64,000 nt of DNA. Source: Balanoglossus misakiensis. Taxonomy: Eukaryota; Animalia; Hemichordata. The DNA lies in contig CM082588.2 of NCBI GenBank assembly GCA_040954595.2, positions 10,896,844 through 10,960,843 of the forward strand, read 5' to 3'. The translations under genes and the position numbers were made by a program. The notes beneath the pieces were generated by a model. It saw only the letters and a list, made by a program, of their open reading frames with translations, did not search any database and was not told where the DNA came from. Positions 1-64,000 of the stretch are shown here, in pieces; positions within the stretch are counted from its first letter, which is position 1; the number at the start of each line of letters is the position of its first letter.

Positions 1-7
1 TGAACAA

Positions 8-1927
8 ATGCAAAGTAATGGTTCATATCAACCAGTGTACTATGTTAGCAGAAAGCTTACACATGTTGAGTCGAGGTACTCTCAGTTTGAGCGAGAGGCG
101 CTTGGAGTTAAATGGGCATGTGAGAAACTTCAGCAGTTTCTGCTAGGCAGTCATTTTGAGGTCAGAACTGACCATAAGCCTTTATTGAAAGTATTCAGCC
201 CTAACTCCAGGCCCCCTTCAGCTAGAATTGAGAGATGGCTGTTATATATGCAACAATTTGATTATCATATCACCCATATCAAGGGAAAGAATAATTATGC
301 GGACATGTTGAGTAGATTGCCCGTGGACGAACCATCTGACAACTATTGTAGAGAGACTGAAGATTTTGCATGTAGTGTTGTTTTAGAGGCTATGCCATCT
401 GCTATCACCCCACGTGATATTGAGAGAGAATCTGCAAAAGACCAGAGCTTGCAATTGGTTGAAAAGTGTATTACCTCTGCAAATTGGTCAAAATTGAAGT
501 CTTCACCCTATTGGCATGTGAAAGACGAATTATGGTTGTATGGCAGATTGATCATGCGTGGTAACAGATTGGTTGTTCCTCAAGTTTTGCAAAGAAAAAT
601 CTTGAAAATTGCACACCAGGGTCATCAGGGAATTGTGAGGACAAAGGCTCGTTTACGTGACAGAGTTTGGTGGCCAGGAATGGACAGGGATGTGGAAAAA
701 CTGATACGATCCTGTCATCCATGTCAATTGGTCAGTGCCAGGCCAAACCCAGAGCCATTATTACCCACACAGTTACCTGAAGGACCATGGTTCGATTTAG
801 CAGTTGATCTTTTGGATGTATGTGATGGTGAGAAATTACTAGTGGTAACTGATTTATACTCTAGATGGCCTGAAGTAGTTTTGTTAAAGAAAACAGATGC
901 TGCCCATGTCATAAAAGCCATGGAAGCTATGTTTCTTACACATGGGTTGCCTTACTGTGTCAAATCAGACAATGGTCCACCTTTTACCTCAGCCGAGTTT
1001 GAAGGTTTCCTTGATTACTTAGGTATTGATCATGAATATTCCATTCCATACTGGCCTCAGAGCAATGGAAGTGTTGAGAGGCTGAATGAAATAATTTTGA
1101 AGTCTGTACGAATTGCTAAATTGCAAAAGAAAAGTTGGTACAAAGATTTGACACATTTTCTATTTGAATATAGAAATACACCCCATACTGTGACAGGCAT
1201 ATCTCCTGCTATGGCTCTGATGGGAAGAGAGTTTAGGGACAAAATTCCTAGACTGAGAATTCCATCCCAAACAATCAATGAGTCTGATTGGCAAATCAAA
1301 ATGAGAGAAAGAAACAACAGAATGAAAATGAAACAAAAGTTCTATGCCGACAACAGGAGACATGCCACTTCCTCAGATATCAGGGAAGGTGATACTGTTT
1401 TGCTCCAGCAAGCATTTAGGCAAAACAAACTCACTCCCAATTTCGAGACAGAACCATACAAAGTCATCCAGAAAGATGGAGGTGCGTTAGTATTGGAAAA
1501 CTCCAAAGGTGTAAAAAGAAGGTCCACTGGACATGTAAAGAAATATGTTGAGGAATATCCAGAATTTTCCTTCCAGGGCACTGAATGGAACTCCAAACAT
1601 TTGACATATGAACAACCTCAAAGGGTTCAAAATGGTGTTCCATCCTGTAACCCCCATATCCATGATTTGTCTACACATAACAACCTGGATAACTTGCCAG
1701 TATAACCCGTCTGTTCTAGTCAGAAATCAACTGGACCAGCATGTCCTAGTCCTGTTTCACCTACTGGTACAGCATCGTTGGAAACGATTGTAAATGTTCC
1801 TCCAACAATGCCAGTGACAAATTCACCTAAGACAAATGTAAACCCCAATAGTACTGATGTGAGACGCTCAACAAGAATAAAATCTAAACCTCCTTGGCAC
1901 AAAGACTATTGCATGCCAGAAGGATAG
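8..1927 (+). pseudogene. Ty3/Gypsy pol C-terminal part (RNase H, HHCC zinc finger, DDE integrase), with a premature stop at 1703-1705
   Basis: Motifs YSQFEREAL, TDHKPL, NNYADMLSRL, H-QGH...CHPC, LAVDL, SDNGPPF and NGSVERLN. The same frame resumes after TAA (1703-1705) and reaches the typical retroelement tail RRSTRIKSKPPWHKDY, ending at TAG 1925-1927. The ORF runs off the left edge. Confidence 0.92.
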
Positions 1928-2178
1928 ATTATATTGACATAAGACTGTCCACAAACATTATGGAATGAGTTTCTGTAGAGCAAATTTTCTCTTGGAGATT
2001 TGTATTTTCCTAGTTATGAAGTTCTCAAGTTCTTGTTAAGGTTAAGGTTCTGTTTGTTTTCGTTTGTTAGAACATGATCATTCACAAAGCATTACAATTT
2101 GACAGTGTTGGCAAATTTCATACTTTCCAAAGCGAGTTGTAAACTTAAAGTACAAGTTTTCTTCTAAAGTTGAGGAGA

Positions 2179-2332
2179 TGTGATAGTATTGTCATGATCA
2201 CGTGATTGTCACATGGTCTGTATACGTGATTTCCTGTAACTGTTAGTTCCCGCGTGGTTGTCATTCAATAAACATCACTTCTGTGGAACTCCGTCGTTGT
2301 CGACTGTCAATAACCCCTCCCCGGACATCACA
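2179..2332 (+). mobile_element. Short (154 bp) 3' LTR of the Gypsy element
   Basis: Purine-rich tract (aaagttgaggaga) immediately followed by TGTGAT...ATCACA inverted ends; AATAAA at 2267-2272. The 5' LTR lies outside the window. Confidence 0.75.
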
Positions 2333-2361
2333 ATCATGAGTGTATTCTGTGTTTTTTTAAG

Positions 2362-2466
2362 GCTGCACAAAACAAAGAGTGCAAACCACTGCTGAAATGG
2401 GTGACCCACATTGTGAACCACTTTTGGTATTGTTGTCAAAAAGCATCAGATATGGACAAGTTTCTG
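2362..2466 (+). CDS. Isolated exon of a Mutator-like (MULE) transposase gene or remnant
   Basis: ttttttaag| acceptor and |gtaagt donor flank 105 nt encoding AAQNKECKPLLKWVTHIVNHFWYCCQKASDMDKFL. This resembles the C-x2-L-x2-W-x3-I-x-NH-x-W-x-C motif of invertebrate Mutator-like transposases. Confidence 0.6.
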
Positions 2467-2729
2467 GTAAGTATTACTTATCATCAGCTAGCCTAGATGT
2501 TAAAATGTGTGATACTATAGAGACTTCTTAGGGTAATCTTAAAAATTAATATTTGATAATAAATATTGAGACATGTTTTAACATTCAATTGGATTGGTTG
2601 CTGCTGTTTTGCTGTGCATTGAACATGTCATAGTTCATGTTATTGCAATAGTGATTTATGGGATTGTAAACTTTACTAGGGCAGAGAATAAGTACCCCTG
2701 GCCCTTGCTAGGGCAGAGAATTGGTACCC

Positions 2730-3365
2730 CTGGTTAATACTTGGCAAAAAGCAATTTTATTTTACATTGCTAATGAAATGGTGACACTGAATCTGATTCT
2801 TTGCATCAGGGTAAATGGCGATGCAAGCTTGATGATGCATCCCGGTAGATAGTGATGCAAACACTTCACTTTGACATGGGTATTAAATGCATGTGGGGAT
2901 TAAAAGTTGACTGAAAATCCCTGGGTTAATACAAGTCCAAAAGCACTGAAATTTGACATAGCTAATACAATGGTGACATTGAATGTGATTCTTTGCATTA
3001 GGGGAAATGGCGTAGCAAGCCTAATGATGCATCAGTGTAGATGGTGATCCAAGCTCTGCGCTTTGGCATACGTATTTAATGCATGTGCATGGGTATTTAA
3101 TGTTGAATGTAAATTCCCAGGTTAATATATGCATGGGTATTTAATGTTGAATGTAAATTCCCAGGTTAATATATGCATGGGTATTTAATGTTGACTGTAA
3201 ATCCCTAGGTTAATACATGGCCATAAGTACTGTAAGGGGTAGATGGTGATGCAAGCTCTGCACTTTGACATGGGGATTAAATGCATGCTGAGGGGGATTT
3301 TAAGTTGTCTGTAAATCCCCAGGTTGATATGTGGCCAAAAGCACTGTAATTTGACATTGCTAATG
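2730..3365. repeat. Degenerate tandem repeats (~190-bp units, plus a 44-bp unit at 3087, 3131 and 3175)
   Basis: gcatgggtatttaatgttgaatgtaaattcccaggttaatatat recurs with a 44-bp period; the gctaat..aatggtgaca.tgaat.tgattctttgcat motif recurs. Confidence 0.7.
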
Positions 3366-3790
3366 ATGGTGAGCTGTACTCCCCAGGGAGTTGAATGGAA
3401 TGTTAAGGTCCAACGACCTAGGTCAAATGACCATGGAACAACTTTAAAGCATGTTGAGATTTAATGTGCTACATAAGTTATAAATATTATATTAATATTA
3501 TTACATAAACAACACTCTTACCTAGCTAAGGAAGTGGTCAGGTGAAAAATATTTGCAGAGCTGACCAATTATTTAAGGAATATTAAAGTTGGGTAATTTG
3601 GACGTATTCATACGGGTGTTGGTCAATGGAAAGTCCTTTGTTCATTTTCAAAATGGCAACCAAAAATGCGAACAAAACACACTGAATTATGTACGGGATA
3701 TTGGTGTTGCCTAATTTGCGTGTTTCCACATTTACTTAAACTCTCACAGGGAGACAAATGTCACAGCAAACGGAAAAATGACTATGCTAC
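3268..3790 (+). repeat. ~520-bp repeat, copy 1 (copy 2 at 7367-7896; partial copy at ~6800-7020)
   Basis: Near-identical runs such as aaggaagtggtcaggtgaaa, aaaatgcgaacaaaacacactgaatta and ctctcacagggagacaaatgtcacagcaaacggaaaaatga occur in both copies. Confidence 0.85.
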
Positions 3791-5689
3791 ACACAACACT
3801 TTTATTGATCATGGAAAATGTTCATGAGAATTGTGTTATGGTACTTTTCGGGGCTCACGACCTGTGTTATAGGAAATCTGACAAGGAATCCAAACTGTAC
3901 CACATACACAACACTTTAATTAAGCATGGGAAATGGTCCTGAGAACAATATTCTCAGAGTTGACAAACTGTGTTATCTGCGTTATATTGATGTTGTCTAA
4001 TTTACACGCCTGTACATTTATTTATACTCTGACTTTGAGCTTAATAAGGCAGCGCCTGCTAAGGTCAATTTCCCACGTACACTTTTAATTAGCATAGATA
4101 ATGATCATGATAACTTCATTTTCAGAGCTGACAAACTGTGTTATGTGAAATTCATGTTGCCTATTTCATGATAATGGCTTGTGGTACACAAGGGTTAACA
4201 GCAATCAGCAATTGCTTGTATGATAGGTATAATGATCGATTTACAAATTTCAATGGTATAATAATGGGCAACACATGTGGAAGTGTTTAATAAACAGTTA
4301 ACTGATGTGGTGATGGTTTGTGGTAAAATTGAGGGTACACAGATTATAATGGGCAAAACAATGAATATAATAGAGGTTGATGATGGTGAATGGTTTCATA
4401 TGAATGGTGTAATAAAGGTTAACAAATGTGGTGATAGCTTTGGTGTACAGGGCTGTTCATATCTTTAGTAATGACAAAGGTATAATAGTGATAAAAGCTT
4501 AAATAAGTGTTAGGGCACAATCTTCATGATGGTTCATTCATTGGTTAATGTGTATATTTTATTAATATCATGCTATTGTTTATCAGTTAGATCATAATCA
4601 GGGTTTTTCCATGCACATAGTCATCATGAATCAGCGGAATTCTTCTGAATAGTACCTGTGATCATTTTTGCGCACCGACGCATTGTACGCGACAGACATG
4701 CAGAAAATATTAACATGTAACTCACAGGCATAGTGTTAAATCTAAACGACTATATGTTAGATAAGCTTTACCTCCCCACCCCATCAAAATTCCAAATTTA
4801 GCTTGATGTGACGTTTTCGGGTAGTACCAATTCGGAAACTTTCATGGTTCATTCATTGAACCAAATATTGGATTTGACACACTGTGTCTTGGGTGGGTAA
4901 AGCATGGTGAAATGTTGGCAGTAAACTTTAACCAGACAGGTCACATGAAAGGAAGATTTTATCATTTGAGTTCGATGGCATACATGATAAGATATGTCAG
5001 TTCTGACACCATTTTTGCAGACGTAGATGCTGATGTATTTTTTCCATTGGACACAATACTCAAAGTCCAGTCTGTGTTTAAAATGATACCCTGGTCACAC
5101 ACAGTGAGAAATGTCAGCCTTTGACTTAATTATCTAATTTATGCATTGTTAACAATGCACTGTGACATTTACTGCATGTATTTTTCCCACTGTGGAAACT
5201 TACTATGCTTTGAATACATGTTCCCTAATGGGGTGTTAAAGGATACAGTAGGATCTGTTTCGGTAGCAAATATGACACTGTTTTCAACATATTTGACTGG
5301 TGGCAATATGTGGTTTTACGTTGGTATCCATCATGTAACTCAGATCACCTATATGAAGCTCCATAGTAAATTTCACAGAAGTCGGCTGATCAATTCCAGA
5401 AAAGTAGATTTTTTACCAAAAATGTGGAAAAAGACAAAAAAATGCATAACAAGTAGAAAATTCACACTATTAGCTTAAAACATACAGAAATGTGTGAGGC
5501 TAATATAAGGTACTATCATACCATTTTTTCAAATCAACATGACCAGGACTTGTCGTGTTTCTGAGTTTTGACCAAATTAAGGTTTTCCCAGCTAATTTGT
5601 ATATATTTTTGGCAATGACAACTTCGTTTGAACAAACTCCCATCTACAGCCTAGCATGCATCTACACACCAAATATCGAGGTTATTGGC

Positions 5690-5825
5690 GCAACGGTTTT
5701 CAAGTTTTTGATGTGTACGGACATACATCCATCTATCCGTCCATATGTCCATACATACATACAGACGCAACCAAATCCATAAGGTCCCACTGTATATACC
5801 TATACAAATGGGACCAAATAAAACA
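5690..5825 (+). mobile_element. Probable 3' end of a Helentron/HINE-like non-autonomous element
   Basis: acat/acag microsatellite followed by a ggtccca...tgggacc hairpin and an A-rich tail. Confidence 0.35.
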
Positions 5826-6596
5826 CACAAAAAATAACACTTAACATCTTACAGTGCAGGGCCTTGCTAGTTGATGTGGTACAATTCTATCATATCACTT
5901 CACAGCTGGTAGCCAAGGGCAGTGTTTGCACAGAGGAGCCTCCTGAATGTCTTCGCTCGTTCACACCTCTTCAGTGATAATGTCTGGATTACATTGACAT
6001 GAAACTGTTTGTTCAGTAGTGTTTCAACTGCCAGCTACCTGGGTTCATTTTACACCCAAACACTGAAAATATTGTAGCAGTCAATAATATAACCTACACA
6101 CTGTGTGAAATTCACCATGTTCTAAAGTAATGTTGATGTCTAATGTGCATTGTGACTTACAGGGCATGCACGGCTAAAGCTTGTCGAAAGTTGACAAAGC
6201 AAAAGACCAGACCAGTTGCCTGTTTTAAAATGTGCTTCATTCCAAGGACCTTGGCGATGAGTCATGAATTGGGGAACGTTCATGAGACCCATTTTTTTTC
6301 ACTGGACCAGCACATTTAATGATATGACCTTGAAATTGAACTGTTCCCAGGAGCTACTGAGAGTTGCCTTGTTTCACCCCCAAGTTACTACCTGGGGTTT
6401 TTACAATGTCGACAGTAGTTCCAAAAAAAAAAAACGTTGTACTTTTATGAATAATCGATTAGGGTAGATTTATTCATGGTAGTAAAACTTTTTGGCCTGC
6501 AGTTGCCAAACAAAGACAATTACAAGTAAGGGACTGGACGTAAACTACCAGGGGGAGCGCAGGGAAATTGACGAAAGCGATGGCCTCAAATTAATG

Positions 6597-6950
6597 TCAT
6601 AGTCCAGTGGTTAGAGCATCAGACCCATAATCAAAGAATCAAGAGTTTGATCCCTGGCATGGTTGTGGTGTTGTGTCCTCTGGCAAGGCAATTTACATCT
6701 CCTTGCCTCTCCCCGCCTATAAGAAAAGGGTAATTTGGTGGATCGGATATTGTAATGTGTATGTATAGGTCTGCTTTGCTGATATAAAAGCTGCACATGT
6801 GAGCTGTTGTTTGCTCCCCATGGAGTGGAATGGAATATTTTAGGTCCAACGACCTAGGTCAAATTACCATGGGAAACACTTCAAAGCAGCACATTGAGAT
6901 TTATTGCATAATGTGCTATATAAGTAATAAATATTATATTGATATTATTA
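6597..6950 (+). mobile_element. tRNA-derived SINE (degenerate)
   Basis: A-box-like tagtccagtggttagagc and B-box-like gagtttgatccc, then gttgtgtcctctggcaaggcaatttac (a core seen in deuterostome SINEs) and an AT-rich tail. Confidence 0.6.
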
Positions 6951-7023
6951 CATAAACAACACTCTTACTTAGCAAAGGAAGTGGTCAGGTGAACTATATT
7001 CGCAGAGCTGACCAATTGTTTAA

Positions 7024-7365
7024 AGGGGCAAAGTCTCTCATCGCTGCCTTTTTTCAATTAATTATGTATGATACAAGACGCCATTGATGTTATTCTACAT
7101 GTGGATATATGGTGAATCAACATTCGACCACACACAACTTCCGTCTCGTTTGTACGATATGAGAGTAAAAACTCGCCCAAAATGAATAAATGGTAAAGAA
7201 CGATTATTCATTTTGGCGAGTTTTTCACTCTCCTGTCTATAAGAGGGATGGAAGTTGTGTGTGGTTGAACGTTCATTCGCTATATATCCACATGTAGAAT
7301 AACAAACGGTGTCTCTTATCAAATATAATATGGGAAAAGGGCAGCGAGAGAGAGACTTTGTCCCT
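7024..7365. mobile_element. Kolobok-like MITE with long imperfect TIRs
   Basis: TTAA at 7020-7023, then aggggcaaagtctctcatcgctgcc ... ggcagcgagagagagactttgtccct; inner arms gttattctacatgtggatatat / atatatccacatgtagaataac. The right TTAA is missing. Confidence 0.7.
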
Positions 7366-7366
7366 C

Positions 7367-7896
7367 ACATGGGGATTAAATGCATATGCGTGTGTATTTA
7401 AAGTTAACTGTAAATCCCCAGGTTAATACGTGGCCAAAAGCACTGTAATTTGGCATTTCTAATGATGGTGAGATGTTGTTTGCTCCCCAGGGAGTTGAAT
7501 GGAATATTTAGGTCCAACATCCTAGCTCAAATGACCATGGGACAACTTAAAGCACGTTGAGATTTAATGTGCTACATAAGTTATAAATATTATAAAAATA
7601 TTATTACATAAACAACACTCTTCCTTAGCAAAGGAAGTGGTCAGGTGAAATATATTCGCAGAGCTGACCAATTCTTTAAGGAAAATTAAAGTTGGGTAAT
7701 TTGGATGTATTCATACGAGTGTTGGTCAATGATAGGAAAGTCCTTTGTTCATTTTCAAAATGAAAACCAAAAATGCGAACAAAACACACTGAATTACGTA
7801 TGGGATATTGATGTTGCCTAATTTGCGTGACTCTACATTTACTTAAACTCTCACAGGGAGACAAATGTCACAGCAAACGGAAAAATGATTATGCTA
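7367..7896 (+). repeat. ~520-bp repeat, copy 2
   Basis: Matches 3268-3790; truncated where the 2-kb duplicated segment begins. Confidence 0.85.
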
Positions 7897-7898
7897 AG

Positions 7899-9867
7899 CA
7901 ATACGCCAACCTTTAAAATATTACTTTAGAAAGTTTGTATTCATACTTTCTTCAAGTTGTCATAACGCTACCCCAAAATGTGTTTAAGTATTGCCTTTGT
8001 ATTAATGGGCTAGATTCATGGCGTTATATGTCATAAATTAAAAAGCCAACCCTTATTGATTTTGATAATATTTATGTCGGAGAATCCACAATGAAAAATA
8101 TGTATTTCAATTTCATAACTCAAAATGATTTTCAAATCCATGACCTTATTTTCAACTCCAGTGATCGTACATCCTGAACCTTGTGCCAGTAAATGATTGG
8201 CCATTACAGGGTTAATGGGCACTCTCCCGTTCTCTTCCTCCGCAGTTTCATTCATGTTCTTGTTTGACGGAAATGGGTGTGACCAGACGCTTGAATGTTT
8301 TCATGTGGGTGTCGTTGTTCATCGGGATCGGTCTCCTGGTGTGTCTGTACAGGTACGCAAGGAGAAACTGCCCACAAGAAGCTGCGAGTGAAACTATTTA
8401 AGGTAGTATGTGCCTCGCGGTCCGAGATTCAGACAAATGATAGTCCTCAAAACTTTTTCAAGTCTTTGATTTACTAAAGTGTATGGTGAGTCTCTTTGAA
8501 AACAACAAAAACATTACTCACCATATTGTTATTTTTTTGAAAGTTTAAAATGAAGTTGACAATGTACCAAACAGATTCTATTTATTTCTTCATGACCATG
8601 TTCACCCCAAGGTCATATGGACCTGCAAGTATATGCCAGAGCCAGAGTCGACATTACCGAAGCCAGAGTTCAAAGCTTGCAGGTCACCCCTTGCCAGCTC
8701 ATGTCTAGCTAAACTGCCATGGATGCCAAGAGATATAGGACTACAGTAACCTGTAGATGGTTTCAGTATGTTTGAAGAAAGTGGTGGCGCACTTTTGGCT
8801 ACATTTGAAATGGCTATGGTACCAGTGGTTGAATTTGCAAAGGTGACCTTTGACCTGGTATCATTAAAGATATTAAAGAACGATTGAACATTCCTTGTTG
8901 TCGTAAAATGACATCTGTAATAACTTATATTTTATCTGTTCATCTTGAAGTACTATATATTTAAACGCCAATTTTCCATTGCCAATCAAGTTTTTACAAA
9001 TAAATTGTAATATGCATGTTGATTTTACAAAAACTCCTTACTTCCAAGTGAATTCTGTTACACATCACGTAAATATTTTCCCCACGAATTCTTCAGTTGC
9101 TGACTCGGAAATTTCATATATTGGGCAGAAATTGGATACATTACCGAGCCATTAAAATTACAGTTTTCTATTTTAATTGATCTTCCATAACTTCAAGTAC
9201 TTTGATTTGACATAAATTAAAAACATCATGGTGAATAAATAAAAAATCTTTGATTATCTAATTGTGCATGTTTACATGGTTTTATTTTAGTATGCTGGGT
9301 ACTTAATGTCTAATTGCTCGCTGATTTTATACTGTTCAAGATGACAATCTAATTTTAGTTTTCAGCTGATAATGGAAATCACTGATTAAAAAAATTGAAT
9401 TTTGTCATGAATAAACTTGTTGTTCATGGCAGTTGCTGTATTTTGTTTCATGTGTATTCAATTTTTGCAAGAATACCATTGAGCACAGTTTGATTTGATT
9501 AAACACGTTTATCGGAAAATTTTGTCATTTGAAATATCTGTTTTTGCGCCCTCTACCATTTGACCAAATGATTCTCTTATTTTGGTGGCCTTTGTCTGTG
9601 TATATGAGAATACTATAGTACTCTCGCATCGATGATAGTAGAAGTTGAAAACGTCTCTTGCCACGTGGCCTAGAAGAAAGGTGATCTTTAGAGTAAAATA
9701 AAACAAACTATCCAGATAGGAAGCTAGAAAAGAAGTTGAATCGTTGAAATTTTATTTATTTTTATATTGTTAATATCGTTGGTGATGTTGACTGGCCGAC
9801 AATCTTTGTCACACCAGTATTTGCAGGTAGATTAAAACATTGCCTATTCCAGCAATAATCACAACAG
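7899..9867 (+). repeat. ~1.97-kb duplicated segment, copy 1
   Basis: caatacgccaacctttaaaatattac ... cagcaataatcacaacag is repeated nearly identically at 24701-26668; the same short ORFs appear twice in the ORF track. Confidence 0.95.
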
Positions 9868-10081
9868 TCTTACTTTTTCTATCTTTGTAAGCGTTAATCT
9901 TTATTGACCTCGCTTGTTGTTTTGTGTTTTTGTGTTGTTTTTGTTTTTGTTTTGTTTTTTTAGTAGTTTCATAATTTTATTTGTATTTTTAAAATGTTTT
10001 CCTGTTTTTTGTTTACTTTTTTATTTTTTTTACTATTTGTTGATTGTAATGCTGTATGGGTCTCGACTGTCGGTCCCAACT

Positions 10082-11378
10082 TGTCATATAATTAGGTAGT
10101 ACTGGAGTCAGTGGAAACCCAGGTGCCCGCATAATTTCAGGTGTAGTGACACCGTGTATTGTCATGTTAATGAATAGGGCTTCGTTAGCTAAGTTTCGTG
10201 TAGTAAGAGAGCACACTTCAATTTAGGTCTTGAAGGGAGCAACAAGTCGGGTCTCCCTGCTCAGTGAGTAGAAATACTAGGGGAAATATTGCACCATACC
10301 TTGCTGTGTCCATGTAATGCTGTAGCGCGCTTTAGTGCTCTCAGGACCACTGTTTCTGCAATTCGAGTGGAAGTAAATTCAGTACTTCTAGAAAGCAGAA
10401 TTGTGCTTATTCAGTGCAAACCGGTGTGGTCGGGCGATTGGCGTGGCTGGCATGGTCGTATGTGGTGTGGCTGGAAATTGCTCCAAGCAGAGTTCTGTGG
10501 AACCATCCTATAGACCCGGTATTGCTGAGCATGAAGTGTGGTGAAGAATTCTCGTGTAAGTAATGTATTTGTTTATTTATTTACTATAACTTAAATTTAT
10601 ATTTTATGGATATTTATGTCAAATTCGACAATTTGTAAGTAATAGGACGGTCATAGTTAAAGCATAATTTTCCATGATATCACATGTAATCATGACGCTT
10701 TAACTAGTCCAAATTTCTGATAATTATTATTGAGAAACGTCAGTATTCATTTGTGAACAGTTGCTAAGGTGGACATTTCAGTCAATGTTTGTTGATTTTT
10801 CATTCAGCCATTTAACCCAAGACTTGCATCTAACAAGTCAGTCTTCAGTGTGTTTACTTGACTACTGGAGGACTACAAGTGGTAGAAAACATGGTGTATC
10901 ACAGATTGTATGTGTAATGTGGATCGTCGCTACATCGTTCATCTATACAGGACTCCATCCCATATTGTGGTTGAATCATGATTGTTTACTATGAATGTTA
11001 TATACAGCTAAGTGACACTTACCATTGTTTAGACAATATGCAATAGACAATAAACTATAGTGATATTGTGAATATATTCATTTATGTAATATATTAAGTA
11101 ACCCATTGTATTGTATGACCAATTGTATCAGCATACCTGTACCTGCTAAATTGGTTAGGACAGAGACATTTGATATTGTGCATATTGTGCACAAAAATTA
11201 TATTCCTAGTATTATCTTTATATTATTTAATTGATTTAAATTAAATCAACTGTATTATTGTATCCGCACTGGTTTGTGTAGTTTCTCCCCATACCTTATC
11301 CACGGATGTTTACTCCTTGGCACTGAGAGCTGCTCAATATTTATCCTGGAATCAGAGGGGTGCCCTCCACCTCTGACA
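10082..11378 (+). repeat. 5' LTR of the Gmr1-like element
   Basis: TGTCA...TGACA ends. The start is also fixed by comparison with the uninterrupted motif gggtctcgactgtcggtcccaact|atagc near 27000. The end is fixed by the adjacent PBS. Confidence 0.8.
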
Positions 11379-11380
11379 TT

Positions 11381-11397
11381 TGGGGGCTCGTCCGGGA
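11381..11397 (+). promoter_or_regulatory. Primer-binding site complementary to the 3' end of tRNA-Pro
   Basis: TGGGGGCTCGTCCGGGA, 2 nt after the LTR terminal CA. Confidence 0.9.
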
Positions 11398-11716
11398 GTT
11401 TTATCGTTTTGTTGTGCATTTGTTTGTATACTATCATAAATTGTTGCCATATAGTGGAGACCATGGTTTTGATAGGTAGAGATTCTGCAAATTGTGAAGA
11501 CGGTGCTGGGTCTGTAGGCTGGTACTGTTACTGTATGTGCGCTTGTGGTTTCCTGCTATATAATATGGGCCGTGTTGGTTTGCGTCGTGCGTTTGGCTGT
11601 GTTGACTTGTGCTGAATGCCCTGTACTGCTAGGGGTTGTCAAACTGGGGGTTGTAAATCGCGATACAGCAAAGCATATATGCAGAAAGAATATCTAAGAT
11701 AGGGAGAAAATTTGGG

Positions 11717-13489
11717 TTGGAAGGGACTGCTTTAAAAGATTATGTTAGAGAGGAACAAATTAGACAGAGGGATCTTAGGGCTACTGAGAGAGAGGAGCAG
11801 AGAGAAGATAATAGGCGGCGCGAGGAACATGAGAGAGAGATACTGAAAATGCAAATTCACTTACAAGAATTAAAATTGAAAGGGGAAAATACAGAACAGC
11901 AGGTTACTGAAAATAATTTGGCCAAAGCGCGTGCTCCGAGACTACAGGGTTTTCGTGAGGATGTTGATGATATGGATGCGTACCTTCAACGTTTTCAGCG
12001 CTACGCCACTGCTCAGAAGTGGGAAAAAGATGACTGGGGGTGAATCTCAGTGCATATTGTTACAAGGTAAGGATGTATCCACATACAACCAAATGCCTGC
12101 AGCGTCTGCAAATAATTATGATGAATTGAAACCAGAGTTATTGAGGGCTTACCAGTTAAGTGAGGAGAGTTTTCATGACAAGTTCCGTTCGTGTATGCCA
12201 CATTATGATGAAAGTGCTCAAAAGTTTATGGACCGTATTGGTGACTATTTGGGCAGATGGGTAGAACTGGCTGGTACTCCAAAGACGTACAATGGGCTTA
12301 CAGATCTGTTACTTCGAGAGCAGTTTATTGGAGTATGTTCCAGAGACATGGCAATGTTCATTAGAGAGCGACGGCCAGAGAATGTCCAAGAGATGGTATC
12401 TACTGCCTCAAAATACTTAGATGCCCGAGGGTGGTGGAAACTGCCAAGTAATGCCAAGAATAATCCAAGGAGCCAGCCGACAGCAAATACCAAGCCTGCT
12501 GTATATCCAAATCAAGTAAATAAGTTTAATAACAAAACCAATGGTTCCCATGTTTTTAAAGGTACGTGCTTCGTATGTGGTAAAGGTGGTCATATGGCCA
12601 AAGATTGTAGAAGTAAGCCAAAGATGCATAAGACGGCGGTATTGTTAACTGAAGAAGATAGAAACTATCCACCTAAACAAGAATGTACACATTGGGGCAA
12701 CCGTCAACAGCCCAGGGGACTAGACACTGGTTATGCATGTATGGTGGTAGCAATGGAAATAGATAAAACAGATGCAACACTGAATAAGGAGTTCGTGTTA
12801 CCATGTGGTCATAAGCTCCCAGTGATGAGTGCTGCTTGTAGTGCCCATGGAGTGAAGAAGATGCCGGTAATGAAGGGATTGCTCGATGGTAAGCTGGTTA
12901 GCGTTTTGCGTGATAGTGGGTGTAGTAGCGTGGTAGTTCGAAGAAGTCTGGTGTCAAGTAATCAGCTGACTGGTGAGTACAGGACGTGTGTTCTGATAGA
13001 TGGGACTATTAGAAGAGTACCTGTAGCCTCTATAAAAGTTGATACCCCTTACTTTGTCGGTGATGTTACTGCACTGTGCATGATGAACCATGTGTATGAT
13101 TTAATACTGGGCAACATTGATGGTGTATCTGACCCTTCGAATCCTGATACTACATGGCAGGAACCATTGCCGACATGTAGACTGTGTACAACTGTTGGAC
13201 AGGTACCAGGTTTAGCAAATGCTGTGGAGACCAGAGCCCAGAAGATAGCCAACCAAAAACCAATCAGAGAGCTTAAAGTACCTAAAGCTGTTGGTGAAGT
13301 GGTGATGCCAGGGAAGCTTCAACAAGCTCAAGAAGAAGACTCCACTCTTGACAAACTACGTGAGAAGGCAATTTTGGGTGACGAGAAAGTGACTAGGAAT
13401 GGAGGTAGGTTGAAGTTCATCATGAAAGATGGGATCCTGTACAGAGAGTTCAATTCGCCAATGGTCCAATTTGGTGAAAAGCTGTTACA
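11717..13489 (+). pseudogene. Gmr1 gag-protease (frameshift near 12040)
   Basis: Coiled coil, DDMDAYLQRFQRYA, SCAN-like DLLLREQF...FIRERRPENVQEM, CFVCGKGGHMAKDC, VLRDSGCS and YDLILGN. The ORF tail after 13489 reads into the inserted transposon. Confidence 0.88.
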
Positions 13490-13531
13490 CACTGCGGGAA
13501 ATACTAGAGCTATGTTGGGCAGTATTCCGCG
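13490..13531 (+). repeat. Left bipartite terminal inverted repeat
   Basis: CACTGCGG, 18-nt spacer, then TGGGCAGTATT at 13516-13526, followed by CCGCG. Confidence 0.85.
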
Positions 13532-13573
13532 AAGCGCGAGCTCCCATGTTCACCATAGCAACGCATTGCCAAG

Positions 13574-14224
13574 ATGGCGGCGCCCGTGTTGATCGATGCC
13601 GAGAAAGTTATAAAACGCAAATTGCGAGAGGCAAAATCTGTGCTTAAACGTAAAAAATGCGTGTCGGACAATCTGTATATACACCCACTCTTTGATGAAC
13701 TTGAGGATGTGACAACAAGGGCCATATTTCGAAACGACAAGCTGTCAAAGGACAAGATTCGTTGGCGTGACGTCGCCGTATTTCCCATGTTTCAGCGTGA
13801 TATGACCTACTGGCAGAAGACCTTCTACGCTCGGCTGTCAACATCCCCGTCGTTAAGGTCACCATGGCAAAGCAGCTTTACACGACAAATGCCGAGGGAA
13901 GTATTTGATGTTTTTCATCAGTTTGCTACTCGGACCGGTTTTGGTATCGACGAGAAGACCTCCAGGGCTATCATAACCTTGACCTTCACAAGTTCCTTGA
14001 AGCTATTGTATGTGATACGGAAAGGTTATTGCTACGAGGGCGCTATCGGTCAGCATACAGAGAATATCCTAGAGAAGAAAGTCCGTGGAAAGAGGGTAGC
14101 TGTTATATTCACACCTGAGAAGCCCTGTGTTGTGAAATATTTTATCAACAGGGAGACTGTTGCTGTTAGATTCAGCTTTGGTGCCTGGAACAAACATGGA
14201 ATCCCATTACATCCAGAGAACTGA
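13574..14224 (+). CDS. Intact 216-aa orphan protein carried by the transposon (putative accessory subunit)
   Basis: Uninterrupted ORF, strong start context ccaagATGGCGGCG, located 84 bp inside the left end; AATAAA at 14353-14358. No motif recognised. Confidence 0.75.
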   Translation: MAAPVLIDAEKVIKRKLREAKSVLKRKKCVSDNLYIHPLFDELEDVTTRAIFRNDKLSKDKIRWRDVAVFPMFQRDMTYWQKTFYARLSTSPSLRSPWQSSFTRQMPREVFDVFHQFATRTGFGIDEKTSRAIITLTFTSSLKLLYVIRKGYCYEGAIGQHTENILEKKVRGKRVAVIFTPEKPCVVKYFINRETVAVRFSFGAWNKHGIPLHPEN

Positions 14225-15076
14225 ACCCTATTGATTTTTCACACTGATTCAACCCATCTGAGGAACATTTTTTTCCTGATCTGTGGCACATGTTGTTCAG
14301 TGTAGATGTATCAGTCTGTCAAGACAGTCCTCTCACAATTGACATATATTCAAATAAAAAAAGGAAAATTAGAAGACTCAAAAATTCATCACTTGTCTTT
14401 ATTTATCTACATTCAATACAAATGAACAGATAATGTTTACAAAATTTCCTAAACTGTAAAATTCTTTTTTTCCATCATTATTGTAACATAGATTTTTCAT
14501 TAGTTTCAGAAAAAAATGTATGTTACCTACAATCAACATTGATAAGTCAATCAAAACTGCTCATCTAACAGTTAACCAGGATTTCTGGTCTAAATTTAAT
14601 TAATATTTACAATTAATTCCATGACAAAATTTATAAATATCAAGAATTTGATGAGACTTAATTCTTTATTTTTTCACAAATTCATTAAAATTTCGTGCAG
14701 GTGCAGAATAAACAACTCCTCAAGAAAAATGTAAAACTTTTCTATCAAGCTTATGTATGTCATACATTTTAATTTTGCAAAGCACTGCAATCACTATACG
14801 ATTAAGGGTTTATTCACAATACTTAATAGTGGTAAGATAAGTTTCAATTTCCCTGTCCCCATACATGCACACATATACAAAATCCCATAAGAAACATATC
14901 ATCTCCAGTTCAAAAAGTGTGAATTCATGTGATTTGTGATCTCCATTTTTATTAAATGCAGCTCTCAACTACAGATGAGTCTTTATAATTCTGTAATGTA
15001 ATTAATACTATAGTTATCCTTTAATTCTAAAGTAGCACACAGTGACACAATCCACTGTTTCAAATTCAATCATTGT

Positions 15077-17317
15077 TCACAGCATAAGTTTCTTGAGTTT
15101 ATTTGATATTTTACCAGTGACAGCTGCTTTTTTTATGTCATCCATAATTGGGTCAACACATATTTCACAGGCAGTCATTGTTTCATTTTTTTAAATTGCC
15201 ACACATACAGTAGCCTGCATTCTCATAATATCGACTGGGAATGTATTTTTCTTTTTCTTTAAGCTCAAATTGACCTACATTTGCATTTCTATAGTTGTCA
15301 GCTTTTGGACTTTTGTTCCTCAGCCAAAAAAGCATCACATATTCGTGTCGAAATATGAGGGCCCACCTATTTTGAGGTGTAGAATTTTCACTGAATTCTA
15401 GCAGGCGTAGATGCTTTGCCTCTCTGCCTTCCATTGTGTTTAGGCCTAATCCCAGACTGAATTGCTTATAGATACTAGTGGTGTGTTTTGGGACTACATA
15501 ACCAATGTGCCACACAGTATTATTGACATTCAGAAACAGGGAATGTAGATTAAAGTACCACCGACACTTATGCCTAAGTACAAGCAAATCTCCCTCATTT
15601 ATGTTGAATCGTGAGAATAACAAAGTGATATCTCTAAGCAAGATACCAGTATATGTGTAGAGAGCTAATTGAGCCCGACGCTTTGGTCTGTCTGTATCGC
15701 TTCTCAATGCTAATACCAATCCTATGAAATGCCAAGCAAGTTTGCGAGACTCCTCACCAGTGAAGCGATAAACCACATTAATGTTGGCATTTGACTTGAC
15801 ACTATTTTCATTGAAGTATTTTACAATCTTATTATACAACTTTCCAGCTTTTACTTGATATTTTAGGGCAGACAGGAATTTGTACAGATATGACTCGTTA
15901 GGTAGATTCTCAATTTTAACTCCATTTTCACGACCCTTTTCCGAAGTGTGGGCAACTGCGTCAATCAGTAATCGTTGGAAGTAGTATTGCCATGCATTGT
16001 TCTTTAAATGCAATGGCTCAGCCTTGGCACAATCAATAAATCTACCCAACGGTGGTACAAATTCCTGTCTTGACCTCAGACTGGCTATAAATTGTGTGAT
16101 TTTGGGTCGCACTGTTTTGGGCTTTCCAGTTTTAATTTTCTTAGTTGACTTCAACTTTTCAACAGCTTCTGCATCTTTAATTCTTTTCTGATATTTCCAT
16201 TCATCCCACTTCTGACCTGGGCCAATTTCTGCTCCAATACAATCAATATCATTTTTGGAACGTTAGCAAATGAGCTGAAATACTTTGCTGCATTGCTTAG
16301 TTCTCCAGACACACTGGCCAATCCCTTCTGATCAAAGGGTAAAAGTGACACCTGAAAAGTTACATCAAGACTGCCAACTTTATATTTACGTTTCTCAATA
16401 CACTCAAGGTCTTTTGACAATGCAATTGCAAATTCAATCATTATGGGGTCATCCTCTTTTATGTTTGCCCCTAATAGGAGAAAATTGTGGTCTGGGCTAG
16501 CAACACGGTGGGTCACATTCAAGAAACTAACTAGCCATGCAGTGGCCTGTCCATGTTTGCCAAACGGAGCCCCGTCAGCACCTATACTGATTTGAAATGA
16601 GCCCTCCTGTTTACCGAACCAGTTAAGAATATCAGGCTGTGTTTCCCCCATATTTAAATATAAACTGGCAATCTTAATAAGCAACTCCTCAGGGTTTCTT
16701 TTTAAGCCGACTTGTTTGCCTTCAGATGATATAATTGGCTCAAGATTTCCAATGTCAAGGTTACTTACATACTGTACAACTTTTGTGTATGGGAGCAGTC
16801 TTGGTATTCTACAGCCAGAATGAATTTCTAATGCTTTCCTAGGATGTTTCAAGTTGGAGAACATCTGAAGTTCACTCTGCCTCAGACAGTTATATTTTCG
16901 TTTGGATAGTACTCCGCCCTCATACATAGTTCTGACACTCCTCACCAAATTGTTCTCACTTTTCTCAAATTTACTGATGTATTTATCAAATACTGATGGC
17001 ATTACTTTTTTACTGATTTGGGGAGAGGTTCTGAAGAATGTTTTCATTTGGTCAGGAGTGGCAGAATTAACAAGAGTATACCACAAACCATCAAGTGCTG
17101 CTTTTGGTGGATGTAGTACATTCGGTTTATTTATACCTTTGGCTGGGCTTACATCTGTAGTTGCTACATGAATATTTATGGCTGCTGATAAGGTTTCACA
17201 CCTACGTTCATACTGTTGACGTCGCGACAGCTTCAAAGATTCACTATTATCTGCACATACTTCAGTGTTCTTGTGGACCCATTTAGAGCGTTTCACATTA
17301 ACAACATCAACAGGAAT
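15077..17317 (-). pseudogene. Main exon of a RAG1/Transib/Chapaev-like DDE transposase (two 1-bp frameshifts, near 16260 and 15190)
   Basis: ISIGADGAPFGK (D1, 16574-16576), LPFDQKGLASVSG (D2, 16331-16333), EPLHLKNN, YRFTGEESRKL and GLGLNTMEGREAKH (E, 15420-15422). Acceptor tctttcag| at 17318-17320. Frame repair joins the 381-aa and 323-aa ORFs and extends to TGA at 15077-15079. Confidence 0.8.
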
Positions 17318-17670
17318 CTGAAAGATTAAGTGTGTGATAAATATATACTAATTAGAATATAATCATTATATATAAAATAAAATCTTCTTACAAGTTAATC
17401 ATTAATTTAAATGTCCTTGATAAGAAATACACACGTGTAGCCTGTATTTTTCTGACAACTTCTGCAATAAAAATCCTAAAAAATATACATAGTTTGTTGG
17501 AAAACCTAGATGTTTTGCATCAAAGCTGAACCCATTTTGTTATCATTGTTTACACAGGATCATGTGACATGAAGTTCAAAAAGCGAATTTGGGCTAAAAT
17601 TTGAAGAGGATTTATACAAATCTGAGATTTTTAAAATTATGACTAAGTCTATTTATCTGATCTAGCTTAC

Positions 17671-18114
17671 CTTTCTCTTATTATTCTTTGTAGCTAAGAT
17701 CTCACAAATCTTACTGTTCTTCTTCTCTAGTCTAGCTAGCTGGGTTGAGGATCTTTTTACTAGTCTCCTAGCTGCACTCAACTTATTCAACTTATCCTGA
17801 ATTATGCTTTCTTCCTCATCTCTCTTTCTCTTTCTCTGTCTACACCACTCTCCTAAGTTAAACCTGTGTTTAGTCTGTCCTCTCTTTGTTCTAACTACCA
17901 ATAGGTTGTTGGCCACGCTCCCAGACAAAGATCTAGTCTTCAATTTCTCCTGATATAGTTGTTGTAAACACTTCTCTTCAGCTACCTGTCTCGCTATCTT
18001 TTGGTCCTTTGCCCACTGGCCTATGTTGAAGTAACTTTTCCCTTTTCTATTCGGCATAACAATAGACAAACTTTTAAGAAGTGCGCTACTCCTGTTGAAT
18101 AGTTTGCCCCACAT
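17671..18114 (-). CDS. Upstream coding exon of the transposase (basic, helical N-terminus)
   Basis: gccATG at 18114. The donor AAG|gtaagc at 17671/17670 splices in phase 0 to the acceptor at 17317. An upstream acceptor ttttcag| lies near 18131, with candidate 5'UTR donors near 18266 and 18834. Confidence 0.7.
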
Positions 18115-18920
18115 GGCTCTAAATCTATACCTGAAAAGGGTGAACAAGAGAAATATCTTTACAATAATTATCTATCCGAGGGAAGCAAAAACAAAACACC
18201 TGCTCATTATACTTCCTCCAGAAATTGAGGTCAAAGGTGACATAGAAAGAATGTGGGTAACCTTACCATAACAATCTCGCCCATTCATTTTTTTCTTATT
18301 TCGTTTTCACCCTCGAATTTCCAGCGAATTATATCAAGAATATATTTTAGCACAAACTATTGGTTTCTGATTTTTCAGTTACGGTCTTATTTTCTGTCAA
18401 TTCTATGAACAATATCACCATGTCGCCGAAAATTCGAAGCGCCGCCATTACAATCAATGTAACCCGTGCTGCTGCCAAGGAACACACAGGGTCGTATATT
18501 TTCGCTTGGTATGATTTCGTCATATTGCTTGTAGCAGCATTTTAAACATGGAATCCTATGTTTACGTATAAAAGACTAAATTCGTATGGTTTTCAAATTG
18601 AAAAAAACAATTCTGTGAAGCTGAATCGTTGTAATTTTTAGTGTTTGTTTATGGTTGCTTAGGACGGCTTCTGCTATAGCAACGGCCAGGGACTGTCAGC
18701 GGGTGATCAAAATGTTCAAGTTATTTGGCTGATACACATAAATAACACAGCAGAATCGCAACTTTATTTCATATTGTCTCTGACATCTTGCTAATTTTAC
18801 TAAACAAAACTTGGAATAAAGCAATATTACTCACCGAATTATGCTGTGCATCGACAGCTGTGTTCGATCGCGAACGCCATTACTGTGTCTAATTAAATAT
18901 TCATGAGCTTCATAGGCTGC

Positions 18921-18963
18921 CACGGAAATACTGCCCATAGGTGGCGTCGTTCAAGCTGTAGTG
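18921..18963 (-). repeat. Right bipartite terminal inverted repeat
   Basis: The reverse complement reads CACTACAG, 18-nt spacer, TGGGCAGTATT (18927-18937), then TCCGTG. Confidence 0.85.
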
Positions 18964-18964
18964 A

Positions 18965-20970
18965 CAGGTGGTGGTTCCCAGAGTGTATCGTAACCAGGTG
19001 ATGAGACTAGCCCATGAATCAGTGCTGGGTGGTCACCACGGAACTCACAAGACCACAGACAAGATCCTCAGCAACTTCGTTTGGCCTGGGCTAACATCAG
19101 ATGTTTCCCGTTACTGTCAGTCCTGTGATTCATGTCAACGGACACAACCAAAGGGACGGGTGACCAAGGTACCACTTGGAAGTATGCCACTAATAGATAT
19201 CCCTTTCCTACGTATTGCAGTAGACCTGGTTGGCCCTATTCATCCATGCACTGAACGCAAGAATAGGTACATACTTACTGTTGTTGATTATGCAACACGC
19301 TATCCGGAGGCTGTTGCATTGACTAACATTGATACCAAGACTGTTGCAGAGGCGCTCCTGGACATCTACTCAAGAGTGGGGTGTCCACGTGAAATTCTGA
19401 CAGATCAAGGAACTCAATTTACATCAGATGTGATGCGTGAGGTCAGCCGGCTTTTGTCTATAAAGCAGATGACTACCACCCCATACCACCCAGCATTCAA
19501 TGGTCTAGTGGAACGGTTCAATGGTACATTGAAACTCATGCTCAGGAAGATGTGTGAGGAACGTCCAGCATATTGGGATCGTTATCTGAATGCTTTACTA
19601 TTTGCCTACAGAGAAACGCCTCAATCGAGCACAGGATTCTCTCCGTTTGAGTTACTTTATGGGAGGAGTGTGCGTGGTCCAATGGCTATCTTGAAAGAAC
19701 TATGGACTGGAGAGATCAGTGAACCAGAAACCAAAACGACTTATCAATACATCCTTGATCTTCAAAAGAAATTAAAGAAGGCATGCGATTTAGCAAGACA
19801 AGAACTGAAGATATCACAAGGCAAATACAAGTCCTACTACAATAGAAAGGCCAAATGGAGGAAGTTCAACAAAGGTGACGAGGTGTTATTGCTACTACCT
19901 ACTGACCATAATAAACTACTTATGCACTGGAAGGGTCCTTTTCCAGTGGTGGAGAAAGCGAGCAATATGGATTACAAGATTGACTTTGGTCATAGGGTGA
20001 AAACATTCCATGCCAACCCGTTGAAGAGGTACTATCGAAGAACTGATCAGCTAGATGAAGTATCAGCTGGACTTCTTGAGATTGTGTGTGTATCTGTGAT
20101 AGATGAGCAGAGTTATGAATCTTCAGAAGTACAAGAGAACACAGGGGTTAAAGTAAACGATGACTTACTGCGGGTTCCTGCATTCAAGCAGAAAGAATTT
20201 GCTGCAGATGTGAATGTATGTGACAACTTGTCAGACATACAGAAGCAAGTGGTGAGGAGGTTGCTGATCAATTACAAAGATATGTTAACTGATATTCGTG
20301 GTAACACCAACCTGGGTTTCCATGACATCAAGTTGATGGATCCAACACCAGTATGCAGTAGGCCATACCCCATCCCTCATGCACTCCGTGAAGCAGTGAA
20401 AGATGAAGTCAAAACGATGATTAAGATGGGAGTAGCTGAACCTTCAGAGAGTCCATATGCTGTTCCACTGGTAATGGTGAAGAAATCTGATGGGTCCAAT
20501 CGTTGTTGTGTTGACATGAGAAAGCTCAATCGCATAACAGTGTTTGATGCAGAGCCTACACCAGACCTGAGTGAGCTTTTTGCTTTTTGCTAAGTTATCC
20601 AAGGATCACTATTTCACTAAAGTAGATCTCAGCAAAGAATATTGGCAAGTCCCGTTGACTGATAATTCTAAACAATTGACGGCATTTATCACGCATGATG
20701 GGCTATACCAATTTATCAAAATGCCTTTCGGACTTGTAAATAGTGCTGCGACTTTTAGCAGAATTATGAGGAGATTGTTAAGAGATATGAAGAACGTAGA
20801 CAACTATATCGATCACATACTGATCCACACTGCATCATGGGAAGAACATATCAAGACAATTACAGATTTGATGAGCAGACTACGAAAGGCAAAGTTAACA
20901 GCGAGACCAACTAAGTGTTATGTGGGTTATGAGCAGATCGATTTCCTGGGTCATGTGGTTGGTCATGGTG
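18965..20970 (+). pseudogene. Gmr1 integrase followed by a truncated reverse transcriptase
   Basis: AHES..GGH...CDSC, IAVDLVGP, TDQGTQF, NGLVERFN and WKGPF, then RT motifs SPYAVP, VDMRKLN, KVDLSKEYWQ, MPFGL and YIDH (YxDD broken). A 7-bp gcttttt duplication causes a frameshift near 20580. Confidence 0.9.
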
Positions 20971-21084
20971 AACTAGTCCTGTTTCAAAATGACCTACATT
21001 ACAGGTCCTATGCACACGTATTACATGTTCTGATTGGTTTATCCACTTCTCTAAGGTCCACTTGCGGCTCGCTGATTGGAGGGA

Positions 21085-21330
21085 CCTTATGTGTTAGGTC
21101 TTATTACTATGTATTATTCACCAGACCTTGTAGGTTAGGTCTTATTACAATGCATTATTCACTTTACAGCTCCCTGATTGGTTAATGTGTAGGTCTGGTC
21201 CTCCAGTGTTCACTGCCTCATTATGCAGGACCTTGTAGGTTAGGTCTTATTAATATGTATTTATTCACCATACAGCTCCCTGATTGGTTAACGTGTCAGT
21301 CTGGTCCCCCCAGTGTTCACTGCCTCATTG
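21085..21330. repeat. Short tandem duplication (~110-bp unit)
   Basis: gaccttgtaggttaggtcttatta...acagctccctgattggttaa...cagtgttcactgcctcatt occurs twice. Confidence 0.7.
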
Positions 21331-22873
21331 TGAAATGTCCCATGTGCTTCCTGGCTAGCGTTGTGGTAACATATTATTCGGGGTGTCCGCAGATCGTTCA
21401 TTGATTTTCTGAGAAATAGCCTAACTGATACTATCTCCAACATAAACCGCACCCTGGAAAGATTAAATGATCTTTTAGGTGGACTTTGAAAATCTGATTA
21501 ACTCATCTAAGCATTTTAGCTAAGTTGTATATTTTTTAATTATAATCATACAAAATACTTAAAAAATAAAAACAATGTTCAGTTTTAATACCCACTGATG
21601 AGGGGAAACATCAGTTTCAAATTCTTTTCATGGGAGCGCTTGAGCAGAGTTATGAGTTTTGCTCTGTGAAAGAAAATGGGGGGATTTCAAAATTTTGGCA
21701 GTTCGGAAGGGGGATTTCAAAATATTTCGGGTTGTGAAAGGGGGGGGGGGCATGTGAAAATTAGCGGTAAAAGATGAATTCCCCCCCCCCCCCCCTCCAG
21801 AGGTGTTTGTGAATGCAGCCTAAGAAAGAAAAAATGTGAAATGGGTCAAATATGGGCCGGACGTGCCCATTCAACTCAATTTACTTTTGTTTGCTTTAAG
21901 TAGGAATTGATCACAGCTATATTTATTTTGGACACCTGAGCGACAAGAAAACAATCTGATTCTACATTTTAAAAAGCGTCATTGGAAAAGCACTGCAATT
22001 TTGTTTCTTGCTTTAAAAAAGTTTGGGGTGGCATGTAATAATTAAGGTGTGTCTAAATTACTAATTTGGTGCACCTCAAAGCCCTTAGCCAATGTAAATT
22101 ATATCCTGCATTGTATTCATGAAGGATATCCTCCCGCGAGGTCAATGCCATTCAATGTCAAACAGTCTCAACAAAGACCATTGGACACTCATAGCCGTTT
22201 TGTATGAAAGTGACTGGAGTACGAGATGAGTTTCATGACAACAACAAATCATGCTCAGTCTCGCTGCAGGGTCTATAATTTCAATAACGGCTAGACGCTG
22301 GACACTATCTTAGGTAACACTTTAGGGTCATAGTGCTGGAACGACATGTTTAAACAGGTCGTTCCGGCACTCTGACCCTTTCGGCCCCAGTCGTTTCAGC
22401 CCCCATTTTCCACGACCCAAGTCGTTACAGCCCGGACAGTAACACCCCAAACATTTCAACACTTATCAGGGAAGACCTTAGCCCAACTATTAAAACTTGG
22501 CTTGAACCTACTTAAGTTCTCCGCATGAAATATGAGCGAGCGTTGTCAGAGGACGACAGCTACGCACACTTTGGGCATGACCGAATCAAACAGAATTGAA
22601 TATTCTATATTCGGAAAAAACACCTTATCTCCGTTTTGCCGTTGACAAACCGATTTCTGTCATGACAGTTACTCCCGGGGACTGTGACAGACCATATACA
22701 GACAGTAGAGGCCGCGCGCTGGGGGTCTACACAAGTCACTACAGCTGATGTAAGCAAGTACAACATGCTTTGCTTGCAGGAATGTTCCATTTTCAATAGA
22801 GGGGTGTGTATATTCAGAGGGAATGTCAGTCGGGGCCCTGGCTGGCAACATGCGGCGTATATATTGACAATCT

Positions 22874-23801
22874 TAGCCGGGAGACCAGGGCGTCGATCTA
22901 AAATACAACGCTCGGGGACAGTCGAGCAAGTCCTGCTGAGCTGAAAGATAGTAGTCTTGGCAACGATCGAGGTCGCTTAGTAACAAATGGATAACGAGTG
23001 ATCTATCAAATGTTGACGGGCGCCAGTGGTTGGATGATATAATTAAAGGCACGTAAGCTGTAACTGGATAAAAAATTAAAGTTTTAAATAATCTCATATA
23101 TGCTTTTAATTATGTCTATTAAATGCTATTTCATGATAATATATCAAGCTCAACACTTATTTATGACAAAATGGCCAAAAATTAAAGAAAAACGAAAATT
23201 CCTGCAATTTTAAAAAAAGCGCAATATTGCAATGAAAAATGAAAATCTGATGTCTCAGTGGTGTACATTTACTTCCATGAGCTCAAGTGGATGAGATCAT
23301 GTTTTGTTTATGAAGTTTCACAACCGGAAATGCAACATTTTCATTGTTTCTTGCATTTTCCCACGGTGGCGGCCATAATCGCTTGCGGCAAAGCTTTATT
23401 ATTTATCTGGTTAAAACTTGCATATGCACTCATACTTAGGGTTTATAATGCTTGTGTATTGTTCACTACCTCCATCTGCATGGACTAATGGTAGTGCAGT
23501 TTGAAACAAAAATTATGAAAATTATCCCAAAAGTTACACCTTACGTGCCTTTAACAAAGCTTGGTTATGAATATTCATACACTTTCAAAACCACTCCCAC
23601 ATCCCATCGCGGGAATTTCACACATGACTCCACCTCTATTTCCTTATTTAGAAGGCGACGATGTCATGTGGTTAACATTGAGTGACCAATTAGCTTACAC
23701 GCAAGATTTACCACACGTGTCGTTCTACGAACAGAATTCTGTTCGTAAATAGAGACTGTCCCCGGGCGTTTCTTTTCCCCGACGCCCTGGTCTCCAGGCT
23801 A
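22874..23801. mobile_element. Non-autonomous AcademH-like element
   Basis: TAGCC...GGCTA termini with ~48-bp imperfect TIRs (ggagaccagggcgtcg...cggggacagtc) and a perfect 9-bp TSD, TGACAATCT (22865-22873 and 23802-23810). Confidence 0.85.
23047..23550. mobile_element. Kolobok-like MITE nested in the AcademH-like element
   Basis: TTAA|AGGCACGTAAG ... CTTACGTGCCT|TTAA. Confidence 0.85.
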
Positions 23802-24112
23802 TGACAATCTCGCTGATAGGCGCAGCTGGAATTTATGTTTCTGTGGTATGATTATTGTATTTTATCAATGCACAATCACGATGGGCGAGTTTCAAGCAAG
23901 CAATTGGATTCGCTTCAATCCCTCACTAAAATCTAGACTGCACCACTGTATAATAACACAATACAGTCTTCTAGCCTCATGGTATAAACAGGAACTCTTG
24001 TCTGCTGGACATCCGTGTACTTTGGTCTACTGAGTGAACGCGTTACGTATAGAGGTAGCGCAAAGTGAAAACCTATTTAAGGCAGCCACAACAATCAGTG
24101 TTGACGTACATA

Positions 24113-24217
24113 CAATCTGACTAAAATCGCAGTTGGTATGACGACAGCATACTAATAATACTGTACCACATAAGTAAAAGACGTCGTCGTACCATACATC
24201 TGATTTTATTCAGATTA
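24113..24217. mobile_element. Small palindromic MITE (related copy at 24478-24586)
   Basis: aatctga..aaaatc...ggtatgacgac / gtcgtcgtacc...gattttattcagatt arms. Confidence 0.55.
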
Positions 24218-24234
24218 CTGCATATTTGCATATA

Positions 24235-24441
24235 CTGTGAAACAAGTTATTTTCGCGAGCAATACATTTTCGCGAGATACGTGAGAGCCAAAATGGTATG
24301 AAAATAAGAGGTCGCATAATTATTTTTGAAGATAACGATGCAGTGAATGAAATAAGAGAACGCGAAAATTAATACTCGCGAAACAGTAGCCTCTCTCGAT
24401 ATCGTGAAAATTTCAACTCGCTAAAATAAAGTGTTTTACAG
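24235..24441. mobile_element. TA-flanked MITE
   Basis: TA|ctgtgaaaca..ttattttcgcgag ... ctcgctaaaataaagtgttttacag|TA, with internal tcgcga repeats. Confidence 0.7.
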
Positions 24442-24477
24442 TAGTTTATGTATGTAAAGTGTTCCTGATGTTAACAC

Positions 24478-24586
24478 AATCTGTTTGAAATCAGATGTAG
24501 GCCTAGGGAATGGCGACGTAGTTTTTTGATGCTGCGACAGCATAAAAAACACGTCGCCGTTCCCTACATCTGATTTTAATCAGATT
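24478..24586. mobile_element. Near-perfect hairpin MITE
   Basis: aatctg..aaatcagatgtag..agggaatggcgacgt..ttttt.atgctg / cagcataaaaaacacgtcgccgttccctacatctgatttt..cagatt. Confidence 0.65.
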
Positions 24587-24700
24587 AGCGTTAACATAAC
24601 TTTATCAGAATAAGTTAACGCCATAACTTTGACAGAATAAGAGTTGCCTCAAACGGCTCTAACCGAATTTCCATTAATAGCAGAACAAACAAGCTGTAAT

Positions 24701-26668
24701 CAATACGCCAACCTTTAAAATATTACTTTAGAAAGTTTGTATTCATACTTTCTTCAAGTTGTCATAACGCTAACCCGAAATGTGTTTTAGTATTGCCTTT
24801 GTATTAATGGGCTAGATTCATGGCGTTATATGTCATAAATTAAAAAGACAACCCTTATTGTTTTTGATAATATTTATGTCGGAGAATCCACAATGAAAAA
24901 TATGTATTTTCAATTTCATAACTCAAAATAATTTTCAAATCCATGACCTTATTTTCAACTCCAGTGATCGTACATCCTGAACCTTGTTCCAGTAAATGAT
25001 TGGTCATTACAGGGTTAATGGGCACTCTCCCGTTCTCTTCCTCCGCAGTTTCATTCATGTTCTTGTTTGACGGAAATGGGTGTGACCAGACGCTTGAATG
25101 TTTTCATGTGGGTTGAGTTGTTCATCGGGAACGGCCTCCTGGTGTGTCTGTACAGGTACGCAAGGAGAAACTGCCCACAAGAAGCTGCGAGTGAAACTAT
25201 TTAAGGTAGTATGTGCCTCGCGGTCCGAGATTCTGACAAATGATAGTCCTCAAAACTTTTTCAAGTCATTGATTTACTAAAGTGTGTGGTGAGTCTCTTT
25301 GAAAACAACAATAATATTACTCATCATATTGTAATTTTTTGAAACTATAAAATGAAGTTGACAATGCACCAAACAGATTCTATTTATTTCTTCATGACCA
25401 TGTTCACCCCAAGGTCATATGGACCTGCAAGTATATGCCAGAGCCAGAGTCGACATTACCGAAGCCAGAGTTTAAAGCTTACAGGTCACCCCTTGCCAGC
25501 TCATGACTAGCTAAACTGCCATGGATGCCAAGAGATATATGACTACGGTAACCTGTAGATGGTTTCAGTATGTTTGAAGAAAGTGGTGGCGCACTTTTGG
25601 CTACATTTGAAATGGCTATGGTACCAGTGGTTGAATTTGCAAAGGTGACCTTTGACCTGGCATCTTTAAAGATATTAAAGAACGATTTACCATTCCTTGT
25701 TGTCGTAAAATGACATCTGTAATAACTTATATTTTATCTGTTCATCTTGAAGTACTATATATTTAAACGCCAATTTTCCATTGCCAATCAAGTTTTTACA
25801 AATAAATTGTAATATGCATGTTGATTTTACAAAAACTCCTTACTTCCAAGTGAATTCTGTTACACATCACGTAACTATTTTCCCCACGAATTCTTCAGTT
25901 GCTAACTCGGAAATTTCATATATTGGGCAGAAATTGGATACATTACCCAGCCATTAAAATTACAGTTTTCTATTTTAATTGATCGTCCATAACTTCAAGT
26001 ACTTTGACTTGACATACATTAAAAACATCATGGTGAATAAATAAAAATTATTTGATTATCTAATTGTGCATGTTTACATGGTTTTATTTTAGTATGCTGG
26101 GTACTTAATGTCTAATGGCTCGCTGATTTTATACTGTTCAAGATGACAATCTAATTTTAGTTTTCAGCTGATAATTGAAATCAATGATTCAAAAAAATTG
26201 AATTTTGACATGAATAAACTTCTTGTTCATGGCAGTTGCTGTGTTTTGTTTCATTTGTATTCAATTTTTGCAAGCATACCATTGAGCACAGTTTGATTTG
26301 ATTAAACACGTTTATCGGAAAATTTTGTCATTTGAAATATCTGTTTTTGCGCCCTCTACCATTTGACCAAATGATTCTCTTATTTTGGTGGCCTTTGTCT
26401 GTGTATATGAGAATACTATAGTACTCTCGCATCGATCATAGTAGAAGTTGATAACGTCTCTTGCCACGTGGCCTGGAAGAAAGGCGATCTTTAGAGTAAA
26501 AAAAACAAACTATCCAGATAGGAAGCTAGAAAAGAAGTTGAATCGTTGAAATTTTATTTATTTTATATTGTTAATATCGTTGGTGATGTTGACTGGCCGA
26601 CAATCTTTGTCACACGAGTCTTTGCAGGCAGATTAAAACATTGCCTATTCCAGCAATAATCACAACAG
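24701..26668 (+). repeat. ~1.97-kb duplicated segment, copy 2
   Basis: Direct repeat of 7899-9867 with scattered substitutions. Confidence 0.95.
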
Positions 26669-29469
26669 GAGTGTGTCACACAGGAGACAGTTGGGATTAT
26701 AGTCATAATCTACCTTAGTTTGTTGTCAACAACCAGATGTGGTCGCATTCCGTGCATCCGTGCATATTTTGGAACAACGACTCTATCGAACAGACGTATT
26801 TCAAACACCTTGGAGAAAAACATCGATGACCAGTGGAATTGACTGTCGCTTGAAATCCGATAGGAATACACCTGTTTACGGTGGACGATACCGACACTCC
26901 TCTGCTAACTTAATCTGCTCTGCTAACTATACCTGCTTTGATTAAGTTGCGTCTAAAACTTTCCTTACAATACAATGTGGGTCTCGACTGTCGGTCCCAA
27001 CTATAGCGACGACAGCCTCGGTATGTTTCGCCGATAGCAATCCGGAGATGAAATTTGCATACAGCAATATCTTTCAAGATAAATAATTTATGTCCTAAAG
27101 GTATTACTTTTAGTGGTCTGACGGAGACGTTTTCTGCTGTAACATGCAAAACCTGCGGCGGACCTGAGGTCATGTTGCGAACACTGTAGTTTTGTTACGC
27201 CCGCCATCCTTCGGACGTTTACCTCATCGGGGCTTCTTTGGGGAATCAGCCACGTCCGAAGGGTGAGAGTGTAAATTCTCTCCCTCTCCTTCTCCACCCA
27301 ACATATTCATAGAGTCAGAGAGAGGTACCCGGCATATCGTAAACTTAACGAGAGGCATAACGAGACTTTCAACAAGTTTTCCGAGTAACACAAATAGTTG
27401 TGGTTTATTACTGGTCACACGTAAGAATTACACGACTCTATCCATGCTCGTTGACTCCCGTCACGGATCTCCGGTGATAATAATGTGATATCAAATTTCA
27501 CCACCTCTTATTAATACGTTAGTCAAGTATTATGTCATAAAAGGAACACGTCATCTTAATATTTCTTAAACATGAACTTAGCGCGTGATATCTCTATCTC
27601 GTTCTGACATGTATCAATTACACAATCTTGTTTACTCTGAGTCAAATACCTATTTTTTTTTGGTGATTTTCACCGATGTTTTTTTTTTCAAAAATCGACG
27701 AACCAATGATTTTTTTCAAAATCGACGAAATTTTGAGATTATGCAAAGTCGAAAATTTTTCATTTTTTGATGATTTTCACCCATGATTTTTTTCAAAAAT
27801 CTACGAAATTTTGAGATTTTGCAAACTCGAAAATGTGTCATTTTTTTATGATTTTCACCCATGATTTTTTTTTAAAAATCGACGAACCCATAATTTTTTT
27901 CAAAATCGACGAAATTTTGAGATTTTGCAGTCTAAAATGTTTCATTTTTTGATGATTTTCACCCATGTTTTTTTTTCAAAAATCGACGAACCCATGTTTT
28001 TTTTCAAAAGTCGACGAAATTTTGAGATTTTGCAGTCTTAAATTTGTCATTTTTTGATGGTTTTCACCCATGTTTTTTTAAAAAATCGACGAACCCGTGA
28101 TTTTTTTTCAAAATCGACGAAATTTTGAGATTTTGCAAAATCAAAAATTTGTCATTTTTTGATGATTTTCACCCATGTTTTTTTTTTTCAGAAATCGACG
28201 AACGCATGTTTTTTTTCAAAAATCGACGAAATTTTGAGATTTTGCAGTCGAAAATTTGTCATTTTTTGATGGTTTTCACCCATGTTTTTTTAAAAAATCG
28301 ACGAACCCGTGATTTTTTTCAAAATCGACGAAATTTTGAGATTTTGCAAAATCAAAAATTTGTCATTTTTTTGATGATTTTCACCCATGATTTTTTTTCA
28401 AAAATCGACGAAATTTTGAGATTTGCAGTCGAAAATTTGTCATTTTTTGATGATTTTCACCCATGATTTTTTCAAAAATCGACGAACCCATATTTTTTTT
28501 CAAAATCGACGAAATTTTGAGATTTTGCAAAGTCGAAAATTTGTCATTTTTTGATGATTTTCACCCATGTTTTTTTTTTTCAAAAATCGACGATATTTTG
28601 AGATTTGCAGTCGAAAATTTGTCATTTTTTGATGATTTTCACCCATGATTTTTTCAAAAATCGACGAACCCATAATTTTTTTCAAAATCGACGAAATTTT
28701 GACATTTTGCAAAGTCGAAAATTTGTCATTTTTTGATGATTTTCACCCATGTTTTTTTTCAAAAATCGACGAACCCATGGTTTTTTTTCAAAAATCGACG
28801 ATATTTTGAGATTTCGCAAAGTTGAAAATTTGACATTTGTTGATGATTTTCATGAGCTACAGCCAATGATTTTTTTTTCAAAAATCGACGAAATTTTGAG
28901 ATTTTGCAGTCGAAAATTTGTCATTTTGTTGATTTTCACCCATGTTTTTTTTAAACAATCGACGAACCCATGATTTTTTTTCAAAATCGGCGAACTTTTG
29001 AGATTTGGAAAATCGAAAATTTGTCATTTTTTGATGATTTTCACCCATGATTTTTTTACAAAAATCGACGAACCCATGATTTTTTTCAAAATCGACGAAA
29101 TTTTGAGGTTTTGCAAAGTCGAAAATTTTTCATTTTTTGATGATTTTCACCCATGTTTTTTTTTAAAAATCAACGAACCCATGATTTTTTTTCCAAATCG
29201 ACGAAATTTTGAGATTTTGCAAAGTCGAAAATTCACCCATGTTTTTTTAAAAAATCAACGAACCCATGATTTTTTTCAAAATCGATGAAATTTTGAGATT
29301 TTGCAAAGTCGAAAATTCACCCATGTTTTTTTTCAAAAATCGACGAACCCATAATTTTTTTCAAAATCGACGAAATTTTGAGATTTTGCAAAATCAAAAA
29401 TTTGTCATTTTTTGATGATTTTCACCATGATTTTTTTCAAAAATCGACCAAATTTTGAGATTTTGCAGT

Positions 29470-32400
29470 TAGTGCGGTATGGTATGTCATGAAAAACAGC
29501 TCCCGTAGGATTGTTGTGCTAAAATTGATTTTTTTGCTGTTTTGGCTTCTATTGGGACCCAACTACCCGAAAATGATGGGGTGCAATTTTAAGGGCCCCT
29601 CCATCATATTTTTCTCGGGGGGGGGGTACTTCCGTTTTGTGGTATGATGTGTATTCCCGTAGGATTTTTGTGCTAAAATTGATTTTTTTGCTGTTTTGGC
29701 TTCTATGGGGACCCAACTACCCGAAAATGATGGGGTGCAATTTTTAGGGCCCCTCCATCATATTTTTTCGGGGGGGGGGGGGGGGGGTCGTCACTCCTGT
29801 TTTGGCCTCCCCGAAGATATTTATTCACCTATCTACTCCATTTTCGTAGAATTTTCTGCTAAAGAATTTTTTTTTGCTGTTTTGACACCTGGTCACAAAA
29901 GATCACATGCAAATTTTAGGGCCCCTCTATTACATTTGTGGGGGGGGGGGGCACTTACATTCCGACAATCTTAACGGTATTTGTTCACCTATACCGTGTA
30001 TTCTCGTAGGAGTTTTTGCTAATAGTTATTTGTTTTGTTTGCTGTTTTGGTTTCAATGATGAATAAACATCCCCAAAATGATGGAAATCAATTTGTTGGA
30101 CCCCTCCATCACATTTTCTTGCAGGGGGGGGGGTCACTTTAGTTTTAGCAGCCCTGGAGATATTTGTTCATAGTGTGACATGTGTATTTGTAAAGGATTT
30201 CTTCCAATTTCTTTTTTTTTAACTTCTATGGGGACCTAACTGCTCAAAAATGAGGTCAAATTTTAGGGCCTCTCCACATATTGGGAATCTTAAATATTAG
30301 ACGGTTTATGGGTAAACATATCAGTTACCTACATTTGTATCAGTTGTCATATATACTACAGCGCTATCTTATTTTTATAAATATACTTAGTTGAATTTTG
30401 ACACTAACAAATCAACCACAAATATCTCTCTGGTTTGGACTTAGCATAATATACCTCCCCTCACCTTGGACCGCCACCCAACTCATCACCACACTCATGT
30501 TTTCTATGGTTTACAAAAATATAGTATACTAGGCTATACCAAATAGTGAACACCTATTGCCTGGCCATGAGGGCCATAGCAGCCGTTTATTACACCCGAG
30601 GGGCCGTGAGTTACCAGAATCATATGCATATGATTCTGGTAACTTTTTCGTTAAGAGTTGTTTATTCTTTCGTAGCACAATCAATGTCTGAGATATTTAC
30701 CATTGTACTAAAATTCTCATCGATATAAGTCTGTGCATAAACTCTGAAGTACGTTTTAATCAACACTTGTTTTTTGGGGTATTAAAACGATATTCAGTTG
30801 AACTCATTTCAAAGTTAAATACTGTCGTAAATAAAGCCATATCAGTTGAAGTATTGTCTATTTTAAAGTAGTATTTTCAAAATTTTCATGCCAATAGCAA
30901 AATAGTGCTGTAAAAAGCCCTTGAACTATGTCTTACTTCTAAAACTTGTTTTGGTAAACATTAACAATATCAAATTTGGCTCATTTTGTAGCTCAATACT
31001 ACTGAAAATAAAACAAGTCTGTGAACTACATCTCAGTTTTATTACTAAATACATATTGGCTATTTTCTTAGCACCGTAAGCAGCGTTTTACGTTCCAGTT
31101 CGATAGCTATTAGGACATTTTGCAATAAACTACAGAATTAATATGTAGATAAAAATAAGATTTGCGTGATCTGTGAAAAGGGTGCCACCCCTTCATCACA
31201 ATGAGAGATAAATCATACGCAACAAATTGTCCTGAACTTCCCCCAATCAAAAAGAATGGGTGGAAATCGGAGAATGGCGTGTTTTATCCAGTAAAATGTC
31301 TTGCTCTCCCTGCACCAAAGGCAGTACTAGAGCTTATCAAATGTGGCTGCAAAGCAGGTTGTAGGGGACGTTGCAGTTGCTCAAAGAATGATTTACTATG
31401 TACTCCCCTCTGCAAATGCTATGGTGGAGACTGAAAACCAGGGGGAAATGTTCTTGAAGATAACGACACTGGCGATGAGTAGATCAAACAGAACTGGGTT
31501 TCGTGAAAATGATGATTGAGAATACCAAGATATCAGAAAAGAATCGTTATGCTTCTTGGGTTGTTTATTGCACCGTCCGTGGTAGGGAGGGTGCCTCAAG
31601 GGTCCATTTTATGAGATGGGACTGTAGCTCGGAAAATAAACTAAAATACACATTATGTACTTTATTATATATAAAGGAGTTTTAATTTACCTTAGTATAC
31701 TAAATTTAGAATAAACGAAAAAATCTAAGATAAAAAAAAACTACTGTTACAACGGGTTGGCGAAAACAAATATAGAGAACCCCCCCCCCCCCCCCCACCA
31801 AAAAATGTGGTAAAGGGGTCCAACATTTTGCACACCATCACTTTTCGGCAGTCAGTCTGCATTCAAGCCAAAGGAGCAAACCAAATTGCAAGAAATACCA
31901 CGACAATACTAACCGTATAGTAAATAGGTGAATAAGTATCTTCAGGGTGGCCAAAACAGAAATGATTACCCTCCCCCCCCCCAAGACATGATGGAAGGTT
32001 CCAAAAATTTGAACCCCATCATTTTAGTTCTGGTGGAGCCCCATTGAAACCAAAACATCAAAGAAAAATAATATTTTTAGCAAAATATTCTATGAGAAGG
32101 GAGTAAATAGGCCAACAAACAACTTCGGAGTGGCCAAAATGGAAGTGCCCCCCCCCCCAAATAAAAAATGATGGAGGGGCCCTATAATTTGCACCCGATT
32201 ATTTTTGGCCAGGTTGGTCTCCTCCAAAGCAAACACAACAAAAACAAATTAATTGTAGCCCAAATTCCCATGATGATAGAGTAAATAGGTGAACAAATAT
32301 CCTCGAGTGACCAAAACAGAAGAGACCCCCCGAAAAAAATTGATGGAGGGGCCCTAAAAATTGCACCCCATGATTTTTGGGTAGTTGGGTCCCCATTGAA

Positions 32401-32617
32401 GCCAAACAGCAAAAAAAATCAATTTTAGCAGAAAAATCCTACGGGAATACACATCATACCACAAAACGGAAGTACCCCCCCCAGAAAAATATGATGGAGG
32501 GGCCCTTAAAATTGCACCCCATCATTTTCGGGTAGTTGGGTCCCCGTAGAAGCCAAAACAGCAAAAAAATCAATTTTAGCACAAAAATCCTACGGGAATA
32601 CACATCATACCACACTA
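29470..32617 (+). mobile_element. Internally deleted AcademX-like transposon with long TIRs built from ~140-bp subrepeats
   Basis: TAGTG(C/T)GGTATG...CATACCACACTA termini and a 3-bp TSD, AGT (29467-29469 and 32618-32620). Removal restores the satellite sequence ttttgc-agt-cgaaaatttg. About 700 bp at each end are inverted. Confidence 0.85.
31201..31434 (+). pseudogene. C-terminal Cys-rich (CXC/Cys8) fragment of an Academ-type transposase
   Basis: GW...P...APKAVLELIKCGCKAGCRGRCSCSKNDLLCTPLCKC. Confidence 0.8.
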
Positions 32618-33550
32618 AGTCGAAAATTTGTAATTTTTTGATGATTTTCACCCATGTTTTTTTTTTCAAAAATCGACGAACCCATGATTTTTTTCGAAAT
32701 CGACGAAATTTTGAGATTTTGCAGTCGAAAATTTGTCATTTTTTGATGATTTTCACCCATGATTTTTTTCAAAAATCGACGAACCCATAATTTTTTTCAA
32801 AATCGACGAAATTTTGAGATTTCGCAAAGTTGAAAATTTGACATTTGTTGATGATTTTCATGAGCTATAGCCCATGATTTTTTTTTCAAAATCGACGAAC
32901 CCATGTTTTTTTTTCAAAAATCGACGATATTTTGAGATTTCGCAAAGTTGAAAATTTGACATTTGTTGATGATTTTCATGAGCTATAGCCCATGATTTTT
33001 TATTTCAAAAATCGACGAAATTTTGAGATTTGCAAAGTCGAACATTGGTCATTTTGATGATTTTCACCCATTTTTTTTTTTTCAAAAATCGACGAACCCA
33101 TAATTTTTTTTCAAAATCGACGAAATTTTGAGATTTTGCAAAGTCGAAAATTTGTCATTTTTTGATGATTTTCATCCATGTTTTTTTTCACAATTCAACG
33201 AACCCATGATTGTTTTCAAAATCGACGAAATTTTGAGATTTTGCAAGAACCCATGATTTTTTTCAAATTCGACGAAATTTTGAGATTTTGCAAAGTCGAA
33301 AATTTGTCATTTTTTGATGATTTTCACCCATGATTTTTTGCAAAAATCGACGAACCCATGATTTTTTTCCAAAATCGACGAAATTTTGAGATTTTGCAAA
33401 GTCGAAAATTTGTCATTTTTTGATGATTTTCATCCATGTTTTTTTTTTCAAAATTCAACGAACCCATGATTTTTTTCAAAATCGACGAAATTTTGAGATT
33501 TTGCAAGAACCCATGATTTTTTTCAAAATCGACGAAATATTGAGATTTTG

Positions 33551-36500
33551 CAAAATCTCAAAATTTCGTCGATTTTGAAAAAAAATCATGGGTTCGTCGA
33601 TTTTTGAAAAAAAACATGGGAGAAAATCTTCAAAAAATGGGAATTTTGTCGATTTTTGAAAAAAAAAATCATGGGTGAAAATCATCAAAAAATGACAAAT
33701 TTTCGACTTTGCAAAATCTCAAAATTTCGTCGATTTTTGAGAAAAATCATGGGTGAAAATCATCAAAAAATGACAAATTTTCGACTTTGCAAAATCTCAA
33801 AATTTCGTCGAATTTTTGAAAAAAAACATGGATGAAAATCATCGAAAAATGACAAATTTTCGACTGCAAAATCTCAAAATTTTGTCGATTTTGAAAAAAG
33901 TATGGGTTCGACGATTTTTAAAAAAAATCATGGGTGAAAATCATCAAAAAATGACAAATTTTCGACTTTGCAAGAACTTCGAGATTTTCGTCGATTTTTG
34001 AAAAAAAAAATCGTGGGGGGGGGGGGAAATCATAAAAAAATGACAAATTTTCGACTTTGCAAAATCTCAAAATATCGTCGATTTTGGAAAAAAAACATGG
34101 GTTCGTCGAAAAAAAAACATGGGTGAAAATCATCAAAAAATGACAAATTTTCGACTTTGCAAAATCTCAAAAGTCCGTCGATTTAAAAAAAAAACATGGG
34201 TGAAAATCTTCAAAAATGACAAAGTTTCGACTTTGCAAAATCTCAAAATTTCATCGATTTCTGAAAAAAATCATAGGGGAAAATCATCAAAAAATGACAA
34301 ATTTTCGACTGCAAAATCTTAAAATTTCGTCAATTTTTGAAAAAAATCATGGGTAAAAATCATAAATAAATGAAAAATTTTCGACTTTGCAAAATCTCAA
34401 AATTTCGTCGATTTTTGAAAAAAATCATGGGTGAAAATCATCAAAAAATGACAAATTTTCGACTTTGCAAAATTTTCAAAAATTCGTTGATTTTTGAAAA
34501 AAAAATGGGTTATAGCTTATGAAAATCATCAACAAATGACAAATTTTCGACTTTGCAAAATCTCAAAATTTCGTCGATTTTGAAAAAAATCATGGGTTCG
34601 TCGATTTTTGAAAAAAAACATGGGTGAAAATCTTCAAAAAATGACAAATTTTCGACTTTGCAAAAACTGAAAATTTCGTCGATTTTTGAAAAAAATAATG
34701 AGTGAAAATCATCAAAAAAGACAAAGTTTCGACTTTGCAAAATCTCAAAATTTCGTCGATTTCTGAAAAAAATCATGGGTAAAATCGTCAAAAAAAGACA
34801 GATTTTCGACAGCAAAATCTTAAAATTTCGGCAATTTTTGAAAAAAAATCATGGGTAAAAATCATCAAAAAATGACAAATTTTCGACTTTGCAAAATCTC
34901 AAAATTTCGTCAATTTTTGAAAAAAAAATCGTGGGGGGGGGAAATCATCAAAAAAATGACAAATTTTCGACTTTGCAAAATTTTGAAAAATTCGTCGATT
35001 TTAAAAAAAAAACATGGGTTCGTCCATTTTTGAAAAAAAAAACATGGGTGAAAATCATCAACAAATGACAAATGTTCAACTTTGCAAAATCTCAAAATTT
35101 CGTCGATTTTTGAAAAAAAAAATCGTGGGGGGGGGGGGAAATCATCAAAAAAATTACAAATTTTCGACTTAACAAAATTTTCAAAAATTCGTCGATTTTT
35201 GAAAAAAAAAAACATGGGTTCGTCCATTTTTGAAAAAAAAAACATGGGTGAAAATCATCAACAAATGACAAATGTTCAACTTTGCAAAATCTCAAAATAT
35301 TGTCGATTTTTGAAAAAAAATCATGGGTTCGTTGATTTTTGAAAAAAAAACATGGGTGAAAATCATCAAAAAATTACAAATTTTCGTCTTTGCAAAATCT
35401 CAAAATTTCGTCGATTTTTGAAAAAAAAAATCATGGGTAAAAATCATCAAAAAAATACAAATTTTCGACTTTGCAAAATCTAAAAATTTTGTCGATTTTT
35501 GAAAAAAATCATGGGTGAAAATCATCAAAAAATGACAAATTTTCGACTTTGCAAAATCTCAAAATTTCGTAGATTTTTGAAAAAAAATCATGGGTTCGTT
35601 GATTTTTGAAAAAAAAAACATGGGTGAAAATCATCAAAAAATTACAAATTTTCGAATTTGCAAAATCTCAAAATTTCGTCGATTTTTGAAAAAAAAACAT
35701 GGGTGAAAATCATCAAAAAATGACAAATTTTCGACTTTGCAAAATCTCAAAATTTCGTAAATTTTTGAAAAAAAGTCATGGGTGAAAATCATAAAAAAAT
35801 TACAAATTTTCGTCTTTGCAAAATCTCAAAATTTCGTCGATTTTTGAAAAAAAAAATCATGGGTAAAAATCATCAAAAAATTACAAATTTTCGACTTTGC
35901 AAAATCTAAAAATTTTGTCGATTTTTGAAAAAAATCATGGGTGAAAATCATCAAAAAATGACAAATTTTCGACTTTGCAAAATCTCAAAATTTCGTCGAT
36001 TTTTGAAAAAAATCATGGGTTCGTTCAATTTTGAAAAAAAACATGGATGAAAATCATCGAAAAATGACAAATTTTCGACTGCAAAATCTCAAAATTTTGT
36101 CGATTTTTGAAAAAAAATCATGGGTGAAAATCATTAATAAATGACAAATTTTCGACTTTGCAAAATCTCAAAATTTCGTCGATTTTTGAAAAAAAATCAT
36201 GGGTGAAAATCATCAAAAAATTACAAATTTTCGACTTTGCAAAATCTCAAAATTTCGTCGATTTTTGAGAAAAATCATGGGTGAAAATCATCAAAAAATG
36301 ACAAATTTTCGACTTTGCAAAATCTCAAAATTTTGTCGATTTTTGAAAAAAAATCATGGGTTCGTTGATTTTTGAAAAAAAACATGGGTGAAAATCATCA
36401 AAAAATTACAAATTTTCGAATTTGCAAAATCTCAAAATTTCGTCGATTTTGGAAAAAAAAACATGGGTGAAAATCATCAAAAAATTACAAATTTTCGACT

Positions 36501-39500
36501 TTGCAAAATCTCAAAATTTCGTAGATTTTGGAAAAAAAAATCATGGGTTCGTCGATTTTTGAAAAAAATCATGGGTGAAAATCATCAAAAAATGACAAAT
36601 TTTCGTCTTTGCAAAATCCCAAAATTTGGTCGATTTTTGAAAAACAAAATCATGGGAAAAAATCATCAAAAAATGACAAATTTTCGACTTTGCAAAATCT
36701 CAAAATTTCGTAAATTTTTGAAAAAAAGTCATGGGTGAAAATCATCAAAAAATTACAAATTTTCGTCTTTGCAAAATCTCAAAATTTCGTCGATTTTTGA
36801 AAAAAAAAATCATGGGTAAAAATCATCAAAAAATTACAAATTTTCGACTTTGCAAAATCTAAAAATTTTGTCGATTTTTGAAAAAAACAATCATGGTGAA
36901 AATCATCAAAAAATGACAAATTTTCGACTTTGCAAAATCTCAAAATGTCAATTTTTTAAAAAAATCATGAGTTCGTTGATTTTTAAAAAAAAACATTGGT
37001 GTCAATTTTTTAAAAAAATCATGGGTTCGTTGATTTTTGAAAAAAAACATGGGTGAAAATCATCAAAAAATTACAAATTTTCGAATTTGCAAAATCTCAA
37101 AATTTCGTCGATTTTTGAAAAAAAAAACATGGGTGAAAATCATCAAAAAATGACAAATTTTCGACTTTGCAAAATCTCAAAATTTCGTAAATTTTTGAAA
37201 AAAAGTCATGGGTGAAAATCATCAAAAAATTAAAAAGTTTCGTCTTTGCAAAATCTCAAAAAATCGTCGATTTTTGAAAAAAAAAATCATGGGTAAAAAT
37301 CAAAAAATTACAAATTTTCGACTTTGCAAAATCTAAAAATTTTGTCGATTTTTGAAAAAAATCATGGGTGAAAATCATCAAAAAATGACAAATTTTCGTC
37401 TTTGCAAAATCCCAAAATTTGGTCGATTTTTGAAAAACAAAATCATGGGAAAAAATCATCAAAAAATGACAAATTTTCGACTTTGCAAAATCTCAAAATT
37501 TCGTAAATTTTTGAAAAAAAGTCATGGGTGAAAATCATCACAAAATTACAAATTTTCGTCTTTGCAAAATCTCAAAATTTCGTCGATTTTTGAAAAAAAA
37601 AATCATGGGTAAAAATCATCAAAAAATTACAAATTTTCGACTTTGCAAAATCTAAAAATTTTGTCGATTTTTGAAAAAAACAATCATGGTGAAAATCATC
37701 AAAAAATGACAAATTTTCGACTTTGCAAAATCTCAAAATGTCAATTTTTTAAAAAAATCATGAGTTCGTTGATTTTTAAAAAAAAACATTGGTGTCAATT
37801 TTTTAAAAAAATCATGGGTTCGTTGATTTTTAAAAAAAACATTGGTGAAAATCATCAAAAAATTACAAATTTTCGACTTTGCAAAATCTCAAAATTTCGT
37901 ACATTTTTGAAAAAAAATCATGGGTGAAAATCATCAAAAAATGACAAATTTTCGTCTTTGCAAAATCTCAAAATTTCGTCATTTTTTAAAAAAAAATCAT
38001 GGTGAAAATCATCAAAAAATGACAAATTGTCGACTTTGCAAAATCTAAAAATTTTGTCGATTTTTGAAAAAAATCATGGGTGAAAATAATCAAAAAATGA
38101 CAAATTTTCGACTTTGCAAAATCTCAAAATTTCGTCGATTTTTGAAAAAAATCATGGGTGAAAATCATCAAAAAATGACAAATTTTCGACTTTGCAAAAT
38201 CTCAAAATTTTGTCGATTTTTGAAAAAAAATCATGGGTTCGTTGATTTTTGAAAAAAAACATGGGTGAAAATCATCAAAAAATTACAAATTTTCGAATTT
38301 GCAAAATCTCAAAATTTCGTCGATTTTTGAAAAAAAAAACATGGGTGAAAATCATCAAAAAATGACAAATTTTCGACTTTGCAAAATCTCAAAATTTCGT
38401 AAATTTTTGAAAAAAAGTCATGGGTGAAAATCATCAAAAAATTAAAAAGTTTCGTCTTTGCAAAATCTCAAAAAATCGTCGATTTTTGAAAAAAAAAAAT
38501 CATGGGTAAAAATCAAAAAATTACAAATTTTCGACTTTGCAAAATCTAAAAATTTTGTCGATTTTTGAAAAAAATCATGGGTGAAAATCATCAAAAAATG
38601 ACAAATTTTCGACTTTGCAAAATCTCAAAATTTCGTCGATTTTTGAAAAAAATCATGGGTGAAAATCATCAAAAAATGACAAATTTTCGACTTTGCAAAA
38701 TCTCAAAATTTCGTAAATTTTTGAAAAAAAGTCATGGGTGAAAATCATCAAAAAATTAAAAAGTTTCGTCTTTGCAAAATCTCAAAATTTCGTCGATTTT
38801 TGAAAAAAAAATCATGGGTAAAAATCATCAAAAAATTACAAATTTTCGACTTTGCAAAATCTAAAAATTTTGTCGATTTTTGAAAAAAATCATGGGTGAA
38901 AATCATCAAAAAATGACAAATTTTCGACTTTGCAAAATCTTAAATTTCGTCGATTTTTGAAAAAAATCATGGGTGAAAATCATCAAAAAATGACAAATTT
39001 TTGACTTTGCAAAATCTCAAAATTTCGTCGATTTTTGAGAAAAATCATAGGAAAAAATTATCAAAAAATGACAAATTTTCGACTTTGCAAAATCTCAAAA
39101 TTTCGTCGATTTTTGAAAAAAATCATGGGTGAAAATCATCAAAAAATGACAAATTTTCGACTTTGCAAAATCTTAAATTTCGTCGATTTTTGAAAAAAAT
39201 CATGGGTGAAAATCATCAAAAAATGACAAATTTTTGACTTTGCAAAATCTCAAAATTTCGTCGATTTTTGAGAAAAATCATGGGTGAAAATCATCAAAAA
39301 ATGACAAATTTTCGTCTTTGCAAAATCTCAAAATTTGGTCGATTTTTGAAAAAAAAAATCATGGGTAAAAATCATCAAAAAATGACAAATTTTCGACTTT
39401 GCAAAATCTCAAATTTCGTCGATTTTTGAAAAGAATCATGGGTGAAAATCATCAAAAAATGACAAATTTTCGACTTTGCAAAATCTCAAAATTTCGTCGA

Positions 39501-42500
39501 TTTTTGAGAAAAATCATGGGTGAAAATCATCAAAAAACGACAAATTTTCGTCTTTGCAAAATCTCAAAATTTCGTCGATTTTTGAAAAAAATCATGGGTT
39601 CGTTCAATTTTAAAAAAAAACATGGGTGAAAATCATCAAAAAATTACAAATTTTCGACTTTGCAAAATCTCAAAATTTTGTCGATTTTTGAAAAAAAATC
39701 ATGGGTGAAAATCATTAATAAATGACAAATTTTCGACTTTGCAAAATCTCAAAATTTCGTCGATTTTTGAAAAAAAATCATGGGTGAAAATCATCAAAAA
39801 ATTACAAATTTTCGACTTTGCAAAATCTCAAAATTTCGTCGATTTTTGAGAAAAATCATGGGTGAAAATCATCAAAAAATGACAAATTTTCGACTTTGCA
39901 AAAACTCAAAATTTTGTCGATTTTTGAAAAAAAATCATGGGTTCGTTGATTTTTGAAAAAATACATGGGTGAAAATCATCAAAAAATTACAAATTTTCGA
40001 ATTTGCAAAATCTCAAAATTTTGTCGATTTTTGAAAAAAATCATGGGTGAAAATAATCAAAAAATTACAAATTTTCGACTTTGCAAAATCTAAAAATTTT
40101 GTCGATTTTTGAAAAAAATCATGGGTGAAAATCATCAAAAAATGACAAATTTTCGACTTTGCAAAATCTCAAAATTTTGTCGATTTTTGAAAAAAAATCA
40201 TGGGTTCGTTGATTTTTGAAAAAAAACATGGGTGAAAATCATCAAAAAATTACAAATTTTCGAATTTGCAAAATCTCAAAATTTTGTCGATTTTTGAAAA
40301 AAATCATGGGTGAAAATAATCAAAAAATTACAAATTTTCGACTTTGCAAAATCTAAAAATTTTGTCGATTTTTGAAAAAAATCATGGGTGAAAATCATCA
40401 AAAAATGACAAATTTTCGACTATGCAAAATCTCAAAATTTAGTCGATTTTTGAAAAAAATCATGGGTTCGTTCAATTTTGAAAAAAAACATGGGTGAAAA
40501 TCATCAAAAAATTACAAATTTTCGACTTTGCAAAATCTCAAAATTTTGTCGATTTTTGAAAAAAAATCATGGGTGAAAATCATTAATAAATGACAAATTT
40601 TCGACTTTGCAAAATCTCAAAATTTCGTCGATTTTTGAAAAAAAATCATGGGTGAAAATCATCAAAAAATTACAAATTTTCGACTTTGCAAAATCTCAAA
40701 ATTTCGTCGATTTTTGAGAAAAATCATGGGTGAAAATCATCAAAAAATGACAAATTTTCGACTTTGCAAAATCTCAAAATTTTGTCGATTTTTGAAAAAA
40801 AATCATGGGTTCGTTGATTTTTGAAAAAAAACATGGGTGAAAATCATCAAAAAATTACAAATTTTCGAATTTGCAAAATCTCAAAATTTCTTAAATTTTT
40901 GAAAAAAAGTCATGGGTGAAAATCATCAAAAAATTACAAATTTTCGTCTTTGCAAAATCTCAAAATTTCGTCGATTTTTGAAAAAAAAAATCATGGGTAA
41001 AAATCATCAAAAAATTACAAATTTTCGACTTTGCAAAATCTAAAAATTTTGTCGATTTTTGAAAAAAATCATGGGTGAAAATCATCAAAAAATGACAAAT
41101 TTTCGACTTTGCAAAATCTCAAAATTTCGTAGATTTTTGAAAAAAAAAATCATGGGTAAAAATCATCAAAAAATTACAAATTTTCGACTTTGCAAAATCT
41201 AAAAATTTTGTCGATTTTTGAAAACAATCATGGGTGAAAATCATCAAAAAATGACAAATTTTCGACTTTGCAAAATCTCAAAATTTTGTCGATTTTTGAA
41301 AAAAAATCATGGGTGAAAATCATTAATAAATGACAAATTTTCGACTTTGCAAAATCTCAAAATTTCGTCGATTTTTGAAAAAAAATCATGGGTGAAAATC
41401 ATCAAAAAATTACAAATTTTCGACTTTGCAAAATCTCAAAATTTCGTCGATTTTTGAAAAAAAATCATGGGTGAAAATCATCAAAAAATTACAAATTTTC
41501 GACTTTGCAAAATCTCAAAATTTTGTCGATTTTTGAAAAAAAATCATGGGTTCGTTGATTTTTGAAAAAAAACATGGGTGAAAATCATCAAAAAATTACA
41601 AATTTTCGAATTTGCAAAATCACAAAATTTCGTCGATTTTTGAAAAAAAAACATGGGTGAAAATCATCAAAAAATTACAAATTTTCGACTTTGCAAAATC
41701 TCAAAATTTCGTAAATTTTTGAAAAAAAGTCATGGGTGAAAATCATCAAAAAATTACAAATTTTCGTCTTTGCAAAATCTCAAAATTTCGTCGATTTTTG
41801 AAAAAAAAAATCATGGGTAAAAATCATCAAAAAATTACAAATTTTCGACTTTGCAAAATCTAAAAATTTTGTCGATTTTTGAAAAAAATCATGGGTGAAA
41901 ATCATCAAAAAATGACAAATTTTCGTCTTTGCAAAATCTCAAAATTTCGTCCATTTTTGAATAAAAATCATGGGTGAAAATCATCAAAAAATGACACATT
42001 TTCGACTTTGCAAAATCTAAAAATTTCGTCGATTTTTGAAAAAAATCATGGTTGAAAATCATCAAAAAATGACAAAATTTTCGACTTTGTAAAATCACAA
42101 AATTTCGTCGATTTTGAAAAAAATCATAGGTTCGTCGATTTCTAAAAAAAAACATGGGTGAAAATCATCAAAAAATGACAAATTTTCGACTTTGCAAATT
42201 CTCAAAATTTCGTCGATTTTTGAAAAAAATCATGGGTGAAAATCATCAAAAAATGACAAATTTTCGACTTTGCAAAATCTCAAAATTTCGTCCATTTTTG
42301 AATAAAAATCATGGGTGAAAATCATCAAAAAATGACACATTTTCGACTTTGCAAAATCTAAAAATTTTGTCGATTTTTGAAAAAAATCATGGGTGAAAAT
42401 CATCAAAAAATGACAAATTTTCGACTATGCAAAATCTCAAAATTTAGTCGATTTTTGAAAAAAATCATGGGTTCGTTCAATTTTGAAAAAAAACATGGGT

Positions 42501-45500
42501 GAAAATCATCAAAAAATTACAAATTTTCGACTTTGCAAAATCTCAAAATTTTGTCGATTTTTGAAAAAAAATCATGGGTGAAAATCATTAATAAATGACA
42601 AATTTTCGACTTTGCAAAATCTCAAAATTTCGTCGATTTTTGAAAAAAAATCATGGGTGAAAATCATCAAAAAATGACAAATTTTCGACTTTGCAAAATC
42701 TCAAAATTTCGTAGATTTTTGAAAAAAAAAAATCATGGGTATAAATCATCAAAAAATTACAAATTTTCGACTTTGCAAAATCTAAAAATTTTGTCGATTT
42801 TTGAAAACAATCATGGGTGAAAATCATCAAAAAATGACAAATTTTCGACTTTGCAAAATCTCAAAATTTCGTCCATTTTTGAATAAAAATCATGGGTGAA
42901 AATCATCAAAAAATGACACATTTTCGACTTTGCAAAATCTAAAAATTTTGTCGATTTTTGAAAAAAATCATGGGTGAAAATCATCAAAAAATGACAAATT
43001 TTCGACTATGCAAAATCTCAAAATTTAGTCGATTTTTGAAAAAAATCATGGGTTCGTTCAATTTTGAAAAAAAACATGGGTGAAAATCATCAAAAAATTA
43101 CAAATTTTCGACTTTGCAAAATCTCAAAATTTTGTCGATTTTTGAAAAAAAATCATGGGTGAAAATCATTAATAAATGACAAATTTTCGACTTTGCAAAA
43201 TCTAAAAATTTTGTCGATTTTTGAAAAAAATCATGGGTGAAAATCATCAAAAAATGACAAATTTTCGACTTTGCAAAATCTCAAAATTTTGTCGATTTTT
43301 GAAAAAAAATCATGGGTTCGTTGATTTTTGAAAAAAAACATGGGTGAAAATCATCAAAAAATTACAAATTTTCGAATTTGCAAAATCTCAAAATTTTGTC
43401 GATTTTTGAAAAAAATCATGGGTGAAAATAATCAAAAAATTACAAATTTTCGACTTTGCAAAATCTAAAAATTTTGTCGATTTTTGAAAAAAATCATGGG
43501 TGAAAATCATCAAAAAATGACAAATTTTCGACTATGCAAAATCTCAAAATTTAGTCGATTTTTGAAAAAAATCATGGGTTCGTTCAATTTTGAAAAAAAA
43601 CATGGGTGAAAATCATCAAAAAATTACAAATTTTCGACTTTGCAAAATCTCAAAATTTTGTCGATTTTTGAAAAAAAATCATGGGTGAAAATCATTAATA
43701 AATGACAAATTTTCGACTTTGCAAAATCTCAAAATTTCGTCGATTTTTGAAAAAAAATCATGGGTGAAAATCATCAAAAAATTACAAATTTTCGACTTTG
43801 CAAAATCTCAAAATTTCGTCGATTTTTGAGAAAAATCATGGGTGAAAATCATCAAAAAATGACAAATTTTCGACTTTGCAAAATCTCAAAATTTTGTCGA
43901 TTTTTGAAAAAAAATCATGAGTTCGTTGATTTTTGAAAAAAAACATGGGTGAAAATCATCAAAAAATTACAAATTTTCGAATTTGCAAAATCTCAAAATT
44001 TCTTAAATTTTTGAAAAAAAGTCATGGGTGAAAATCATCAAAAAATTACAAATTTTCGTCTTTGCAAAATCTCAAAATTTCGTCGATTTTTGAAAAAAAA
44101 AATCATGGGTAAAAATCATCAAAAAATTACAAATTTTCGACTTTGCAAAATCTAAAAATTTTGTCGATTTTTGAAAAAAATCATGGGTGAAAATCATCAA
44201 AAAATGACAAATTTTCGACTTTGCAAAATCTCAAAATTTCGTAGATTTTTGAAAAAAAAAATCATGGGTAAAAATCATCAAAAAATTACAAATTTTCGAC
44301 TTTGCAAAATCTAAAAATTTTGTCGATTTTTGAAAACAATCATGGGTGAAAATCATCAAAAAATGACAAATTTTCGACTTTGCAAAATCTCAAAATTTTG
44401 TCGATTTTTGAAAAAAAATCATGGGTGAAAATCATTAATAAATGACAAATTTTCGACTTTGCAAAATCTCAAAATTTCGTCGATTTTTGAAAAAAAATCA
44501 TGGGTGAAAATCATCAAAAAATTGCAAATTTTCGACTTTGCAAAATCTCAAAATTTCGTCGATTTTTGAGAAAAATCATTGGTGAAAATCATCAAAAAAT
44601 GACAAATTTTCGACTTTGCAAAATCTCAAAATTTTGTCGATTTTTGAAAAAAATCATGGGTTCGTTCAATTTTGAAAAAAAACATGGGTGAAAATCATCA
44701 AAAAATTACAAATTTTCGACTTTGCAAAATCTCAAAATTTCGTCGATTTTTGAAAAAAAATCATGGGTGAAAATCATCAAAAAATTACAAATTTTCGACT
44801 TCGCAAAATCTCAAAATTTCGTAAATTTTTGAAAAAAAGTCATGGGTGAAAATCATCAAAAAATTACAAATTTTCGTCTTTGCAAAATCACAAAATTTCG
44901 TCGATTTTTGAAAAAAAAAATCATGGGTAAAAATCATCAAAAAATTACAAATTTTCGACTTTGCAAAATCTCAAAATTTCGTCGATTTTTGAAAAAAATC
45001 ATGGGTGAAAATCATCAAAAAATGACAAATTTTCGACTTCGCAAAATCTCAAAATTTCGTCAATTTTTGAAAAAATCAGGGGTAAAAATCATCAAAAAAT
45101 GACAAATTTTCGTCTTTGCTAAATCTCAAAATTTCGTCGGTTTTTGAAAAATAATATGGGTGAAAATCATCAAAAAATGACAAATTTTCGACTTTGCAAA
45201 ATCTCAAAATTTCGTCCATTTTTGAAAAAAAATCATGGGTAAAAATCATCAAAAAATGACAAATTTTCGTCTTTGCAAAATCTCAAAATTTCTTCCATTT
45301 AAAAAAAAAAGCATGGGGGAAAATCATCAAAAAATGACAAATTTTCGTCTTTGCAAAATCTCAAAATTTCGTAGATTTTTGAAAAAAAAAATCATGGGTG
45401 AAAATCATTAAAAAATGACAAATTTTCGACTTTGCAAAATCTCAAAATTTCGTCGATTTTTGAAAAAAATCATGGGTGAAAATCATGAAAAAATGAGTAA

Positions 45501-48500
45501 TTTTGAAAAAAAAACGGGTGAAAATCATCAAAAAATGACACATTTTCGACTTTGCAAAATCTCAAAATTTCGTCCATTTCTGAAAAAAAATTATGGGTAA
45601 AAATCATCAAAAATGACAAATTTTCATCTTTGCAAAATCTCAAAATTTTGTCGATTTTTGAAAAAAAATCATGGGTTCGTTGATTTTTGAAAAAAAACAT
45701 GGGTGAAAATCATCAAAAAATTACAAATTTTCGAATTTGCAAAATCTCAAAATTTCTTAAATTTTTGAAAAAAAGTCATGGGTGAAAATCATCAAAAAAT
45801 TACAAATTTTCGTCTTTGCAAAATCTCAAAATTTCGTCGATTTTTGAAAAAAAAAATCATGGGTAAAAATCATCAAAAAATTACAAATTTTCGACTTTGC
45901 AAAATCTAAAAATTTTGTCGATTTTTGAAAAAAATCATGGGTGAAAATCATCAAAAAATGACAAATTTTCGACTTTGCAAAATCTCAAAATTTCGTAGAT
46001 TTTTGAAAAAAAAAAATCATGGGTAAAAATCATCAAAAAATTACAAATTTTCGACTTTGCAAAATCTAAAAATTTTGTCGATTTTTGAAAACAATCATGG
46101 GTGAAAATCATCAAAAAATGACAAATTTTCGACTTTGCAAAATCTCAAAATTTCGTCCATTTTTGAATAAAAATCATGGGTGAAAATCATCAAAAAATGA
46201 CACATTTTCGACTTTGCAAAATCTAAAAATTTTGTCGATTTTTGAAAAAAATCATTGGTGAAAATCATCAAAAAATGACAAATTTTCGACTATGCAAAAT
46301 CTCAAAATTTAGTCGATTTTTGAAAAAAATCATGGGTTCGTTCAATTTTGAAAAAAAACATGGGTGAAAATCATCAAAAAATTACAAATTTTCGACTTTG
46401 CAAAATCTCAAAATTTTGTCGATTTTTGAAAAAAAAGCATGGGTGAAAATCATTAATAAATGACAAATTTTCGACTTTGCAAAATCTAAAAATTTTGTCG
46501 ATTTTTGAAAAAAATCATGGGTGAAAATCATCAAAAAATGACAAATTTTCGACTTTGCAAAATCTCAAAATTTTGTCGATTTTTGAAAAAAAATCATGGG
46601 TTCGTTGATTTTTGAAAAAAAACATGGGTGAAAATCATCAAAAAATTACAAATTTTCGAATTTGCAAAATCTCAAAATTTTGTCGATTTTTGAAAAAAAT
46701 CATGGGTGAAAATAATCAAAAAATTACAAATTTTCGACTTTGCAAAATCTAAAAATTTTGTCGATTTTTGAAAAAAATCATGGGTGAAAATCATCAAAAA
46801 ATGACAAATTTTCGACTATGCAAAATCTCAAAATTTAGTCGATTTTTGAAAAAAATCATGGGTTCGTTCAATTTTGAAAAAAAAACATGGGTGAAAATCA
46901 TCAAAAAATTACAAATTTTCGACTTTGCAAAATCTCAAAATTTTGTCGATTTTTGAAAAAAAATCATGGGTGAAAATCATTAATAAATGACAAATTTTCG
47001 ACTTTGCAAAATCTCAAAATTTCGTCGATTTTTGAAAAAAAATCATGGGTGAAAATCATCAAAAAATGACAAATTTTCGACTTTGCAAAATCTCAAAATT
47101 TCGTAGATTTTTGAAAAAAAAAAATCATGGGTAAAAATCATCAAAAAATTACAAATTTTCGACTTTGCAAAATCTAAAAATTTTGTCGATTTTTGAAAAC
47201 AATCATGGGTGAAAATCATCAAAAAATGACAAATTTTCGACTTTGCAAAATCTCAAAATTTCGTCCATTTTTGAATAAAAATCATGGGTGAAAATCATCA
47301 AAAAATGACACATTTTCGACTTTGCAAAATCTAAAAATTTTGTCGATTTTTGAAAAAAATCATGGGTGAAAATCATCAAAAAATGACAAATTTTCGACTA
47401 TGCAAAATCTCAAAATTTAGTCGATTTTTGAAAAAAATCATGGGTTCGTTCAATTTTGAAAAAAAACATGGGTGAAAATCATCAAAAAATTACAAATTTT
47501 CGACTTTGCAAAATCTCAAAATTTTGTCGATTTTTGAAAAAAAATCATGGGTGAAAATCATTAATAAATGACAAATTTTCGACTTTGCAAAATCTCAAAA
47601 TTTCGTCGATTTTTGAAAAAAAATCATGGGTGAAAATCATCAAAAAATGACAAATTTTCGACTTTGCAAAATCTCAAAATTTCGTAGATTTTTGAAAAAA
47701 AAAATCATGGGTAAAAATCATCAAAAAATTACAAATTTTCGACTTTGCAAAATCTAAAAATTTTGTCGATTTTTGAAAACAATCATGGGTGAAAATCATC
47801 AAAAAATGACAAATTTTCGACTTTGCAAAATCTCAAAATTTCGTCCATTTTTGAATAAAAATCATGGGTGAAAATCATCAAAAAATGACACATTTTCGAC
47901 TTTGCAAAATCTAAAAATTTTGTCGATTTTTGAAAAAAATCATGGGTGAAAATCATCAAAAAATGACAAATTTTCGACTTTGCAAAATCTAAAAATTTTG
48001 TCGATTTTTGAAAAAAATCATTGGTGAAAATCATCAAAAAATGACAAATTTTCGACTATGCAAAATCTCAAAATTTAGTCGATTTTTGAAAAAAATCATG
48101 GGTTCGTTCAATTTTGAAAAAAAACATGGGTGAAAATCATCAAAAAATTACAAATTTTCGACTTTGCAAAATCTCAAAATTTTGTCGATTTTTGAAAAAA
48201 AAGCATGGGTGAAAATCATTAATAAATGACAAATTTTCGACTTTGCAAAATCTAAAAATTTTGTCGATTTTTGAAAAAAATCATGGGTGAAAATCATCAA
48301 AAAATGACAAATTTTCGACTTTGCAAAATCTCAAAATTTTGTCGATTTTTGAAAAAAAATCATGGGTTCGTTGATTTTTGAAAAAAAACATGGGTGAAAA
48401 TCATCAAAAAATTACAAATTTTCGAATTTGCAAAATCTCAAAATTTTGTCGATTTTTGAAAAAAATCATGGGTGAAAATAATCAAAAAATTACAAATTTT

Positions 48501-51500
48501 CGACTTTGCAAAATCTAAAAATTTTGTCGATTTTTGAAAAAAATCATGGGTGAAAATCATCAAAAAATGACAAATTTTCGACTATGCAAAATCTCAAAAT
48601 TTAGTCGATTTTTGAAAAAAATCATGGGTTCGTTCAATTTTGAAAAAAAAACATGGGTGAAAATCATCAAAAAATTACAAATTTTCGACTTTGCAAAATC
48701 TCAAAATTTTGTCGATTTTTGAAAAAAAATCATGGGTGAAAATCATTAATAAATGACAAATTTTCGACTTTGCAAAATCTCAAAATTTCGTCGATTTTTG
48801 AAAAAAAATCATGGGTGAAAATCATCAAAAAATGACAAATTTTCGACTTTGCAAAATCTCAAAATTTCGTAGATTTTTGAAAAAAAAAAATCATGGGTAA
48901 AAATCATCAAAAAATTACAAATTTTCGACTTTGCAAAATCTAAAAATTTTGTCGATTTTTGAAAACAATCATGGGTGAAAATCATCAAAAAATGACAAAT
49001 TTTCGACTTTGCAAAATCTCAAAATTTCGTCCATTTTTGAATAAAAATCATGGGTGAAAATCATCAAAAAATGACACATTTTCGACTTTGCAAAATCTAA
49101 AAATTTTGTCGATTTTTGAAAAAAATCATGGGTGAAAATCATCAAAAAATGACAAATTTTCGACTATGCAAAATCTCAAAATTTAGTCGATTTTTGAAAA
49201 AAATCATGGGTTCGTTCAATTTTGAAAAAAAACATGGGTGAAAATCATCAAAAAATTACAAATTTTCGACTTTGCAAAATCTCAAAATTTTGTCGATTTT
49301 TGAAAAAAAATCATGGGTGAAAATCATTAATAAATGACAAATTTTCGACTTTGCAAAATCTCAAAATTTCGTCGATTTTTGAAAAAAAATCATGGGTGAA
49401 AATCATCAAAAAATGACAAATTTTCGACTTTGCAAAATCTCAAAATTTCGTAGATTTTTGAAAAAAAAAATCATGGGTAAAAATCATCAAAAAATTACAA
49501 ATTTTCGACTTTGCAAAATCTAAAAATTTTGTCGATTTTTGAAAACAATCATGGGTGAAAATCATCAAAAAATGACAAATTTTCGACTTTGCAAAATCTC
49601 AAAATTTCGTCCATTTTTGAATAAAAATCATGGGTGAAAATCATCAAAAAATGACACATTTTCGACTTTGCAAAATCTAAAAATTTTGTCGATTTTTGAA
49701 AAAAATCATGGGTGAAAATCATCAAAAAATGACAAATTTTCGACTATGCAAAATCTCAAAATTTAGTCGATTTTTGAAAAAAATCATGGGTTCGTTCAAT
49801 TTTGAAAAAAAACATGGGTGAAAATCATCAAAAAATTACAAATTTTCGACTTTGCAAAATCTCAAAATTTTGTCGATTTTTGAAAAAAAATCATGGGTGA
49901 AAATCATTAATAAATGACAAATTTTCGACTTTGCAAAATCTAAAAATTTTGTCGATTTTTGAAAAAAATCATGGGTGAAAATCATCAAAAAATGACAAAT
50001 TTTCGACTATGCAAAATCTCAAAATTTAGTCGATTTTTGAAAAAAATCATGGGTTCGTTCAATTTTGAAAAAAAACATGGGTGAAAATCATCAAAAAATT
50101 ACAAATTTTCGACTTTGCAAAATCTCAAAATTTTGTCGATTTTTGAAAAAAAATCATGGGTGAAAATCATTAATAAATGACAAATTTTCGACTTTGCAAA
50201 ATCTCAAAATTTCGTCGATTTTTGAAAAAAAATCATGGGTGAAAATCATCAAAAAATGACAAATTTTCGACTTTGCAAAATCTCAAAATTTCGTAGATTT
50301 TTGAAAAAAAAAATCATGGGTAAAAATCATCAAAAAATTACAAATTTTCGACTTTGCAAAATCTAAAAATTTTGTCGATTTTTGAAAACAATCATGGGTG
50401 AAAATCATCAAAAAATGACAAATTTTCGACTTTGCAAAATCTCAAAATTTCGTCCATTTTTGAATAAAAATCATGGGTGAAAATCATCAAAAAATGACAC
50501 ATTTTCGACTTTGCAAAATCTAAAAATTTTGTCGATTTTTGAAAAAAATCATGGGTGAAAATCATCAAAAAATGACAAATTTTCGACTATGCAAAATCTC
50601 AAAATTTAGTCGATTTTTGAAAAAAATCATGGGTTCGTTCAATTTTGAAAAAAAACATGGGTGAAAATCATCAAAAAATTACAAATTTTCGACTTTGCAA
50701 AATCTCAAAATTTTGTCGATTTTTGAAAAAAAATCATGGGTGAAAATCATTAATAAATGACAAATTTTCGACTTTGCAAAATCTAAAAATTTTGTCGATT
50801 TTTGAAAAAAATCATGGGTGAAAATCATCAAAAAATGACAAATTTTCGACTTTGCAAAATCTCAAAATTTTGTCGATTTTTGAAAAAAAATCATGGGTTC
50901 GTTGATTTTTGAAAAAAAACATGGGTGAAAATCATCAAAAAATTACAAATTTTCGAATTTGCAAAATCTCAAAATTTTGTCGATTTTTGAAAAAAATCAT
51001 GGGTGAAAATAATCAAAAAATTACAAATTTTCGACTTTGCAAAATCTAAAAATTTTGTCGATTTTTGAAAAAAATCATGGGTGAAAATCATCAAAAAATG
51101 ACAAATTTTCGACTGCAAAATCTCAAAATTTAGTCGATTTTTGAAAAAAATCATGGGTTCGTTCAATTTTGAAAAAAAACATGGGTGAAAATCATCAAAA
51201 AATTACAAATTTTCGACTTTGCAAAATCTCAAAATTTTGTCGATTTTTGAAAAAAAATCATGGGTGAAAATCATTAATAAATGACAAATTTTCGACTTTG
51301 CAAAATCTCAAAATTTCGTCGATTTTTGAAAAAAAATCATGGGTGAAAATCATCAAAAAATTACAAATTTTCGACTTTGCAAAATCTCAAAATTTCGTCG
51401 ATTTTTGAGAAAAATCATGGGTGAAAATCATCAAAAAATGACAAATTTTCGACTTTGCAAAATCTCAAAATTTTGTCGATTTTTGAAAAAAAATCATGGG

Positions 51501-54500
51501 TTCGTTGATTTTTGAAAAAAAACATGGGTGAAAATCATCAAAAAATTACAAATTTTCGAATTTGCAAAATCTCAAAATTTCTTAAATTTTTGAAAAAAAG
51601 TCATGGGTGAAAATCATCAAAAAATTACAAATTTTCGTCTTTGCAAAATCTCAAAATTTCGTCGATTTTTGAAAAAAAAAATCATGGGTAAAAATCATCA
51701 AAAAATTACAAATTTTCGACTTTGCAAAATCTAAAAATTTTGTCGATTTTTGAAAAAAATCATGGGTGAAAATCATCAAAAAATGACAAATTTTCGACTT
51801 TGCAAAATCTCAAAATTTCGTAGATTTTTGAAAAAAAAAAATCATGGGTAAAAATCATCAAAAAATTACAAATTTTCGACTTTGCAAAATCTAAAAATTT
51901 TGTCGATTTTTGAAAACAATCATGGGTGAAAATCATCAAAAAATGACAAATTTTCGACTTTGCAAAATCTCAAAATTTTGTCGATTTTTGAAAAAAAATC
52001 ATGGGTGAAAATCATTAATAAATGACAAATTTTCGACTTTGCAAAATCTCAAAATTTCGTCGATTTTTGAAAAAAAATCATGGGTGAAAATCATCAAAAA
52101 ATTACAAATTTTCGACTTTGCAAAATCTCAAAATTTCGTCGATTTTTGAGAAAAATCATGGGTGAAAATCATCAAAAAATGACAAATTTTCGACTTTGCA
52201 AAATCTCAAAATTTTATCGATTTTTGAAAAAAATCATGGGTTCGTTCAATTTTGAAAAAAAACATGGGTGAAAATCATCAAAAAATTACAAATTTTCGAC
52301 TTTGCAAAATCTCAAAATTTCGTCGATTTTTGAAAAAAAATCATGGGTGAAAATCATCAAAAAATTACAAATTTTCTACTTTGCAAAATCTCAAAATTTC
52401 GTAAATTTTTGAAAAAAAGTCATGGGTGAAAATCATCAAAAAATTACAAATTTTCGTCTTTGCAAAATCACAAAATTTCGTCGATTTTTGAAAAAAAAAA
52501 TCATGGGTAAAAATCATCAAAAAATTACAAATTTTCGACTTTGCAAAATCTAAAAATTTTGTCGATTTTTGAAAAAAATCATGGGTGAAAATCATCAAAA
52601 AATGACAAATTTTCGTCTTTGCAAAATCTCAAAATTTCGTCCATTTTTGAATAAAAATCATGGGTGAAAATCATCAAAAAATGACACATTTTCGACTTTG
52701 CAAAATCTAAAAATTTCGTCGATTTTTGAAAAAAATCATGGTTGAAAATCATCAAAAAATGACAAAATTTTCGACTTTGTAAAATCACAAAATTTCGTCG
52801 ATTTTGAAAAAAATCATAGGTTCGTCGATTTCTAAAAAAAAACATGGGTGAAAATCATCAAAAAATGACAAATTTTCGACTTTGCAAAATCTCAAAATTT
52901 CGTCGATTTTTGAAAAAAATCATGGGTGAAAATCATCAAAAAATGACAAATTTTCGACTTCGCAAAATCTCAAAATTTCGTCAATTTTTGAAAAAATCAG
53001 GGGTAAAAATCATCAAAAAATGACAAATTTTCGTCTTTGCTAAATCTCAAAATTTCGTCGGTTTTTGAAAAATAATATGGGTTCGTTCAATTTTGAAAAA
53101 AAACATGGGTGAAAATCATCAAAAAATTACAAATTTTCGACTTTGCAAAATCTCAAAATTTTGTCGATTTTTGAAAAAAAATCATGGGTGAAAATCATTA
53201 ATAAATGACAAATTTTCGACTTTGCAAAATCTCAAAATTTCGTCGATTTTTGAAAAAAAATCATGGGTGAAAATCATCAAAAAATTACAAATTTTCGACT
53301 TTGCAAAATCTCAAAATTTCGTCGATTTTCGAGAAAAATCATGGGTGAAAATCATCAAAAAATGACAAATTTTCGACTATGCAAAATCTCAAAATTTAGT
53401 CGATTTTTGAAAAAAATCATGGGTTCGTTCAATTTTGAAAAAAAACATGGGTGAAAATCATCAAAAAATTACAAATTTTCGACTTTGCAAAATCTCAAAA
53501 TTTTGTCGATTTTTGATAAAAAATCATGGGTGAAAATCATTAATAAATGACAAATTTTCGACTTTGCAAAATCTAAAAATTTTGTCGATTTTTGAAAAAA
53601 ATCATGGGTGAAAATCATCAAAAAATGACAAATTTTCGACTTTGCAAAATCTCAAAATTTTGTCGATTTTTGAAAAAAAATCATGGGTTCGTTGATTTTT
53701 GAAAAAAAACATGGGTGAAAATCATCAAAAAATTACAAATTTTCGAATTTGCAAAATCTCAAAATTTTGTCGATTTTTGAAAAAAATCATGGGTGAAAAT
53801 AATCAAAAAATTACAAATTTTCGACTTTGCAAAATCTAAAAATTTTGTCGATTTTTGAAAAAAATCATGGGTGAAAATCATCAAAAAATGACAAATTTTC
53901 GACTATGCAAAATCTCAAAATTTAGTCGATTTTTGAAAAAAATCATGGGTTCGTTCAATTTTGAAAAAAAACATGGGTGAAAATCATCAAAAAATTACAA
54001 ATTTTCGACTTTGCAAAATCTCAAAATTTTGTCGATTTTTGAAAAAAAATCATGGGTGAAAATCATTAATAAATGACAAATTTTCGACTTTGCAAAATCT
54101 CAAAATTTCGTCGATTTTTGAAAAAAAATCATGGGTGAAAATCATCAAAAAATTACAAATTTTCGACTTTGCAAAATCTCAAAATTTCGTCGATTTTTGA
54201 GAAAAATCATGGGTGAAAATCATCAAAAAATGACAAATTTTCGACTTTGCAAAATCTCAAAATTTTGTCGATTTTTGAAAAAAAATCATGGGTTCGTTGA
54301 TTTTTGAAAAAAAACATGGGTGAAAATCATCAAAAAATTACAAATTTTCGAATTTGCAAAATCTCAAAATTTCTTAAATTTTTGAAAAAAAGTCATGGGT
54401 GAAAATCATCAAAAAATTACAAATTTTCGTCTTTGCAAAATCTCAAAATTTCGTCGATTTTTGAAAAAAAAAATCATGGGTAAAAATCATCAAAAAATTA

Positions 54501-57500
54501 CAAATTTTCGACTTTGCAAAATCACAAAATTTCGTCGATTTTTGAAAAAAAAAACGGGTGAAAATCATCAAAAAATTACAAATTTTCGACTTTGCAAAAT
54601 CACAAAATTTCGTAAATTTTTGAAAAAAAGTCATGGGTGAAAATCATCAAAAAATTACAAATTTTCGTCTTTGCAAAATCTCAAAATTTCGTCGATTTTT
54701 GAAAAAAAAAATCATGGGTAAAAATCATCAAAAAATTACAAATTTTCGACTTTGCAAAATCTAAAAATTTTGTCGATTTTTGAAAAAAATCATGGGTGAA
54801 AATCATCAAAAAATGACAAATTTTCGTCTTTGCAAAATCTCAAAATTTCGTCCATTTTTGAATAAAAATCATGGGTGAAAATCATCAAAAAATGACACAT
54901 TTTCGACTTTGCAAAATCTAAAAATTTCGTCGATTTTTGAAAAAAATCATGGTTGAAAATCATCAAAAAATGACAAAATTTTCGACTTTGTAAAATCACA
55001 AAATTTCGTCGATTTTGAAAAAAATCATAGGTTCGTCGATTTCTAAAAAAAAACATGGGTGAAAATCATCAAAAAATGACAAATTTTCGACTTTGCAAAA
55101 TCTCAAAATTTCGTCGATTTTTGAAAAAAATCATGGGTGAAAATCATCAAAAAATGACAAATTTTCGACTTCGCAAAATCTCAAAATTTCGTCAATTTTT
55201 GAAAAAATCAGGGGTAAAAATCATCAAAAAATGACAAATTTTCGTCTTTGCTAAATCTCAAAATTTCGTCGGTTTTTGAAAAATAATATGGGTGAAAATC
55301 ATCAAAAAATGACAAATTTTCGACTTTGCAAAATCTCAAAATTTCGTCCATTTTTGAAAAAAAATCATGGGTAAAAATCATCAAAAAATGACAAATTTTC
55401 GTCTTTGCAAAATCTCAAAATTTCTTCCATTTAAAAAAAAAAGCATGGGGGAAAATCATCAAAAAATGACAAATTTTCGTCTTTGCAAAATCTCAAAATT
55501 TCGTCCATTTAAAAAAAAAAACATGGGGGAAAATCATCAAAAAATGACAAATTTTCGACTTTGCAAAATCTCAAAATTTCGTCGATTTTGAAAAAAAACA
55601 TTGGGGGAAAATCATCAAAAAATGACAAATTATCGACTTTGCACAATCTCACAATTTCGTCGATTTTTGAAAAAAATCATGGGTGAAAATCATCAAAAAA
55701 TTACAAATTTTCGACTTTGCAAAATCTCAACATTTCGTCGATTTTTGAAAAAAATCATGGGTGAAAATCATCAAAAAATGACAAATTTTCGACTTTGCAA
55801 AATCTCACAATTTCGTCGATTTTTGAAAAAAATCATGGGTGAAAATCATCAAAAAATTACAAATTTTTGACTTTGCAAAATCTCAACATTTCGTCGATTT
55901 TTGAAAAAAATCATGGGTGAAAATCATCAAAAAATGACAAATTTTCGACTTTGCAAAATCTCAAAATTTCGTCAATTTTTGAAAAAATCACGGGTGAAAA
56001 TCATCAAAAAATGACAAATTTTCGTCTTTGCAAAATCTCAAAATTTCGTCGGTTTTTGAAAAATAATATGGTTGAAAATCATCAAAAAATGACAAAATTA
56101 TCGACTTTGCAAAATCTCACAATTTCGTCGATTTTTGAAAAAAAATCATGGGTGAAAATCATCAAAAAATTACAAATTTTCGACTTTGCAAAATCTCAAC
56201 ATTTCGTCGATTTTTGAAAAAAATCATGGGTGAAAATCATCAAAAAATGACAAATTTTCGACTTTGCAAAATCTCAAAATTTCGTCCATTTTAAAAAAAA
56301 AACATGGGGGAAAATCATCAAAAAATGAGAATATTTTCGACTTTGCAAAATCTCAAAATTTCGTCGATTTTGAAAAAAATCATAGGTTCGTCGATTTAAA
56401 AAAAAAACATGGGTGAAAATCATCAAAAAATGACAAATTTTCGACTTTGCAAAATCTCACAATTTCGTCGATTTTTGAAAAAAATCATGGGAGAAAATCA
56501 TCAAAAAATGACAAATTTTCGACTTTGCAAAATCTCAACATTTCGTCGATTTTTGAAAAAAATCATGGGTGAAAATCATCAAAAAATGACAAATTTTCGA
56601 CTTTGCAAAATCTCAAAATTTCGTCGATTTTTGAAAAAAAATCATGGGTGTAAATCATCAAAAAATGACAAATTTTCGTCTTTGCAAAATCTCAAAATTT
56701 CGTCCATTTTTGAATAAAAATCATGGGTGAAAATCATCAAAAAATGACAAATTTTCGACTTTGCAAAATCTAAAAATTTCGTCGATTTTTGAAAAAAATC
56801 ATGGGTGTAAATCATCAAAAAATGACAAATTTTCGTCTTTGCAAAATCTCAAAATTTCGTCCATTTTTGAATAAAAATCATGGGTGTAAATCATCAAAAA
56901 ATGACAAATTTTCGACTTTGCAAAATCTAAAAATTTCGTCGAATTTTTGAAAAAAATCATGGTTGAAAATCATCAAAAAATGACAAAATTTTCGACTTTG
57001 TAAAATCACAAAATTTCGTCGATTTTGAAAAAAATCATGGGTGTAAATCATCAAAAAATGACAAATTTTCGTCTTTGCAAAATCTCAAAATTTCGTCCAT
57101 TTTTGAATAAAAATCATGGGTGAAAATCATCAAAAAATGACAAATTTTCGTCTTTGCAAAATCTCAAAATTTCGTCGATTTTTGAAAAAAAATCATGGGT
57201 GTAAATCATCAAAAAATGACAAATTTTCGTCTTTGCAAAATCTCAAAATTTCGTCCATTTTTGAATAAAAATCATGGGTGAAAATCATCAAAAAATGACA
57301 AATTTTCGTCTTTGCAAAATCTCAAAATTTCGTCGATTTTTGAAAAAAAAATCATGGGTGTAAATCATCAAAAAATGACAAATTTTCGACTTTGCAAAAT
57401 CTAAAAATTTCGTCGATTTTTGAAAAAAATCATGGGTGTAAATCATCAAAAAATGACAAATTTTCGTCTTTGCAAAATCTCAAAATTTCGTCCATTTTTG

Positions 57501-60500
57501 AATAAAAATCATGGGTGTAAATCATCAAAAAATGACAAATTTTCGACTTTGCAAAATCTAAAAATTTCGTCGATTTTTGAAAAAAATCATGGTTGAAAAT
57601 CATCAAAAAATGACAAAATTTTCGACTTTGTAAAATCACAAAATTTCGTCGATTTTGAAAAAAATCATAGGTTCGTCGATTTCTAAAAAAAAACATTGGT
57701 GAAAATCATCAAAAAATGACAAATTTTCGACTTTGCAAAATCTCAAAATTTCGTCGATTTTTGAAAAAAATCATGGGTGAAAATCATCAAAAAATGACAA
57801 ATTTTCGACTTCGCAAAATCTCAAAATTTCGTCAATTTTTGAAAAAATCAGGGGTAAAAATCATCAAAAAATGACAAATTTTCGTCTTTGCTAAATCTCA
57901 AAATTTCGTCGGTTTTTGAAAAATAATATGGGTGAAAATCATCAAAAAATGACAAATTTTCGACTTTGCAAAATCTCAACATTTCGTCGATTTTTGAAAA
58001 AAATCATGGGTGAAAATCATCAAAAAATGACAAATTTTCGACTTTGCAAAATCTCAAAATTTCGTCCATTTTAAAAAAAAAAACATGGGGGAAAATCATC
58101 AAAAAATGAGAAAATTTTCGACTTTGCAAAATCTCAAAATTTCGTCGATTTTGAAAAAAATCATAGGTTCGTCGATTTAAAAAAAAAAACATGGGTGAAA
58201 ATCATCAAAAAATGACAAATTTTCGACTTTGCAAAATCTCACAATTTCGTCGATTTTTGAAAAAAATCATGGGAGAAAATCATCAAAAAATGACAAATTT
58301 TCGACTTTGCAAAATCTCAACATTTCGTCGATTTTTGAAAAAAATCATGGGTGAAAATCATCAAAAAATGACAAATTTTCGACTTTGCAAAATCTCACAA
58401 TTTCGTCGATTTTTGAAAAAAATCATGGGTGAAAATCATCAAAAAATTACAAATTTTCGACTTTGCAAAATCTCAACATTTCGTCAATTTTTGAAAAAAT
58501 CATGGGTGAAAATCATCAAAAAATGACAAATTTTCGTCTTTGCAAAATCTCAAAATTTCGTCGGTTTTTGAAAAATAATATGGTTGAAAATCATCAAAAA
58601 ATGACAAAAATATCGACTTTGCAAAATCTCACAATTTCGTCGATTTTTGAAAAAAAATCATGGGTGAAAGTCATCAAAAAATGACAAATTTTCGACTTTG
58701 CAAAATCTCAAAATTTCGTCCATTTTAAAAAAAAAACATGGGGGAAAATCATCAAAAAATGAGAAAATTTTCGACTTTGCAAAATCTCAAAATTTCGTCG
58801 ATTTTGAAAAAAATCATAGGTTCGTCGATTTAAAAAAAAAACATGGGTGAAAATCATCAAAAAATGACAAATTTTCGACTTTGCAAAATCTCACAATTTC
58901 GTCGATTTTTGAAAAAAATCATGGGAGAAAATCATCAAAAAATGACAAATTTTCGACTTTGCAAAATCTCAACATTTCGTCGATTTTTGAAAAAAATCAT
59001 GGGTGAAAATCATCAAAAAATGACAAATTTTCGACTTTGCAAAATCTCAAAATTTCGTCGATTTTTGAAAAAAAATCATGGGTGTAAATCATCAAAAAAT
59101 GACAAATTTTCGTCTTTGCAAAATCTCAAAATTTCGTCCATTTTTGAATAAAAATCATGGGTGAAAATCATCAAAAAATGACACATTTTCGACTTTGCAA
59201 AATCTAAAAATTTCGTCGATTTTTGAAAAAAATCATGGTTGAAAATCATCAAAAAATGACAAAATTTTCGACTTTGTAAAATCACAAAATTTCGTCGATT
59301 TTGAAAAAAATCATAGGTTCGTCGATTTCTAAAAAAAAACATGGGTGAAAATCATCAAAAAATGACAAATTTTCGACTTTGCAAAATCTCAAAATTTCGT
59401 CGATTTTTGAAAAAAATCATGGGTGAAAATCATCAAAAAATGACAAATTTTCGACTTCGCAAAATCTCAAAATTTCGTCAATTTTTGAAAAAATCAGGGG
59501 TAAAAATCATCAAAAAATGACAAATTTTCGTCTTTGCTAAATCTCAAAATTTCGTCGGTTTTTGAAAAATAATATGGGTGAAAATCATCAAAAAATGACA
59601 AATTTTCGACTTTGCAAAATCTCAACATTTCGTCGATTTTTGAAAAAAATCATGGGTGAAAATCATCAAAAAATGACAAATTTTCGACTTTGCAAAATCT
59701 CAAAATTTCGTCCATTTAAAAAAAAAAACATTGGGGAAAATCATCAAAAAATGAGAAAATTTTCGACTTTGCAAAATCTCAAAATTTCGTCGATTTTGAA
59801 AAAAATCATAGGTTCGTCGATTTAAAAAAAAAAACATGGGTGAAAATCATCAAAAAATGACAAATTTTCGACTTTGCAAAATCTCAACATTTCGTCGATT
59901 TTTGAAAAAAATCATGGGTGAAAATCATCAAAAAATGACAAATTATCGACTTTGCAAAATCTCACAATTTCGTCGATTTTTGAAAAAAATCATGGGTGAA
60001 AATCATCAAAAAATTACAAATTTTCGACTTTGCAAAATCTCAACATTTCGTCGATTTTTTAAAAAAATCATGGGTGAAAATCATCAAAAAATGACAAATT
60101 TTCGACTTTGCAAAATCTCAAAATTTCGTCAATTTTTGAAAAAAATCATGGGTGAAAATCATCAAAAAATGACAAATTTTCGACTTTGCAAAATCTCAAA
60201 ATTTCGTCAATTTTTGAAAAAAATCATGGGTGAAAATCATCAAAAAATGACAAATTTTCGACTTTGCAAAATCTCAACATTTCATCGATTTTTGAAAAAA
60301 AATCATGGTTGAAAATCATCAAAAAATGACAAATTTTCGTCTTTGCAAAATCTCAAAATTTCGTCCATTTTTGAATAAAAATCATGGGTGAAAATCATCA
60401 AAAAATGACACATTTTCGACTTTGCAAAATCTAAAAATTTCGTCGATTTTTGAAAAAAATCATGGGTGATAATCATCAAAAAATGACAAATTATCGACTT

Positions 60501-63500
60501 TGCAAAATCTCAAAATTTCGTCGATTTTGAAAAAAAACATTGGGGGAAAATCATCAAAAAATGACAAATTATCGACTTTGCAAAATCTCAAAATTTCGTC
60601 CATTTTAAAAAAAAAACATGGGGGAAAATCATCAAAAAATGACAAATTTTCGACTTTGCAAAATCTCAACATTTCATCGATTTTTGAAAAAAATCATGGG
60701 TGAAAATCATCAAAAAATGACAAATTTTCGTCTATGCAAAATCTCAAAATTTCGTCGGTTTTTGAAAAATAATATGGTTGAAAATCATCAAAAAATGACA
60801 AAATTATCGACTTTGCAAAATCTCACAATTTCGTCGATTTTTGAAAAAAAATCATGGGTGAAAATCATCAAAAAATTACAAATTTTCGACTTTGCAAAAT
60901 CTCAACATTTCGTCGATTTTTGAAAAAAATCATGGGTGAAAATCATCAAAAAATGACAAATTTTCGACTTTGCAAAATCTCAAAATTTCGTCCATTTTAA
61001 AAAAAAAACATGGGGGAAAATCATCAAAAAATGAGAAAATTTTCGACTTTGCAAAATCTCAAAATTTCGTCGATTTTGAAAAAAAACATTGGGGGAAAAT
61101 CATCAAAAAATGACAAATTATCGACTTTGCAAAATCTCACAATTTCGTCGATTTTTGAAAAAAATCATGGGTGAAAATCATCAAAAAATTACAAATTTTC
61201 GACTTTGCAAAATCTCAACATTTCGTCGATTTTTGAAAAAAATCATGGGTGAAAATCATCAAAAAATTACAAATTTTCGACTTTGCAAAATCTCAACATT
61301 TCGTCGATTTTTGAAAAAAATCATGGGTGAAAATCATCAAAAAATGACAAATTTTCGACTTTGCAAAATCTCAAAATTTCGTCAATTTTTGAAAAAATCA
61401 TGGGTGAAAATCATCAAAAAATGACAAATTTTCGTCTATGCAAAATCTCAAAATTTCGTCGGTTTTTGAAAAATAATATGGTTGAAAATCATCAAAAAAT
61501 GACAAAATTATCGACTTTGCAAAATCTCAACATTTCGTCGATTTTTGAAAAAAATCATGGGTGAAAATCATCAAAAAATGACAAATTTTCGACTTTGCAA
61601 AATCTCAAAATTTCGTCGATTTTGAAAAAAATCATAGGTTCGTCGATTTAAAAAAAAAAAACATGGGTGAAAATCATCAAAAAATGACAAATTTTCGACT
61701 TTGCAAAATCTCACAATTTCGTCGATTTTTGAAAAAAATCATGGGAGAAAATCATCAAAAAATGACAAATTTTCGACTTTGCAAAATCTCAACATTTCGT
61801 CGATTTTTGAAAAAAATCATGGGTGAAAATCATCAAAAAATGACAAATTTTCGACTTTGCAAAATCTCAACATTTCGTCGATTTTTGAAAAAAATCATGG
61901 GTGAAAATCATCAAAAAATGACAAATTTTCGACTTTGCAAAATCTCAAAATTTCGTCGATTTTGAAAAAAATCATAGGTTCGTCGTTTTTTTTAAAAAAA
62001 AACATGGGTGAAAATCATCAAAAAATGACAAATTTTTGACTTTGCAAAATCTCACAATTTCGTCGATTTTTGAAAAAAATCATGGGTGAAAATCATCAAA
62101 AAATGACAAATTTTCGACTTTGCAAAATCTCAAAATTTCGTCCATTTTAAAAAAAAAACATGGGGGAAAATCATCAAAAAATGACAAATTTTCGACTTTG
62201 CAAAATCTCAAAATTTCGTCGATTTTGAAAAAAACCATTGGGGGAAAATCATCAAAAAATGACAAATTTTCGACTTTGCAAATCTCAAAATTTCGTCAAT
62301 TTTTGAAAAAATCATGGGTGAAAATCATCAAAAAATGACAAATTTTCGTCTATGCAAAATCTCAAAATTTCGTCGGTTTTTGAAAAATAATATGGTTGAA
62401 AATCATCAAAAAATGACAAAATTATCGACTTTGCAAAATCTCAACATTTCGTCGATTTTTGAAAAAAATCATGGGTGAAAATCATCAAAAAATGACAAAT
62501 TTCGACTTTGCAAAATCTCAAAATTTCGTCGATTTTGAAAAAAATCATAGGTTCGTCGATTTAAATAAAAAAAACATGGGTGAAAATCATCAAAAAATGA
62601 CAAATTTTCGACTTTGCAAAATCTCACAATTTCGTCGATTTTTGAAAAAAATCATGGGAGAAAATCATCAAAAAATGACAAATTTTCGACTTTGCAAAAT
62701 CTCAACATTTCGTCGATTTTTGAAAAAAAATCATGGGTGAAAATCATCAAAAAATGACAAATTTTCGACTTTGCAAAATCTCAACATTTCGTCGATTTTT
62801 GAAAAAAATCATGGGTGAAAATCATAAAAATATGACAAATTTTCGACTTTGCAAAATCTCAAAATTTCGTCGATTTTGAAAAAAATCATAGGTTCGTCGT
62901 TTTTTTAAAAAAAAAACATGGGTGAAAATCATCAAAAAATGACAAATTTTTGACTTTGCAAAATCTCACAATTTCGTCGATTTTTGAAAAAAATCATGGG
63001 TGAAAATCATCAAAAAATGACAAATTTTCGACTTTGCAAAATCTCAAAATTTCGTCCATTTTAAAAAAAAAACATGGGGGAAAATCATCAAAAAATGACA
63101 AATTTTCGACTTTGCAAAATCTCAAAATTTCGTCGATTTTGAAAAAAACCATTGGGGGAAAATCATCAAAAAATGACAAATTTTCGACTTTGCAAAATCT
63201 CAAAATTTCGTCGATTTTGAAAAAAAACCATTGGGGGAAAATCATCAAAAAATTACAAATTTTCGACTTTGCAAAATCTCAACATTTCGTCGATTTTGAA
63301 AAAAAACCATTGGGGGAAAATCATCAAAAAATTACAAATTTTCGACTTTGCAAAATCTCAACATTTCGTCGATTTTTGAAAAAAATCATGGGTGAAAATA
63401 ATCAAAAAATGACAAATTTTCGACTTTGCAAAATCTCAAAATTTCGTCGATTTTGAAAAAAATCATAGGTTCGTCGATTTTAAAAAAAAAACATGGGTGA

Positions 63501-64000
63501 AAATCATCAAAAAATGACAAATTTTCGACTTTGCAAAATCTCACAATTTTGTCGATTTTTGAAAAAAATCATGGGAGAAAATCATCAAAAAATGACAAAT
63601 TTTCGACTTTGCAAAATCTCAAAATTTCGTCGATTTTGAAAAAAATCATAGGTTCGTCGATTTAAAAAAAAAAAACATGGGTGAAAATCATCAAAAAATG
63701 ACAAATTTTCGACTTTGCAAAATCTCACAATTTCGTCGATTTTTGAAAAAAATCATGGGAGAAAATCATCAAAAAATGACAAATTTTCGACTTTGCAAAA
63801 TCTCAACATTTCGTCGATTTTTGAAAAAAATCATGGGTGAAAATCATCAAAAAATGACAAATTTTCGACTTTGCAAAATCTCAACATTTCGTCGATTTTT
63901 GAAAAAAATCATGGGTGAAAATCATCAAAAAATGACAAATTTTCGACTTTGCAAAATCTCAAAATTTCGTCGATTTTGAAAAAAATCATAGGTTCGTCGT
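33551..64000 (+). repeat. Large 78-bp satellite array with an interspersed ~28-bp subunit and higher-order repeats; continues past the window end
   Basis: Consensus catgggtgaaaatcatcaaaaaatgacaaattttcgactttgcaaaatctcaaaatttcgtcgatttttgaaaaaaat (78 nt), plus catgggttcgt(t/c)(g/c)attttgaaaaaaaa. Confidence 0.98.

Follow-up and report, generated by a model that had tools for sequence, protein, structure and literature searches.

What kind of transposon interrupts a Gypsy-type pol gene in Balanoglossus misakiensis, and what does the second of its two genes contribute? We have analyzed a stretch of 64,000 nucleotides from this species, the window, together with related elements from other sources.

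Structure of the element

The window contains a cut-and-paste DNA transposon of 5474 bp (13490..18963), inserted in a Gypsy-type pol gene. The ends and their surroundings are the following:

11880..21185, plus strand: host, a frameshifted Gypsy-type retroelement coding region, outside the element and interrupted by it
13487..13489: left target site duplication, ACA
13490..13530, plus strand: left (partner-side) terminus, CACT tip and internal TGGGCAGTATT at 13516-13526
13570..13578, plus strand: CAAGATGGC, across the partner start codon, reverse complement of the ProtoRAG TR5/YY1 site GCCATCTTG
18923..18963, minus strand: right (transposase-side) terminus, CACT tip and TGGGCAGTATT at 18937-18927
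18964..18966: right target site duplication, ACA

We have re-derived the coordinates and tips (CACTG... and ...TAGTG), and they agree with the original prediction of a bounded insert with CAC...GTG ends and an ACA duplication. This duplication is exactly 3 bp long and does not extend to 4 bp. The 11-bp TGGGCAGTATT is found at exactly 27-37 from either tip, with the left and right ends in register. The ends are therefore bipartite, as predicted, and also imperfect, with CACT and TGGGCAGTATT at 27-37 common to both.

When each flank is translated by itself, Pfam gives SCAN, zf-CCHC and weak protease matches on the left; the right flank gives Integrase_H2C2 (from domain position 1) together with rve and RVT_1. 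These domains identify the flanks as parts of a Gypsy-type gag-PR-INT-RT gene set. Contigs from two sequencing runs of a single sample contain no joint spanning the element. As for the nonamer, compared here with the ProtoRAG TR5/YY1 site as given in PMC7481187, 12 of 14 relatives have an AANATGGYG motif 78-132 nt from the tip; it may be mere start-codon context.

The transposase

The minus strand carries a transposase gene of about 894 codons in two exons, with predicted splicing, close to the spliced DDE transposase of about 890 aa which had been proposed. Two frameshifts must be added to that description. Its features are:

17671..18114, minus strand: coding exon 1, 148 codons, basic, without CxxC; start uncertain (18114 or a later ATG)
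17318..17670, minus strand: predicted phase-0 GT..AG intron, 353 nt, GTAAGC...TTTCAG
15077..17317, minus strand: exon 2, predicted RAG1-fold DDE core and C-terminal CxC...CxxC tail
16574..16576, minus strand: putative first catalytic Asp (GADGAP), in 68/68 homologues
16331..16333, minus strand: putative second catalytic Asp (PxDxK), in 67/68 homologues
15420..15422, minus strand: putative catalytic Glu (GREAKH), in 68/68 homologues

Exon 1 weakly matches the N-terminus of one homologue, P0050 (E 0.004 among 76 proteins). Exon 2 is disrupted by two single-base frameshifts, one near 16258 and the other in an A run near 15190; a tblastn comparison with the homologue P0001 gives three segments (74%, 71% and 58% identity) with two frame changes. 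Both frameshifts are also present in the contigs of run X1, so they are probably not assembly errors of the window, although the window DNA may itself come from X1. Because of them, this copy is likely unable to mobilise itself; its partner gene is intact.

The order of motifs, D..DxK..LH..R-F-x-G..E, is the RAG1/Transib/Chapaev-like order noticed at first, and the LH motif is invariant (68/68 homologues). The fold has been modelled on P0001, a homologue with 70-74% identity, instead of the broken protein of the window. For this model (pLDDT 91.4), Foldseek gives 49 matches at E<=0.001, and those listed are RAG1, BbRAG1L or HzTransib. The Z value is 21.6 against RAG1 (rmsd 4.1 over 468 residues), 19.9 against BbRAG1L, 14.4 against HzTransib and 11.3 against the P element, the next one being 7.5. 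The family is thus predicted to have a RAG1/Transib fold, in line with what the original prediction expected from structure prediction.

Sequence comparisons give a different picture. A profile of 68 transposases does not find RAG1, BbRAG1L or HzTransib among PDB sequences at E<=10, and neither these 68 proteins (best E 0.006) nor the window pieces have a Pfam match at the curated cut-off. The distance between the second Asp and the Glu (D2-E) is 269-305 aa in the family, about 301, and 253 in RAG1. Between these two residues, the C(2)C or ZnC2 CxxC is found in none of 63 homologues, and the CTT* tail Cx2Cx3GHx4C in none of 68. An N-terminal CxxC is present in one of 68 homologues, some of which are database proteins without the first exon, and is absent from exon 1 of the window. 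H(3-4)H before the Glu is found in 31/68: the second His is nearly constant (66/68), while the first varies, with Tyr in both P0001 and the window.

The partner gene

13574..14224, plus strand: partner gene, 216 aa, intact, basic (pI about 10), tail to tail with the transposase

The plus-strand gene of 216 aa placed tail to tail with the transposase is confirmed as an intact open reading frame. The model of its product (pLDDT 91.5) has a helical hairpin followed by an alpha/beta domain and is not a kelch. Conserved motifs are RR-L, PW, PxExF and a C-terminal YGxWNxxGxPQH; the pI exceeds 9 in 59 of 79 homologues, and R86, R87, K168 and K183 are conserved. Partner homologues were obtained by profile and full-library searches, a word search with a single sequence giving none.

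Pfam and PDB sequence searches with the partner were blank, and a Pfam search of 26 members of its family revealed no kelch, PHD, chromatin-reader or enzyme domain. No fold match reached E<=0.001 or Z>=8, in a search where the N-terminal hairpin filled the wide list. The alpha/beta domain, folded only together with the hairpin, may still have a known fold. Weak leads are YER067W, the RnlA N-terminal repeat domain, a TBP-like protein and AFV1 ORF99, with Z<=5 where scored. The partner fold (best Z <8) gives no hint of function. An origin as a duplicated piece of the transposase was considered and ruled out (hhalign probability 0.3%). A complex prediction for one relative (L003 transposase and partner) scored 0.00, with alignments unused and an uncertain partner fold, and is left out of the evidence.

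A precomputed label, PF26709, is attached to 17 of 18 partner homologues, which means that the domain has already been noticed as a family; our literature search found no mention of PF26709. A homologous domain is also part of a longer nemertean protein, P0159.

Linkage and selection

Is the second gene a constant feature of related elements? Of 22 related loci with 2 kb of flank or more, 21 keep the convergent reading frame, as could be expected if the layout first described belongs to the whole family. With shorter flanks the figures are 33/37 (at least 1.4 kb) and 34/42 (at least 1 kb). The window partner alone (tblastn, E<=0.001) matches 34 of 80 loci, always on the opposite strand and downstream of the transposase. 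The sole exception with at least 2 kb is L037, a truncated copy with a stop and 6.1 kb of flank; three others (L001, L018 and L040, 1.5-1.8 kb of flank) have no partner, possibly for want of flank.

Among 18 non-redundant pairs, identity ranges from 30 to 88% for the transposase and from 12 to 82% for the partner. The two proteins diverge together (Mantel rho 0.52, p 0.0002, n=18) and four clades are common to both trees, a match which arises from co-inheritance within one element whatever the partner does. The dN/dS of the partner is 0.19-0.40 in five of six measurable pairs and 0.75 in the other, a close pair with few differences; five further pairs are saturated at synonymous sites. The partner is under purifying selection and is linked to the transposase throughout the family.

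Related elements

The related elements end in CACG and have 3-bp duplications. An exact 3-bp match is found at 5 of 11 testable metagenome loci (chance 0.02 per pair), and a 4- or 5-bp match at none; one of the five (L049) is perhaps due to chance, which would leave 4/11 (P 5e-5). The six loci with both ends and no 3-bp match are probably collapsed multi-copy assemblies, since several of them share one flank.

The clearest case is L081, which has ATA on either side, while empty repeat units carry ATA once: these empty sites prove the 3-bp duplication. As it recurs in relatives and is confirmed by empty sites, the duplication in the window is not a chance match. The duplications seen are ACA, GAT, ATT, TAG, ATT and ATA, with a doubtful TTA once (n=7).

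L081 is the only relative in 185,579 prokaryote genomes. It sits within an array of tandem repeats and shares 75% identity with the metagenome locus L018, which suggests that it is animal DNA in a metagenome bin. No relatives were found in viral contigs. Related elements are common in coral-type DNA.

Comparison with known transposons

Transibs are known as single-gene elements, and this family differs from them in its second gene, the absence of CxxC, the D2-E spacing of 269-305 aa and the lack of sequence similarity to RAG1/Transib (profile against PDB, E<=10). It resembles HzTransib (PDB 6PQN) in its CAC tips and in its modelled fold (Z 14.4). According to the published descriptions, Transibs encode no RAG2-like protein (PMC10629977), they keep SxxCxxC and have 206-214 aa between the second Asp and the Glu (PMC1131882), and Nozomi-related Hayabusa and Transib-6 make 3-bp duplications (bioRxiv 10.64898/2026.08.26.747230).

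Chapaev3 and Chapaev share with our family CAC..GTG ends, a 3-bp duplication, the LH motif and animal hosts. Chapaev3 is described in PMC4079192 and PMC4411706 as having a TWA duplication, C(2)C, H(4)H and a Chapa zinc finger. In our family the duplications do not follow TWA, apart from the doubtful TTA among seven; C(2)C and the N-terminal zinc finger are absent, and there is a partner gene. Since Chapaev3, EnSpm and some Transibs all make 3-bp duplications, these are not distinctive by themselves. The original prediction held that a 3-bp duplication, bipartite ends and a convergent non-kelch partner fit no recognised family: the combination stands, and the duplication alone carries no such weight.

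CACTA elements also encode a second protein, which is co-oriented, whereas here the second gene is convergent; a Pfam search of 68 members gave no EnSpm or other transposase family. The likeness to EnSpm/CACTA and the CMCT clade lies in CA..TG ends, a 2-5-bp duplication and a RAG1-like DDE core (Kojima 2025, PMC12730594), and for EnSpm/CACTA also in CAC..GTG ends with a 3-bp duplication. The C(2)C said to be common to these groups is absent (63/63); H(3-4)H is found in 31/68. It is nevertheless conceivable, if somewhat unlikely, that the family is already catalogued as EnSpm, Chapaev or Transib in Repbase, Dfam or the new Pfam PF26709, so that only our structural reading would be new. CAC..GTG ends with a 3-bp duplication have served to file elements under EnSpm (same source), most partner homologues bear the PF26709 label and the elements abound in coral-type DNA. 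Against this, the transposases have no curated Pfam match, our literature searches gave no description, and database annotations call the named homologues uncharacterised or hypothetical.

A less likely explanation concerns the function of the partner, which might shield the element from host silencing or regulate expression and take no part in cutting or joining. Other DNA transposons have accessory anti-silencing genes, for example VANC of VANDAL. Binding to DNA or chromatin is conceivable for a small basic protein that includes a sheet domain, and linkage and purifying selection are equally compatible with such a role. Nevertheless, the Pfam search gave no chromatin-reader or enzyme domain, and the partner keeps its place and orientation even where the transposases share only 30% identity, as would be predicted for a core component.

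ProtoRAG/RAGL elements (BbRAG1L, PDB 6B40; RAG1, PDB 4WWX and 6DBI; TransibSU) share several features with our family: a RAG1-fold DDE core (Z 19.9-21.6 for our model), CAC tips, bipartite ends, two tail-to-tail genes between terminal repeats and a C-terminal tail rich in cysteine. The family might be a highly derived RAGL of ProtoRAG type in which an unrelated gene replaced RAG2L in place, since RAG1 is the best structural match, ahead of HzTransib, the genes are likewise tail to tail and a TR5/YY1-like nonamer lies close to one end. We consider this improbable. RAG2L is a six-bladed kelch, usually with a PHD, and here the partner is a 216-aa alpha/beta protein; the duplication is 5 bp there and 3 bp here (window, 5/11 loci and L081). 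The ZnC2 CxxC is absent here, the tail is CxC..CxxC instead of Cx2Cx3GHx4C (0/68), the D2-E spacing is about 301 and not 253, and there is no RING or Chapa N-terminus. The 68-sequence profile finds no RAG1, BbRAG1L or HzTransib among PDB sequences at E<=10, while RAG1L and Transib proteins have a mean identity of 26% (PMC9435367). The higher Z can stem from a similarly long insertion domain. In summary, the family lacks defining features of ProtoRAG, Transib and Chapaev3: it has no CxxC and no 5-bp or TWA duplication.

That the second gene is neutral captured cargo, as L037 and the nemertean P0159 might suggest, is hardly credible and already largely refuted by linkage, co-divergence and selection: dN/dS is well below 1, frames stay open at 12-30% identity and the gene stays in a fixed place, no more than about 130 nt from the terminus.

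Proposed mechanism

The best explanation, with a probability of roughly 60%, is a broken two-gene transposon with a transposase of predicted RAG1/Transib fold and a conserved convergent partner which likely provides a helper required for efficient transposition. If RAG, ProtoRAG and Transib are a guide, a dimer of the transposase would bind the terminal CAC together with a second block lying about 23-37 bp further in, the element would be excised through nick and hairpin chemistry, and insertion would occur at a 3-bp stagger. The insertion domain of the transposase is likely held without the RAG1/Transib zinc, because the CxxC half of that site is missing. The other terminus would hold the promoter for the basic 216-aa partner, which may bind DNA or the transposase and aid assembly or target capture. 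The partner would then correspond to RAG2 in function but not in origin, and was presumably recruited independently.

A stronger version is more tentative, and we would rather doubt it than accept it: an obligate two-protein transpososome, from an old undescribed RAG1-fold lineage which lost the canonical zinc site and has a partner of new fold. It would represent a second RAG1-plus-RAG2 invention, intact in marine animals.

Significance

We read this family as a new lineage of a known clade. Our searches of the literature, Pfam and PDB gave no description or catalogued match. The family explains two widespread "uncharacterised" protein families found in the genomes of cnidarians and marine worms, and it points to repeats which may escape annotation pipelines. 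The question of its mechanism is directly assayable, since two intact elements (L003 and L081) have both ends and duplications; what sets the stagger at 3 or 5 bp, and what sets the zinc site, can be tested as well.

Current models (PMC9435367, PMC10629977) see the acquisition of RAG2L by a Transib as the one decisive step to V(D)J recombination. A separate RAG1-fold lineage with its own tail-to-tail partner is a natural control for what a partner contributes to this fold, and it suggests more than one acquisition of a helper by RAG1-type enzymes.

The element and its host

The two-gene DNA transposon studied here (the element) lies inside the coding region of a Gypsy-type retroelement (the host). 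The original prediction had given it these bounds and a 3-bp ACA duplication, a spliced minus-strand transposase of about 890 amino acids and a tail-to-tail plus-strand gene of 216 amino acids. All of these have been recovered:

13490–18963: element, 5474 bp, tips CACTG... to ...TAGTG, ACA flanking each side
Within the element, minus strand: transposase gene, predicted two exons, 894 codons, 353-nt GT-AG intron, two single-base frameshifts
Within the element, plus strand: partner gene, intact 216-aa ORF, tail to tail with the transposase gene
11880–21185: host coding region, in the order SCAN/gag, protease, integrase, reverse transcriptase, interrupted by the element

The inverted terminal repeats match imperfectly, having in common CACT and a block of 11 bp that occupies positions 27–37 from each tip. 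Both transposase frameshifts are also found in contigs of sequencing run X1, and at 16258 a contig of run X2 is longer by a single base. The two runs come from one sample, possibly the window's own source.

At least three diverged relatives (about 80–84% alike) are present as contigs in the same sample, matching window positions 13515–13628, 15803–15888 and 16267–16363. One of these contigs has a CACTAC tip preceding the partner start. Their depth (114–262) is far under that of the element locus and its flanks (1500–1700). This hints weakly at amplification of the composite locus; depth of contigs is not a copy number.

The host has frameshifts of its own. Its protease-integrase-reverse transcriptase order, with SCAN in gag, is that of Gmr1-like Gypsy elements. 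Direct repeats of 1975 bp (7895–9867 and 24697–26668, 96.9% identity) on either side of the host are candidate LTRs. Elsewhere in the window, an AT-rich satellite with units of about 78–79 bp and higher-order periods of 106–107, 185 and 263 bp occupies about 27650–29470 and 32600–64000, reversing its orientation near 33570. Positions 1–1702 contain a 567-aa open frame whose beginning looks, by eye, like the RNase H terminus of a different retroelement's pol.

The transposase

Pfam and PDB sequence searches with either half of the transposase gave no match. Among longer proteins, 76 of 3152 candidates proved to be homologues. The closest, P0001, belongs to the acorn worm Ptychodera flava and shows 70–74% identity across the core. 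Other named homologues are found in Acropora, Porites, Desmophyllum, Actinia, Lineus and Owenia, all of them uncharacterised or hypothetical. An alignment of 68 of the 76 had no convincing match to a Pfam family, and no RAG1 or Transib sequence was matched when it was compared with the PDB.

Comparison with the structures of RAG1, BbRAG1L and HzTransib, proposed with the original prediction, was run on a model of P0001 and agrees with it. The AlphaFold model is confident (pLDDT 91.4, pTM 0.89). Foldseek found 49 matches at E≤0.001; among the matches listed, all are RAG1, BbRAG1L or HzTransib, and the P element transposase comes next. An independent structural aligner gave Z 21.6 for RAG1 (rmsd 4.1 over 468 residues), 19.9 for BbRAG1L, 14.4 for HzTransib and 11.3 for the P element, followed by 7.5.

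D181, LH370, F-x-G454 and GRE566xKH are invariant among the 68 homologues, and D262 is kept in 67. The spacing from the second Asp to the Glu is 269–305 aa; PMC1131882 gives 206–214 in Transib and 253 in RAG1. Of the 68, 31 have H(3-4)H. The RAG1L tail motif is found in none of the 68, and 49 have a different tail, CxC..CxxC.

The partner protein

A scan of metagenome contigs gave 212 stretches with a transposase relative, and linkage was surveyed in the best 80. Since the named homologues are animal, we infer that these loci are animal DNA. The window's partner alone (tblastn, E≤0.001) is found in 34 of these 80, always on the opposite strand and downstream of the transposase. The profile used for a second search was partly built from the same loci, yet it yields the identical 34. 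By flank length, the partner is present in 21/22 loci (≥2 kb), 33/37 (≥1.4 kb) and 34/42 (≥1 kb), so the convergent ORF is indeed a feature of relatives. Three loci lacking it (L001, L018, L040) have short flanks, and L081, a relative of L018, has its partner 4 kb away. L037, whose flank extends 6.1 kb, also lacks the partner; this copy is truncated and contains a stop.

The 33 loci in which both proteins are long enough, together with the window, gave 18 non-redundant pairs. Transposase and partner distances are correlated (rho 0.52, p 0.0002), and four clades are common to both trees. This shows long co-inheritance of the two genes, not physical contact. Partner dN/dS is 0.19–0.40 in five pairs and 0.75 in one near-identical pair; five are saturated.

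A full-library search found 81 clusters of partner homologues at E≤0.001, and 17 of 18 partner matches of a profile search carry the label PF26709. The partner model (79 sequences) is confident, with pLDDT 91.5, and consists of a long helical hairpin, one more helix and an alpha/beta domain. A kelch propeller is rejected, the protein being too short and its architecture wrong. With a pI above 9 in 59/79 sequences, it is a basic protein; it has conserved arginine and lysine residues, and its C-terminal motif is aromatic. In 12 of 14 relatives the start codon is 78–132 nt away from the terminus and embedded in AANATGGYG; in the window this distance is 85 nt. The terminus therefore likely holds the partner's promoter, as ProtoRAG ends are reported to do (PMC7481187).

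Several loci (L010 1039–1313, L011, L012, L063, L073–L075) also contain part of the partner gene as an inverted copy, inside the element and upstream of the transposase. Paired with the partner transcript, this partial copy could give rise to double-stranded RNA. A 613-aa annotated protein of Tubulanus polymorphus (P0159) has a partner-like domain at residues 459–609 (E 2e-4), possibly a fusion, a domestication or a gene-model artefact.

Ends and target duplications in relatives

The tips of relatives are of the CACG[CG][CT]GGG type, their first nine positions being fixed by the search pattern. An A-rich block at positions 23–25, present in 20–23 of 28 ends, lay outside this pattern and thus supports bipartite ends. 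Twelve metagenome loci have both ends, 11 of them with testable flanks. An exact 3-bp match is found in five of these 11 (L003 GAT, L006 ATT, L049 TTA, L075 TAG, L076 ATT), and none has a 4- or 5-bp match. Chance would give a 3-bp match in 0.02 of pairs (P 5e-5 after leaving out the doubtful L049). The six non-matching loci include some with one common flank and a different other flank, like collapsed assemblies. L047–L052 carry a nested pair of left termini separated by about 845 bp, the flanks of the outer one being variable and those of the inner one fixed.

L081 4241–12782: complete relative, 8.5 kb, both genes open, ATA on each side

This element is inserted in a 294-bp tandem array; the remaining units of the array have a single ATA, which is direct proof of a 3-bp duplication. 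Together with the five loci, it bears out in relatives the duplication seen in the window. Its contig belongs to a bacterial metagenome bin and is probably animal DNA within it.

Relationship to known families

In gene layout the element resembles ProtoRAG. Membership of RAGL is ruled out, as it lacks a kelch partner, a 5-bp duplication and the zinc cysteines; the published motifs of Transib and Chapaev3 rule out those groups. To this extent the claim of a distinct family stands. The 3-bp duplication alone is unremarkable: such duplications are also described, in PMC12730594, PMC4079192, PMC4411706 and bioRxiv 10.64898/2026.08.26.747230, for Chapaev3, EnSpm and some Transibs. The element fits best within, or next to, the CMCT clade (Kojima 2025, PMC12730594). 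According to that paper, the C(2)C motif is a feature of the clade, whereas this family does not have it: contrary to expectation, CxxC after the second Asp is absent from all 63 homologues where the site was located.

The family may already have been catalogued, which we consider doubtful. No description was found in the available portions of the full-text literature, including PMC9435367, PMC12730594 and PMC7204232 (Repbase, Dfam and subscription journals being outside this scope), nor by a motif search of the PMC9435367 supplement and a search of the PMC12730594 supplement, as far as these extend.

Proposed mechanism

The main rival reading makes the partner an anti-silencing or regulatory protein. 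We regard it as unlikely. Linkage, selection and charge suggest that the partner is an accessory protein that promotes transposition. The element is probably (about 60%) a transposon of the cut-and-paste kind that uses a RAG1-fold dimer together with such an accessory protein. The dimer would carry out cut-and-paste by nick-and-hairpin chemistry, by analogy with RAG, ProtoRAG and Transib; this chemistry of RAG-type recombinases and transposases is described in PMC10629977. By this analogy, the element would work like RAG1/Transib transposons.

Follow-up and report, generated by a model that had tools for sequence, protein, structure and literature searches.

A Balanoglossus misakiensis transposon with a predicted RAG1/Transib-fold transposase and ends that are probably recognised at two sites

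Two transposon ends that share little more than a tip and a short internal box raise the question of what reads them, and whether the distance between the two shared blocks matters for the reading. Ends of this kind are found in the window analysed here, the whole stretch of 64,000 nucleotides of B. misakiensis DNA (GCA_040954595.2 CM082588.2:10896844-10960843), in which positions are counted from the first letter. An initial annotation had likened them to the heptamer-spacer-nonamer logic of recombination signal sequences (RSSs) with equal spacers, and re-reading the sequence confirmed both ends as it had spelled them, each consisting of a tip, an 18-nt spacer and a box. The element and its ends comprise the following features.

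13490-18963, 5,474 bp: DNA transposon with an ACA flank on either side
13487-13489, no strand: left copy of the 3-bp target-site duplication, ACA, adjoining the left terminus
13490-13497, plus strand: left terminal block CACTGCGG with the CAC tip, 6/8 identical to the right tip
13498-13515, plus strand: left spacer, 18 nt, its sequence not shared (4/18 against the right spacer)
13516-13526, plus strand: left subterminal box TGGGCAGTATT, positions 27-37, 11/11 identical to the right box
18927-18937, minus strand: right subterminal box, reverse complement TGGGCAGTATT, positions 27-37 from the right end
18938-18955, minus strand: right spacer, 18 nt, 4/18 against the left spacer
18956-18963, minus strand: right terminal block, reverse complement CACTACAG
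18964-18966, no strand: right copy of the 3-bp target-site duplication, ACA, adjoining the right terminus

A recount upheld the description of the ends: the tips agree in 6/8 positions, the 11-nt box lies exactly at positions 27-37 on both sides and the spacers are unrelated, while further inward, at positions 38-60, the left and right ends match in 4/23 positions. With at most one mismatch the box occurs at just two places in the 64-kb window, one per end (at least two matches anywhere were obtained in 7 of 100 shuffles), and of 200,000 random pairs of 60-mers taken from the window, about 9e-4 had an in-register exact run of at least 11 within positions 9-60. Box arrays are absent; inside the element, look-alikes with 2 mismatches lie at 3 scattered places, none of them near the ends. 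The expectation that standard TIR finders would probably miss these ends fits the inverted-repeat listing of the window, where the end pair is not among the 25 longest of 103. Could the 11-nt match be a chance event, or the last remnant of a decayed continuous TIR, with no functional second site at all? The window copy does show some decay, in the form of two frame breaks in its transposase gene. However, a box of 11/11 beside 4/18 and 4/23 does not fit uniform decay, the frequency of about 9e-4 speaks against chance, and the rest of the element is well preserved, with an intact ORF2 and a transposase 74-75% identical to an intact homologue.

Both ends also carry an inward ATGGCG, on the left at 13574-13579 (positions 85-90) and on the right at 18875-18880 (positions 84-89). 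The left one is the start of ORF2 and lies inside AAGATGGCG; the right one opens a frame of 13 codons only, followed by a donor-like site, GTGAGT. The pair may be a shared promoter or 5'-UTR element.

Positions 13490 and 18963 are true insertion boundaries. The element interrupts a host reading frame, the left part of which (11880-13489) encodes SCAN, zf-CCHC and, by a weak match, aspartyl-protease domains, and the right part of which (18965-20593) encodes Integrase_H2C2 (E 2.4e-20) from residue 3, followed by rve. When the insert is removed, coordinate arithmetic merges the two frames into ...GEKLL-Q-VVVPR..., a junction that is compatible with either a 3-bp duplication or none, the frame alone being unable to discriminate; the duplication is called because of the ACA/ACA repeat and the 3-bp duplications found in relatives (see below). 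The transposon thus sits in the integrase region of an LTR retroelement, whose LTRs are direct repeats of about 2 kb with 97% identity at about 7895-9867 and 24697-26668, and whose reverse transcriptase (RVT_1 at 20571-21182, E 5e-23) lies downstream of the integrase. The domain order of this host element (7895-26668) is gag, protease, integrase, RT; the integrase precedes the RT, yet it is of the H2C2/rve type. Within the 64-kb window the host element has no uninterrupted paralogue. Just upstream of the left host LTR there is a 115-nt direct repeat (6909-7023 and 7565-7679, 93% identity), its copies being 656 nt apart.

Contigs of the same sample yielded one additional left end and no additional right end, the search for further copies of the right end having returned the source copy only. 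The additional left end belongs to a diverged second copy that aligns with 13515-13628 with 20 differences and 2 gaps, and its aligned part is preceded by GTTTT-CACTACGG and 17 unrelated letters. The tip CACTACGG matches the left tip of the window element in 7/8 positions and is in exact register with it; the 18-nt offset is thus the same and the spacer is unrelated (7/18 against 13498-13515 by hand count). From the box inward, window and second copy share about 81% identity. The spacer has therefore diverged far more than the sequence next to it, by faster change or by replacement. In one second-copy contig, 13628 is directly followed by 14175, so that 546 nt are missing; the shorter side of this junction is covered by only 22 letters, and the contig may represent an internally deleted relative that is devoid of most of ORF2.

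More distant elements were available for comparison. The search found 263 related stretches, of which 80 loci were kept. Motif-free TIR scans of these relatives were noisy and were used solely to find CACGCY tips; the termini of the coral-type relatives read CACGCYGGG. Both ends were located in 12 loci, which represent 8 distinct families, and a perfect 3-bp duplication flanks 5 of the 12 paired loci and 5 of the 8 families (chance 1/64 per pair), the duplicated triplets being TTA, TAG, ATT, GAT and AGC, in one family each. The 50 orientation-consistent ends were reduced to 28 non-redundant ones, from relatives with a protein identity of about 37%, in which positions 1-9 are fixed by the selection. 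In these 28 ends the relative entropy is 0.6-0.94 bits at positions 23-26 (AAAW), 0.41-0.92 at 29-33 (GGCCA) and 0.37-0.75 at 35-36 (TT), against 0.08-0.5 bits over positions 10-22 and no more than 0.24 beyond position 37. There is, then, a second conserved block at positions 23-36 in the ends of distant relatives. The motif G[GC][GC]CA starts at positions 27-30 in 8/28 ends, a count that averaged 0.36 over 2000 shuffles and never exceeded 3 in them. When the window ends are scored with a weight matrix for positions 23-36 that was derived from the relatives' ends only, the best start among 67 positions is 23 in both; the scores themselves are modest, within the top 2.3% and 4.9% of the 14-mers of the window, and since both window ends share one box, their agreement with the matrix amounts to about one test. 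The exact box pattern was found in none of the 80 related loci.

Comparison of the left and right ends within each of the 8 families gave 97% identity at positions 1-9, 60% at 10-22, 65% at 23-36 and 28% at 37-60. As the values for 10-22 and 23-36 are so close, the TIRs of most relatives are near-continuous over about 36 nt, and in L005, L017 and L020 near-continuous TIRs extend over 33-48 nt. A sharp two-block pattern between left and right was seen only in the window element (4/13 at positions 10-22 against 10/14 at 23-36) and in the relative L008 (3/13 against 13/14). The two-block signal is derived mainly from the comparison between families, together with these two elements. The initial annotation had asked whether spacer length is kept while spacer sequence varies, which is what the second copy and the between-family block at 23-36 display, but L013 has one spacer that is 8 nt shorter (its duplication being perfect all the same) and in L032 the two blocks are 1 nt out of register. 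It had also named continuous TIRs in other copies as a finding that would speak for mere decay of the spacer; most relatives do have them, whereas the second copy of the same genome retains tip and offset around an unrelated spacer. The near-continuous TIRs of several relatives likewise speak in favour of a remnant or chance match. As the second copy keeps tip and offset and distant families keep the block in the same register, this explanation is already disfavoured, and we regard it as highly improbable.

By eye, CAGCGGT was noticed at about positions 55-70 in the ORF2-side ends of L004, L008, L031 and L043, and CAGTGGT in L011. Its distance to the tip varies between relatives, and it may be a third conserved element.

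The element encodes two genes, which converge.

15083-18171, minus strand: transposase gene with a predicted RAG1-like fold, in three frames (16253-17347, 15189-16262 and 15083-15190)
within 17662-18171, minus strand: candidate upstream exon of the transposase
13574-14224, plus strand: ORF2, intact, 216 aa, convergent with the transposase gene

Two overlapping minus-strand ORFs, 16151-17347 and 15183-16262, share 74-75% identity with residues 1-288 and 287-643, respectively, of P0001, an uncharacterised 679-aa protein of Ptychodera flava; among 76 homologues of the transposase the best is that of P. flava (75% identity). The frame breaks near 16258 and 15190 both fall in homopolymers, and a Cys-rich C-terminal tail is encoded in the third frame, 15190-15083. 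At 16258 a contig of the same sample shows one additional base, which means either that an open version of this site exists or that the assembly is wrong there. With its two frame breaks, the window copy as assembled would need an intact copy elsewhere for its transposition.

Sequence comparison places this protein in no known family. Pfam returned nothing for the internal ORFs or for 23 aligned transposases, and phmmer and hmmsearch against solved structures gave a best E of 0.37 with unrelated proteins, that is, no sequence-level link to RAG1 or Transib. The structure model, computed from the 23-sequence alignment (pLDDT 86.6, pTM 0.85), points to RAG1: Foldseek gave 49 matches at E ≤ 0.001, and among the matches listed all are RAG1, HzTransib or amphioxus RAGL (best 6dbj_A, E 9.6e-12; HzTransib, E 5.7e-7). 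The VIA-align Z scores are 21.5 for RAG1, 20.1 for BbRAGL, 14.3 for HzTransib and 12.2 for the P element, the next being 6.8, and superposition on RAG1 aligns 459 residues with an rmsd of 3.8 (model residues 46-608 with RAG1 473-1027). In the Atlas, the family's own clusters carry no Pfam family, and their nearest named neighbours are RAG1 and then Transposase_21-type and Plavaka clusters; in protein clusters the family numbers 3,215 at E ≤ 0.001, 2,061 at E ≤ 1e-10 and 680 at E ≤ 1e-30. The acidic residues D181 and E566 (P0001 numbering) are invariant and D262 is present in 22/23 sequences. The transposase is thus predicted to have the RAG1/Transib fold.

Departures from that fold's known members concern cysteines and histidines. 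Between D262 and E566 the 23-sequence alignment has no conserved C-x2-C and no H-x3-4-H; this interval contains only H370, followed by N374, and H545. By RAG1 residue numbers, the lost C(2)C would have its place at the Y/F-F-S-x-F stretch. A cluster of cysteines, C637-x-C639...C650-x-x-C653, is conserved near the C-terminus. At the other end of the protein, the N-terminal helices of the model align with the end of the RAG1 nonamer-binding domain and beyond (model 13-603 with RAG1 427-1003). The N-terminal extensions of the 23 aligned proteins, up to 172 aa long, contain 0-4 Cys, and the candidate upstream exon is Cys-poor as well; with gene models that may lack exons, these counts are what the absence of a Chapa finger refers to. 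In the candidate exon (17662-18171, minus strand) an x-F-N-[IL]-G-[QE]-W motif occurs twice, and Pfam gives the Helicase-associated (HA) domain as a weak hit below the cutoff (E 4e-4). Motifs reading RFPIGEW or RFPIGQW occur at the start of the longer homologues P0050, P0058 and P0060.

We propose, with moderate confidence, that 13490-18963 is a cut-and-paste transposon with a 3-bp ACA duplication, a RAG1/Transib-fold transposase and a conserved second gene, and that its ends are likely recognised at two sites, the CAC tip and the box at 27-37, with a spacer of unconstrained sequence keeping them at a constant distance. The comparison with the heptamer-spacer-nonamer logic of RSSs, with spacers of equal length, gains support from the predicted fold, from the offset kept in the second copy and from the block at 23-36 in relatives. 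RAG1 acts on a heptamer and a nonamer, the latter being read with its nonamer-binding domain (PMC10629977). In the published description of Transib TIRs, a variable spacer of 23 bp lies between a heptamer and a nonamer; the arrangement is mostly symmetric, and there too the two-block signal came from comparisons between families (PMC1131882). In ProtoRAG, according to PMC8289069, 27 or 31 bp lie between the blocks TR1 and TR5, neither of the blocks nor the spacer length is dispensable, and a C-terminal domain aids the specific recognition of the TIR. The claim that the ends are symmetric rather than 12/23 holds insofar as the two 18-nt spacers are equal; it does not describe a new design, symmetric two-block TIRs being the published norm for Transib.

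A mechanism can be sketched by analogy with RAG1, Transib and ProtoRAG. A transposase dimer would pair both ends symmetrically, which is suggested by the equal spacers and by the lack of anything like the 12/23 rule. The CAC tip would be bound by the catalytic core and the box by a DNA-binding module of its own, at a distance of about 2.5-3.5 helical turns set by the spacer. Box reading could fall to the N-terminal helices, whose alignment takes in the end of the RAG1 nonamer-binding domain, or to the conserved cysteine cluster (CxC...CxxC) near the C-terminus. For cleavage the element would take the nick-and-hairpin pathway, as do RAG, Transib and ProtoRAG; insertion would involve a 3-bp stagger, and ORF2 would serve as a putative accessory subunit.

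ORF2 regularly accompanies this transposase. With a distant query, tblastn detected it in 34/80 related loci, in every case on the strand opposite to the transposase gene and downstream of that gene. It is present in 31/36 loci with at least 1.5 kb of downstream sequence and in 34/45 with at least 1 kb, and wherever the end of the element is known it lies inside the element. The ORF2 copies of relatives are intact ORFs of about 200-215 aa, 17-28% identical to that of the window. The sole close pair gave a dN/dS of 0.33, while in 7/8 pairs dS is saturated (dN 0.38-0.83); to judge from these sequences, ORF2 shows signs of purifying selection. It has 96 homologous proteins (P0077-P0172), 95 of which carry the precomputed Pfam accession PF26709, an accession that is not mentioned in the literature searched. 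The local Pfam copy, which does not include PF26709, gave no named family, and no solved relatives were found. The structure model (pLDDT 79.8) consists of a long helical hairpin and a compact alpha/beta domain. Searched as a whole model, it gave a best Foldseek E of 0.026, and VIA-align matched only the N-terminal helical hairpin (Z up to 7.8, generic); as both searches were made with the whole model, we make no claim of a new fold. A weak lead comes from the Atlas, where ORF2 is near Argonaute N/L1/PAZ-like clusters (0.93; recognition 1361, 140 shared features).

Such a partner could itself be the protein that reads the box, as a sequence-specific end-binding accessory protein, leaving the transposase to recognise the CAC tip only. 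En/Spm offers a model for this division of labour: its TnpA is an end-binding protein, and its ends carry arrays of subterminal motifs. The association of ORF2 with the transposase gene in 31/36 suitable loci, its integrity across families at 17-28% identity together with the signs of purifying selection, and a model composed of a helical hairpin and an alpha/beta domain with no assigned function are all consistent with a role of this kind, as is the requirement of BbRAG1L for a partner protein in cleavage (PMC8289069). The window element, however, has one box per end and no subterminal arrays of the En/Spm type, and ORF2 matches no DNA-binding family or fold, which makes box reading by ORF2 rather unlikely in our estimation.

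The box might also be mainly a promoter or a binding site for a host factor, from which each end drives the gene facing inward, its distance to the tip being of secondary importance. Indeed, an inward-facing gene follows each end, ORF2 in the case of the left end and the transposase gene in that of the right end. The TIRs of ProtoRAG act as promoters, its TR5 block, GCCATCTTG, being bound by YY1, which also helps RAGL to recognise the ProtoRAG TIR (PMC7481187). The motif AANATGGCG is present in 19/28 relatives' ends at positions 56-129, and in the window the left end has AAGATGGCG at position 82 and the right end GTAATGGCG at 81. The box of the window is nevertheless not YY1-like, and the tip-to-box register is kept in the second copy and in distant families, which a promoter element alone would not need. 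We hold a mainly regulatory box to be quite unlikely, slightly more so than box reading by ORF2; as both roles coexist in ProtoRAG, a promoter function need not be at odds with recognition at two sites. The possibility that the second block is, like TR5, a YY1 site in general was considered and rejected: GCCAT occurs at position 30 in 3/28 ends, and CGCCATNTT, with at most one mismatch, at position 29 in 2/28.

Two-site recognition by a RAG1/Transib-fold transposase being the reading that we favour, the element invites comparison first of all with Transib. The two have in common termini that start with CAC, an end made of a terminal block, a fixed-length variable spacer and a second block, mostly alike on both sides, and the RAG1-core fold (DDE, RNase H-like), for which the HzTransib structures 6pqn and 6pqx are available, the agreement being one of predicted fold only. 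They differ in the duplication (3 bp here, 5 bp in Transib), in the geometry of the ends (8-9 + 18 + 11 here against 7 + 23 + 9), in the second block, which contains G/C (GGGCA/GGCCA) here and is A-rich in Transib, and in the second gene of the present element; no sequence-level similarity was detected. Some elements of the Transib lineage are reported to have 3-bp duplications (2026 preprint, 10.64898/2026.08.26.747230), so that the length of the duplication is by itself a weak criterion and does not speak against kinship.

ProtoRAG and other RAGL elements share with the window element a pair of genes arranged tail-to-tail between TIRs, a RAG1-like fold (here predicted; Z 20.1 with the BbRAGL structure 6b40) and a Cys-rich C-terminal tail of the transposase, and ProtoRAG also has two conserved TIR blocks at a set distance. 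The RAG2-like partner in RAGL is a six-bladed kelch propeller (PMC10629977), whereas the partner here, of about 216 aa, is modelled as a helical hairpin with a small alpha/beta domain. Further differences are a 3-bp duplication that is not GC-rich, instead of a GC-rich one of 5 bp; equal spacers instead of the 27/31 bp or 10-bp asymmetry; and a second block that, unlike that of ProtoRAG, is not a YY1 motif.

Chapaev3 and Chapaev, of the CMC group, resemble the element in that their termini are CAC...GTG and their duplication is 3 bp long; they too live in animals, cnidarians among them, have an LH motif and are distantly related to RAG1/Transib (PMC4079192, PMC3014272 and PMC4411706). The consensus given for the Chapaev3 duplication, TWA (PMC4079192 and PMC3014272), fits one of our six duplications (TTA) but not ACA, TAG, ATT, GAT or AGC. 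The C(2)C and H(4)H motifs are absent here, as is a Cys-rich N-terminal Chapa finger (PMC4411706; 10.64898/2026.01.24.700457), within the limits of the gene models stated above, and a length of 4-7 kb with two genes contrasts with about 1.8-1.9 kb and one gene in Chapaev3/Chapaev. As to the wider CMC/CMCT clade (EnSpm, Mirage, Chapaev, Transib and others), the element has its CA...TG (CAC...GTG) termini and a duplication within its 2-5 bp range, whereas the core zinc motifs, C(2)C/H(3-4)H, as defined by Yuan and Wessler (2011) and given in PMC12730594 and PMC4079192, are lacking in the 23-sequence alignment. En/Spm (CACTA) elements likewise have CAC termini, a 3-bp duplication and two encoded proteins, and Transposase_21 clusters are among the Atlas structure neighbours (TM 0.61-0.62 by query). 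In contrast to En/Spm, the 23 proteins and the window ORFs gave no match to Transposase_21 (PF02992) at E up to 1, the ends have no subterminal repeat arrays, and ORF2 is unrelated to the named families of the local libraries. Lanisha, which comes from a moss genome paper, was set aside as not relevant.

A symmetric two-block architecture of the ends, known from Transib, is not new in kind. The lineage itself appears to be undescribed in its combination of a 3-bp duplication, the absence of core zinc motifs and of a Chapa finger, and a conserved partner gene of about 210 aa that is convergent and gave no fold match: in the literature searched, no description of such a family was found. 'Undescribed' here refers to the literature and not to a comparison with Repbase or Dfam, and a Pfam accession does exist for ORF2. 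Short two-block ends evade TIR finders that rank by length, which may partly explain the lack of a Pfam family on the Atlas clusters of a family this large.

RAG1/RAG2 with their signal sequences are the textbook case of a domesticated transposon, and the set of elements with which they have been compared so far consists of Transib, ProtoRAG/RAGL and, distantly, Chapaev. To this set the present element adds a very diverged family of predicted RAG1 fold from hemichordate- and cnidarian-type genomes, one with two-block ends of fixed spacing, another partner gene in the same convergent arrangement and no core zinc motifs. In combination these features provide an independent test of which RAG features are ancestral, such as two-site recognition of the ends and the two-gene unit, and which are lineage-specific, such as the 12/23 asymmetry, the kelch partner and the 5-bp stagger. 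We tentatively advance the broader possibility, which may well prove wrong, that it belongs to a large uncatalogued RAG1-fold lineage that lost the core zinc site and is characterised by a 3-bp stagger, two-block ends and a constant non-kelch partner in a tail-to-tail layout like that of RAG1/RAG2. If this is true, the design of V(D)J recombination, a two-component enzyme acting on a two-block signal, would go back further and reach more widely than the RAG/Transib line, with unrelated proteins having filled the slot of the partner.

Follow-up and report, generated by a model that had tools for sequence, protein, structure and literature searches.

The window, meaning the whole stretch of DNA analysed here (64,000 nt), is eukaryotic DNA of 32% GC in which a small gene remains open next to a broken transposase gene. 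The question that this locus raises is what such a gene is for: whether it is a working part of a transposon, whether it acts on the transposon or on the host from the side, or whether it is there by accident.

An intact gene lies just inside one end of a DNA transposon

We found that the 216-codon gene (stop included) occupies positions 13574–14224 on the + strand, with its ATG at 13574 and a TGA ending at 14224, which confirms the coordinates, strand, start and stop of the intact 216-aa open reading frame (ORF) in the original prediction. The GC content is 44–49% within the ORF as compared to 23–31% immediately downstream. The gene lies in a DNA transposon of 5,474 bp (13490–18963; 5'-CACTG...TAGTG-3') that interrupts the pol frame of a Gypsy-type retroelement, and copies of ACA abut both ends as a target-site duplication (13487–13489 on the left and 18964–18966 on the right). 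The upstream part of the Gypsy frame (11961–13489) encodes a SCAN-like gag, a zinc knuckle and an aspartyl protease; the downstream part, from 18965, encodes integrase zinc-binding and core domains and then reverse transcriptase. Integrase before reverse transcriptase is the order found in Gmr1-like Gypsy elements. There is no second copy of the transposon in the 64,000-nt window, and contigs of two DNA runs (from one sample, probably the source of the assembly) gave no joint across the element.

When the two ends of the element are compared, they align in register: CACT is followed by the subterminal block TGGGCAGTATT at positions 27–37 of each end, with the left block at 13516–13526 on the + strand and its inverted partner at 18927–18937, at equal distance from both termini. 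The in-register alignment places the left end of the insertion at 13490 and thus confirms that the ORF starts 84 bp inside it, as had been proposed. The start codon is surrounded by the YY1-site-like motif AAGATGGCGGC (13571–13581, + strand), which we take to match the YY1 consensus; the start-codon context that had been singled out is present, and this is its sole exact match in the window. It is the only place in the window that matches AANATGGCGGC exactly. A candidate polyadenylation signal, AATAAA, is present at 14353–14358 on the + strand, as stated before, but the hexamer is common in AT-rich DNA and no commoner here than chance, with 116 occurrences in the window and a shuffle mean of 185 (fewer than in shuffled sequence). 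Because it is indistinguishable from chance in the window, we give this AATAAA no weight as a signal.

On the opposite strand, a transposase remnant extends over 15183–17347 (– strand) in two overlapping frames (17347–16151 and 16262–15183). The frames overlap at 16151–16262, with the frame change near 16254–16260, and an extra base is found at 16258 in one contig of DNA run X2, which comes from the sample itself. The remnant carries the motifs GADGAPFGK, PFDQK and NTMEGREAKH, aligns over the core of relatives of 700–820 aa and stops after CGNLKK, where most relatives continue for about 40 residues more. A 169-codon open frame at 17662–18171 (– strand), coiled-coil-like and basic, is a possible N-terminal transposase exon; it resembles the N-terminal extension of relatives of 807–821 aa only loosely, and 314 nt of 27% GC lie between it and the transposase core.

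The original prediction had drawn attention to the ORF staying open while the transposase and the host retroelement are broken. The observation is true, since the transposase frame is broken and pol is split, but it is weak as an argument: with about two lesions in about 2.2 kb of transposase, we estimate that a 0.65-kb ORF would be spared by chance about half the time, so the open frame of the window copy is weak evidence and the family-level data have to carry the case. The window copy also departs from its family, with A at position 86, where 80% of members have R, and L at position 212, where 83% have Q. Because the transposase frame is broken and the ORF deviates at these two strongly conserved positions, the window copy of the transposon is probably dead.

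The ORF belongs to a family of unnamed proteins

In an exhaustive phmmer search of 1.84 billion proteins, we found 81 representative relatives of the ORF at E ≤ 1e-3, 12 of them at E ≤ 1e-10 and the best at E = 4.3e-17. The gene had been described as an orphan, a description that these relatives overturn; a best match of this strength among so many proteins also means that the ORF is not a chance open frame. Nearly all relatives are 140–250 aa long and none carries a family name; their 90%-identity clusters have up to 232 members. For 75 of the 81, the top-scoring alignment runs out at query residues 209–215, mostly at the match's own C-terminus or a few residues away from it. Named relatives are each a 'hypothetical protein', from Pocillopora damicornis and from Actinostola sp., and one relative makes up the C-terminal end of a tau/MAP gene model from the nemertean Tubulanus polymorphus, which may be a transposon exon drawn into the gene model. 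A word-based homology search at near lengths gave 84 candidates, none of which scored. In an alignment of 41 members, P97, F111, G203, W205, N206 and H213 are near-invariant.

The gene is linked to the transposase and held by purifying selection

To locate the gene relative to the transposase, we fetched metagenome loci with the transposase alignment alone (411 pattern matches, 172 of them confirmed; we kept the best 80) and then sought the second gene with the HMM of the ORF family in six-frame ORFs of the 80 loci (E ≤ 1e-3). An ORF relative is present in 29 of these best 80 of the 172 confirmed loci. In all 29 carrier loci, it lies downstream of the transposase on the opposite strand, convergent as in the window, with gaps of 277–2,125 bp, and this homology and linkage check bears out the proposed link between the two genes. 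Most of the loci that lack the second gene do so because their sequence ends too early: the gene is present in 25 of 29 loci with at least 1.5 kb downstream, in 18 of 21 with at least 2 kb and in 13 of 15 with at least 3 kb. The four loci that have at least 1.5 kb and no gene give no match even at E ≤ 10. In three of them (L039, L077 and L072) the transposase is fragmented, and the fourth (L059) has 1,848 bp downstream, under the largest gap seen.

At 90% identity the 29 copies form 17 clusters, and their identity to the window protein is 21–34%; the place and orientation of the gene beside the transposase are constant across these 17 sublineages. The two genes diverge together, with a Spearman correlation of 0.52 over the 66 pairs of 12 dereplicated lineages and of 0.77 over all 231 pairs, which are non-independent. 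Transposase identity among the lineages compared goes down to 35%, and the second gene is the faster-evolving of the two. About 21 of the 29 copies have full-length open frames with start and stop; two of the others are interrupted by the end of a contig, and some six more are truncated or split.

Between sublineages, the dN/dS (Nei–Gojobori) of the second gene is 0.31 (L001–L040), 0.33 (L006–L076), 0.17 (L015–L078) and 0.22 (L019–L068), and that of the transposase is 0.36 in the one comparable pair (L006–L076); deeper pairs are saturated. The within-lineage pair L021–L046 has a dN/dS of 1.4 from very few changes, and copies within a family are uninformative on selection because they are nearly identical. 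The second gene is held by purifying selection between sublineages (dN/dS 0.17–0.33) and does not evolve neutrally, which was one of the checks that the original prediction had proposed. Taken together, these data show that cut-and-paste transposons of one family in corals and sea anemones have two genes, and that the ORF is the conserved second, convergent one.

Related elements carry a shared motif near both ends

We then compared the ends of the related elements with those of the window copy. On the ORF side, the terminus of the relatives is CACGCCG, CACGCTG or CACACTG and lies 70–106 nt before the ATG, and loci of one family have differing ORF-side flanks, which marks them as separate insertions. 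Blocks of GGGCCATTTC type or GCGCCAT type lie 15–30 nt inside the ends of the relatives. The opposite end could be located in 10 loci through an inverted repeat of 11–25 nt. Perfect 3-bp flanking repeats are present in 3 of the 10 (L015, ATT; L044, AGC; L014, TAG), and matching 3-bp flanks are absent in the other 7. Because L011 and L014, and likewise L006 and L009, have one flank in common and the other flank different, the unmatched flanks suggest mixed assemblies of multicopy elements. Six complete elements in the family are 4.2–7.4 kb long, and no third conserved gene was seen in them. The L015-type element is a natural, intact one and measures 4,152 bp.

The motif AANATGGCG (AAnATGGCG) spans the start codon in 20 of the 21 relatives with a resolved start, and codon 2 is GCG in at least 20 relatives. 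We counted 54 occurrences of the motif in the 448,670 b of loci, as compared to about 10 in shuffles. Most of its other occurrences are on the transposase strand, about 60–65 nt inside the transposase-side terminus of the relatives. In the window, TAATGGCG reads inward from the right end on the – strand (18875–18882), and its ATG is 83 nt away from the right terminus, which mirrors the 84 nt at the left.

A predicted alpha/beta domain of a basic protein

With the family alignment, AlphaFold models the whole protein at a pLDDT of 85.9 and a pTM of 0.75 as three helices and one alpha/beta domain of seven strands; the helices span residues 3–26, 36–53 and 69–87, and strands and helices continue onward to residue 205. 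The C-domain alone (residues 66–216, 72 sequences) reaches a pLDDT of 93.7 and a pTM of 0.87. Accordingly, we divide the protein into a helical N-terminal part (residues 3–53) and a basic alpha/beta domain (about 68–216), and the alpha/beta C-terminal half that had been expected is seen in both models.

The fold of the main domain is predicted to be unlike any solved structure. Foldseek against PDB and BFVD returned nothing at E ≤ 1e-3, and VIA-align of the C-domain against 48,161 representative chains gave Z values of at most 4.7 and no chain at Z ≥ 5; this falls short of the usual best Z of 7–8. When the whole model is used in the VIA search, the N-terminal helical hairpin dominates (Z ≤ 7.3). 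Weak fold rows for the C-domain include the RNase HIII N-terminal domain (Z 3.5–4.6 over 52–53 residues, rmsd 2.1–2.2), the RnlA NRD and phosphoglucomutase domain 4, all of which we take to be TBP-like domains; on the strength of these model-based rows, the TBP-like resemblance is a lead only. At the sequence level, no Pfam family matches more than one of 72 relatives at E ≤ 1, and a PDB sequence search with the family profile gave two chance-level rows only. For the ORF itself there is no kelch, PHD or Myb/SANT match in Pfam at E ≤ 0.1, as had been noted before, nor a match to any other Pfam family.

The C-terminal 150 residues are basic in all 41 aligned members (pI 8.85–10.4), and the first 60 residues range from acidic to basic across members. 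The original prediction had emphasised a basic, NLS-like N-terminus; in the window copy this is correct, with KRKLREAKSVLKRKK at residues 14–28, but an NLS-like cluster is found in only 5 of the 41 members and is not a feature of the family. The conserved basic columns are R87, K168 and K183, together with position 86 (the position that is A in the window copy). The conserved tail consists of G203, W205, N206, G209, P211, Q212 and H213, and reads FGAWNKHGIPLH here as compared to YGxWNxxGxPQH in the relatives.

The transposase family and its possible placement

We ran the 398-aa transposase piece against the longer proteins of the collection and found that it matches 23 proteins of 699–821 aa at E values from 4e-73 to 2e-24, with named relatives in Pocillopora verrucosa, Paramuricea clavata and Actinostola sp. 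The motifs GADGAPFGK, P[AS]DMK and NTMQGREAKH and C-terminal cysteine pairs are found family-wide. No Pfam family matches any of 7 members at E ≤ 0.01; among 22 members at E ≤ 10 there are 12 weak rows and no transposase family, in a scan whose HMMER filters drop most weak matches. There is no PDB sequence match to the transposase, and no RAG1 row appears in its Pfam scan or in the PDB sequence searches. Its nearest named language-model clusters are fragments of the RAG1 RNase-H domain (0.92–0.95, with 165–186 of 256 features in common), a likeness that we treat as a lead only and not as a test. Placement of the transposase in a Chapaev, CACTA or Transib-related clade draws on the ends and on this one language-model lead and is not settled by homology.

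Comparison with known two-gene transposons

The family was compared with the DNA transposons that it most resembles in layout. Like plant CACTA elements (En/Spm, with TnpD and ORF2/TnpA), it is cut-and-paste with a 3-bp duplication and two protein genes. In En/Spm, both products come from one transcription unit. Here, in contrast to CACTA, the host is an animal (cnidarian) and the genes are convergent, with a terminal 5' region for each. The hallmarks of CACTA are CACTA/TAGTG ends, a 3-bp duplication and two ORFs, and full-length elements encode, next to a DDE-type transposase, an ORF2 that in some families aids excision and transposition and whose product is described as a small protein without recognisable domains (PMC4158355). 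The termini CACTA...TAGTG compare with CACTG...TAGTG in the window, where one end is exact, and with CACGC or CACAC in the relatives. A second ORF is likewise found here, in 25 of the 29 loci with at least 1.5 kb downstream, and it is homologous to no named family. Neither protein has a Pfam link to the plant CACTA families.

The 3-bp duplication and the CAC...GTG ends are also shared with Chapaev, for which the literature gives a 3- to 4-bp duplication and invariable 5'-CAC...GTG-3' termini (PMC4079192) and the presence of Chapaev/Chapaev3 transposons (CMC group) in cnidarians (PMC4411706). Chapaev3 elements, as described, are about 1.8–1.9 kb long with one ORF of 485–561 aa and a TWA target (PMC3014272), whereas the elements here are 4.2–7.4 kb long with two genes and with the duplications ACA, ATT, AGC and TAG. 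Transposases of the Chapaev clade have an N-terminal 'Chapa' zinc finger; the conserved Cys pairs noted in the transposase here are C-terminal. We found no published description of a second gene in animal Chapaev/CMC elements, although Repbase entries may hold such consensus elements.

The arrangement of a large transposase and a convergent second gene between CAC-starting terminal inverted repeats (TIRs) is that of RAGL/ProtoRAG; RAG1L and RAG2L are described as convergent tail-to-tail genes between TIRs that start with CAC (PMC7204232). Unlike RAGL/Transib, the window copy and 3 relatives have a duplication of 3 bp and not of 5 bp, and no HMM-level similarity was found between the transposase and RAG1. 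The original prediction had placed the gene in the RAG2 position. This holds for its convergent, tail-to-tail place, which is like that of RAG2L, but not for the protein, which, unlike RAG2 with its six-bladed kelch propeller and PHD finger, has no kelch, PHD or RAG2 Pfam match; by Pfam and the model, the second gene is not homologous to RAG2, and the analogy is one of position and orientation only. PIF/Harbinger elements are two-gene DNA transposons in which a small Myb-like second protein is needed together with the transposase. Our family differs from them in that neither the ORF nor its 72 relatives have a Myb/SANT Pfam match, and in that the ends and the transposase family are other ones.

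Discussion

By analogy with these systems, the ORF product may be an accessory, probably nucleic-acid-binding, cofactor of a CACTA/Chapaev-type transposase at the ends of the element, a reading in which we place about half of our confidence. On this proposal, transcription of the gene would start in the roughly 85–105 bp between the terminus and the ATG, and AAnATGGCG would be a promoter element in common with the transposase gene. The basic C-terminal domain and the conserved C-terminal tail would bind DNA or the transposase, and the helical N-terminal part might mediate self-association. The protein would then be needed for excision and integration, or would strongly promote them, like ORF2/TnpA in plant CACTA elements. 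A more specific version can be put forward only tentatively, and we think it doubtful: the family would act as the DNA-end-binding cofactor of a cnidarian transposase lineage, would be obligatory and have its own fold, the lineage would be related to the RAG1/Transib-CMC clade, and the symmetric AAnATGGCG motif would drive both genes together.

In active transposon lineages, selection would keep a regulator or an anti-host factor in place just as well; other functions have to be weighed against an accessory role in the DNA reaction. One is that the protein acts outside that reaction as an anti-silencing or RNA-binding factor, which binds small or structured RNA and blunts the piRNA/siRNA defence of the host. 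The nearest ESM-Atlas clusters of the ORF, fragments of Argonaute N, L1 and PAZ domains (score 0.93, 126–143 of 256 features), point weakly in this direction, the basic C-domain found in all members fits RNA binding, and the weak Foldseek rows include the RNA-binding RnlA NRD (prob 0.96–0.98, TM 0.32) and METTL16 KA-1 (prob 0.57, TM 0.32–0.39). However, the ESM-Atlas recognition value of 1361 is below the mark of 2300, the Argonaute feature counts are below the 170 typical of true family matches, none of 72 members has a PAZ or ArgoN Pfam match, and no Argonaute-type fold was found by Foldseek at E ≤ 1e-3 or by VIA at Z ≥ 5; we consider this function unlikely. A regulator that limits or times transposition (a repressor or a copy-number control) at the AAnATGGCG motif or at the ends, and that is not a required cofactor, seems to us quite unlikely as well. 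The occurrence of AAnATGGCG both around the start codon of the gene and in the two terminal regions would suit autoregulation, and the protein is small and basic, with a possibly dimerising helical part in the model. This evidence fits a regulator and a cofactor alike; yet a pure inhibitor is usually lost easily, and this gene has been kept across transposases that are just 35% identical.

That the gene is a passenger, either a captured host gene or a chance frame that is open merely through the youth of the copies, is highly improbable. Near-identical copies within families give no test of selection, which leaves room for youth as an explanation when such copies are viewed by themselves, and the Tubulanus polymorphus tau/MAP gene model does end in one relative. 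Against this stand the same place and orientation in 29 of 29 carrier loci and the co-divergence and low dN/dS between sublineages; the Tubulanus C-terminus aside, the few members that have names include no identified host gene. The accessory cofactor at the element's ends therefore remains the reading that we prefer, at the confidence given above, and a share of our confidence goes to none of the readings named here.

The finding adds a conserved, unnamed protein family whose fold is confidently predicted and unmatched, and whose partner transposase family is covered by no Pfam model and is abundant in reef-building corals and anemones. For annotation, the consequence is that cnidarian genomes contain hundreds of transposon genes listed as 'hypothetical proteins' of about 210 aa. 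DNA transposons with two components are rare, and the known ones (CACTA, Harbinger and RAG-like) are each informative. If the second protein is a true cofactor, it would offer a new handle on how CMC/Transib-type transposases locate their ends and a comparison case for the need of RAG1 for RAG2. If it is in addition obligatory and its transposase lineage is related to the RAG1/Transib-CMC clade, the layout of a transposase and a small convergent cofactor between CAC-ended repeats would have arisen repeatedly or would predate RAG2, in the clade that was the source of V(D)J recombination.

Insertion site and host retroelement

The DNA transposon that carries the ORF (5,474 bp, 13490–18963) is inserted in a Gypsy-type LTR retroelement, which we found on both sides of it at 11961–13489 and 18964–21200 and which encodes a SCAN-like gag domain. 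In this host retroelement, the integrase precedes the reverse transcriptase, which is the Gmr1-like order. The reverse transcriptase region likewise spans several frames. Elsewhere in the window there is a large satellite array (27700–62300) with a unit of 78–79 bp and higher-order periods of approximately 107, 157, 185 and 263 bp; the part from 27.7 to 33.6 kb is reversed relative to the part from 33.6 to 62 kb.

Variation among contigs of the sample

X2 is one of two DNA sequencing runs of a single sample, from which the assembly probably derives. The transposase remnant lies on the minus strand in two frames, 17347–16151 and 16262–15183, and one X2 contig has an extra single base at 16258 (depth 4,363 of 41,072) that coincides exactly with the overlap of these frames. 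Copies or alleles other than the one in the window thus vary at the site of the frameshift. Loose contig ends at 17558 and 18706 are reverse complements of each other, indicating that the segment between them is bordered by inverted sequence in another copy. A single X2 contig matches the element from 13488 on and differs in the preceding 8 letters, a hint that another copy of the element may be present at another site. Within the ORF, position 14203 is C in the window and T in the sample's own contigs, a synonymous difference in codon 210.

A relative of the ORF family and a motif near the element ends

In a Tubulanus polymorphus protein (P0088, XP_074652023.1), residues 459–609 show a relationship to the ORF family at E 2e-4. 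The gene model is of the tau/MAP type and contains three tubulin-binding repeats; the related stretch lies at its end and reflects either exonisation of a transposon gene or an error of annotation.

An ATGGCG-containing motif is present at 13571–13581 and 18875–18882, at nearly equal distance from the two element ends (84 vs 83 nt). The motif was also observed in metagenome loci that contain relatives of the element (L006, L011, L014 and L050–L056); in L050–L056, it forms a close inverted pair approximately 1.2 kb upstream of the transposase. The motif may serve as a promoter element common to both ends, or as a site for protein binding.
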